From positions 1-64,000 of the forward strand of contig NIVC01000751.1 of assembly GCA_002269645.1 (NCBI GenBank): a DNA stretch of 64,000 nucleotides, in the 5' to 3' direction. Position 1 is the first letter of the stretch, and each line of letters starts with the position of its first letter. The notes beneath the pieces were generated by a model. It searched no databases. It was not told the DNA's origin and was given only the letters and a program-made list of their open reading frames with translations. The stretch comes from Macrostomum lignano. Taxonomy: Eukaryota. Shown here piece after piece: positions 1 to 64,000 of the stretch. Position numbers and translations under genes: made by a program.

Positions 1-350
1 CGTCACTCGCCGAGGTATTTATTTGAAGCCGAAAGTCTATAATTAAATACCGATCGGTGCACCTTTCCTCTTGCGAGCATGGGAGCTCAGGGAATCATTA
101 ATCTGCGAGTACTGAGCTGTTTAAAATTCTGTTTTATATAAGTTGCGAACCGGTTGACTAAGCTTCATTTATACAACCAGGAGTATTTCAATTGATTTCT
201 AATTTCGCTACAAGTTCTGTAGAGCTTCTGTTTAAATCAATCACAGATTAATATGGGGTCCATGCAGAAATTTGCATATTTGTCTGCAAAATCAATTAAA
301 TATTTGCAGCTGAGTGACTCGGGCGTGCACGATGGATTTGAATGCCTGCC

Positions 351-490
<140 letters not shown>

Positions 491-714
491 GCTATTCCAA
501 ACTTATGAAAATTATATTTACAAACATAATACTAACAAGTTAGGAAAATTACCCCCTCCAGAACAGCCAAAAATGCATATTACAAAGTGGTTAAGCTTCG
601 ATTAAATTGCTGAACTAGTGCATTGCAGCATCAAAAAAGATCCCATCGAAGACCATAATCCTTAGAAAAATGAATAAAAGTGAATAATTTCCAACGCCAT
701 GCCGGGCAACTCAC

Positions 715-1097
715 CTGCAATAGACAGGTACCGCTTGGACACAAACTTCGACTCAAGCTCCATCAGCTGTTGAGTTGTGAATGGAGTTCTGGGCTTCCTA
801 TTGGCTTTGTGCTTTCGCAGCGGGCACCGCTGCTGTGTTGCTGCAGCCGCCGCCGCCGCCGCCGCCAAAGGCGCTGAGCATGGAAGCCAAACTTGGCCTT
901 TGCTGTGTCGTCTGCTGCATCAACTGCATCCAAGAGGCAGAAGTGGAAATCTGCTGCTGCTGCTGCTGCACCGCAGGCGAAGAATCCGGTGCCGATGCAA
1001 GCAGGTCATCGATGCCAAACGACGTGAACCGTTTTCCACTGCTGTCCATCGCTTGATTGCCTTCTTCAACTGTTCTGTGCAGGCTCATGGAGTACAC
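715..1097 (-). CDS. msx: Msx/msh homeobox gene, 5' coding part (eh1 motif, WMQ motif, first half of homeodomain); remaining exon probably beyond the left edge; one frame break near 800-925
   Basis: ORF 798-1097 has eh1-like [10 protein letters not shown] and SWMQ. ORF 662-868 has [37 protein letters not shown], the Msx homeodomain start. Donor G|GTGAGT at 715/714. The two ORFs differ by one frame. Confidence 0.88.
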
Positions 1098-1599
1098 CTG
1101 AGCAGAGAGAAGCTCCTCTTTAATAAGAAGACTCTGGGCTGCTTCGTATTGGGGTGGGGGAATTTATTGGCTGGGCGGCCTGTCGTGGAAAAGGAATTAA
1201 GGCGCTACTTCCGCAATTTATATTCCAAAACTGACTCACGCCGTAGCGCGGGGGCTGTTGAGCTCGTCAAAAATCTTTTGAGCAGTATATTTTTTCTATA
1301 ACTCAACTCTGACTTCAATAGCGCGGGCTGCTATTGTAACTTAATGGTTTAATTTGTGCTTTTCTTTATCTGGTCTTGACGGGGACCTTGACGAATTGGC
1401 ACAGGTTATTAAAATGCCGCCAATTTACCTGACACCCTATTGTTGCGGCTGCGAAAGTAGAGATTATCTCGATATTAAAATATGAACGATGGAGGCCGCA
1501 GAAATTTTTATTGGCGGACTGCTTTCCGGACTTGGCGGGCTTCGGGGCTGAGAGGAAATTAGCTATTTTCTGGGAGACGGGTCACCACTTTATTCAGCT

Positions 1600-1770
1600 T
1601 CCTGCATGGAGCCGAGATCAACAAAAAATCTTAGCCCATTGGCCCGCTATCTGACCGGGGGGAGCGGTGAACGTCATCTCATTGGCTGGTAAGCCGGGGG
1701 CCAGCCTCCGGTTCAGGGACGTCTAAAAATAGCACACAGCTGGACTAGAAAGCCAATATTTTTTCTTAGA
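1600..1770 (-). promoter_or_regulatory. Possible Msx proximal promoter (CCAAT boxes, GC-rich)
   Basis: ATTGG at ~1639 and ~1681, CCAAT at ~1753, in a CpG-containing patch upstream of Msx; no TSS evidence. Confidence 0.25.
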
Positions 1771-2179
1771 AATGCTCTAGAGAACATCCATTAGACTAAA
1801 TTCGGAGAAATTTGCGAAATCTGTCGGGCTATGCAGTTTGAAATAGAATTTATGAGACGCTGGTGACAATAGGTATATAGAGAACTCTCCAAAGCCAAGT
1901 CACTTTTACAACAGCTTCAAATGGTTATCAAAGACATGACGCAACCCAGAATGCAACTGCCTCGAGGCTTCATAATGACAATACAATACCGTTGAAAGCT
2001 ACGCTCGTAATAAACTGTAGGCTGTGATGTTTGCTTGTCTGAATCAATTTCACGAGTGTTTGCGTGTAAATTAACAAAAAATGGACTAGAAGAACATATG
2101 CTGCCTTCATTTGACTGCCAGCCATTTAGAATAAGGTTAGGGGTTTACATGTACAAATAGAAGTATTGCATGGCGCCAT

Positions 2180-2473
2180 AGTTATATAGACTAGCCATCA
2201 GAGCCCCCCGTTGGGGAGACAACAAAGGATGGAATAATTTTTTTTGAATAAACTACATGTAGCTTCTGACCGCTCAGTCTTAACATCCCAGCAATTCCCT
2301 CAGTGAGCCTTGACATCTCAGGCATTCCCCTCGTAAGCATTGACATCTCAGCAATTCCCTCCGTAAGCATTGACATCTCAGCAATTCCCTCCGTAAGCCT
2401 TGACATCTCAGCAATTCCCTCCGTAAGCATTGACATCTCAGCCAATCCCCTCATAAGCCTTGACATCTCAGCA
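2180..2473. repeat. Dispersed repeat with 30-bp tandem units (TGACATCTCAGCAATTCCCTCCGTAAGCAT); inverted homologue at ~34135-34345
   Basis: About 6 units at 2300-2473. Flank ctagccatcagagccccccgttggggag...aataaactacatgta matches the reverse complement of 34265-34340. Confidence 0.8.
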
Positions 2474-3248
2474 ATCTTTAATCGTTAATGTTTATACCAT
2501 GATGCTTTTTAATTTTTTAAATATGTTAAAGTTTGGCTAAAAGGAAGCTGCAGTAGCGAGTACAAGAGGAACCACATTTATAGAGGGGCTCTCGTGGGGC
2601 GCCTTCTCGTGGGGGCGCCAGAAAAGTGGGAAATCTGCGCCATATTTTTCCCAGCCGCGGCCCCTCCAGGCCAGTTGCTATTGCTACACACCAGATCTTT
2701 TGTTTACAGTCTCCTTGACTCAGTTAATGCTCCTTAATGCCCCCAATGAACAGGAAAGAAGGCCTGCAGGGCTGATGAAGGGGTAGGGAGAGAGTCTGGA
2801 AAGACGCTATAGGGCTTCTACGTTCGATAGGTAGGCTGGGGGGCGGCACACCGTTATGCTAATTGCTAACGGAACTGTCTCGCTTTTTATTCTGGCTTTT
2901 TATTGCCAGAGTGAGTCGACTTATTCGTATATGATGCGTGCGTCTTTTGCTATATAGCTCGTACAGTTGATAGAAGAATAGAATAGACGCCAGTGATTGT
3001 GCTCAATGGGTAAATTGTGCTGAGCCCTATGTGCTGTGCTCATGCAAGCTTAGCCTAAAATACGAGCTAAGTCACGTCACCATGTAGGGATTTGAGCACA
3101 GGCCGGGAGGCATGGAATGTGACACTCCCTCAAATATGGGGCCCATGCAGGCCAGTACGTTTAAAAGAACAGCTTCACATGAGGTGGACGGAGAAATCTT
3201 GCCATCTGTAGGTACAAATTTTCTGCATGTCCATGTCGTCCACTCTTG

Positions 3249-3638
3249 GGGTTGCTTTCCCAAGCTCGAAATTTCACAACCTCGAAAAGCACTTCCTTTC
3301 ACAAACCCGAAACTTCACAAGCTCGAAATTTCACAACCTCGAAACCAGTTACTTTCATAAGCTCGAAATTTCACAACCTCGAAAACCATTTTAGCAGCCA
3401 CTTTCACAAACTCGAAACTTCATAAGCTCGAAATTTCATATCCTCGAAAATTTTAGCAGGCGACTTCACAAGCTGCTAAAAACAGTTTTCGAGGTTGTGA
3501 AATTTCGAGCTTGTGAAGTTTCGGGTTTGTGAAAGGAAGTGCTTTTCGAGGTTGTGAAATTTCGAGCTTGTGAAGTTTCGGGTTTGTGAAAGGAAGTGCT
3601 TTTCGAGGTTGTGAAATTTCGAGCTTGTAAAGCGACCC
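3249..3638. mobile_element. Foldback/Mutator-like non-autonomous element with modular TIRs and a 9-bp TSD
   Basis: Termini GGGTTGCTTT / AAAGCGACCC. Identical CCACTCTTG at 3240-3248 and 3639-3647. Left half has repeats of AAGCTCGAAATTTCACAACCTCG; right half is the reverse complement. Confidence 0.85.
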
Positions 3639-4492
3639 CCACTCTTGTGACGCAGAAAAGTTATTTTACTTCAATAGTTCTTACTGACACAAAGTACTCG
3701 TATCTATAGAGATACCTGGTAATAATGAGAAATATGAGAAAGAGAGAAATGAGAGTGAGAGATGAAAAAGTTGAGAAATAGAGAGATGAGAAAGAAAAAG
3801 ATAAGAAATATTCCAACTATTGCTGATTGCTGTTATAATGGAATCGCGCGAGGTGTTCCAGCATTTGTCACATCACATATTATGCGCACAACAACTAATG
3901 GCAAAGCGAGGCGGAGGGTCACACGGGCACACAAAGCAGCGATTCTACGTTGGGAGTGCCTTCGCATTTTGAGTGTCCTCTAATTAGCTGTTGAGAATAA
4001 AATACAGCTTTATACTAAATTTTGTCTAGTCTAGAAAATAGAATTTAAGATCTAAATCTTATCAAACTTACAGATAACTTAGACAAGATGAGCAATAAAT
4101 AATGTACTTAAGACACGCTCCATGCGCTGCTAACCGCAATGAGCTTGAGAAAGCCAGGGAGTACTAGAAAAGAAAAATGAGATCTGGATTGGACAGCTAA
4201 ATTCAGTTGATTTTTGTATATTTTTTCTAAAACTTAAGCCAGGGACCACTGAAATTTCCTCCCATTCACCTGTACCCGGTTAGCCTTAAAGTTTTAAAGA
4301 AAACGTCACGTATAATCAGTTAGAGGAGAGCTCCGTTTCCAGTCCAGACGTCTAGCCTGAATAGTCCATGGCCCAGAATTCAACGTCCACCGCATCGGTG
4401 TAGGAAACTGGGCCAGTGCGTTCACACAATAGAATTTTGTAATTATTTAATTAATATTCCAATTATAAGCACAGATGCTACGAGCGTACAAT

Positions 4493-5469
4493 CAGGCGCG
4501 TCGCCACGAGGGTGGGACAGGGGAAATGCCCCCTCCAGTAAAAACTATGGGGGGACATGCCACCCCCACCTTGTGATACATCGTGGTAATCAAATAACTT
4601 TTCTTCAGGGCGCCAGAATATAGCGCCTTCGGCGTCAAAATGAGTGCCTGCGGCGCCAAAATGAGTGCCTTCGGCGCTAAAATGAGTGCCTGCGGCGCTA
4701 AAATGAGTGCCTTCGGCGCCAAAATGAGTGCCTGCGGCGCCAAAATGAGTGCCTTCGGCGCTAAAATGAGTGCCTGCGGCGCTAAAATGAGTGCCTTCGG
4801 CGCTAAAATGAGTGCCTGCGGCGCTAAAATGAGTGCCTGCGGCGCCAAAATGAGTGCCTTCGGCGCTAAAATGAGTGCCTGCGGCGCCAAAATGAGTGCC
4901 TTCGGCGCTAAAATGAGTGCCTGCGGCGCCAAAATGAGTGCCTTCGGCGCTAAAATGAGTGCCTGCGGCGCTAAAATGAGTGCCTTCGGCGCTAAAATGA
5001 GTGCTTGCGGCGCCAAAATGAGTGCCTTCGGCGCTAAAATGAGTGCCTGCGGCGCTAAAATGAGTGCCTTCGGCGCTAAAATGATTGCCTGCGGCGCTAA
5101 AATGAGTGCCTTCGGCGCCAAAATGAGTGCCTGCGGCGCTAAAATGAGTGCCTGCGGCGCTAAAATGAGTGCCTTCGGCGCCAAAATGAGTGCCTGCGGC
5201 GCCAAAATGAGTGCCTGCGGCGCTAAAATGAGTGCCTTCGGCGCCAAAATGAGTGCCTGCGGCGCTAAAATGAGTGCCTGCGGCGCCAAAATGAGTGCCT
5301 GCGGCGCTAAAATGAGTGCCTTCGGCGCCAAAATGAGTGCCTGCGGCGCTAAAATGAGCGCTGACAACACCGATTCTCAAAATAATGGAAATGTAGAAGT
5401 TTAGTCATGTACATGTTGAATTCTTGGTTTTGTACCCCCCCCCACCATCAAATCCATGGCGACGCCCTA
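4493..5469. mobile_element. MITE-like element containing an expanded 21-bp minisatellite (~34 copies, 4636-5360)
   Basis: Imperfect TIRs CAGGCGCGTCGCCACG / CATGGCGACGCCCTAG. Unit AAAATGAGTGCCTKCGGCGCY. Same internal module at 31183-31330. Confidence 0.65.
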
Positions 5470-5929
5470 GCTATAATGATGATAACTAAATGGGGCCAAC
5501 CGGTACAGTATGTGCGTGCATACTACTATCAGTTCAGTAGAAAGATAACAGAAGAATTTTAATATTGCGCAGTAAAGACAAAAATGCTCAATAAATTTAT
5601 CGAGTCTATGATCAGAATCTCTTGCAGGTGGGTTTCTATCGCCATTTTAACTGCCGTTTTTTAAATAGCCCGTATATTCTTTCTGTCTACTGAACTGGAA
5701 AGTAGAAAACTAGAAAGTAAAAAACAATAGATGGGCCACTCCATTTCGCTTTTGATTACGAGACTACTATGAGCGTCTATTTAGAGTTTTTTCTTATAAA
5801 TTTTCTTATAGTTTTTGTCTGTGGCTCAAACCACAGGATCAACTTTGTTTGAGACTCGCTCAGAATTTTACGCTAGTTATTCTGTAAAGCAATTTAGCCT
5901 ACATTTATAGATGAAATCCGACAGAAAAT

Positions 5930-6927
5930 ATGAGTCTGAATTTGTCTGGCGACTACGAGGATCCCAACGGCGATCGGCGACTGCCGACAACTGGCCAGCT
6001 TCGCATCCAGCTGTCCATGCTGGGCGACCATGTCTGGGCGTCGGACACCTCCTACGACGATTTGTTCACCGAAGACGCCTGGAAACAGAGGCTTTTCCGC
6101 CGGTACAGACAGGCTGCTGGCCTGAGCCCTCTGAACTGCGTTCGGCACTACTCTTACCTGGCGCACTTGCAGCGGCTGCAGCGAAAGATGGAGGAATCTT
6201 TGAAGCCCCATCGAAGCTTGGAGGCTCGGGTTAAGGTGAACGGAATGGAGCGATTTACAGGGGCAGCAGGTGTTCGCTTGGCTGTCTCTTCTGACTTCTG
6301 CTGGACTTCTGACTCAGAGGGATTTCCGAGTGTGACATCGGTGATTCTAGAGTGGGACATATATTGTTTAGGTGAATTTTAGTCTGACACATGTAGCTCT
6401 AGAGTCTGACACATGTAGCTCTAGAGTCTGACACATGTAGCTCTAGAGTCTGACACATGTAGCTCTAGAGTCTGACACATGTAGCTCTAGAGTCTGACAC
6501 ATGTCGCTCTAGAGTCTGACACATGTAGCTCTAGAGTCTGACGCATGTAGCTCTAGAGTCTGACACATGTAGATCTAGAGTCTGACACATGTAGCTCTAG
6601 AGTCTGACACATGTAGATCTAGAGTCTGACACATGTAGCTCTAGAGTCTGACACGGGTGGTTTCGAAGTCTGACGCGGGCAGCTAGACAACAAGTACACG
6701 CGCACCAACAGGGTATGAAAGAAGCTGTTCAAGAGGCCCCGAAGTCCGCATTCGACTCCATCCAAGAGCCAAAACGCCGGCAGCTGGCCGAAAAGTGCAA
6801 CGCTACTCTTCGATGGTTGGCTGAGAAAGAGAGAAATCCTGCCAGCCCGGATGAGTACCGCCGCATGGAGAATGATCTCAACTCGGCTTTTCAGGAGGCG
6901 TTCAAGCGGCGATTCACTCTCGCGTGA
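5930..6927 (+). CDS. Hypothetical 228-aa protein: uncharacterised N-terminal domain plus Hsp70 C-terminal helical-lid-like domain; exons 5930-6371 and 6683-6927
   Basis: Phase-1 donor G|GTGAAT (6372) matches phase-1 acceptor CAG (6682). Exon 2 reads ARQQVHAHQQGMKEAV...LAEKCNATLRWL...EYRRMENDL, which patterns like the Hsp70 lid (AKNxLESYxxxMK...KCxExxxWL...EFxxxxKEL). May have further 5' exons. Confidence 0.6.
6383..6653. repeat. 22-bp intronic minisatellite (GTCTGACACATGTAGCTCTAGA)
   Basis: About 12 copies filling the intron. Confidence 0.95.
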
Positions 6928-7059
6928 TCTGACGCCAATGCCAAACTGCTGGACTGCACGGCCGGGGCAGCACTGATCTGGTCTAGTGAGCCTTGGCGGA
7001 CCTGATTGGGCCTGACTAACAGGATTTAAAATCTCTGTCTTTTCGATCCTCTACTTCTC

Positions 7060-8030
7060 TGCCTCCATCTCTTCTCACTCTCTCCCTTCATCTCTTCTCA
7101 CTCTCTTCCTTCATCCTTTCTTAAACTCTCCCTTCATCTCTTCTCACTCTCTTCCTTCATCCCTTCTTAAACTCTCCCTTCATCTCATCTCACTCTCTTC
7201 CTTCATCCCTTCTTAAACTCTCCCTTCATCTCGTCTCACTCTCTTCCTTCATCCCTTCTTAAACTCTCCCTTCATCTCTTCTCACTCTCTTCCTTCATCT
7301 CTTCTCACTCTCTTCCTTCATCCCTTCTTAAACTCTCCCTTCATCTCGTCTCACTCTCTTCCTTCATCTCTTCTCACTCTCTTCCTTCATCCCTTCTTAA
7401 CCTCTCCCTTCATCTCTTCTCACTCTCTTCCTTCATCTCTTCTCACTCTCTTCCTTCATCCCTTCTTAACCTCTTCCTTCATCTCGTCTCACTCTCTTCC
7501 TTCATCCCTTCTTAAACTCTCCCTTCATCTCTTCTCACTCTCTTCCTTCATCTCTTCTCACTCTCTTCCTTCATCTCTTCTCACTCTCTTCCTTCATCTC
7601 TTCTCACTCTCTTCCTTCATCTCTTCTCACTCTCTTCCTTCATCCCTTCTTAAACTCTCCCTTCATCTCTAGTCGTTCTCTCTCTCACATCTCTTCTCAC
7701 TCTCTTCCTTCATCTCTTCTCACTCTCTTCCTTCATCTCTTCTCACTCTCTTCCTTCATCCCTTCTTAAACTCTCCCTTCATCTCTAGTCGTTCTCTCTC
7801 TCACATCTCTTCTCACTCTCTTCTTTCATCCCTTCTTAACCTCTCCCTTCATCTCTTCTCACTCTCTTCCTCCATCCCCTCTTAAACTCTCCCTTCATCT
7901 CTTCTGAATCTCTCTCTTCGTGTCTTCTAACTCTCTCCCTGTATTTATTCTCATTCTCTACCTCCAACTCTTCTCACTCTCTTCCTTCATCGCTTCTCAC
8001 TCTCTGTCTCCATCTCTTCTCATCATCTGT
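7060..8030. repeat. Pyrimidine-only tandem array (CTCTTCTCACTCTCTTCCTTCAT variants)
   Basis: Direct reading; + strand almost G-free. Confidence 0.9.
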
Positions 8031-8324
8031 ATTTCGTTTTGCGAGTGAACCCACTTTAAGTTTAGCCCAACTAAAGCCCTACTCCTATATAGATATAGCA
8101 GTCTTGTCTCGCTGCTTCATTCTTGTAACCTCGGAAACTTGTCAATACTCTCAGTAGTTAACATTATTACAAGAAAAAATTCAGCAATACGTGTTGGAAC
8201 TTTATTGACATTTTCTGACAATGCACTTAATAAACACGCAGTTTTGATTATCAGGAGGTACCAGAATTTCGAAGGAACAACAAATGTTTATAATTTTTCT
8301 TCAAACTTAATTCTTTCAACACCC

Positions 8325-9000
8325 TCAACACCCGCCACACCCTCCCCAACCACAACACCATCCTCAAAAGCCACACCCTTCCCCAACCGTCACACACTCC
8401 CCAACCCCCACACCCTAACCAACCGCCACACCCTCCCCAACCGCCACACCCTCCCGAACAGCCACAACCTCCCAACCGCGACACCCTCCCCAACTGCCAC
8501 ACCCTCCCGAACAGCCACAACCTCCCCAACCGCGATACCCTCTCCAACCGCCACACACTCCCCAACCCCCACACCCTAACCAACCGCCACACCCTCCCCA
8601 ACTGCCACACCCTCCCCAACCGCGATACCCTCTCCAACCGCCACACACTCCCCAACCCTCACACCCTAACCAACCGCCACACCCTCCCCAACTGCCACAC
8701 CCTCCCCAACCGCGATACCCTCTCCAACCGCCACACACTCCCCAACCCCCACACCCTCCCCAGCCGCGACACCCTCCCCAACTGCCACACCCTCCCCAAA
8801 AGCCACACCCTCCCCAACCGCCACACACTCCCCAGCCGCCACACCCTCCCAACCGCCACACACTCCCCAGCCGCCACACCCTCCCCAACCGCCACACACT
8901 CCCCAGCCGCCACACCCTCCCCAACCGCCACACACTCCCCAACCGCCACAAACTCCCCAGCCGCCACACCCTCCCCAACCGCCACACCCTCCCCAACAGC
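8325..9000. repeat. 18-bp C/A-rich minisatellite (CCAACCGCCACACCCTCC)
   Basis: Direct reading; explains ORFs 8139-9068. Confidence 0.9.
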
Positions 9001-9439
9001 CACAGCTTCCATGCTGTAATTAAAATTTGCCAATCCATTAAGCCGCAACCCCCTGCGAGCCAATACAATAAAGTAAATATTAATTTAATTAATTAAGTAA
9101 CAATCAACTCAAGTGTGAGGTGAGCTAGTACTCGATCTGCCAAGTATCAAATCTAGTTGAGCGTATGGGACGATAATGGATGAGCCTTCAGATATTTTTC
9201 GAGCCTGGATACATGATAGATGGATCTCAATCTACGAAGTAATGTCTCCCATTTAGAAATTTTCCAATATTTACTTAGACAACTGGGGCTTTCAACTCTT
9301 CATACTGTAGCTTAATCATCCCTAATTGTTTGTTGGGAAGTGGCACACCTGCGCAGCAGAGAGACCAGATCCTTAATTGCAAATGGATATATAAGTGGCA
9401 ACAAAAACATTCCGCATTGTCAGCAGCAGCTGCACAGAA

Positions 9440-10422
9440 ATGGGCGAGTGGAACACTTTGCCAGTGACTATTTCGCTGCTAAGCTTGGCAATCCTGCTCA
9501 ACATTCTCCTATTGGCGTTCGCGTTCCGTCATCGGATTGCGTCTAGATCGGCCACCTATCTGGTCCGCAGTCAGTCGGCAATTGACCTGCTAGTTGTTGT
9601 CACTAATCTGGTGTTTGTTCAGCTACAAGCGATACCAAAACCGGGCGCCGACGTCGCGGAAGTAACCGCCGGTTGGATTGCCTTCTGTCTCCTAGGCAAC
9701 CAGGGGACAATTCAAGTTTGGTATCTAATTATCTGCAGTATCTACAATAATCTGGCATTCTCGATTGAGCGCTGTCTGTGCATCTGCTGTCCGTTCTGGT
9801 GGAAGCGACACGAATGGACAGTTATGAAACTGTTCTACACGATGGTGTTTACAAGTGGTTTCTATGGTTACGTACCGGCCACGCTATTGTCCGCATGGCC
9901 ACAAGCGATTCCATTGGACTCCAACTACACATTGAAGATGGTTCAGAAGAGCTCATCAACAATGCAACCCTGCAGTCGCCGGCTCCAACGATTATAATAT
10001 GCGATTTTCGCAGTCAAGTGCCATCCACGCTGATCACCGTGCTGGTGTGGCTCTGCTGGGGCACGGTGATATTCCTGCCAGCAGTCTGTATGCTGTGCTG
10101 CTACGCCATCATCATTGTGCAGCTGAGACGATCGGCCGGATTGCAACCGAATGGATCAAAATCGGAAGCCGCATCGCGTCGATTAACGTTAATAATCGGC
10201 CTGACCGTAGTCGCGTTCATCGCGTTGAACATGCCAGATTCATGTAGCTCGATGCTGTGGTACGTAGATCCGATGGCGGCCGCGCGAATTAATCCCATGG
10301 CCGTGCTGTTTGTATTCCCGTTCTTGTCTGCCATCAACTCGCTAGTGAATCCGCTGATCTATTTGGCTTTTCAACGACAGTTTACGCAATTTGTGTTTCC
10401 GTGCTGCATTCGTGGGGACTAG
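9440..10422 (+). CDS. Class A (rhodopsin-like) 7TM GPCR with one frame break in extracellular loop 2
   Basis: ORF 9395-9997 carries TM1-4 (AILLNILL, SAIDLL, FSIERCLCICCPF = DRY-like). ORF 9778-10422 carries TM5-7 (FLPAVCMLCCY, AFIALNMP, NSLVNPLIY). First ATG at 9440. Confidence 0.85.
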
Positions 10423-12222
10423 AAGGAGGCCATTATATATATGCATGCATGCAATGGTAACAACTCATTCCTCATGTGTACTCGATCTCGATCATACATT
10501 TTCAAGCGTATTATCGAACGCCTGTGCATGCGCATGAACAACTACATGTGCACTTAACATGTATATGAATGTAAATCGGAATATAATAATATCGTGTATT
10601 ACATCTACTTGTGAATACAGTAATTGTAAGTTAGCAAAGCAATTTAACAGAAAGGTGCGCGCGATAATTCATTTAATTTTACTTCTGTAGCTATACTGTA
10701 TGTACAATTGCCATGATCAAAATAGCTCCTAGCTATGATAGTCAAAATTTCCTTATGCCCAGTAGATAAACCTTTTGTATCACAACAATGTATTTGTGTT
10801 GAAAAACCTTCATGCACGGAAACATATACACGTATACTGTACAAGCAGCTATACGCGGGTTATGATAAGTGTTACATGTACATCCATCATGCATGTACAG
10901 CGCGCGTGTATTAGTAATTTCGATATTTTCTTACAATTAATTTAGATAATATGCTATTCAACTATTTTATTTAAAATCTGTCACCCATTAGTGAGCTAGG
11001 TTCAACTTGGAATTATTTTGACTGGAATCATTCAGAGCAACTACTATTACCTGACGTTAAAAACACGAAAACATATCCGGCACCATTTGAATCGTGAAGA
11101 ATTTCCTAGAAATAAACTTCTTGTTTGTCATGATTGACTCAATTTTAGTGCTTTGAGATGATGATCTTGGTCTATTTCATAAACTTTCATGTAGCTATAT
11201 GAATTCGTAGTTACTAAATAACAAGATTATATTTCCCAGGAAAAAATTAATGTATTTAGAGCTAGACCTTTTGATACTTACTGTGTCCTGTGTGTTCTGT
11301 TCTGGTTTTGGATAGCCATAGGACAGCGATTGGTAGAGAGGAAACTAATCATTTTTTTATTTCAATATAATATATCTATACTCAGCATTCATTTTTCCCT
11401 TTGGGCACTAACCCAAAAATAGCGACTGCATTAGCAGAAATGTTATACTATTCAATATTTCAAAGACAAGTAACACTTAATAGCAATTTACATTGGAGAA
11501 AGAATGCTTTAACAAGAAACTTTCTACTTGATCATCGAATTTAGTATTGACCAAAGCCTTAGCCAAAGGCATATTGTTAACCTTATATTCTAGGGTGTAA
11601 AGTTGAAGGTGAAACTCTCTTTTGAAATTTATGATTTAACTTGATTAGACTATTTCATCTTACTGTCTTAGACTAGCTATATATATTGTGTATCCAAAGT
11701 TTCCAAAACCTATTTAGATTTTAGACATTTGGTTTATAGAAAGAAAATCTTTCCCCAAAATTATGACACAGCAAGCATTTTACATGCTTGCATGACAATT
11801 TACTAGTCATTTTATTTTTTAATATGCCAAACATTGAGATATATAAAACTAGATTGTATATAAGTGTATCATTTTTCAAATTATACTACTTAGATATTTA
11901 ATATATTGTATAGTATCTTTTTGATATAACAAAAAATTTTCATTCAAATAAAATATGACCTAAAATCTTTGTAATGTGAAAATCAATAATAAATGTAAAA
12001 TGACAAGAATGCATAGGATTAAAACAAAATATGTTCAAATTTCAAATATTTTTTTTGAAATATTTAGTTTTGCTATAGAAATATTAGTTGTAATCTTAGC
12101 TTAAACATTCAAAATATGTCTGCCAAGTGTAATTTAAAGAACATTTGACTCTGCTTACATTGTTTCTGCATAAAGTCTAGATCAGGTGGCAAATATTGAG
12201 CCTTCTTGTTAAATAAACTATC

Positions 12223-14429
12223 ATGGACTATTCAACAGCAGACAAGCAGCAGCTGATAGACAAGATCAAAGAACGTGACCATAAAATTGAACGCTATGAG
12301 AAGCGACTCACAGGTAAAGTGCTCTACTCAAACTTGCAGTCACTTTCAGATAGCTAGATAAGAATCTATCTAAACATTTTGCGCCTGTGCTCATCACTTC
12401 AAACCAACAGATGTTGTTGTCGCATTCAAAAATCTACAAAAAGAGAAAGCCGCCCTGGAGGACACTCTTCAGCAGGTGAATTTTGCTTCTACGAGCAGAA
12501 ACAAGCGACCTAGTCCGCATAGGACTGCCGCCTCAACTACTGCTGAGACTACAAATGATGAAGGAGAAGATGATTCATCCGCTGGTGTCACCTCAGAAGC
12601 TGCCGAGGCTTACGAAGCTCGCATAGCTAAACTGTTAGAAAGCGTGAACGCTTTGACTCAACAGAAAAACGAATTGTCTGCCACTTATCAGGCTGACAAA
12701 CGGATTCTCAGGGTCAGTTTGATTTTGCACTAATTGTAATGTTTTGTTCGACCTGTCCTACCAGATCCCCACAGCCCTGTCTCCCAGATCCCTACAGCCC
12801 TGTCTCCCAGATCCCCACAGCCCTGTCTCCCAGATCCCCACAGCCCTGGCTCCCAGATCCCCACAGCCCTGTCTCCCAGATCCCCACAGCCCTGTCTCCC
12901 AGATCCCCACAGCCCTGGCTCCCAGATCCCCACAGCCCTGTCTCCCAGATCCCCACAGCCCTGTCTCCCAGATCCCCACAGCCTTGTCTCCCAGATCCCC
13001 ACAGCCCTGTCTCCCAGATCCCCACAGCCCTGTCTCCCAGATCCCCACAGCCCTGGCTCCCAGATCCCCACAGCCCTGTCTCCCAGATCCCCACAGCCCT
13101 GGCTCCCAGATCCCCACAGCCCTGTCTCCCAGATTTCCACAGCCCTGGCTCCCAGATCCCCACAGCCCTGTCTCCCAGATCCCCACAGCCCTGGCTCCCA
13201 GATCCCCACAGCCCTGTCTCCCAGATCCCCACAGCCCTGTCTCCCAGATCCCCACAGCCCTGGCTCCCAGATCCTCACAGCCCTGTCTCCCAGATCCCCA
13301 CAGCCCTGGCTCCCAGATCCCCACAGCCCTGGCTCCCAGATCCCCAAAGCCCTGTCTCCCAGATCCCCACAGCCCTGTCTCCCAGATCCCCACAGCCTTG
13401 TCTCCCAGATCCCCACAGCCCTGTCTCCCAGATCCCCACAGCCCTGGCTCCCAGATCCCCACAGCCCTGTCTCCCAGATCCCCACAGCCCTGTCTCCCAG
13501 ATCCCCACAGCCCTGGCTCCCAGATCCTCACAGCCCTGTCTCCCAGATCCCCACAGCCCTGTCTCCCAGATCCCCACAGCCCTGTCTCCCAGATCCCCAC
13601 AGCCCTGGCTTCCAGATTCCCACAGCCCTGTCTCCCAGATCCCCACAGCCCTGGCTCCCAGATCCCCACAACCCTGTTTCCCAGATTCCCACAGCCCTGT
13701 CTCCCAGATCCCCACAGCCCTGGCTCCCAGATCCCCACAGCCCTGTCTCCCAGATCCCCACAGCCCTGTCTCCCAGATCCCCACAGCCCTGGCTCCCAGA
13801 TCCCCACAGCCCTGGCTCCCAGATCCCCACAACCCTGTTTCCCAGATTCCCACAGCCCTGGCTCCCAGATCCCCACAGCCCTGTCTCCCAGATCCCTACA
13901 GCCCTGTCTCCCAGATCCCCACAGCCCTGGCTCCCAGATCCTCACAGCCCTGTCTCCCAGATCCCCACAGCCCTGGCTCCCAGATCCCCACAGCCCTGGC
14001 TCCCAGATCCCCACAGCCCTGGCTCCCAGATCCCCAAAGCCCTGTCTCCCAGATCCCCACAGCCCTGTCTCCTAGATCCCCACAGCCCTGTCTCCCAGAC
14101 AACCTTGTCTTCACACTAGCAACTTGAAACTCCATCCAAACCTACCTCTTCGCACCCGCAGGAAGAGTTTGAGCACACAATAGCTGAGCAGAAGCGCGAC
14201 CTGGAGTCCTGTGCCATTGTTCGACGCGATCTTGAGGCTCAATTGAACGAATTTAGATCCCGCGCCAGACAGCAGGCCAAGGTGGAGCAGGACACCAGTG
14301 CGCTTAGCTCCCGGCTGGCTGCAGAGACTGCGGCTAGAGAGGAGGTGAGTCTGTGTCTGTCTGTCTGTCTGTCTTAGTGTCTGTCTGTCTTAGTGTCTGT
14401 CTGTCTGTCTGTCTTAGTGTCTGTCTTAG

Positions 14430-14484
<55 letters not shown>

Positions 14485-14669
14485 GTGTCTGTGTGTCTGT
14501 CTGTCTGTCTGTCTTAGTGTCTGTCTGTCTGTCTGTCTTAGTGTCTGTCTGTCTGTCTGTCTTAGTGTCTGTCTGTCTGTCTGTCTTAGTGTCTGTCTGT
14601 CTGTCTGTCTTAGTGTCTGTCTGTCTGTCTGTCTGTCTGTCTTAGTGTCTGTCTGTCTGTCTGTCTTAG

Positions 14670-14720
<51 letters not shown>

Positions 14721-17700
14721 ATTGGCGCTCTTGCATTTGCTCAGGAGTCAGCGGAAAGTGCAGAATTGCCGTTAGCGCTGGTTGTGAGCCGATGTCGCCA
14801 AAGACGTTGCGCCAGGATGTCCATGGTGGTGGTTTGATTAAGAGTCCGTCTGTCTCTCAGCCAGTCTCAATCGACCTTCACCGCACCGCAGGCGGAGTCG
14901 CAGCTGGCCGACCTTCGCCGCCAGCTGTCGAATGCCAGCCGCTCCCTGACCAGCCAGGAGGCGTCGCACCGCAGAGCCGTGGCGCAGCTGGAGCGCTCGA
15001 TGGAGTCGCGCTTGGCCGAGGCGGCGGCCAGCACGGGGCAGCGGGAGAGCCGGTCGGACGAGCTGGAGGCCCGCGTGGCCCAGCTGGCGGCCAGCTTGGG
15101 CGAGGCCGAGCGCCGACGGCAGGTGAATAGTGACGAAATCTTCTTTTAACTTACTTTTGGCTGGCCTAAAAAGCGGGAATGTTTTCTACTACTTTTATTA
15201 GTATAATACAAAATCAGCGTCAGCATCTCCCAGTTTGAGCACTGGCATCTGAGCATCTCCCAGTTTGAGCACTGGCATCTCAGCATCTCCCAGTTTGAGC
15301 ACTGGCATCTCAGCATCTCTCAGTTTGAGCACTGGCATCTCAGCATCTCTCAGTTTGAGCACTGGCATCTCATCATCTCCCAGTTTGAGCAGTGGCGTCT
15401 CAGCATCTCCCAGTTTGAGCACTGGCATCTCAGCTTCTCCTATTTTTAGCACTGGCATTTCATCATCTCCCAGTTTGAGCACTGGCATCTCATCATCTCC
15501 CAGTTTCAGCAGTGGCGTCTCAGCATCTTGAGCATCTCCCAGTTTGAGCAGTGGCATCTCAGCATCTCCCAGTTTGAGCAGTGGCATCTCAGCATCTCCC
15601 AGTTTGAGCAGTGGCGTCTCAGCATCTTGAGCATCTCCCAGTTTGAGCAGTGGCATCTCAGCATCTCTCAGTTTGAGCAGTGGCGTCTCAGCATCTCCCA
15701 GTTTGAGCAGTGGCATCTCAGCATCTCCCAGTTTGAGCAGTGGCATCTCAGCATCTCCCAGTTTGAGCAGTGGCATCTCAGCATCTCCCAGTTTGAGCAG
15801 TGGCATCTCAGCATCTCCCAGTTTGAGCACTGGCATCTCAGCATCTCTCAGTTTGAGCACTGGCATCTCAGCATCTCTCAGTTTGAGCACTGGCATCTCA
15901 TCATCTCCCAGTTTGAGCAGTGGCGTCTCAGCATCTCCCAGTTTGAGCACTGGCATCTCAGCTTCTCCTTTTTTTATCACTGGCATTTCATCATCTCCCA
16001 GTTTGAGCACTGGCATCTCATCATCTCCCAGTTTGAGCAGTGGCATCTCAGCATCTCCCAGTTTGAGCAGTGGCATCTCAGCATCTCCCAGTTTGAGCAG
16101 TGGCATCTCAGCATCTCCCAGTTTGAGCAGTGGCATCTCAGCATCTCTCAGTTTGAGCAGTGGCATCTCAGCATCTCCCAGTTTGAGCAGTGGCATCTCA
16201 TCATCTCCCAGTTTGAGCAGTGGCATCTCAGCATCTCCCAGTTTGAGCAGTGGCATCTCAGCATCTCCCAGTTTGAGCAGTGGCATCTCAGCATCTCCCA
16301 GTTTGAGCAGTGGCATCTCAGCATCTCTCAGTTTGAGCAGTGGCGTCTCAGCATCTCCCAGTTTGAGCAGTGGCATCTCAGCATCTCCCAGTTTGAGCAG
16401 TGGCATCTCAGCATCTCCCAGTTTGAGCACTGGCATCTCAGCATCTCCCAGTTTGAGCAGAGCCTTACAAAATATCTAACTTGATAACTTTTAACTAAAC
16501 TACCAGGCCGACGCGCGATCGGCTGGCCGACTTCGCGAACGTCTTGAAGATTTGGACCGCGAGAATCGGGAACTGCGATTGCAGCTTCAGAATGCTGCTT
16601 CTGCTGCTTCTGCTGCTTCTACTGCTTCTGCTGCTGACTGTGGAGGAGGCAGCAGCGGCGGTAGTGGAGGAAACAGTTCAGCTGTACATCCTGTAGCAGT
16701 TGTGGAACCAGTTCAGCGAAGGTCGCTAGCTCAGGTTGGTGTTTGCGCATGATTCAATCAATCAATCAAGTTAAAATAAGCATAGAAAAATTATTATTTT
16801 TCTTCAGCAACTTTCTACAGAATCAGCTAAATCTGACGAGGCCTATTCGTTGGCGTACTTATATAGCAGCTCCGGGGCGGCCAACCAATCAGATCCGACT
16901 GCTGATGAGCTGCACTCCGCCTGTCAGGAGCAGGTCTGTCTGCAATTGAAAAATTCCCTTTGGAAATAATTCCCTATGTGTCATCTGAGAATAAATTCCC
17001 CTCAGCGTTTCATATGGGAATAAATTCCCCTTAGTGTGTCACCTGAGAATAAATTCCACTCAGTGTGTCATCTGAGAATAAATTCCCCTCAGTGTGTCAT
17101 CCGAGAATAAATTCCCCTCAGTGTGTCACCTGAGAATAAATTCCCCTCAGTGTGTCAACTGAGAATAAATTCCCCTCAGTGTGTCATCTGAGAATGAAAT
17201 CCCCTTCAGCGTGTCATCTGAGAATAAATTCCCCTCAGCGTGTCATCTGAGAATAAATTCCCTCCAGTGTTTTATCTGAGAATAAATTCTCCTCAGACAG
17301 TGTGTCGTCTGAGAATAAATTCCCCTTTATAAAATCAGAGATTAAATTCCCCTCTATACCAGCAGAGAATAAATTCCCCTCTATACCAGCAGAGAATAAA
17401 TTCCCCTCTACAACATTAGAGAAAAAATTCCCCTCCATACCAGCAGAGAATAAATTCCCTTCTACAACATTCGAGAAAAATTCCCCTCCATACCAGCAGA
17501 GAATAAATTTCCCTCTATACCAGCAGAGAATAAATTCCCCGAGTCAGAGCAACAATTTCACTTTCACGCCCCCAACTTGCTACTATCAGTAGGCACACTC
17601 TACATTGAACTGATTCAACAGATTCGCGAACTGCGCGCCGAGCTCGACTCCTGCCGTCTGCGTCTGCTGACCGCTCCGCCGACTCCGCCGGCCCTCGTGT

Positions 17701-19428
17701 TTTCGCACACACAGCCGCCACCGTTTCCTCAACAACAGCAGCAACAGCAGCAGCAGTCCGAGCTTCAACGTCTTCAACGCGACCTTCGCAACTGTCGCGA
17801 GCGCTGCCAATCGTTGGAAGCCGACGCTGCCAGCCGGGACCGGGCGCAGCAGGAGCGCCTGGCTACCGCGGAGCGTCGGCACCGAGACGAAATGGCCTCG
17901 CTGAGACGGGAGCTCACGGCCAGGGCGCTTGAGGCCGAGGCGGAGCTGGCCAAGCATCGGGATCGAACCCTGCGCCTGCTGGCTGAGAAGGACGCCGAGT
18001 TGAAGGAGGCTCAGCGAGTTCCTGCTGCTTCGTCGACCGGAAGGACTGCATCGGTGTCGGCGGCGGCGGCGGCGGCGGCGGCTGCTGGCGGCAGCAGCGA
18101 GGCTGACGAAACCCTGCTCGTGAGTGCAAAAGCATGCTTCACGGTTTCTTTCTTTATTCACCCCAGTCTTCACTTTTCCCAGCTCTGTATTCTCCTAAAG
18201 TGCACACCGAGTTCTTCATCGTCTCCACACCCCAGTCTTTTAAATTACGCAATGGTCTTTCTCATCTCAAATCCCAGTCTCTTCTAAAGTACGCACTACT
18301 CTTCATCCTCCAACCCAGTGGTCGTAAAGGACACAGAGCTCTTCACCCACACCCCAGTCTCTCAAAGTACACAGAGCTCTTTACCCTCCACCCAGTCTCT
18401 AAAAGTACTCAGATCTCTGCTCTCCACATTAGTCTCTCAAAGTATCCAGAACTCTTCACCCCACCCTAGTCTACCAAAAGTACACGGAGCTCTTCACCCC
18501 CACCTTAGTCTACCAAAAGTACACGGAGCTCTTCACCCCCCACCTTAGTCTACCAAAAGTACACAGAGCTCTTCACCCCCACCCTAGTCTACCAAAAGTA
18601 CACGGAGCTCTTCACCCCCACCCTAGTCTACCAAAAGTACACAGAGCTCTTCACCCCCACCCTAGTCTACCAAAAGTACACAGAGCTCTTCACCCCCACC
18701 CTAGTCTATCAAAAGTACACAGAGCTCTTCACCCCCACCCTAGTCTACCAAAAGTACACAGAGCTCTTCACCCCCACCCTAGTCTACCAAAAGTACACAG
18801 AGCTCTTCACCCCCACCCTAGTCTATCAAAAGTACACAGAGCTCTTCACCCCCACCCTAGTCTACCAAAAGTACACAGCTCTTCACCCCCACCCTAGTCT
18901 ACCAAAAGTACACAGAGCTCTTCACCCCCACCCTAGTCTACCAAGAGTACACAGAGCTCTTCACCCCCACCCTAGTCTACCAAGAGTACACAGAGCTCTT
19001 CACCCCACCCTAGTCTACTAAAAGTACACAGAGCTCTCTCCAACTTCCAGCTATCCAACTTGCGGTCCGGAGCAGCCGCATGCGCCAGTGTGCACTCTCA
19101 GCTGGAAGGCGCCCTTGCCCAGGCGGACATGGCAGCCCTGCGCGATGCCCGTCGCCAAGCCGAGCACCGGCTGCGCTGCCTGCAAGCTGAACTGGCCGAA
19201 CAGCGCCAGATCATCGCCGATCTCCGAGTCCAATTAGCCAGGTGCCAGCAGCCGACTCAAGAGTCCGTCGAGTACGTGCGCAATCTGGTTTATCGCTACC
19301 TCACCCTGTCGGACGATGGCCGGACTAAGAGAACAGTGCTAACAGCGATGTGTACCGTGTTGAATTTCTCTGATTCTGAACGGCACAAAGCGTTGCAGAA
19401 ACAGTTTCCAACGTCTTCGTGGTGGTGA
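12223..19428 (+). CDS. GCC1: GRIP-domain golgin GCC1/GCC88, ~678 aa; exons 12223-12313, 12411-12712, 14162-14344, 14892-15122, 16507-16734, 16808-16933, 17622-18119, 19051-19428
   Basis: All junctions are GT-AG and phase-consistent. N-terminus [45 protein letters not shown] and the GRIP domain [12 protein letters not shown]...[11 protein letters not shown]...SWW resemble GCC88. Confidence 0.88.
12760..14100. repeat. 23-bp minisatellite in GCC1 intron 2 (CCCAGATCCCCACAGCCCTGKCT)
   Basis: Over 50 copies. Confidence 0.95.
14351..14720. repeat. (TGTC)n microsatellite with TTAG interruptions, GCC1 intron 3
   Basis: Direct reading. Confidence 0.95.
15215..16460. repeat. 30-bp minisatellite in GCC1 intron 4 (CAGCATCTCCCAGTTTGAGCASTGGCATCT)
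   Basis: About 40 copies. Confidence 0.95.
16975..17545. repeat. ~30-bp minisatellite (GAGAATAAATTCCCCT core) in GCC1 intron 6
   Basis: Two sub-variants in succession. Confidence 0.9.
18320..19038. repeat. 39-bp minisatellite in GCC1 intron 7 (AGAGCTCTTCACCCCCACCCTAGTCTACCAAAAGTACAC)
   Basis: About 14 good copies plus degenerate 5' copies. Confidence 0.95.
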
Positions 19429-21670
19429 CGACGGTATTTTAAAACAAATTATTTTTTTCTTCAAGCGAGTTACTACTCAGTCTTCTCTACTACAAGTAGA
19501 AAAGTAAGAAAATTTTATGGACCTAAGTTTTCTTTTTCTTGGATTTGCAGTTCTTTATTTGCATTTTATTGTACTGAACCATGATAGAAAGTTACTTATG
19601 ACTTGTTTCATTACTCATTTCACAACTTTCATGACTTTAAAAGATAATATGTTTATTTACTCCCGTTATTTTGTTAAAGAAGTAGGCTCTGAAGTTTGTA
19701 TATCATTTTATGCGCCTTGTATTCCGCATTCCTATGTCTAAACATTGTTTGATTATTTCCTGTGCTTTTAGGTTTTATTGTTCTTCCACATTTTACTTTT
19801 AGAATTGTATGCAGTTTCAACTTGGAATGGGGTTCTTCAATATGATCATATGCCAAACCGAGCATACATATAGTAAGTAACATATATATCTTTAATTTAA
19901 CACAACGCGAACCGTAAAAACTGCATAAAAGGTACAGTTTTGTTTAAACTGTTTCACTTTCAGTCGTTTAATTGGAATGTATTAATATTATACTTTCAGA
20001 TTTTCATTTGACACACTATACTCGCAATGCCCTTGTCGGATACTGTGTAGCTTGTACTTATTATTTATTCATTATGGCCTTTTGAGTCTTTAACAGACCG
20101 GAGTAATCTCAACTCAGGCTTTGCGATGCAAAATATGGATTCAATCAATCTAATGCTAAATGCCAATATACGCTCCTATATAAAAAAAGCAAAAGCAGCC
20201 TCTCGTGAGTCAGGCTATATTTGTGCAAGTCAAAAACAAAGATTAAACTAATCTCGATTCAATTTTTCAGTATGCACTATAAACATTGCGTATGCGTTTT
20301 CATCTACACTACATAAGATAAATACTTGCTTACATATATGTATGGAGATCTGAACTACATGTACAATGTTGGAATTAATTCATTTTAACCCTTCAAACTT
20401 TGTCCAACATCATTGGATCTACACGATACACAAAAACAAAAGAATTCTACATGTCAAATCATTTCACATGTAGATGTTTAGATGTCCTTGGACCTTGCGA
20501 CATGTTACATAGGTGTTAGCTGGAAGATTAGAAATAGTCTTTAAATACGAAATTTGTTTGCGCAGTTTTAAATACGAAAATTAAACTTAATTTTAAGTTA
20601 CGCAAAAGTAACCATAAAAAATTATACAATAAACTGCGTATTTTGATAACTTTGTTTAGCTAGGTATTAACAAAAACGGCTTATTTATACAGTTCCTAAA
20701 TGAATTTGTTAATCTTGTGCTTTTTTCTATTTTTAAACTGAGTGGAAACTGCAGAAGGCGGGCCACATCTGCAAGTTAAAAAAAGCTAGTTGAACTGAGC
20801 TGATACTGTAATTATAACTGACGTCATTTGTTTTAGTTAGGCTGTATATAATACGAATAAATTAAGTGCTAGAAAAAAGTTTAAAGAACAGCATTTTTAT
20901 TTTGTAACCTAAAACCAAGTCCGAAGGTAGTTTTTCAGCATTTATAAAAAAATTGAGGCTTATTCCGCAACATGGAAGAGTATACAAGAGATCCTTGGTA
21001 AGTTAGATGACAAAGTCGGCGATGTCTAATGAAATGAATTCATTCCCTATGTGCTTTTTTCTTTAGTATAGGCCTAGCCGCCTAGAAAGCAATTACCAAT
21101 GACAATGTTTAGTTTTGCTGTACTTTTAGGGCCCCTTAAGTTTTAATACTTGAAAAATTGTTGCTATAGCTTAGCCTAGTCAAGCAGTTCATCTTTTCAT
21201 GACTGAAAATAATTAGGCCCTAGTAGGATGCAAGTTAAAAGTGCTAATTTCAGTGCTATGGTAGAACTCACTTTAGCCTAGGCCTATTCCTACCCATAGT
21301 CAGGATCATGCTGTGTGCACCAGAAGCCACCCCAAAAATTTTTTTGGTGTGTGCCAGGTATGCCAGGCAAAATGCACAAGTGCGCCAGTTGCGCCAGTCC
21401 TAAATCCTAATCATAATGTAAAAAAAATGTGCAATATACACAAAATCACAATATATTATAAGTTGTACATAATGTTTTGTGTAATTGCAAGCAAAGATTA
21501 GGCCCTATCAATTGAAGATTTGAAAATTTATGTTTTTAATTTCAGGAATAAAGAAAAAAGGAATAAAACACAACTTAAAGAATATTTTAAATGAAGAAAT
21601 GGTTGTCAATTGTTACAATAAATTTGCAAAATCATGGTTAAACTTTGTGCAAAATTTGATGCCTTATATA

Positions 21671-22498
21671 CGAGGGGTGTCCCAAAAGTTCCCGGAATGT
21701 CTAACGTAGCTCTTCAACAGAGCCATGAAATTTCATGCCCATGGTGTCAAATGAAAGGAAATTTTGTCACAAAGAATACAAAGTTAAAATCATGTTGATA
21801 TCTTTTTTTATTCAAGAGCTACAGCAAGAAACTTGCGCAAAGGTCAGGGGTAGTGTTACACAACCTCAACAATCTATGGCAATAATTTTTTCATCTCCAT
21901 TTTTGGAGTTTTTCATTTTGAATTCATTCACAGCAGACTGGCCATCTCTAAAGTGTTCAATCCATCTATAAATTGCAGTTTTTTTCAGGCTGTTCTCACC
22001 GTGGATGGAAAATAAGTGGTCAGAAATCTTGGCTCCACTCCATCCTACTGACCAAAAGGCAAAAACTTGACTTCGCTGACTTTCAAGGCTCTGAAGAGAA
22101 CTCATTTTTGCAAAGAAATTTCAAGTTGAAAGCAAGCGCTTGGTACGAATTATCTGCACTCGCGCAAAAGCTCAGATTAGCTTTATGAGCATTTCTGCTT
22201 TTTTCCATAGACACTACCATGTCTTTCTGACATGTCAGTAGCACGAATTCAAAATGAAAAACTCCAAAAATGGAGATGAAAAAATTATTGCCATAGATTG
22301 TTGAGGTTGTGTAACACTACCCCTGACCTTTGCGCAAGTTTCTTGCTGTAGCTCTTGAATAAAAAAGATATCAACATGATTTTAACTTTGTATTCTTTGT
22401 GACAAAATTTCCTTTAATTTGACACCATGGGCGTGAAATTTCATGGCTCTGTTGAAGAGCTACGTTAGACATTCCGGGAACTTTTGGGATACCCCTCA
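21671..22498 (-). mobile_element. Non-autonomous mariner-family element with ~255-bp TIRs, TA TSD and a frameshifted transposase N-terminal remnant
   Basis: TA|CGAGGGGTGTCCCAAAAG at the left end and CTTTTGGGATACCCCTCA|TA at the right. TIRs 21671-21926 and 22245-22498 are near identical. Minus strand encodes QALAFNLKFLCKN and IHGENSLKKTAIYRWIEHFRDGQ (mariner HTH-like). Confidence 0.88.
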
Positions 22499-24294
22499 TA
22501 CTTTACATTCTTTGATTTTGTCTTTCGCAGTAGCCGTGGTATAGCCTCCTCATGTGCGCCATGCAGTATGTGCTATGTGTGTGTGCCATGTAGGGTGCGC
22601 CAATTGTATATACGACAAAGTGTATACTAGAAGACCCTTTCAAAAATTTTGTGTGCCAAGTGTATGCTAGCTATCCCAAATGTGCACCGGAAATTTCTGA
22701 CATACATGACATGATCCTAAGTGTGGATTCCTACGGCTATGGCTATAATTTATAATGTTATGTAGGCCTACTTTACAAATTATTAATACCATTAAGTCCA
22801 GGATTAGAAAACAGCTTAGGCACTAATTAGACATGTTATGACAAGCTATCAGTTAGGCTTAATCAAATTAGTTTTATCAATTATCATAGCTATGGATATA
22901 GCTATTACAAGAAGGGATTATATTATATCCATTTTCATTACTAGGGCCAAGCAAAAATCTAGGATAGAATTTTTGTACAAAATGATAGATACATTCTGTG
23001 TGCACTAATAAAAATTTTGTAGTTGTGCAATTTTTTGTAAAAATCTTATCTTATGTAACAAGAAAACTAGAATTTGAAGTTAGCATGAAATGTTTCAAAA
23101 AGTTTATATTTTACTTGTAACATATAAGAAAGTTTTTAGATAAAAGAGGCAATTGTCTTCCTAAAAGGTCATTGTTGGTTTTCTTAGAAATGATTTCCAG
23201 TCCTTTAATTATTTTAAGTATCAGCTTTTTAGTTCATGTCAATAGAAATTTTTACTCTTTCATTATATTTTGTGGCTCTTTTCATACAATAGGAGTACAA
23301 GCTATGCTCACAAAGTAAATGTCCATAGACATTTGCAGCTCAGCAGCCATGAATGGCTTGTAAATAAAGAACATTTGTTAACTAAATAAAAGTTCATTTA
23401 TTAATGACTATACTCTATTACTAAATAGTCTTTAATTTTAACCATAATTATTATAAAGTAATAAATGAAATTAAAGTAGTCTACAATATGAGCTTAGGCT
23501 CATTGCTCTTTATAACTATAAATATATAAAACATAAATTTATTTTATGATTTTAAGAAATCTAGCTTAGTTTTGTAGCTTTGTCCTTTTTGGATTAAATA
23601 TCTAAATCATTTTATTCTAGTAATAAATTTTCAAAATTGACAATGCAATGGAAAGTATGCAAGATCTCTGGACCTCTATAGGCTATAGAAAAGTCTGTCT
23701 TGTTCCCATTCCCAATAAATCATTTGTTCCCATGACACCAAAATGCTTATGCTTAAGCCATTATGCTTAGTCAGTACCACATATACTACAAGGTCATAAA
23801 ATAACTAGACTGGCTACTTAGCACATTTACATGTAAACTATTTTCAGTTCAGTAGTAAGTTGAACTGAAGTATTTTAATGTATTTTATAAGACAAGGCTC
23901 ATTAATTGGCTTTTACCCCTCAGCTTAAACCTTCCAACCATGTCCATACCTTTTGAGTTTTCACACTATCCCTGCCCTGCCCCAATTTTTATTGTCTTTC
24001 TTGGATTTCCAACCTAAAGCTGCCATGTACATTTCAGTGGACTGGCCAGTGTACATTATTGCTGAACCAATTAGCAAGTTTGTTTACGCCTGTAAGCTTT
24101 TGGGCTTCTAAACCTTATCAAAGTCATTTCAGCTGCCTTTATTTTTATAAAATAGCTTATGTATTCTTCTTTGCTACTGAACTAAAAGCAGGAAGCTGTT
24201 TTACTAAGTATAAATGCCTGAGTGGCCCATCTAGCTATTTTAGAATCTGTGTTCCACATAAGCTTATGTAATACCACAATAAGATATTTGGAAA

Positions 24295-24789
24295 ATGATT
24301 GCATATAAGCCTGTGGAAGTCATTGTGCCTCCCGCCAACCATTATTGTCGAACCAGCCCGTGGCGCATTGTATCTGATCTTGGCGGCGCCTACACAATGG
24401 GCGCTATCGGCGGCACTCTGGTGTACTTTTACAAAGGCTACCGTACTGCTCCATCCAGCCAGCACATGCGCCTGATCTCGGCTCTGTCCAACGTGCGCCA
24501 ACGAGCCCCGGCTTTGGGTGGCGCTTTCGCAATGTGGGGCGGCACTTTTGCAACCACCGAGTGCTCGTTGATCTACCTGCGACAGAAAGAGGACCCGTAC
24601 AATAGCATCATGTCTGGCGCCGCGACCGGAGCTCTGCTAGCTGTGCGGCAGGGACCGGCCGCGATGGTTGCTCAAGCTCTGATTGGCGCAGTGCTGCTGG
24701 GCCTGATTGAAGGCATGGGCATCGTGTTCACCAGGATTATGCCCAGCATTCTGGCTGCCGAGGCTGAGGCTGCGGGTGGGGCTGGGTAA
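24295..24789 (+). CDS. TIMM17: Mitochondrial inner-membrane translocase subunit Tim17, single exon, 164 aa
   Basis: [48 protein letters not shown] and LLGLIEGMG follow the Tim17 signature. Confidence 0.93.
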
Positions 24790-24844
24790 GCAGCTAGCTA
24801 GGCTGAGCACTTCTTGATGCACTGGAGCCTAGATGCGCAGTCCA

Positions 24845-25330
24845 GTCATCATATCCCCCAGCCATCGTATCCTCCATCTCCCCTAGCCATCATATCCCCC
24901 GGCCATCATATCCCCGGCCATCGTATCCTCCATCTCCCCTAGCCATCATATCCCCCGGCCATCATATCCCCGGCCATCGTATCCTCCATCTCCCCTAGCC
25001 ATCATATCCCCCGGCCATCATATCCCCGGCCATCGTATCCTCCATCTCCCCTAGCCATCATATCCCCCGGCCATCATATCCCCGGCCATCGTATCCTCCA
25101 TCTCCCCTAGCCATCATATCCCCCGGCCATCATATCCCCGGCCATCATATCCCCGGCCATCATATCCCCCAGCCATCGTATCCTCCATCTCCCCTAGCCA
25201 TCATATCCCCCGGCCATCATATCCCCAATCTCCCCAATATCCCTCATCCTCATCGCCCAAATATCCCCATCTCCCCAATATCCTCATCTCCCCATTCCTC
25301 CAACATCCCTAACCATCATATCGCCCATCC
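24845..25330. repeat. Compound repeat (GCCATCATATCCCC / GCCATCGTATCCTCCATCTCCCCTA) 3' of TIM17
   Basis: Direct reading. Confidence 0.9.
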
Positions 25331-25898
25331 ATCATTACCTCCATCTAGATCTGTAGTTTTATAGAACACCTAAAAGCTGCCGGGGACAGCTATAAAGGTT
25401 TCTAAAAGTTTCTAAATTGCGTTTTAAAAGCCTCTAGCCTTGGTGACAGTTTTTTAAACATAATTAGATATCAAAGTAGATACCCATCTACCCGTGTATT
25501 ACTGCCTGTCTTGTTTTGTAACTGTTAGTTTCATGAAATTTCTTCTTAAACTTAAAGCGGCTAAATTAGTTAGTTGGTTCTGTTTATTCAGCGGCGATAA
25601 AGTTTGCTAGTTAACACAAATCAAAATCTTGTCATGTTTGTCTGAAGCCATCATTTTTTAGTTGAAGTTTAGTGCAAAAAGAAGCGCAGTCTACTCGATC
25701 AATAAGTAAGCGGCACTAACGACAGACTGCAGTGCATTGGTTTCCTTGCTAAGTGCGATTTACGAGCGTATATGCAGCTATTTTCTTTAATAATAGAAAT
25801 ATTAATTACTATTATAATAATTTTTTTTGTATCGCAAAGGAAGATCTTTTTGGTACAAAACTGCGAAACAAATCTATAAATTGCATATTATATATATA

Positions 25899-25904
25899 AA
25901 TAAA
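25899..25904 (+). promoter_or_regulatory. Candidate polyadenylation signal (TIM17?)
   Basis: First AATAAA seen after the TIM17 stop, followed by a U/GU-rich tract at 25918-26000. Confidence 0.4.
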
Positions 25905-26054
25905 AAGCTAGCTTGAATTTGTTTATCTCTGTCTCTTGTCCGTTTCTGTGGCAAGCTTTGTAGATTGGTCTTGCTCATTTTTACTGTTTGCATTGTGTTT
26001 AGGAGGCTCTAGTTGTTGGTATTGCGACAGAAGAGATCATTGTTCCCCATTTGG

Positions 26055-27595
26055 GAACTACAGAGGGGGTCATTGTCCTATTTAAGAGCTACAGAGGGGT
26101 CATTGTCCTTTTTAAGAGCTACAGGGGGATCATTGTCCTATTTAAGAGCTACAGAGGGGTCATTATCCTATTTAAGAGCTACAGAGGGGTCATTGTCTTA
26201 TTTAAGAGCTACAGAGGGGTCATTGTCCTATTTAAGAGCTACAGAGGGGTCATTGTCCTATTTAAGAGCTACAGAGGGGTCATTGTCCTATTTAAAAGCT
26301 ACAGAGGGGTCATTGTCCTATTTAAGAGCTACAGAAGGGGTCATTGTCCTATTTAAGAGCTACAGAGGGGTCATTGTCCTATTTAAAAGCTATAGAGGGG
26401 TCATTGTCCTATTTAAAAGCTATAGAGGGGTCATTGTCCTATTTAAGAGCTACGGAGGGGTCATTGTCCTGTTGTCCAATTTAAGAGCTACAGAGGGGTC
26501 ATTGTCCTATTTCAGAGCTACAGAGGGGTCATTGTTCTATTTCAGAGCTACAGAGGGGTCATTGTCCTATTTAAAAGCTATAGAGGGGTCATTGTCCTAT
26601 TTAAGAGCAACAGAGGGGTCATTGTCCTATTTAAGAGCTACAGAGGGGTCATTGTCCTATTTAAGAGCTACAGAGGGTCATTGTCCAATTTAAGAGCTAC
26701 AGAGGGTCATTGTCCAATTTAAGAGCTACAGAGGGGTCATTGTCCTATTTAAGAGCTACGGAGGGGTCATTGTCCTATTTAAGAGCTACGGAGGGGTCAT
26801 TGTCCTGTTGTCCAATTTAAGAGCTACAGAGGGGTCATTGTCCTATTTCAGAGCTACAGAGGGGTCATTGTTCTATTTCAGAGCTACAGAGGGGTCATTG
26901 TCCTATTTAAAAGCTATAGAGGGGTCATTGTCCTATTAAAGAGCAACAGAGGGGTCATTATCCTATTTCAGAGCTACAGAGGGTCATTGTCCAATTTAGG
27001 AGCTACAGAGGGGTCATTGTCCAATTTAAGAGCTACGGAGGGGTCATTGTCCAATTTAAGAGCTACGGAGGGGTCATTGTCCTATTTAAAAGCTACGGAG
27101 GGGTCATTGTCCTGTTGTCCAATTTAAGAGCTACAGAGGGGTCATTGTCCTATTTCAGAGCTACAGAGGGGTCATTGTCCTATTTAAAAGCTATAGAGGG
27201 GTCATTGTCCTATTTAAAAGCTATAGAGGGGTCATTGTCCTATTTAAAAGCTATAGAGGGGTTATTGTCCAATTTAAGAGCTACAGAGGGGTCATTGTCC
27301 AATTAAGAGCTACGGAGGGGTCATTGTTCTATTTCAGAGCTACAGAGGGGTCATTGTCCTATTTAAAAGCTATAGAGGGGTCATTGTCCTATTTCAGAGC
27401 TACAGAGGGTCATTGTCCAATTTAAGAGCTATAGAGGGGTCATTGTCCTATTTCAGAGCTACAGAGGGGTCATTGTCCTATTTCAGAGCTACAGAGGGGT
27501 CATTGTCCTATTTAAGATCAACAGAGGGGTCATTGTCCTATTTAAGAGCTACAGAGGGGTCATTGCCATATTTAAGAGCTACAGAGAGTTCATTG
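26055..27595. repeat. 30-bp minisatellite directly upstream of the first Rab9 coding exon (GAGGGGTCATTGTCCTATTTAAGAGCTACA)
   Basis: About 50 copies; no ATG seen in the unit. Confidence 0.95.
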
Positions 27596-27617
27596 TCACT
27601 GTAAATTATATTTACAG

Positions 27618-29182
27618 CCGCGCTCCCAGCTTCTAAAGGTCATCTTACTTGGCGACGGTGGCGTCGGCAAGTCGTCTCTAATGACGCGCTACGTGCACCA
27701 GCGCTTCGATCAGCGACCGCAGCACACTATCGGTGTTGAGTTCTTAGTTAAAGAGCTTACTATTGATGGTATGCATTTTACTCTGCAGATTTGGGACACT
27801 GCGGGACAGGAGAGGTATCGATCTTTGCGGACTCCATTTTACAGGTGATTATGATTAGCTGTCTTAAAAGCTGGGCTTCACAGAGCAGAGAATGGGGTGG
27901 GTGCCCAACAGGGCAGAGAGTGGGGTGGGTGTCGGAAAGGGCAGAGAGTGGGGTGGGTGTCGGACAGGGCAGAGAGTTTGGTGGGTGTCGAACAGGGCAG
28001 AGAGTGGGGTGGGTGTCGGACAGGGCAGAGAGTTTGGTGGGTGTCGAACAGGGCAGAGAGTGGGGTGGGTGTCGAACAGGGCAGAGAGTGGTGTGGGTGT
28101 CGAACAGGGCGGAGAGTGGTGTGGGTGTCGAACAGGGCAGAGAGTGGGGTGGGTGTCGAACAGGGCAGAGAGTGGGGTGGGTGTCCAACAGGGCAGAGAG
28201 TGGGGTGGGTGTCGAACAGGGCGGAGAGTGGTGTGGGTGTCGAACAGGGCAGAGACTGGGGTGGGTGTCCAACAGGGCAGAGAGTGGGGTGGGTGTCGAA
28301 CAGGGCAGAGAGTGGTGTGGGTGTCGAACAGGGCGGAGAGTGGTGTGGGTGTCGAACAGGGCAGAGACTGGGGTGGGTGTTAAACAGGGCAGAGAGTGGG
28401 GTGAGTGTCGGACAGGGCAGAGAGTGGGGTGGGTGTCGAACAGGGCGGAGAATGGGGTACGTGTCGAACATGGCGAAGAATGGGGTGAGTGTCGAACAGG
28501 GCAGAGAATGGGGTGGGTGTTGTACGGCGGAGAATGGGGTGAGTGTCGAACAGGGCAGAGAATGGGGTGGGTGTTGTACGGCGGAGAATGGGGTGGGTGT
28601 CGAACAGGGCAGAGAATGGGGTGGATGTTGCACAGGGCGGAGAATGGGGTGGGTGTCGTACAGGGCAGAAGGTGGGGTTGGTGTTGCTCTTAAATCTAGC
28701 GAACCCCGCAAACCACCCGCCGCAGAGGCGCAGATGCGTGCATCCTAGTGTATGCCCTAGACGATCGCCGCTCCTTCACCAACGTGGACATGTGGCGCCA
28801 GGAGTTCTTTCACTACTCCGACGTACTGGAAAGTGACGGGCAGAAGTTCCCGTTCCTGCTAGTTGGCAATAAAAGCGACGTAGAATTGGCCGAAGTGTCA
28901 GTGGAAGATGCCGATGCGTGGGCCAACCAGTACGGCATGCGGCATCTGACTGCCTCGGCTAAAAGTTCTGACAATGTTGACGCCGCTTTCAGTCACGTTG
29001 CGGCCGCGTGGTTGGCCCGGGCCAAAGCTGAAGCGGCTACGGCGGAGGCTGCAGCCGCAACTTCGTCAACTGCAGCGACTTCCACAGGGAGGATTCGAGT
29101 GCGAGCTGGTGGTGACGGCGGGAGCTCCTCCGGTCAGCTTGGTGGCAGCGGCGGCAAGAGGAGCGGCTTTGGCTGCTGCTGA
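27618..29182 (+). CDS. RAB9: Rab9 GTPase; exons 27618-27844 and 28726-29182; initiator ATG not located
   Basis: [55 protein letters not shown] and a terminal CC prenylation motif; phase-2 intron consistent. Confidence 0.92.
27885..28680. repeat. 28-bp G-rich minisatellite in the Rab9 intron (GGGCAGAGAGTGGGGTGGGTGTCGAACA)
   Basis: Direct reading. Confidence 0.95.
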
Positions 29183-29324
29183 CCGTGCCTGATCCGGACT
29201 GTTCCTAACGAATACCTTTTTGGGCCTCTGGCTCTGTGGGCCTGTCTGTCTGCTCTACTCGTTAGTAGTAGTTTTGGGGTCTTTACTTCAGAGTAGATTG
29301 CCTTCACAACAAACTGCAATTTCT

Positions 29325-29425
29325 CTCAGTTGCTGGGCCAGCCTCCCAGACCCTCAGTTGCTGGGCCAGCCTCCCAGACCCTCAGTTGCTGGGCCAGCCT
29401 CCCAGAGTGACAGTTGCTGGGTCTC
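29325..29425. repeat. 28-bp repeat (CTCAGTTGCTGGGCCAGCCTCCCAGACC) in the Rab9 3' region; same family at 37508-37745 in an ACIN1 intron
   Basis: Near-identical units at both sites. Confidence 0.85.
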
Positions 29426-31067
29426 CGCCAGCCTTCCTTCTTAACTCTAAAAACTATTTTTTGTGCTTTTTTAAAGTTTAAAACGATATTTTAACGATCA
29501 CAACGACATGCTTGTAATCATTCTTGTGTAGACGCAATTATTTTCTATTATTTTCAGACATTTTCGTATGCCAATGTATTGCTAAACAAGCTAAATATTT
29601 ACTGCCTAGATTTTGGTGTCTGAAACTTTGTAATAAAGCCTTGATTTCCTTCGATTCAGATAATGCCTTTCGTGTATGCATGCGCGTCATTTGCTACTTG
29701 TGTAATGAATATAGTGGACCTCACAGCAGTAGTTAGTTGGTACCGGACTGCTTGTTTTCATTAACCCAATCCAATATGCGTATGTCTGATTATTCTGATG
29801 CTTTTTCGGTAATTTTTATCTTTAATTGTATGATGAACTTGTTTTGAATCTCCTATACTAATTCAGTTTGTGAGGTTAATTAAAGATTACTTAATACTAA
29901 CTAATCTGAATCATGATACTTGAAGTATTTGTGCTAAATCTGTTTTTCGACCCGACTCGTACTGCAAATAAATCATTTATTTCAGCAGATTTTGTAGATT
30001 TGCTGTCAAAAGAAATCGCTTTATTTTTGTACGCTACTTACAGTAGTTTTGGTTAGCCTGTGCTGTTTTTGATTGATTATTTCTCTGGTGGCTGGTATTT
30101 TCACTGTCTGGAATAGCTTTGTTTGTGTTTTTCATCTTGGAGACTTAAAACTTTCTTACATGCATGTACACATGTCTTGATTAATTTCCACCCCCTTCAC
30201 TGTCATTTAAAAATAATAATTTGGAGACATGAAGTAAAATTGCAGATTTGTTGCTCAAGGGACGCATGCTACAAAATACTGGTTGCAATTTCTCTGTATA
30301 GTGGTAATCTGGAATACACTAACTGTATTTTCATTTTATTTCTGTTACACACTATATATTTTCAGAGTTTTATATTTATTTTGCCAACACTTAAACAGTA
30401 TATTAATTTTCATTCAATTATTTATTGTGCAAATCTTTTTTGGCGATGCAAATTTATTAAAAAATGTCTATATTTACTGCTGACATGGGTAGTTGACCAG
30501 TAGCATGTATAGTACAGATATACGCATGCCTTTTAAAATTTATATTCAAGCTTATACACATGTCTTTATTCCATTCTGTGTTAAAAAATAATGAAAGAAT
30601 TTATTTTCACTGGATTTATTTTCCATTTTTCAACAAAAGAAATAAATAAACCTTAATTAAAAAACGAAAAGTTGTGCAATTAAAAAAAACTATTTTATTT
30701 CGTTTCGTTTGCTTGTGCCAGTTTCGCCTGTACCTATAGTGGTAAAAAACGACTTTGCAGATTAAACTACAATTGTTGTAGGCTAAAAACTAAATCGAAA
30801 CGAATCATTAAAAATTATCCGCTAATAGTCTAATACAGCGTTTTGCAGTTACGCGCGTTGAATTTAATACAATACAAGATACGTTTGCCAATGGAATGGA
30901 GCTTTTGTCCATGGTAGCAAGGCTGGCCAATTTTTTATTTTTAACATTTAATTGGTCCAACAAGTATCAATGGTCCAAACGCTCGTACGTTTGACGGGCT
31001 GATGGATGCTGTAAAAATCAGCTGAGTGTTTTAAGCTGAGGAGCTAATGAATTATTGAACTGAGACA

Positions 31068-31466
31068 ATAAGGCGTAGGAACGGGGGGCCAGTGTGGTTA
31101 ATGGTATCTGGCCCCTCCACATTTTAAATGCAAAATGTAGACTTCTTGCTTATTTTTGGTTTTTGCTGCTTTGCATGAATGCATTTTGCTGCAGGGCGAC
31201 AAAACATAGCGCATGCGGCGCTAAAATGATTGCCTGCGGCGCCAAAATGAGTGCCAGCGGCGCTAAAGTGAGTGCCTGCGGCGCTTTATAAAATGAGTGC
31301 TGACAAGACGGATTCTGAAAATAATCGGTACATGATAATGTCCATTTTCCATATAAAAAATCTAACTCGACGGGGGCGTGCGCCCTGCGCCCCCCCCCCC
31401 TAAATCCGCCACTGAACCTGGCCTGCCCCCCCCCCCCCTACTTTTTAAAACGTTCTTACGCCTATG
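31068..31466. mobile_element. MITE-like element with short TIRs containing 3-4 copies of the 21-bp unit
   Basis: ATAAGGCGTAGGAACG / CGTTCTTACGCCTATG; internal module shared with 4600-5390. Confidence 0.6.
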
Positions 31467-32149
31467 CTGAGATAAAAAATTGTTTATGGTAAAGAATGTA
31501 AGGGTTTCGCTGCATCCTCAATATTTTGCAACCTAAATTCTCTATGTCTGTGGCAGATTACGCTGCCTTAATTCAGTCTCTGTTCTTAGAAATTCATAAG
31601 CTGAATATAGCATTACTAGTAAAATCAAAGCGTGAAATGCCACTATACACAGTTTTTTTTAATTAAAAAAATGGTAAGCTTACGTGTGTGTTTGTTTAAA
31701 TGGACAGAAATGTTCAAAATTGTGAATCGGTGGCAATTTCTAGAAAAATAATAGTGCCATGCCTTAGCACTACAGTCTACATTGTCGCATTCGCAGTCGC
31801 TAGTCAGCCATCGAAAAGCATATACATGTAAATAATTTTATATCTACTTAACTTTAGCTTTTCAGTATATTCCCTGGTTTTGATAAAATAAACATACGCT
31901 GAAAATCCAAAGACCTGGCTAAAGGGGAGGTGGAGAGGTGCTCTGTTCTTTTTTGATGTAGGCCTAATTGCGCTGAGCTTGGTCCCCACTTTAATTTTTT
32001 AGGTCTCCACCGAAAAGGTTGCGTCGCAGATCGATGGAGGGGACCACGCACTTTGGCTGCGCCACTGGCGATTGGCGAAAAACCGAACAGAATTTTTGGG
32101 ATAAATAATTAGGGACTAGGCCTAGGCCTATGCATTTTTTGGCAAAGGC

Positions 32150-32385
32150 TAGAGTTCCAGCACTGGAACCCATTTTCTCAGGGCTTTGGATCCGGCAGTG
32201 GTATTCCAGTAGTGCAGTTTATAAGTATACAGTGTATATATGAGGCCTAAGATCAAATCAAAATGATGAGATTCAAAATTAGATACTTGAAACTAATGTT
32301 CAAAGATGTCATTAGTAGATAAGTGCCTGCAGAAGACTGCTGGATCCATAGCTATTAGAAAATGGGTTCCAGTACCAGAACTCTA
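32150..32385. mobile_element. MITE with ~60-bp imperfect TIRs and probable TA TSD
   Basis: TA-GAGTTCCAGCACTGGAACCCATTTTCT...GGATCC versus GGATCC...AGAAAATGGGTTCCAGTACCAGAACTC-TA. Confidence 0.7.
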
Positions 32386-32558
32386 GTCATTGTCACATTT
32401 TTTAGTGCATACATAGAACAAAATTGGCTGGGCTTAGCCATTTTTCCTATCCCTATTGCAGCGCATGGCTTAAGTACGCCAGACGCCTACACAACCTGCG
32501 CCACGCTGTGAAATGACTTACCTGTGAAAGAAACCTAAAGCAAAGTTAACGCAGTTTT

Positions 32559-32622
32559 GGGTAAACGGCAGGAGTAACTATGACTGTCTTATCAAGCCTA
32601 AATGCCTCGGCATCTAATTAGT
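32559..32622 (+). pseudogene. Degenerate 28S rRNA fragment (helix 69-71 region)
   Basis: GGGTAAACGGCAGGAGTAACTATGACTGTCTTATCAAGCCTAAATGCCTCGGCATCTAATTAGT versus the recalled conserved 28S GGGTAAACGGCGGGAGTAACTATGACTCTCTTAAGGTAGCCAAATGCCTCGTCATCTAATTAGT. Confidence 0.85.
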
Positions 32623-34069
32623 ACTGCGCCGCTCCGTACTAATCGCCGCGCGCGTATGCGCCGCGCCGCGCCGTATTAGATCCGCGCCGGACGCCGTCCG
32701 CCAAAATGCCCATGCGCTGCAATCAGGTTTCCTATAGGCCTCATCTATCACATAGGCCTAGGCCTACTTAGGCCTAATCATAGGCCTAGATACAACTAGA
32801 ACTTTATTTAGACAACTCATTTTTAATTTTAAGTATATAAGATTTTTTTGTTTTAAATTTTTTCCCTATTTCCTAGATTTCTTAATTTTTAATCAATAGG
32901 CCTATCCCAATTTCTTTCATAGGGCCTATTCACAGATAGGAATAGGCCTATATATATATATATATATTTGTAATGTTTGCAATATATTTTGTTCTAGGAA
33001 TCTCAGCCTTATTGCCTTAGCCTATATTAGGCTGTCTAGTGAGATTTTAAAAGTTGTTTTTATTCTAATAGTATACTTGAAAAATATAATAGAAGGCATT
33101 AATAGTATTCCAAAATGGCGACAATGGCCTCATTTATATAGGCCCCCTAAAACTAGGGGCCTAATTGAATAATAAAAAAGTTATAAAGATTTGAGTGATA
33201 AGTTTTTGTATATTGCATTTTTTGCAAAACTTAAAATTTCTACATTCAAATGCATAAGCCTAGGTTATACTAAATGATTTTTAAAATAAATGTATTGACT
33301 ATTGGTTTTAATGTTATTTAAAAGATTTTTTTCTATGTAATGAAATTAGAATGAAATTAATCAATCTAATATTAGCAAGTTTTGTCAATTTATATATAGT
33401 TTAATCACTTTTTGCCTTATCCTTTCCTTTTGATAGTTGGTTTTATTGCTTCCTAGTTGCATTTGATGATTTCTTAGACTAGTAGTTCAAATATGATCTT
33501 TATTGTAGCAGTATTGATTGAGTCTTATATATCTTCTCTGATGATAAGTCTCTAAGTATCTAATGATAAGTATCTAAAAAAACAAACTGTGTCTATAAAG
33601 ATAGCATGGTAACATTCAATATAGCTATAGCTACAGATGTTGATTAAAAATAATTCCTATATGCTATAATTTTTTATTATTCTTACATTAAAAATCAATG
33701 TAAGACTATAAGTCTAGTCTTAACTTGAATCGGCCTTGTAAAAAGCCTAGCAAAAGAAACAATACAATAATGATTTGGTATCTAGCATTTAGCAATAAGA
33801 CAATTCTTATAAAGTTCAAAATTTCAAAAAATCCTATAACTTGAATTTAAAGTATATAAAATACTTCCAATTTTCTAATTATTTCAATACTTTTCAATAT
33901 TTATGCAGTTTTCAACCTTGTAATTTGTCAATATAAAAAGGTGCTCTACATTTAATTGTCTTGTTGTTTCCATTTCATTAAATCCCTACGATGTCGAGGC
34001 TTGCAGGGAATCGCTATAATGCTGTAGTGCTATAATGACTGTTGGAGAGAATTACTGAAAGTCAATGCT

Positions 34070-34132
34070 TTAGGGTTAGGGTTAGGTTTAGGGTTAGGGT
34101 TAGGGCTAGGGTTAGGCTAGGGTTGGGGTTAG
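34070..34132. repeat. Interstitial degenerate TTAGGG array
   Basis: About 10 TTAGGG-like units. Confidence 0.85.
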
Positions 34133-35684
34133 AAGGTTGACAGATTTTTTAAGATTTCAAGGCTTATAGGGCATTGATAATGATGTCAAAGGGATTGATA
34201 TGCTAAGGCTTATGGGGGGATTTTCTGACATGTCAAGGCTTACAATGTATAATGCAAAGAGAGGCTTACATGTAGTTTATTAAAAAAACTTGTACTGCAT
34301 TTTTTGGCTCCCCAACGGGGGGTGCTGATTGCTAGTATTAGCTATTTGTCTATATTGGTCACTTATTTTCCTTACCTTAATACTTTTTGGTTGAATTTTC
34401 CTAAGACAAAAAGATAGCAAATGGATGTTTTCTTAAGAGCTCAACTGCTCTTTATTTTTAAATAATCCTGTATAACCCCAACTATCCTAATTACTAATAT
34501 TTATGCAACTGAAAAACTACTGTCAGTAGTGTAAAAGCAAATATTATCCCATTCTTAAATTATGCCCTATTATATTTTCAATAAGCCATTAAATATTAAG
34601 AAGACAATGCCCTCCCAAAAAAAGTTCAATTGCTCTCCTAGCTTTGCTCTAGCCATACCTGCCTAGGTCTATTATTGAATTCTCTTTGAGATTTAGACCC
34701 ACAAAATTGTTTGTTGCAGCATTGTACTAGGCTAGGATAGAAGAGAACAAGCATATGCAAGTGTGCAGATACAAATGCTAACATGTATTCATATACTTAT
34801 TCATGTGTTTATGTTGCATGTAAGTAATTTTTAGCTGCTATTCTAGGTATAATTCTATTTTATTTTGTATTGGTTCCCACTATATGCATATATACAATTA
34901 GTTATATAACTTTGAAATTATTTTTGCTTATATTTATACTATATTTTTTCTTAAAATTGGCCTCTAAAAATGACACAATCTTTGAGTTTTTTTATGTTCT
35001 ATACTAGTAGCAGTCCTTGTGTTAGGCATGCAAAATCTACCTTTGGGATTGGCCTTTTTTAATATAAAGTACATAAAAATTCTTAGCCTAATTTTGTGCA
35101 AGGCTAAAATGAATGTGGTTGAGCACCAAATTGAACCAAGGGTTTTGGTACAAGAGTTAGATGCTATTGTATTGTTGCTACACTTGTGCAATTTGCCCCA
35201 ATCATAACATAAGAACCTAGGTTATATAGACTAATAATTTTCAATTATTTTTGCATCTATGAAGCACTTATAAGTAAGTTTCTTTTGAATAATACAATAA
35301 TAATACAAGCTCTAAGAGTCCCAGTTTTGTATTTTTCCCAGCTGGTGTATTATGCATTCCAGATATTATCCACAATATTCTAGCTTATTATGTTATTATT
35401 GTACAATCGAGGCAACTTACATTATTACTTGTAATAATTAATGAAAGGCTTAGGGAAAAAAGATTATTATAAACCTTAAAGATTCCAGAATATCAAACGA
35501 CTCATCCAATTGAGCTGTTTATAGTTTTTTGTATGCAATCCAGGTGTCTTATTTAATGTTTCCTTCAAAATATCTTTTTAAAAATTTACTGACCAGCCTA
35601 CTTATGCTATAGAAGTAGTCATTAAGAAAAATAGCAATTATTGATACTTTTAAACCCTATTTCTAAACTGTCTTTGTTCATTGC

Positions 35685-38600
35685 ATGTCTTCTTTTTGCG
35701 CCAGCGAAGAAGATGACAGTAGCGGCGCCGCCGCCGTCGACACTGAAGCCACTCCAGCCGTTGCCATAGCAACCTCAGTATTGAGTCCCAATAGTACCGG
35801 GGCCTCATTTCACACGGCTACGTCTCCTGATGGCGGCGGCATGGCGGGCATCGGCGAGGAGCAGCTGGTGTACTCCGATGACGACGTGGCAGGCGAAGAT
35901 CAGGACAGAGGCGGCAGCGCCGCCGACAATCTCGACATTCACGCCGACATGTCGGACGACGAGCTGAACAGTTCCAAGGGTCGGGCCGCTGCTAAGGAGG
36001 CGGTGGGTATTGGGGTCGAGTTTTGATTTGGAATCCCAGTTTCCATTGCTTCATTTTCTTCCGAGTCGGTTAGCTCCAATCCCCAGGGGGCACAGAGTTA
36101 AAAGTCAAGGTCCGCTTTGCACCCTGTGTGAGTGTGTGGAATGTGCGTGGCTGCTGGCTTGATCAATGATTTGTGACAGCGCTAAATGCCTCTCTTCAAA
36201 CTTTCTAATTCATACCATAGCAATCATAATCCCAAGCCATGGCAACAAGTATCCCCCGTCCCATAGCAACAAGACATCCCATGGCAAAAAGGATCCCATT
36301 CCATAGCAACAAGACACCCAGTCCCATAGCAACAAGACACCCAGTCCCATAGCAACAAGGATCCCATCCCGTAGCAACAAGACACCCAGTCCCATAGCAA
36401 CAAGGATCCCCGTGCCATAGCAACAAGACACCCAGTCCCATAGCAACAAGGATCCCATCCCGTAGCAACAAGACACCCAGTCCCATAGCAACAAGGATCC
36501 CCATGCCATAGCAACAAGGTATCCAATTCCATGGCAACGAGGATCCCAATTCTTTAACAGCAAAAAATCCTATCCCATGAAAAATGTATCCCAATGTCAA
36601 AAGATTAATTTTACGTTCGTTTTCTATAGTGCATCTGTCATCCAGTATCTTTATTACCTATGTTCGAAGCTTCCTAGTACATGCTTAATCCTGCTTCAGT
36701 CAATTATTAAAATTGATTAATTCCAGGGACATCAGAGCAGAGGCGAGAAACGCTCATCAGCTGCAGCTAAATCAGTATCCACAACCGCATGTTCAAAGTC
36801 TGACAGTCCTACTAGGAATAAGATCGCTTCTCAAAAAAGGGAGGGCGAAGACGGTGAACCTCCTGCTAAGAAAGCCGAAATCGATGTAGCTGGTGAGAAA
36901 TATTTTATACTATTTTATTTCAATGTACGCAGAGCCCCCCCACTCCCGGCAATGTACGTACAGCCCCACCTCACTTCCTGCAATGTACACACAGCCCCAC
37001 CTCACTTCCTGCAATGTACACACAGCCCCACCTTACTTCCCGCAATGTACACACAGCCCCACCTCACTTCCTGCAATGTACACACAGCCCCACCTTACTT
37101 CCCGCAATGTACGTACAACCCCACCTCACTTCCCGCAGTGTACACACAGCCCCACCTCACTTCCTGCAATGTACACACAGCCCCACCTCACTTCCTGCAA
37201 TGTACACACAGCCCCATCTCACTTCCCGCAATATACACACAGCCCCACCTCACTTCCCGCCCACTCTGCCGTCGATAGAAGTCCGACAACGTAAACCGCG
37301 TCAGCGTCGAGGCGCATGGGGCTTGAAGAAGCAGTCGCAGCAGCAGACACAGCAGAGCAATGGTAGCGCAGCGTCGGCCACCGCTGCAAATGCCGCAACT
37401 CCTCTGCCTCTGATCACATCGAAAGTTTTGGACGTGAGTCTGAATTGTTGCATAGTTACTGCTAATGCCTTCCCGCCTTTCGTTAGTTTAGCCTGAACGT
37501 TTTAGACACTCAGTTGCCGGGCCAGCCTCCCAGATCCTCAGTTGCTGGGCGAGCCTCCCAGAGTGTCAGTTACTGCGCCAGCCTCCCAGATCCTCAGTTG
37601 CTATGCCAGCCTCCCAGAGTGTCAGTTACTGGTCCAGTCTCACAGAGTGTCAGTTGCTATGCCAGCCTCCCAGCTCCTCAGTTACTGGTCCAGTCTCCCA
37701 GAGTGTCAGTTGCTAGGCCAGCCTCCCAGATCCTCAGCTGCTTACTGCATCCCATACTACAGAAGCTGCTCCCAGACTGCAGAGCTGAGCTCAAAGCCCG
37801 GCTTCGGAACGGTCGACCAGCCAGCGTCGACGGTGCCGGCTCCGACACTCTGGCGGCGGCGGCCACCAACGGCGAGAGTCATGACCTCGGCAATGGAGAT
37901 CTGGAGGAAGGCGAAGTGTACGACGCCAACCAGCAGCTGCTGAGCCTGCGTCGGCGTCAACGCGACGCTTCGAGATCGCCGTCTCAGAAACGTCAGGTGA
38001 TTCGTCGAACTAAAGTGGTGGACTATCAGGTTGACGAGCCGATTCGAGTGGGTCCGACTCGAGATTCGGAGAATAAGGAGACCCAGGTGAGGATGCGTGT
38101 CGATTGTTTGAACTTTGACCTTTACAGTTCATTAAACAGTTAAAATAGAGAATTTTTAGACTGAACAGCCGATACAAAGCAAGTTATCCATGTATACTAC
38201 TTACTAAGTAGCTTAAAAAACCTTTATGTACTGTAGTCTTTAAAAATTATTGCTCAGGCAATTTCACAGAATAATCATCAATTGGAGGCAATTTTCCCAA
38301 AGGAATCATTAATGGGGGAGGGAAGATTTTTTCAGAAGAATCATTGATTAATTTGGGGCGATTTTTTCAGAGGAATCATTGATTTGAGGCGATTTTTTCA
38401 GAGGAATTATTTATGGGGAGTTGGCGATTTTCTCAGGAAATCATTGATAGGGGGCGAATTTCACAGAGGAATTATAAATTGGGCGATTTTCACAGAGGAA
38501 TCATTGATGTGGGAGGGGCGATTTTCACAGAGGAATCATTGATGTGGGAGGGGCGATTTTCACAGAGGAATCGTTGATGTGGGAGGGGCGATTTTCACAG

Positions 38601-41599
38601 AGGAATCATTGATGTGGGAGGGGCGATTTTCACAGAGGAATCATTGATTTGGGGTGATTTTTCCAAAGGAATCATTAATTAGGGGTGATTTTCCCAGAGG
38701 AATCATTGATAGGGGGAGATTTTCCCAAAGGAATCATAAATTGGGCGATTTTCTAATTATTTTTTCTACCTACTTAAGGTAGGCAGAGATTTTCGCTCTG
38801 AAATCGTTGGTGAGAGAGGCAGTTTTTCCGAGAGAAATCCATCAGAGGCAATTTTCTTCAATTGCATCGCTGCCCCCCCCCCCCCTCATTTCAGGTGCTG
38901 AAGGTGACCGGCCTAGTCAGGCCATTCACGCCCCAGCAGCTGCGTGAACTGCTGACTCGCTACGGCCAGCTCAAATCTCCTGACCCGCCGTCTGCAGCGG
39001 CGACAACGTCTGAGACGGCATCGGCTGATGCTGCAAACCCCTCTGATGCAGACGATGACAAACCTGCAGCTGCCAATAACAGTACGAATAAGCCTGTCCA
39101 GCCTGATCCTGTCTGGCTAGACCGAATCAAAACTCGCTGCTACGCTCATTTCAATTCTATTGAAGAGGCTAAAAAAGTACGCGAAGCCCTAGACAATTGT
39201 CGTTGGCCTAAGGGTAATTCGCGCGCTTTGAAAGTCGATTTCGCTTGCCAGTCTGAGATGGACTGGGCGAGGCAGCACGGCGACACGGCGCAGTCGGTGC
39301 CAAGGCGGCTGTTGAAGGCGTCCAGACTTGGTGAGGATGCGCTCAAAGCTGATGAGGCTGATCAGGTTGGCGCTGCTAATGATCGCGACGTTAGCGATGA
39401 TGAGGTGGTCGAGATTGAGGACAGCAGCAGCGAGGACGCCAGAGAGCCTCGGCGGAGGCGGAAATCTTCAACTAATTCGGCTGGCGACAAGAAGGCTGAA
39501 AGTGAGTGCTGTCATAACCCTCCCTGACCTCAGTTTGGTGTCATAACCCCTCCCTGACCTCAGTTTGGTGTCATAGCCCTTCCCTGACCTAAGTTTGGTG
39601 TCATAACCCCTCCCTGACCTCAGTTTGGTGTCATAACCCCTCCCTGACCTCAGTTTGGTGTCATAACCCCTCCCTGACCTCAGTTTGGTGTCATAACCCT
39701 CCCTGACCTCAGTTTAGTGTCATAACCCCTCCCTGACCTCAGTTTAGTGTCATAACCCCTCCCTGACCTCAGTTTGGTGTCATAACCCCTCCCTGACCTC
39801 AGTTTGGTGTCATAACCCCTCCCTGACCTCAGTTTAGTGTCATAACCCCTCCCTGACCTCAGTTTGGTGTCATAACCCCTCCCTGACCTCAGTTTGGTGT
39901 CATAACCCTCCCTGACCTCAGTTTGGTGTCATAACCCCTCCCTGACCTCAGTTTGGTGTCATAACCCCTCCCTGACCTCAGTTTGGTGTCATAAACCCTC
40001 CCTGACCTCAGTTTGGTGTCATAACCCCTCCCTGACCTCAGTTTAGTGTCATAACCCCTCTCTGACCTTTTTCTATTACTTCTACGTCAAGCAGGTTCCC
40101 TAGCCCCATTCTTAGAGCCGAGCCTAGTATAAGCTGTGAGCTGTATCACGTGACTAATTACCTCTCACCATGCCTGTTTATCAACAGAAGACGCTGAGCC
40201 GGGCACGCTTCTCGATCAGCTGTTTCGTAAAACCTGCACCACTCCGTTCATTTACTGGATGCCGCTGAACGACGAACAGGTGAGAGTGAACAGTTGTTAT
40301 TTGTGTTCTTGCTTGTCATCCTTCTGCTGCCTATAAATAACAATTCCTACTCCCATTAGAAATCTTTAAGTCTCGTTAGAATCCTTAATTTCCATTAAAA
40401 TCCTTAATGGGATTAGAAATCCCTAATCCCTATAAGATATCCTTAATCCCTCTTAAAAATCCTTAATCTTCATTATAAATCCTTAATCCTCATTAGAGAT
40501 ACCTAATCCCCATTAGAAATCATAAATCCTCATTAGAGATCCCTAATCGCAATTAGAAATCCTTAATCCTCATTAGAGATCTCTAATCCATATTAGAAAT
40601 CATTAATCCTCATTAGAGATCTCTAATCCCCATTAGAAATCATAAATCCTCATTAGAGATCCCTAATCCCCGTTAGAGATCCATAATCCGGATTTGAAAC
40701 TTCATGATCCTCATTCGAATTCTTTAATCCCCATTAGAAATCCTTAATCCTCAATAGAAATCCCTAATCCCCGTTAGAGATCCCTAATCCTGATTTGAAA
40801 CTTCATGGTCCTCATTCGAATTCTTTAATCCCCATTAGAAATCCTTAATCCTCAATAGAAATCCCTAATCCCCGTTAGAGATCCCTAATCCTGATTTGAA
40901 ACTTCATGATCCTCATTCGAATTCTTTAATCCCCATTAGAAATCCTTAATCCTCAATAGAAATCCCTAATCCCCGTTAGAGATCCCTAATCCTGATTTGA
41001 AACTTCATGGTCCTCATTCGAATTCTTTAATCCCCATTAGAAATCCTTAATCCTCAATAGAAATCCCTAATCCCCGTTAGAGATCCCGAATCCTGATTTG
41101 AAACCCCATAATCCTCATTCGAATTCCTTACTTTTCTTATTCCCTTGTAGAAAATCTTCTTTCCCATTAGCAAGCCTCATGTTACTTTGTTCAGCGCTTT
41201 ATAAGCTTTAATAATTCTTATTAGATAAAATCATTTCCAAGCGGTAGAATATTAGGCATTATCTGGAACTAGAAAAAAAAATTCTGTCATTTTACCCCTA
41301 GAAGCAAATCTTGCCACGTGCCCAACAGATTTTTAAGAGTGCCTCTGGTCCTAGCAAACAAAAGCAACTCCTAGCAACTCCGATTTGTGCATGTTCTATA
41401 TTTAGCTTCTGAAAAGAGAAAATACCAAGGGCTATGTTATAACGCCAACTTTTGGGGTACAATTCTTGGACCCTGGATGGACCCCTTTGAGGACAGCTGG
41501 GGACAGTCACCTGATTGTCACTATTTATTACGCCGGTATCATGGTTTCGTTGAACATGCGTATAGTTGGTTTTAATCACGTGATTGTGCTTAATACTGC

Positions 41600-41632
<33 letters not shown>

Positions 41633-42871
41633 GGTCCAGGGTCGCCTAAGATGCGGCTGCCTTAAGCATCATCGGTTTTTTTTTAATTTCATGTTATTAT
41701 TTCGTCAGTGTCTAAAAATATCTTTTTTTTCAGAAATGAATTACGAAAATGCCAATATATAAAATCTAATCAAATCAGATCAGAAGCTTTGTCTATGGTA
41801 GCGAGGTGCTTTTGTCATGCTGAAAATCCTCCATACGCTGCCCGCGTAGTCTATGGGCCTTAGTCTAAGTTGTCTATGGCTTTTTATCGCTTTGCCTGGC
41901 TTTTGCAGTCTATGGCCCATAGACTATTCTCAGTTAGGCTTTTAAAAGCTAAAAGTACAGTCCTTAATTAGAAGCTCCACAGAACCCCCCTTTTTGGGCC
42001 ATAGACACTAAAAAGCAAGCCTTCAAATAGCTTAATTTCTGCCCCGCTTAAATTAAAGTTTTTTTACCCTGGATTCTTCTAGCGTGTCTATAAAAAGAAA
42101 TTATATTTTTGTTTTAACACGACTGCAGCTCGTGTGATTTCTTCTGTATCTAGACTGGGTGTAGTACAGCTTTCTGAGTAAATTATGCTTTCCCTTTAAG
42201 TCTGCTTGCACTGGGCACTAAATGAGTCATAATACTTCATATTGTTGCCGTCTATGAAGGACGTGCTTGTTTGCTTCAGATGCTTTTCAATTTTATTTTA
42301 CGCAAAGTCTAAGACTGAAGTGTGGCGTCAGTTCCTAAAATATATCAGCTTCTTATTGTCGCAGAAATTCCTCTTTTAAATTACAAGAAGTTATACTGCT
42401 TATAATATGCGATATTCCTTACTCCGTTACTCCTGATTCTCAATCTGAGCCTCATTCCCAAATCGGAAATCCCCAGATTCCCCATTCAGAAATCCGCAAA
42501 TTCCCCAATTAGAAATTCCCGATTTCCCAGTTCAAAAATCCCTAAATTCCGCACTCAGAAATCCAAAAATTTCAAAATTCAGAAATCCCAAAATTCCCAA
42601 TTCAGAAATCCCCAAATCTTTCAATCGAAAATGCCTAAATTCACTTTCCAAATCCCAATCGAATCTCCAGGTGAAGAATCGCCAACGCCAATCGAAAGAA
42701 GCCGACAACGCTGCCGGATCTGCGGCGGCGGCGCCAACTGGCCAGCGGCGCTATACCCGGCTTAACTTGGGCGCCGGCGCCGGCGGCAACGCCGCGGGCA
42801 GACGCGGCCGCACCAGCCGAAGCCGCAGTCGAGGAGGCGATCGAGACCGCGACAGGCGGAACCGTCGCTAA
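35685..42871 (+). CDS. ACIN1: Acinus (ASAP/EJC-associated splicing factor), ~620 aa; exons 35685(or 35705)-36002, 36727-36892, 37279-37433, 37763-38086, 38895-39501, 40188-40279, 42671-42871
   Basis: RRGAWG and ITSKVLDKLLPD motifs; RRM VTGLVRPFTPQQLRELL...WLDRIKTRCY...WPKGNSRALKVDFA; RSB motif LLDQLFRKTCTTPFIYWMPL; RS/RD tail. Phases are consistent; the 5' end is uncertain. Confidence 0.9.
36225..36545. repeat. Repeat of CCATAGCAAC (X-box half-site) units in ACIN1 intron 1
   Basis: Direct reading. Confidence 0.85.
36930..37260. repeat. 31-bp minisatellite in ACIN1 intron 2
   Basis: ATGTACACACAGCCCCACCTCACTTCCYGCA, about 10 copies. Confidence 0.95.
38260..38750. repeat. Degenerate repeat (GCGATTTTCACAGAGGAATCATTGAT) in ACIN1 intron 4
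   Basis: Direct reading. Confidence 0.85.
39520..40068. repeat. 30-bp minisatellite in ACIN1 intron 5 (TGTCATAACCCCTCCCTGACCTCAGTTTGG)
   Basis: About 18 copies. Confidence 0.95.
40390..41125. repeat. ~20-bp AT-rich monomers grading into a 101-bp higher-order repeat, ACIN1 intron 6
   Basis: CGTTAGAGAT recurs at 40671, 40772, 40873, 40974 and 41075. Confidence 0.85.
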
Positions 42872-45049
42872 AATAATGGGATATGAGTCATAAAAAATGC
42901 TTTAGTAATAAAATATGCAGTCTCGTTGGGTAGTAGTAATTTTTATAAATAGAATCTTGGCCTAGTTGTTGTTTTATTACTTTGAACCCAACTAAATGTA
43001 CTTTTGGTATCAGTTTAAGGCACAATGATTTTTGTTTGGGGAATTTTTTGTCCCTATAGTAGCCCTTTCGTATGCCCTACCATGTTATCCTATGACCTTA
43101 AATATCCTCAACTTATCCCATTAATTCTCAATTCATCCCATTAATACCCATTTTATCCCTATGATCCTCAACTTATCCCTATGATCCTGAATTTATCCCA
43201 ATAATTCTCTATTCCTTTATATCCTTTAGCCTCTCTTAAGCTGCGTTTACTAAGATTTGATTGATACTTACAGAGGCTTAAGTAAGTTGTGCGTTCATTT
43301 TTGTACTTTTAATTAAATCCGTAGTTGCTGGGCTTGGGTGTCTTTTTCCTAAATGTATAGCTATGGTAAATAATAACTAATCTAAGCATTCTTATTCTAC
43401 TGCACTGCTATGCAAGTTTCAAAATTTAGTTTTTTTTTGCATTCATCTTTGCCTGCTGTTGTATTTTTATAATACGTAACTGCTATTCCTGAAAATAATT
43501 AAAAAATATCGTTTCTATCTGTATAAATTAATGTTCTAATACGTTATTTATTAATATCAATTAATTTGGCGTCCTAGTTATTAGTTTGTATCTTGAATAA
43601 AAATATCGCTTTTTTAGTGGCTAGGTAGATTAGTAAGTTAAGCCCTTATAAATCCCAAAGCTAAAATATCCCAATTCTCGATTGTGCTCATTTTATATCC
43701 CTTATCCCAACACTATATAATATCCCTAATCCCAACACTATGATATCCCTAATCCCAACCTATAATATCCCTAATCCCAACACAAGATCATCGCGTATCA
43801 GAAGTGCATTAATTACGTTTTCATTTGCTCTCATTTTTTATTCTTTAAAATGTAATAATTTGGTCGGAAAATCGTTGAACTTGTGTAAGTCTTAAATCTG
43901 CTTGCAACTTCAAAATTTATTAAAAACTATTTGTAGCAGACAGTCATCTTTTGTATGTATTGTTTGTTTGACGTACTAGGAATGTATGCTTGTGTAGCCC
44001 GCTGAGCTTACAGTAATCCGATCGTTTATATAGTTGTGGTAAAACAGCCCTGCAAAGCAGCAACCATTTTATTTGCATTCGTGTACCAATTAATATTTGT
44101 TGAAAAAACCTACTAAATTAGAAACATAAGAAACAAATCCTTGCACAGTCGCCGCTGCCGTATATAATTATATACGATTCACGTGAATTGTCGATCCTGT
44201 GACGTAATGAATCAGTATGACTCCTGTTTGCCTTAGTTATTTTCACTTGACTACTAGTACTATAATTAGTATAATTATTAGAAATTATTTGTGTCACAAT
44301 ATATAACAAAAATGGCTAAGTTTTGTATTATCAGGTCATAGAATCAGTAATGAAATATATTGAAAACCTGTTTTAGTTTTCTGTTTACATATAACGTACG
44401 CACGTTGCCTAGGTGTAGATAGATAACTAACCATTGGAATTCCTTTGTACAGTTAGTTCAGTTAGTGTTGAGTTGCGGCCAAGGAATCTCTGCCCTGGAA
44501 CACATTCCCCCCCCATGTACTTAGTTGGGTTGTTCAGTCACGGTTAGAAATCTCTGCCCTGGAACCCATTTCCCCACCCATTAGTTAAACAAATAGAGCG
44601 GCCCAAGCCAGGAGGCTTTCGTTGGAGGGGTGTAGGTTTTATGGGCCTCGCGTAGGGGGGGGAGAGAAATAAAACAAGTTCAATGTACATTTGCGGGTGT
44701 GTACATTCCCGATACCTCTTCACTCTTCTGTCCTAATTTTTCCGGAAAACCCACGGGAAATCCAATTTCTGACTGGCAGTGAAGCGATTATATTATAAAA
44801 CGCATGAAACTGCGGCGTGGCAGAGAAAAGCACAGCGCTGTAATAAAACATTTGAAACCTTTACTAGAAAATTCTTCCTACATCGTTCCCGTCTAATTGG
44901 TAATAATTTCAGCCGCCGATAAGCCGCTGTAACAAATCAACCAGAAAGAAATCTATTAAAGACCGGTTCAACGTTTCCGCTTTTAGACTGCAGTCTCTAA
45001 GGAGACTCTGTCTTAAGTAATTTTGACGCGACTTTCGAATCCAAGCGAA

Positions 45050-49557
<4,508 letters not shown>

Positions 49558-49614
49558 GGGGACCGGCTGGTCCTTTGCTGATGCTTTTACTGTAGGAGTC
49601 ATTTTCAGGGGACT

Positions 49615-50860
49615 TGGTCGGTCCTGAACTACCCATGAGAATCCGTCCTGAACTACCCATGAGAATCGGACCTGAACTACCCATGAGACTCGGTCCGGAG
49701 CTACCCATGAGACTCGGTCCTGAACTACCCATGAGAATCGGTCCTGAACTACCCATGAGAATCGGTCCTGAACTACCCATGAGAATCGGTCCTGAACTAC
49801 CCATGAGAATCGGTCCTGAATCACCCATGAGAATCGGTCCTGAATCACCCATGAGAATCGGTCCTGAACTACCCATGAGAATCGGTCCTGAATCACCCAT
49901 GAGAATCGGTCCTGAATCACCCATGAGAATCGGTCCTGAATCACCCATGAGAATCGGTCCTGAATCACCCATGAGAATCGGTCCTGAATCACCCATGAGA
50001 ATCGGTCCTGAATCACCCATGAGAATCGGTCCTGAACTACCCATGAGAATCGGTCCTGAATCACCCATGAGAATCGGTCCTGAATCACCCATGAGAATCG
50101 GTCCTGAATCACCCATGAGAATCGGTCCTGAACTACCCATGAGAATCGGTCCTGAATCACCCATGAGAATCGGTCCTGAATCACCCATGAGAATCGGTCC
50201 TGAATCACCCATGAGAATCGGTCCTGAACTACCCATGAGAATCGGTCCTGAACTACCCATGAGAATCGGTCCTGAATCACCCATAAGAATCGGTCCTGAA
50301 TCACCCATGAGAATCGGTCCTGAATCACCCATGAGAATCGGTCCTGAATCACCCATGAGAATCGGTCCTGAATCACCCATGAGAATCGGTCCTGAATCAC
50401 CCATGAGAATCGGTCCTGAACTACCCATGAGAATCGGTCCTGAATCACCCATGAGAATCGGTCCTGAATCACCCATGAGAATCGCCCTGCACTACTCATG
50501 AGAATCGGTCCTGAACTACACATGAGAATCGGTCCTGAATTACACATGAGAATCGGTCCTGAATTACACATGAGAATTGGTCCTGAATTACACATGAGAA
50601 TCGGTCCTGAACTACCCATGAGAATCGGTCCTGAATCACCCATGAGAATCGGTCCTGAACTACCCATGAGAATCGGTCCTGAATCACCCATGAGAATCGG
50701 TCCTGAATCACCCATGAGAATCGGTCCTGAATCACCCATGAGAATCGGTCCTGAACACCCATGAGAATCGCCATGAATCACCCATGAGAATTGCCCTGAA
50801 CTACCCATGAGAATCGCCCTGAACTACCCATGAGAATCGCCATGAATCACCCCTGAGAAT
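49615..50860. repeat. 21-bp minisatellite 3' of GADD45 (ATGAGAATCGGTCCTGAA[TC/CT]ACCC)
   Basis: About 58 copies. Confidence 0.95.
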
Positions 50861-51704
50861 CGCCTCCGGCTCAGCTTGAGCAGAACGGCTTCCTGTGCCA
50901 TAAGATTAGGTCAATTGTTTTGCCTATATTATAAATGTGCCCTCCTTGATTTTACAGTTTTTTGTAAATCGTTTGCTACCTGTCTGCTTGTGTTTTACAC
51001 TGTACATACCTGCGCTTGATAGCGGCTGAAAGCGCTTGCGTATTTTATAATTATCCTAATAATTAAAAAAAATTAAATTCATTGCGAACCGCGTGCCTTC
51101 CCAGTTCGGAAATCTGTTTTTTATCTAATTATGCAACAGGCAGGGTCTCAATAAAAGCATGTGGACAAATGGACGAATCTAAATATGAAATATGAATTTG
51201 AACGTTTAATTTATCTTGCGTTGCTAATTTCGGATTTTTCTTCTTTATATTTCTACTGCCCTCAGTAGCCTGATGCGCATATGCCCAGCTAAAAGCGGAG
51301 CGCCAATTGCTAGTGGCAGCTTACTAAAAATAGCAACAGACTCTGGTTCGGAAAACGATGCCCGAATTCTATTGCTTCGGTTTAGGCAGGCGGCATGCAA
51401 AATAGAATTGGACTGTTTTTAAGGATTCGCAATGCTGCAACAATGTCTTTATTATCTTTGATTTTGTTGTTTATGGATTAATTTTTCTTTGTTAGTTCTT
51501 CATCTGTGCGTGACATGAAAATATTGTGTTTTCTAGATCTCCAGAAGCTCAACCAATCAGCGCCTAGCTAGAATTCAATCGATTGAAGGGGGTTCAAAGA
51601 AGGTAGAAAGTCTTATCAATTAATGTACATCTAATTGTGTATGGTATACTTTCTCGCCCTAATTAATAAATGTCTCACTGTATGTACGTTTGTACTCGTA
51701 TGTA

Positions 51705-52050
51705 CGTGCTTTCCCCTCGCACACCGACCCCTCTGCATGTACATCTGTATGTACAGTGCTTTCCCCTCGCACACCGACCCCTCTGCATGTACATCTGTAT
51801 GTACAGTGCTTTCCCCTCGCACACCGACCCCTCTGCATGTACATCTGTATGTACAGTGCTTTCCCCTCGCACACCGACCCCTCTGCGTGTACATCTGTAC
51901 GTACAGTGCTTTCCCCTCTCGCCCCCAACCCCTAGCTACATGTAAATCTGTACGTACAGTGCTTTCCCCTCTCGCCCCAACCCCTCTGCATGTACATCTG
52001 TATGTACAGTGCTTTCCTCTGCACTCCACCCCGACTGCATGTACATCTGC
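51705..52050. repeat. 50-bp tandem repeat
   Basis: ACACCGACCC at 51721, 51771, 51821 and 51871. Confidence 0.9.
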
Positions 52051-53129
52051 ATGCACAATTCTTTCCGCATGCTAAATTTAAATTCATGCTTTCCCGATGC
52101 CAAAACGCAGCAGGTACCGACTGTAGGTGTTTAATAAAAACAACAGGTGCTCGTTAAGAAGACAGATGGTAGGCTTTGAGCAACCGTCAGGTCAGCCATT
52201 CGACGCGACAGAGTTGGACGCTTAGTCACGCAATGATAAACAAAAACTGTTGGCAAATGTCTGATTTCCCATTTGTGATCCGACAGATGGTGACAGACGA
52301 ATACGGGGGGGGGGCTACGCGGTGATGAAAGGCAAAAAAATTATCTGCTGCTTTTTCACGAATTGCTTTGTGCGTGGAAAATCGTCAAAGGGTTTGTTGT
52401 GTTGCTTTTGTGCTTCTTCTTTAGCCTTTATATCGTTTGCCGGATGGTAGGTGATGGATTTTTTACATCTAATGGCTTCTTTTGATATAAGCTCGTAGAT
52501 GCATTTATATGGATGTCCGACATGTGCTGAGATCATGGCCTCTTTCATACTGATATTTTGAGTGCACTGTACTGACCATAGACTATTTTGACTGGCGTGT
52601 GGCTGCGCCTTCACTCTATGAAGGTCCGATCAAGGACTTGGGCAACGCTTACGGAAAATCAATAGAAACAAATCCCAGTTCAAAACATTCTGCCACCGAA
52701 GCAAGGTTTAGCCATAGACAAAATTTTCCCCAGTCTGAAATGAATTTCCGCTAGTTTTTTTAGAACTGGACTTTGATCAACATTGAACGTGAAAAGGTGT
52801 ATTAAATTCCAGCACAAGGACCACTAAAGTCACTTCGTCACTTCGAATGACTTAAGTTGTCCTTGTTCCAGCAGCCAATGAAATTCATGGGGGGGGGAAT
52901 ATCCCAATTTTTAGGAAGCCTTGGCCATAGGCTCTTTCAGGTGAGCGATCCTTTCTATTCCTTCATCCATGTGTAAACTCCCTGCAGTTCTTGAAGGTGG
53001 CTCTTTTTCTGTTAAATTTTGGGTGGCTGGATGAGAAATGTCTATGGGGGAAATCCAACATACATTGCTCAGAAAGTGAAATAAAGAAGGCGGTAGGCCT
53101 TCCTTTTCTACATGGGAATCGTACGGAAG

Positions 53130-53412
53130 CCTGAAATTCAAAATTACTGGGCTCGCCTTGCCAATTCCCATCGCCTCGCCAAGTTCCTCCTTGAACACAG
53201 CACTCTACTGCCGGCCGGGACCATTCGTTGCAACCGAGGCGTCCATGCAGATGCCGACGCCGGCACCATCGCATTGCTACAACTGTCAAAGTGTCAGACA
53301 GGAAGGCAAGCGGTTTGAAAACGCTAGTTCATTTACCTTGATTGACACATTCGGTACCTCGATGCAGAGATGCAATCGAAATGGCAGGAGCAAACGCACC
53401 ATAAACATCTAG
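53130..53412 (+). mobile_element. Possible degraded Merlin/IS1595-like transposase N-terminal remnant
   Basis: RLAKFLLEHSTLLPAGTIRCNRG and QRCNRNGRSKRTINI (different frames) loosely recall the Merlin zinc-ribbon region; weak. Confidence 0.2.
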
Positions 53413-53689
53413 ATTAGAAAGTCTGTGGGGGCTCAGTAGTCAGCAGAATCACCCAGTCTGTCTGAAATTTTTTGAACTCGGGTCAGCCGGATTAACAGTT
53501 TCTTTTTCGAAACTTCTAGAGACCTTTGAAGTCAGAAATCAGTGCCTGCCTTGCTACATGCAGTCAGTTAACAGCTTTTCGCTAAGTTCAGCACTTGCTT
53601 GGGTGTTGATGAGGAGGCCTGATACTTGAACAGCATCCACTGTCGCACTTTTCCCGATAATTTATTGATTCGCATCTCAAAATCTCGCC

Positions 53690-54160
53690 TCCAATCCTCT
53701 CCCATCTCAAAATCTATCAACTCCCATCCTTATCTCCCATCTCCATCTCCTGTCTCTCATCTCCCATTTTCACCTCCCATCTCTCATCTCCCATTTCTCA
53801 ATTCTCATCCTCAGATCCATTCTGTCATCTCCCATCTTCATCTTCTATCTTTCATCATCAATCTCTAATCTCCCATCCCTTAACTCTCATACTCAGATCC
53901 AATCTGTCATATCCTATCTGTCATCTCCCATCTCTCAACTCTCATCCTCATCTCCAATCTCTTATCTCCCATCTCTCATCTGACATCTCTCAACTTTCAT
54001 CCCCAGTTCCAATATTTCATCTCTTATCTCTTAACTCCCATCGCTCATTGTCAATATCTCATAGCTTACATCTCCGAAATCTAACTTTCTGTCTCTGATC
54101 TTCCACCTCTAATGTCTCGCATCCAGTCTTTCATCTCTTATCTCCAATCTCACCCTATTC
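53690..54160. repeat. Degenerate CT-rich low-complexity tract
   Basis: CTCCCATCTC-like units. Confidence 0.75.
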
Positions 54161-54724
54161 CCCACCGGGCTGGCAATTAACAAAGGCGCAGTTGTCAAGT
54201 ACTCAAGCCTTCAGATTTATTTGCATTAATAAATTCTAGAAACGCGCGGATCGAATGAATAACAGTAAATGGACATTCGCCTGTCAGAAAATATTGCAGC
54301 CCTGGTTATTCGAGCAGTTCAAAGCGATTCCCAGGTTGCAATCGCTAAAGCAAGCAAAAGAAGCCAATAAAGAACGAAAAAGAAAAATCGGAACAAAAAC
54401 AGAAGAACAGATTCGCATAGAGTCTTATTGTCAAAGTATTCTTGTCCTCGGAGTAGACTTGACAATTAAAATAGCTGTTTATGTGTACACGGCATTGTGG
54501 GGGTGAAAATAGTCTGACTTTATTGCGAACTCCAATTGAAAAAAAACGTTATTACACAGGTTAAAACAGAGTTTTCTTTAACTACGAGTTTGTCAAGCCA
54601 GTGTTGCTATAGCAACGTTCTTTGTTATTTTTAATGCGTAGGTTTATCACCTTAGCAAAGGAGGCTGTTTGTTAAGGTACATGTAAGTAACAGGGCCTAC
54701 AAACTGTTTTTACCTACTGAGATT

Positions 54725-55245
54725 TACCCTAGCAACGCGGGACTTTTTATTTAGCTACGATGGTTACCATAGCAACCGGGGACTTTCCATTTAGCTACGA
54801 TGGTTACCATAGCAACCGGGGACTTTCCATTTAGCTACGATGGTTACCATAGCAACGCGGGACCTTTTATTTAGCTACGATGGTTACCATAGCAACGCGG
54901 GACCTTATTTAGCTACGATGGTTACCATAGCAACCGGGGACTTTTTATTTAGCTACGGTGGTTACCATAGCAACCGGGGACTTTTCATTTAGCTACGATG
55001 GTTACCATAGCAACGCGGGACTTTATTTAGCTACGATGGTTACCATAGCAACGCGGGACTTTATTTAGCTACGATGGTTACCATAGCAACACAGGACTTT
55101 ATTTAGCTACGATGGTTACCATAGCAACGCGGGACCTTATTTAGCTACGATGGTTACCATAGCAACGGGGGAATTTTTATTTAGCTACAATTGTTACCTT
55201 AGCAACCGGGGACATTCTGTTTAGCTACGGAGGTTACCTAGGAAT
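54725..55245. repeat. 38-40-bp minisatellite, each unit carrying an RFX X-box GTTACCATAGCAAC
   Basis: Perfect motif at 54763, 54803, 54843, 54883, 54921, 54961, 55001, 55039, 55077, 55115 and 55153. Confidence 0.92.
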
Positions 55246-55689
55246 CGTATTTCCTTACCAAGAGCGCTTTTGCCATTTAAGCCTGGAACAGCCAACTCAA
55301 GCCAATAAAATTTCACACGAAACAGAAGTGCCTCCGTTGTAAGTTATAAACTTGTGCTGTAAAAAATCGTTGCTGCTGACAACAAAAAACACGGCGTGAA
55401 CTGTACAGAGAAATAGGCGCAGCTTCAGTGAATGCAGATGATGTCTGTCCAATGACGCTCAATGACAAAATTGCGAGGCAAATTTACAAGCAAGTATTTT
55501 AGTAAACACAGTCAACATGCGTATGAGGTTGCGTTTCGGACTGGCGTGCTGTCAGCATGGTCTGATTCTCTATGGCTCCCCTAGAGTCAGTATTCATTTT
55601 GGTGTGGGATTCCCTATTTAATTTGGAATTTCCCTTTTATTTACTTCGACATTTATCCCTTCAATTTAGGATTCTCCTTGATTCAGGGT

Positions 55690-56030
55690 TCTAATTTAGG
55701 TTTTCCCCTTTGGGTTTGGGATTCTAATTTTGGTTCTAATTTTGGTCTGGGACTCCCCTTTTTTGCTTGGGATTCTAATTTTGGTTTGGGATTCCCCTTT
55801 GGTTTAGGATTCTCTTTTGGCTTTGGATTCCCCTTTTGTTTTGGAGTCTCTTTTGGTATGGGATTCCCCTTTGGTTTGGAATTATTCTTTGGTTTGGGGT
55901 TCTCTTTTGGTTTGGGATTCCCCTTTGGTTTAGGATTCTCTTTTGGCTTTGGATTCCCCTTTTGTTTTGGAGTCTCTTCTGGTATGGGATTCCCCTTTGG
56001 TTTGGAGTCTCTTTTGGTTTTTAATTTTCC
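55690..56030. repeat. Degenerate 18-bp repeat (TTTGGTTTGGGATTCCCC)
   Basis: Direct reading. Confidence 0.8.
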
Positions 56031-56559
56031 TTTATGGGGCGCTTTCCAACTCTCAATGTCATTCAATGAGTTGATGTCACCAGGGCACAGACTTGGAGCA
56101 TTAACGCTCCTCAAGCTCCCAGACTAAGCTGGGTGATCTACTTTAGGGAGCTAGCTTGCCCAGATACTTTGCAAATGGCATTTTTGACGTTAATACGCGG
56201 AGGCTTGTCAGAGAGAAATGATAGATCACATAAGCATGGCGACCTCTCAGACCTGGGGAGGTCAGGCAGGTGCACCTGTCCTAGCAGAGCATTGATGCGT
56301 GCGCAAAACCAAACAGGATTGGATTGAATTCTAACTAGCAGGTAGCAGGTGTGCTGGAATTTTAGCAAACAAACCGGCGAATTGGGAAAAAAAGAAAAAA
56401 ATTAAAAGCTATCAATTTAAAAAATATCTTCCTTTGCTAAACAGATCCCCATTTGCAATCCAGAAGTGGGATGGTTTACCTGTCTGGACAACAAACGACT
56501 AAAAAAGGGATTTGCTGAATTAATCGAAACGGATTTCCCCCTACTAATCAAATGGATTT

Positions 56560-57070
56560 CCTTGTCTTATGAAATGGGATTTTCCCTTCTAAGCAAATAG
56601 GGAATTTTCCGTCTTAATCAGTGGGGATTCCCCGTCTTAATAAGTGGGGATTCCCCGTCTGAAACAGTGGGAATTCCCCGTCTAAAACAGTGGGATTTCT
56701 CTTTCTAAGAAAGAGGGATTTTCCTGTCCAAGCAAATGGGATTTACCCTTCTAAAACAGTGAGGATTCCCCGTCTAAAAGAGTGGGAATTCCCTGTTTAA
56801 CCCAGTGGGAATTCCCCGTTTAACCCAGTGGGAATTCCCCGTTTAACCCAGTGGGAATTTCCCGTTTAACCCAGTGGGAATTCCCCGTTTAACCCAGTGG
56901 GAATTCCCCGTTTAACCCAGTGGGAATTCCCCGTTTAAACCAGTGGGAATTCCCCGTTTAACCCAGTGGGAATTCCCCGTTTAACCCAGTGGGAATTTCA
57001 CGTCTAGAGCAGTGCAATTTTCCCTTCTAAGCAAGTGGAATTTTCCCTGCTAATCCTATGGGAATTTCCC
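56560..57070. repeat. 23-bp repeat CAGTGGGAATTCCCCGTTTAACC with degenerate flanks
   Basis: About 9 good copies at 56780-57000. Confidence 0.9.
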
Positions 57071-57458
57071 TGTCTAAGCACCGGATTCCCAATTTTAATC
57101 CAGTGTATCTTCTCTGTTCAACACAATCGGATTCTCTTGTTAGATAAAATGGGATTTGACCTTTCTAGGCCAATAGGAATTTCCTTTCTAAACTAAAATG
57201 GGACTAACCTCTCTACACTACAAGGAGCAATAGGGATAACCATATCAATCCAAACAGCTACATGTAAATACGGTGTCTACAAAAACAATTCGGAGCTATT
57301 TCCAGACAATCTGGTCACAACAATTAACCGATAGGTAAAACATAGAATATTAAATAGCTACAAGTGAATAATATTTCATACTTCAAAACATTAGCCATTC
57401 AGGCAAGGGATGTTCAAGAATATTGAAAATCTCACGTAAAAATAAATCACCAACGCCT

Positions 57459-57768
57459 TCACTGGTGCTTCTTCATGTGCAGCGACAGGTGGTCGGAGCG
57501 GCTGAACGCTCGCTTGCACACGTCGCACTGGAAAGGCCGGTCGCCCGTGTGCTTGCGGAAGTGCCGCGTCAGCTCGTCCGACCTGGCGAATCGCCAGCCG
57601 CAGCCGTGCCAGCCGCAGTTGTACGGCTTTTCACCCGTGTGCGTCCGCATGTGCGCCTTCAGGTGCGAGCTCTTGCTGTAGGCCTTGCTGCACCCGAGCT
57701 CCGGGCAGGAGTGCACTCCGCTGCGCTTGCCTGCGCCTGAGGCAAGTTTATTGCCGCGGTGCTTGACC

Positions 57769-57800
<32 letters not shown>

Positions 57801-60800
57801 ATTCCGCCGATGCTTCGCTCTGGGAGTGGGCGATTTGTCAGACATTGAAGCAGATTCTGCAACAAAAATTGTTGTTGTCGGCGGCGGTGGCGGTGGCGCT
57901 TTGGGCGAGTTCAAGTATTCGAGCAGACTGTTGGGATCCTCAGGTCCTGCAGGCTGCTGGTAGCTGATGTATCCGGCTGCAGGTTGCCGCTGCTGGCACG
58001 GCGTCGCAGGCGGACTCATGCTGTCCAGCTGGAACAGGGTGCTCACGCTGGGCAGAGGCTCCGACTTCACCAGCTGCTGATACTGCGGGTTCGCCACGCT
58101 GCTGTACACAACCGGGACTTGGTGGCTCGCGAACCCGCTGGCTAGCACTACCTCGGAATCAGCTGGTTGTGCCAGCATCCCGCTGTGTTGATGAAGCTGA
58201 GGCTGCAGGTCTGAATGATCGATGATGAAGTCCAGATCCAGCAGGCCTTCGTCCTGGTTGCAGTTGCTGCTGTTTAGAAGCATCTGCTGCGAATGCTGAT
58301 TGTGATGGTTGAGAGAGGCCTGCTGCTGCTGCTGCTGGCAGCACAGGCTGGTGGATTCGTAGTACAGCTGACTAGCCAGGTCGCTGACTGGGTCAAGGCA
58401 GGTGACCTGCGGGTGCTGCTGGTAGTGATGCTGGCTCTGGTGCACCAGGTTGAAGCTGCTGCGCACTGCGGAGGAGGCGCTGGAGGAGCCGCAGTGGCCG
58501 CGAATGGCGACAGCGCTGGGAGAGTCCGGGGAGCAGGAGGTGCTGCCGGAGTGGGCCGAGAGCGGGGACAGCTGCGGCGTGGGGAGCTGCGGGTGGGCGA
58601 GTAAGGCTGCTGTGTCTGCTGCTGTGTCTGTCTGTCTGTCTGCTGCTGTGTCTGCTGCTGTGTCTGCTGCTGTGTCTGCTGCTGTGTCTATCTGCTGCTG
58701 TGTCTGCTGCTGTGTCTGCTGCTGTGTCTATCTGCTGCTGTGTCTGCTGTTGTGTCTGCTGCTGTGTCTGTCTGTCTGCTGTTAAGTCTGCTGCTGTATC
58801 TGTGTCTGTATGTCTGCTGCTGTTGTCTGTGTCTGCTGTGTCTGTGTCTGTCTGTCTGTCTGCTGTTAAGTCTGCTGCTGTGTCTGTGTCTGTCTGTCTG
58901 CTGCTGTGTCTGTCTGTCTGTCTGCTGTTAAGTCTGCTGCTGTGTCTGTGTCTGTCTGTCTGCTGCTAAGTCTGCTGCTGTGTCTGCTGCTGTGTCTGCT
59001 GTTGTGTCTGCTGCTGTGTCTGCTGTTGTGTCTACTGCTGTGTCTGCTGTTGTGTCTGCTGCTGTGTTTGCTGTTGTGTCTGCTGCTGTGTCTGCTGCTG
59101 TGTCTGCTGCTGTGTCTGCTGCTGTATCTGTGTCTGTATGTCTGCTGCTGTTGTCTGTGTCTGCTGTGTCTGTGTCTGTCTGTCTGTCTGCTGTTAAGTC
59201 TGCTGCTGTGTCTGTGTCTGTCTGTCTGCTGCTGTGTCTGTCTGTCTGTCTGCTGTTAAGTCTGCTGCTGTGGCTGTGTCTGTCTGTCTGCTGCTGTGTC
59301 TGTCTGTCTGCTGCTAAGTCTGCTGCTGTGTCTGTGTCTGTCTGTCTGCTGCTGTGTCTGTCTGTCTGCTGCTAAGTCTGCTGCTGTGTCTGTGTCTGTC
59401 TGTCTGCTGCTAAGTCTGCTGCTGTGTCTGTGTCTGTCTGCTGCTGTGTCTGTCTGTCTGCTGCTGTGTCTGTGTCTGCCTGTCTGCTGCTGTGTCTGTG
59501 TCTGTCTGCTGCTGTGTCTGTCTGTCTGTCTGCTGTTAAGTCTGCTGCTGTGTCTGTGTCTGTCTGTCTGCTGCTGTGTCTGTCTGTCTGCTGTTAAGTC
59601 TGCTGCTGTGTCTGTGTCTGTCTGTCTGCTGCTGTGTCTGTCTGTCTGCTGCTAAGTCTGCTGCTGTATCTGTGTCTGTATGTCTGCTGCTGTTGTCTGT
59701 GTCTGCTGTGTCTGTGTCTGTCTGTCTGTCTGCTGTTAAGTCTGCTGCTGTGTCTGTGTCTGTCTGTCTGCTGCTGTGTCTGTCTGTCTGCTGTTAAGTC
59801 TGCTGCTGTGGCTGTGTCTGTCTGTCTGCTGCTGTGTCTGTCTGTCTGCTGCTAAGTCTGCTGCTGTGTCTGTGTCTGTCTGTCTGCTGCTAAGTCTGCT
59901 GCTGTGTCTGCTGCTAAGTCTGCTGCTGTGTCTGCTGCTGTGTCTGCTGTTGTGTCTGCTGCTGTGTCTGCTGTTGTGTCTACTGCTGTGTCTGCTGTTG
60001 TGTCTGCTGCTGTGTTTGCTGTTGTGTCTGCTGCTGTGTCTGCTGCTGTGTCTGCTGCTGTGTCTGCTGCTGTATCTGTGTCTGTATGTCTGCTGCTGTT
60101 GTCTGTGTCTGCTGTGTCTGTGTCTGTCTGTCTGTCTGCTGTTAAGTCTGCTGCTGTGTCTGTGTCTGTCTGTCTGCTGCTGTGTCTGTCTGTCTGCTGT
60201 TAAGTCTGCTGCTGTGGCTGTGTCTGTCTGTCTGCTGCTAAGTCTGCTGCTGTGTCTGTGTCTGTCTGCTGCTGTGTCTGTCTGTCTGCTGCTGTGTCTG
60301 TGTCTGCCTGTCTGCTGCTGTGTCTGTGTCTGTCTGCTGCTGTGTCTGTCTGTCTGCTGCTGTGTCTGTGTCTGCCTGTCTGCTGCTGTTGTCTGCTGTC
60401 CCCTGAATTTTCTGTTGTGTCTGTCTGTCTGTCTGCTGCAATGTACTGTGATTATGGAACTTTAAAACACACCCTATTCTGGGGGAATAAAGCAAGGCAT
60501 TGATCGGCAAATGCTCAACGGCCACGTGCAGCACACAGCCGTGCATAGCGACTGCTCAACTGAAATATGCAATGCAACTAATGATTACAATATTAATAAT
60601 AGCTACAGTGGTCACTGTCCATGGATCGCATGGCTGCCGATTTAGGTATAACTGCAACTTAGTGAAAGCAAATAACAAAACCTCAGTGCCCTCCCGGCTG
60701 CACCTCCATCTTGTCGATGCAGTTAATCGATTGCGTGGGATCAGAAACTGCGCATATGGACACTGGGATATAGGGAACAGACTTGGGAAATGTGTGGGAA

Positions 60801-62528
60801 AACCTGACGAAGATGGGGCAACAATTTTGACGCTTCCATCCCTTCTGAAGCTTCTATTTCCCCTCTTCTGAAGGTTCTCTTTACCCTCTCCTGAAGCTTC
60901 TATTTTCCCTCTCCTGAAGCTTCTATTTTTCCGCTCCTGAAGCTTCTATTTTTCCTCTCCTGAAGCTTCTATTTCCCCTCTACTGAAGCTTCTATTTCCC
61001 CTCTACTGAAGCTTCTATTTCCCCTCTACTGAAGCTTCTATTTCCCCTCTACTGAAGACTCTATTTCCCTTCTCCTGAGGCTCTTTTACCTTCTCCTGAA
61101 GGTTTTCTTTCCCCTCTCCTTAAGCTTCTATTTCCCCTCTACTGAAGCTTCTATTTCTCCTCTCCTGAAGCTTCTATTTCCCCTCTCCTGAAGCTTCTGT
61201 TTCCCCTCTCCTGAAGCTTCTATTTCCCCTCTCATGAAGCTTCTATTTCCCCTCTACTGAAGCTTCTATTTCCCCTCTACTGAAGGTTCTATTTCCCTCT
61301 CCTGAAGGTTCTCTTTCCCTTCTCCTGAAGGTTCTATTTCCCTCTCCTGAAGCTTCTTCTTCCCCTCTCCTGAAGCTTCTATTTACCTTCTCCTGAAGGT
61401 TCTATTTCCCTTCTCCTGAAGCTTCTTTTTCCCTCTCCTGAAGCTTCTTCTTCCCCTCTCCTGAAGCTTCTATTTTCCCTCTACTGAGGCTCTTTTACCT
61501 TCTCCTGAAGGTTCTCTTTCCCCTCTCCTGAAGCTTCTTTTTCCCTCTCCTGAAGTTTCTATTTCCCTCTCCTGAAGCTTTTATTTCCTTCTCCTGAAGC
61601 TTCTTTTTCTCTCTCCTGAAGCTTCTATTTCCCCTCTCCTGAAGCTTCTTTTTCCCTCTCCTGAAGCTTCTATTTCCCCTCTCCTGAAGCTTCTTTTTCC
61701 CCTCTCCTGAAGCTTCTATTTCCCCTCTACTGAAGGTTCTCTTTCCCCTCTCCTGAAGCTTCTATTTCCCCTCTACTGAGGCTCTTTTACCTTCTCCTGA
61801 AGGTTCTCTTTCCCCTCTCCTGAAGCTTCTATTTCCCCTCTCCTGAAGCTTCTATTTCCATTCTCCTGAAGCTTCTATTCCCATTCTCCTGAAGCTTCTA
61901 TTTCCCCTCTCCTGAAGCTTCTATTTCCCCTCTCCTGAAGCTTCTATTTCCCCTCTCCTGAAGCTTCTTTTTCCCTCTCCTGAAGCTTCTATTTCCCCTC
62001 TCCTGAAGCTTCTTTTTCCCCTCTACTAAAGGTTGTCTTTCCCCTCTCCTGAAGCTTCTATTTTCCCTCTACTGAGGCTCTTTTACCTTCTCCTGAATGT
62101 TCTCTTTCCCTTCTCCTGAAGGTTCTATTCTCCCTCTACTGAGGCTCTTTTACCTTCTCCTGAAGGTTTTCTTTCCCCTCTCCTGAAGCTTCTTCTTCCC
62201 CTCTCCTGAAGCTTCTATTTCCATTCTCCTGAAGGTTCTATTTCCCCTCTCCTGAAGTTTCTATTTCCCCTCTCCTGAAGCTTCTATTTCCCCTCTCCTG
62301 AAGCTTCTTCTTCCCCTCTTCTGAAGCTTCTGTTTCTCCTTTACTGAAGCTTCTTTTTCCCCTCTCCTGAAGCTTCTATTTCCCCTCTCCTGAAGCTTCT
62401 ATTTCCATTCTCCTGAAGCTTCTATTTCCCCTCTCCTGAAGCTTTCGCTCCTGTGGTACTGAAGTCCTCCATTCCGGCCCTGAGGACCCCGGACGCGCCG
62501 CCCTCCCCAGCTCACTCACCGGGATCAT
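57459..62528 (-). CDS. KLF2/4: Kruppel-like factor of the KLF1/2/4 group, ~378 aa; exons 62528-62520 (MIP) and 58586-57459
   Basis: Three C2H2 fingers ([38 protein letters not shown]) and an LLDLDFII motif as in KLF2/4. ATG ATC CCG|GTGAGT donor and CCCGCAG|CTC acceptor are both phase 0. Confidence 0.9.
58610..60435. repeat. Compound TGC/TGTC microsatellite in the KLF intron
   Basis: Direct reading. Confidence 0.95.
60835..62445. repeat. 22-23-bp pyrimidine-rich minisatellite in the KLF intron (CTCCTGAAGCTTCTATTTCCCCT)
   Basis: About 70 copies. Confidence 0.95.
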
Positions 62529-63214
62529 AGCGGAGAACTCCTCGTGCCGCGGGCTGCCGACCTGACCCCCAAACAGGTCGCAGTCGAACGAGGCTCCGCC
62601 GCAGACGGCTGAGTAGCACGAGCCGCTGCTTGAGGCCGCCACAGAGGACCCGGCGCAGAGGTAGGGACCGCCGCCTCCGACCTCTTCGCCGCAAATTCGA
62701 AACGGGGACTCCAGGGCTGCCTTGCTCCGAGTATTATTGAATAGCCGGATTCAGCAGAGAAAACAGAACTGTTGTTAAGATTTAGGCAGTGAATGAGCGA
62801 CAGATGAGGAACTGACCGGGGTTGAAGGAGAGCAGGTGAGCAACTGGTTCGATTCATTTCTCTTTATCAATACCTTGCCGACACCCCCAAATCCCCGCTC
62901 CCTCCCTCTCTTACCCCCATCATCCTTTCTTCGCATCCTGTGCTCTCCGCTTACCAACCCCCCCCCCCGAACTGAGGAGATCCCCATAATGTCGGAGTTT
63001 CTGATATCGAATCTGAAGGCCACTGGCTGGGCTGGCACACCTGCGCCACAGGTGAATTTGACACTCAAATTTTGACGCTTTGAATTTATAAGTTCTCAAG
63101 TAAAACTTGAAATTATCGTTGACTGTGATGGCATGTGATAGAAACCTTTTCATTAACTGTTTGTGATGATATCATTGATGCCGATGAGAACATGAATGAC
63201 GCTAAGATAAACAA

Positions 63215-63259
63215 CTAGACAGACAGACAGACAGGACAGGACAGGACAGGACAGGACAG

Positions 63260-63311
<52 letters not shown>

Positions 63312-63562
63312 CACAGGACAGGACAGGACAGGACAGGACAGGACAGACAGACAGGACAGGACAGGACAGGACAGGACAGGACAGACAGACAGACACACAC
63401 ACAGGACAGGACAGGACAGACAGACAGACACACACACAGGACAGGACAGGACAGACAGACACACAGGACAGGACAGGACAGGACAGGACAGGACAGGACA
63501 GACAGACAGGACAGGACAGGACAGGACAGACAGGCAGACAGGCAGGACAGACAGACAGGACG

Positions 63563-63603
<41 letters not shown>

Positions 63604-63867
63604 TCAGACAGACAGACAGACACACAGGACAGGACAGGACAGACAGACAGACACACACAAGACAGGACAGGACAGACAGACACACACACAGGACAGGACA
63701 GGACAGACAGGCAGACAGGCAGGACAGACAGACAGGACGGACAGGACAGGACAGACAGACAGACACACAAGACAGGACAGGACAGACAGACAGACACACA
63801 CACAGGACAGGACAGGACAGACAGGCAGACAGGCAGGACAGACAGACAGACAGACAGACAGTCAGTC

Positions 63868-63900
<33 letters not shown>

Positions 63901-63975
63901 CACACACAGGACAGGACAGGACAGGCAGGACAGACAGACAGGACGGACAGACAGGACGGACAGACAGACACTAAG
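63215..63975. repeat. (GACA)n/(GGACA)n microsatellite upstream of KLF
   Basis: Direct reading. Confidence 0.95.
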
Positions 63976-64000
63976 ACAGGCAGAAAAACAGACTTATGAA

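Follow-up and report, generated by a model that had tools for sequence, protein, structure and literature searches.

Where does a gene that opens directly at a splice acceptor obtain its start codon? The question is raised by the Rab9 gene of the flatworm Macrostomum lignano, which lies in a window of 64,000 nucleotides (the whole stretch of DNA that was analysed) whose coordinates are those of contig NIVC01000751.1. The gene lacks a start codon of its own; its AUG is very probably supplied by a trans-spliced leader (SL).

The Rab9 gene of M. lignano

Rab9A and Rab9B are small GTPases that act in traffic from the late endosome to the trans-Golgi. Judged by its closest named relatives, the gene is the M. 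lignano Rab9 ortholog: among the best 120 matches to its protein, every Rab-named metazoan protein is Rab-9A, Rab-9B or Rab9, at 49-60% identity, and M. lignano Rab-9A entries match it at 100% identity. It carries the G1-G5 motifs of the Ras superfamily, including SAK (invariant columns), matches the Pfam families Ras, Roc and Arf, and has the prenylation motif GCC at its C-terminus. Its GTPase domain is 50-60% identical to those of metazoan Rab9A and Rab9B; like them it has the invariant P-loop, switch II, NKxD and SAK motifs and a CC at its end. Unlike them, it has an Ala/Ser/Gly-rich, hypervariable tail that is ~25 residues longer, and no genomic start codon. A literature search found no paper that names the M. 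lignano Rab9 gene.

Coding exon 1 (27618-27844, + strand) opens in phase 0 with CCG CGC TCC CAG CTT CTA AAG GTC; it begins at Pro2, without an initiator codon, and encodes the P-loop GDGGVGKS and the switch II motif WDTAGQE. It is followed by a phase-2 GT...AG intron (27845-28725) that is nearly all 28-bp satellite and measures 881, 434 and 763 nt in the three copies of the gene. Exon 2 (28726-29182) ends with GCC and the stop TGA (29180-29182), and the spliced exons give the annotated protein P0123.

Exon 1 is preceded by a trans-splice acceptor region at 27598-27617 (+ strand; actgtaaattatatttacag), an A/U-rich tract ending in TTACAG. The last base of the acceptor (...ATATTTACAG or ...aaattatatttacag) is 27617 and abuts the exon, and TTACAG, read with the first codon as TTACAG/CCG at 27612-27620, agrees with the M. 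lignano trans-splice motif [T/C]TNCAG. An in-frame TAA (27573-27575), 45 nt 5' of the exon, shuts the frame in unspliced RNA, and in-frame ATG is absent from this stop through to the P-loop. The last + strand ATG upstream is at 25772 and the next are at 27681, 27766 and 27771, leaving none in 25775-27680. The ATG at 27681, the first in frame in exon 1, encodes the Met of GKSSLM (Met23), just 3' of the P-loop; translation from it would lose this invariant element. Because of the upstream stop, the lack of an AUG after it and the position of the first exon AUG past the P-loop, unspliced RNA is unable to make Rab9. A preliminary description of this DNA had placed exon 1 at a U/A-rich acceptor in phase 0, had seen no + strand ATG between ~25775 and 27618, and had put the first ATG of the exon beyond the P-loop; all three readings hold, with the boundary at 27617/27618.

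Is the long ATG-free stretch a signal in its own right? Most of the intercistronic (outron) sequence is a 30-bp satellite (26058-27597, + strand; ~51 units, 1540 nt), whose unit lacks ATG and contains an acceptor-like CTACAG; there are 42 matches to [TC]TNCAG in the satellite, 32 of them CTACAG. An expectation of ~40 ATGs from base composition is an unfair null, because an ATG-free unit fills the 1540 nt. The unique 283 bases at 25775-26057 are also ATG-free, where ~6 would be expected (P(0) ~0.004 under a first-order Markov model, for an interval picked post hoc), and 1 of 184 control windows is without any ATG. In one homeolog (L004) an ATG is present 52 nt 5' of the Rab9 acceptor. The stretch was therefore rejected as a signal, being mostly satellite with a unique part that was chosen post hoc and is not conserved in L004; the ATG-poor interval is a curiosity and not evidence for an SL start.

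A spliced-leader AUG as the probable initiator

M. lignano has a single 35-nt SL, CGGTCTCTTACTGCGAAGACTCAATTTATTGCATG, with ATG at its 3' end, and ~30% of its genes are trans-spliced; the 3' end, ...ATTGCATG, makes it a leader terminating in AUG (PMC8629364). Every flatworm SL reported so far ends in ATG (PMC12582326). The preliminary description had presumed an AUG-ending SL in this organism, and the published sequence bears this out.

In the proposed mechanism, Rab9 would be transcribed in a longer precursor with upstream genes, at least TIM17 and probably a GRIP-domain gene. SL trans-splicing at TTACAG, between 27617 and 27618, would then make the 5' end of the mature Rab9 mRNA. The 35-nt leader would be joined in phase 0 to CCG CGC UCC, and because it ends in AUG its final three bases would become codon 1 of a protein of 228 aa. 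At the mature junction (27617/27618), SL ...TTGCATG would meet CCGCGCTCC, and the joined sequence would read ...CAATTTATTGCATG/CCGCGCTCCCAGCTTC. The SL AUG is probably the codon actually used for initiation, in a Kozak context that is weak (U at -3, C at +4).

The N-terminus of the protein points the same way. Once Met is placed before PRSQLLKV, the resulting MPRSQLLKV is equal in length to amphioxus MSKSSLLKV and aligns flush with this sequence, with MSGKSLLLKV and with others, a fit to the orthologs that needs the SL Met. Vertebrate Rab9 has one residue more, as the preliminary description had found for the human protein. That description's central suggestion, that Met1 comes from an AUG-ending SL, draws support from the SL sequence, the acceptor motif, the 5'-partial coding sequence at 27618 and the ortholog N-termini.

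The deposited annotation is consistent with this reading. GenBank PAA77318.1 (BOX15_Mlig004945g3) is a 5'-partial protein of 227 aa whose first residues are PRSQ and whose start is exactly 27618, and the deposited Rab9 coding sequence begins precisely at the acceptor in all three homeologs. In M. lignano, transcriptional units were split at peaks of SL-containing reads, and open reading frames were then called by TransDecoder (PMC5730564). A transcript extending further 5' would have yielded an open reading frame from 27576, or a 'complete' one from the Met at 27681. Together, the published method and the start at the acceptor suggest an SL-read peak at 27618. The UniProt entry A0A1I8I6N5 for Rab9 starts with YLQ, spurious residues derived from the outron.

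The gene is present in three homeologous copies, and a 60%-identical paralog, intronless and in another genomic context, in two. The AG/CCGCGCTCCCAG junction is kept in all five; each carries a stop in frame 33-45 nt 5' of it and lacks an in-frame ATG before the P-loop. The open reading frame and all GTPase motifs are likewise intact in the five copies, the paralog included, which argues for purifying selection; synonymous and non-synonymous changes among the homeologs (5/3, 4/1 and 4/4) are too few for inference. The final ~20 nt of the acceptor region are conserved in all three homeologs, and L004 diverges further upstream. A search for constrained intergenic blocks by homeolog comparison was abandoned, since copies that are 91-99% identical throughout give it no discriminating power.

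Several searches for transcripts and leader sequences were also made. Exact look-ups of four M-initiated versions of the Rab9 protein gave no match, and a 24-mer across the SL-exon junction was not found in metagenome contigs; these negatives weigh little, because both collections probably contain no M. lignano transcripts. The gene ids were not found in the text supplements of PMC5816591 and PMC5730564. A search with the 29-nt SL core, allowing up to 3 mismatches, located no SL RNA gene in the window, and ATTGCATG occurs there three times, near chance expectation. Among possible remnants of the SL, the closest ungapped alignment (23/35, at 29952) is not significant against block shuffles (p ~0.065). 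The idea that Rab9 is a retrocopy, with SL-like sequence 5' of its acceptor, met no signal (p 0.14-0.45); the SL-like upstream signal of the paralog is no more than suggestive (p 0.007-0.04), and the idea was not adopted.

Other possible sources of the start codon

Could a small upstream exon provide the start by cis-splicing? Such an exon would consist of ATG 25533 and 11 further codons, spliced from the donor TTA/GTTAGT (25569) to 27618, and the chance that it does so is slender. The preliminary description had named it as a rival, and its 12-codon mini-ORF is indeed in phase 0 with the Rab9 exon; each of the three homeologs preserves ATG, reading frame and GT, within a 300-nt block of 97-99% identity. 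However, such identity is ordinary for duplicates as recent as these, GTTAGT mismatches the donor motif of the species (GT[G/A]AG), and the 12-residue extension is unlike ortholog N-termini. The annotation lends the exon no support either: the deposited models of all three copies are acceptor-first, with no upstream exon and a coding sequence flagged as partial, and the paralog, in its different context, is also acceptor-first.

A second alternative accepts the leader and denies its AUG a function: translation would begin either at Met23 (27681) or at a codon other than AUG, or the gene would be an untranslated relic. The weak context of the SL AUG counts for non-use, yet this alternative is barely credible. 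By direct reading, the only near-cognate in-frame codons among the first 12 of Rab9 are AAG and AUC, and a start at Met23 would give a dead GTPase, because it lies 3' of the invariant GDGGVGKS. A relic is at odds with the intactness of five copies, and flatworms are documented to use an SL AUG for initiation in vivo (PMC3510090; Cheng 2006, as cited in PMC9851317).

It is scarcely plausible, finally, that the acceptor before 27618 is mainly used in cis, by an exon of an upstream gene in a fusion or read-through transcript. In parasitic flatworms, acceptors are reported to serve both cis- and trans-splicing on an extensive scale (PMC12582326), and at one paralog copy (L002) a deposited fused model (P0126) joins an ARID4-like gene to Rab9B, from ...CGA AGA AAG/GTTGGT to the same Rab9B acceptor and in frame. 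None of the three Rab9 copies, however, has a deposited fused model. The strongest upstream donor, AA/GTAAGC, has its GT at 25706 and, as the preliminary description had stated, a TAA directly 5' of it (25703-25705); open reading frames from upstream ATGs through the donor at 25705 all meet stops. The sole consensus donor in TIM17 exon 2, GG/GTAAGC at 24786, overlaps the stop codon and is in phase 2, and a fusion through it reads GRAPSF followed by a stop, out of frame with Rab9. An in-frame TIM17-Rab9 fusion through this donor is thus ruled out by its frame.

TIM17 and the question of an operon

If the start codon of Rab9 comes from the SL, is the gene also the downstream member of an operon? 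The gene upstream is TIM17 (PAA77317.1, BOX15_Mlig004945g2; 20972-24789, + strand, Pfam Tim17), with exons at 20972-20997 and 24357-24789 and an ATG of its own. A candidate poly(A) signal for it, AATAAA, lies at 25899-25904 (+ strand), 173 nt from the Rab9 acceptor after removal of the satellite. The two genes share unit names, Mlig004945g2 for TIM17 and Mlig004945g3 for Rab9, as do Mlig032386g1 and g2 in a homeolog; Rab9 therefore looks like the downstream gene of a polycistronic unit.

Operons in M. lignano have been defined by neighbours on the same strand, the second of them SL trans-spliced, with a repeat-adjusted distance of <1 kb (PMC8629364). The stop codon of TIM17 (24789) and the Rab9 acceptor (27617), on the same strand, are separated by 2828 nt, or by 933 nt without tandem repeats, which is below 1 kb. 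The true intergenic distance is shorter than 933 nt, because the TIM17 mRNA continues past the stop codon at which the count begins. The spacing, with the locus-tag naming that suggests a single precursor, is consistent with Rab9 being a member of an operon with TIM17. Like SL-resolved operons (C. elegans SL2; M. lignano, Ustyantsev & Berezikov 2021), the locus has an upstream gene on the same strand in the same unit, a repeat-adjusted spacing of <1 kb and a second 5' end proposed to arise by trans-splicing. It differs from them in its raw gap of 2.8 kb, which is due to the satellites that occupy it. In nematodes, by contrast, the leader brings a cap and 5' UTR only, and no start codon.

Precedents and significance

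How unusual is an initiator donated by the leader? In Schistosoma and Echinococcus, the 3'-terminal AUG of the SL reportedly serves as initiator Met (Cheng, Cohen, Ndegwa and Davis, J Biol Chem 281:733, 2006). The Rab9 start is thus a routine case of a mechanism established in flatworms since 2006, and its novelty is low for that reason (Cheng et al. 2006). For S. mansoni, PMC9851317 cites Cheng 2006 for an in-frame SL AUG in 28% of trans-spliced mRNAs and for >40 cDNAs that need it; in E. granulosus, use of the SL ATG makes 143 of 187 SL-bearing clusters full length (PMC3510090). Rab9 resembles these mRNAs in its AUG-ending leader and in an acceptor that abuts codon 2 of a conserved open reading frame; here too no genomic AUG gives the full length, and an ortholog-like N-terminus needs the SL AUG. 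In contrast to Schistosoma and Echinococcus, M. lignano is a free-living, early-branching flatworm (Macrostomorpha) outside Neodermata. A comparison may also be drawn with slORFs (Song et al. 2023, PMC9851317), in which the SL likewise contributes the start codon. These are, however, mostly alternative or novel reading frames with NUG starts inside the SL, whereas the SL AUG of Rab9 would open the sole functional, deeply conserved one.

The value of the case lies in its being a clean, multi-copy example, in which a housekeeping GTPase of an early-branching free-living flatworm would depend wholly on trans-splicing for its start codon. It would extend to M. lignano a mechanism whose documented cases come mainly from parasitic flatworms. 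Genes with SL starts are deposited as 'partial' (PAA77318.1) or with outron residues (A0A1I8I6N5), and flatworm annotation and orthology pipelines should therefore add the SL Met.

An SL octamer at the next gene

At the start of the gene after Rab9, positions 35680-35687 hold the last 8 nt of the SL, ATTGCATG, where a homeolog has the acceptor ATTTGCAG. The octamer is probably the imprint of RNA-seq reads used in polishing the assembly. It is doubtful that it is real DNA, present in two of the three homeologs, and no polishing artefact. If it were, the initiator Met of one and the same codon would toggle among M. lignano homeologs, encoded in the genome in some and donated by the SL in others, possibly through conversion by SL-bearing cDNA or through a CAG/CATG change; such traffic between SL-bearing mRNA and genome would then also have produced Rab9 and the intronless paralog, the latter with weakly SL-like sequence upstream. 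If the octamer is an imprint of polishing, as is probable, RNA-seq-polished assemblies can bear SL sequence over true acceptors and so acquire false genomic start codons.

Structure and Database Entries of the Rab9 Gene

Rab9 in the window was proposed in the preliminary description to lack a start codon of its own, and both sequence reading and a script scan bear this out. On the + strand, a U/A-rich tract with TTACAG at its end forms an acceptor ending at 27617, and exon 1 (27618-27844) begins directly with CCG CGC TCC CAG CTT CTA AAG GTC ATC TTA CTT GGC GAC GGT GGC GTC GGC AAG TCG. The nearest upstream + strand ATG lies at 25772 and the next at 27681, the latter downstream of the P-loop as had been claimed, while an in-frame TAA at 27573, 45 nt upstream of the exon, closes the Rab9 frame. 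Exon 1 ends at TAC AG/GTGATT (slash, splice site), and exon 2 (28726-29182) completes an ORF of 227 codons ending in ...GFGCC-TGA. The phase-2 intron between them (27845-28725, 881 nt) consists almost entirely of a 28-bp G-rich satellite. This single intron measures 881, 434 and 763 nt in three copies of the gene, and its position is intronless in a 60%-identical paralog, Rab9B.

In a protein search, Macrostomum lignano 'Ras-related protein Rab-9A' matched at 100%; the remaining named matches among the best 120 are metazoan Rab9A/B proteins with 49-60% identity. The GenBank members of the cluster (PAA49617.1, PAA70079.1 and PAA77318.1) are 227 aa long, all labelled 'partial', and start with PRSQ. 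The CDS of PAA77318.1 (BOX15_Mlig004945g3 on NIVC01000751.1) starts at record position 27618, therefore window and record coordinates are the same. The UniProt members (A0A1I8I6N5, A0A1I8G149 and A0A1I8IBA1) are 230 aa long and start with YLQPRSQ, where YLQ corresponds to 9 nt of outron, TAT TTA CAG (window 27609-27617), in place of the methionine of the spliced leader (SL). These starts appear to be annotation artefacts of SL-dependent starts.

The Spliced Leader as the Probable Source of the Start Codon

Where does the initiator methionine of Rab9 come from? The leader, the acceptor, the annotated CDS starts, five gene copies and ortholog N-termini make it highly probable that Met1 is supplied by the SL, as was originally suggested. 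The AUG-ending leader presupposed by this idea is present in the organism: M. lignano has a single 35-nt SL, CGGTCTCTTACTGCGAAGACTCAATTTATTGCATG, with ~30% of genes being trans-spliced and ~15% located in operons (Ustyantsev & Berezikov 2021, PMC8629364). All flatworm SLs reported have ATG as their 3' end (PMC12582326), and for the genus Macrostomum, translation has been stated to start probably at this terminal ATG (Wiberg et al. 2023, PMC10468722). The Rab9 acceptor TTACAG matches the M. lignano trans-splice acceptor motif, [T/C]TNCAG (PMC8629364).

In the Mlig_3_7 annotation, 'transcriptional units' were assembled, cut into genes at SL-read peaks and poly(A) sites (TBONE), and passed to TransDecoder for ORF calls (PMC5730564). 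In each of the three copies, the annotated Rab9 CDS opens with the base that follows the AG. A transcript reaching upstream of 27618 would have given an ORF from 27576, after the TAA, or a 'complete' one from the Met at 27681. A start at the acceptor is the expected output if the transcript had been cut at a peak of SL reads, and this is indirect yet specific evidence for trans-splicing at the Rab9 acceptor. The locus tags agree with such a cut: TIM17, the same-strand gene upstream, is Mlig004945g2 and Rab9 is Mlig004945g3 (Mlig032386g1 and g2 in the homeolog), and since these unrelated genes carry one unit name, both were cut from one unit.

When Rab9 with an SL methionine is aligned with ten Rab9 proteins, its N-terminus has the length of amphioxus MSKSSLLKV and is one residue shorter than that of vertebrate Rab9, in line with the earlier comparison with human Rab9. 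A start at the first exon ATG would lose the invariant P-loop.

The mechanism would be that of flatworm SL-AUG initiation, where, according to PMC9851317, the 3'-terminal AUG of the SL serves as the initiator (Cheng et al. 2006); the same paper gives the SL AUG as in frame in 28% of trans-spliced mRNAs of S. mansoni and needed by >40 cDNAs. Of 187 clusters with an SL in E. granulosus, 143 become full length with the SL ATG, the use of which is conserved among orthologs in that study (PMC3510090). The mechanism is not new; the Rab9 case contributes one particular gene of a free-living macrostomid.

Comparison of Gene Copies

Three near-identical homeologs or alleles of Rab9 (the window, L004 and L005) were compared with two copies of Rab9B (L001 and L002), which are intronless and located downstream of an ARID4-like gene. 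All five share the junction AG/CCG CGC TCC CAG; an in-frame stop precedes it by 33-45 nt, and the interval from stop to junction is free of in-frame ATGs in every copy. More than ~20 nt upstream of the acceptor, L004 is unrelated to the window sequence; ctgtaaattatatttacag is still kept. Because the acceptor-first, ATG-less structure is kept in an old paralog, the comparison argues for its being the functional state rather than an accident of assembly or annotation.

Just 5' of the Rab9B acceptor there is a weak collinear SL alignment (AGACTgAATT...ATTGC; L001 9956-9997, L002 20226-20267), with p 0.007-0.04 against other AG-ending windows. Together with the intronless structure and the different genomic context, this hints that Rab9B may have arisen long ago as a retrocopy of an mRNA carrying the SL, but the statistics are unconvincing.

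Alternative Starts and Cis-Splicing

Could an upstream exon provide the start codon instead? A mini-exon with ATG 25533 and donor TTA/GTTAGT, cis-spliced to the Rab9 exon, would be in phase with it and is intact in all three copies, but the donor GTTAGT does not match GT[G/A]AG and none of the deposited gene models uses the mini-exon; this origin of the start is very unlikely. Similarly improbable is that the 27618 acceptor is mainly used in cis from an exon of an upstream gene, in a fusion or read-through transcript: a splice from the TIM17 donor GG/GTAAGC (24786) is out of frame (...GRAPSF, then a stop), and ORFs from other upstream ATGs run into stops when read through the strong 25706 donor, although the L002 paralog model PAA89222.1, a 1009-aa fusion, joins an ARID4-like exon (...AAG/GTTGGT) in frame to the Rab9B acceptor (15880-15920, 20268). 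In the other paralog copy, Rab9B has a model of its own, which is 5'-partial and starts at the same acceptor. The fusion may reflect either an acceptor common to cis- and trans-splicing or a chimera modelled on a polycistronic precursor. As a paralog copy was deposited in this form, some cis use of Rab9-type acceptors in the M. lignano genome is suggested; cis use of trans-splice acceptors has been reported in parasitic flatworms (PMC12582326).

An SL-Like Octamer at the Downstream Gene

The next gene downstream of Rab9 encodes an RSB-motif protein, with an annotated CDS start at 35688. The sequence 5' of its first codon TCT is ...gttcATTGCATG in the window and L005, and ...gttcATTTGCAG in L004. 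The window and L005 octamer ATTGCATG (35680-35687 and 14189-14196) is identical to the 3'-terminal 8 nt of the SL and yields an in-frame 'genomic' ATG, whereas the L004 octamer ATTTGCAG (19103-19110) is a consensus trans-splice acceptor without ATG. No in-frame ATG lies upstream of ATTTGCAG in the L004 gene, the next one being 52 codons into the exon.

The octamers differ by four consecutive substitutions in a 230-nt alignment that is otherwise 96% identical, a pattern that random mutation explains poorly. The assembly was Pilon-polished with genomic reads and STAR-mapped RNA-seq (PMC5730564 Methods). Reads that begin with a few bases of the SL would align end-to-end, with ATT and the final G in common, and could overwrite TGCA with GCAT. 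Because polishing and read alignment fit, SL-exon junction reads most likely left the window/L005 octamer as an in-silico imprint, with a real SL-cDNA conversion as the less likely origin; the difference, if real, would be a start-codon/acceptor polymorphism. Under either reading, the octamer indicates SL-bearing RNA joined at 35687/35688, and it shows that an SL Met and a 'genomic' Met count as equivalent at the first codon.

The Region Upstream of Rab9

The + strand carries TIM17 (20972-24789) and, ahead of it, a GRIP-domain gene (12223-19428), each with its own ATG. Tandem repeats account for 1895 of the 2828 nt between the TIM17 stop and the Rab9 acceptor, which leaves 933 nt, under the published 1-kb operon threshold for repeat-adjusted distance (PMC8629364). 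The sole AATAAA (25899) lies 173 nt, repeat-adjusted, before the acceptor.

The reported absence of + strand ATGs from about 25775 to 27618 was confirmed by the scan. It is less remarkable than it looks, because 1540 nt of the stretch are a 30-bp satellite without ATG in its unit (26058-27597, + strand, ~51 units, directly 5' of the acceptor), and in the homeolog L004 an ATG precedes the acceptor by 52 nt. The unique part (25775-26057, 283 nt) has no + strand ATG against ~6 expected (P ~0.004; one of 184 control windows has none), with CAT occurring five times, but this interval was defined after the fact, so the absence may be due to chance. The satellite contains 42 matches to the acceptor motif, with CTACAG or another match in nearly every unit, which could act as decoy acceptors. 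Its copy number differs across the three homeologs.

The TIM17 stop TAA sits within the consensus donor GG/GTAAGC (window 24784-24791). At its other end, 35 nt short of its own ATG, TIM17 carries the acceptor-like sequence tttttcag (window 20930-20972); if this site is trans-spliced, a 3-codon uORF, AUG CAU UUA UAA, would begin at the SL AUG, before the real start. The 3.3-kb TIM17 intron carries a near-perfect inverted repeat at 21669-22500 (arms of ~260 nt, 97-100% complementary, 319-nt core), which has the look of a transposable element of the foldback or MITE-like type. At 24847-25294, starting 58 nt past the TIM17 stop, C-rich tandem repeats of 56 bp and 17 bp (CATCATATCCCC...) presumably belong to the TIM17 3' UTR.
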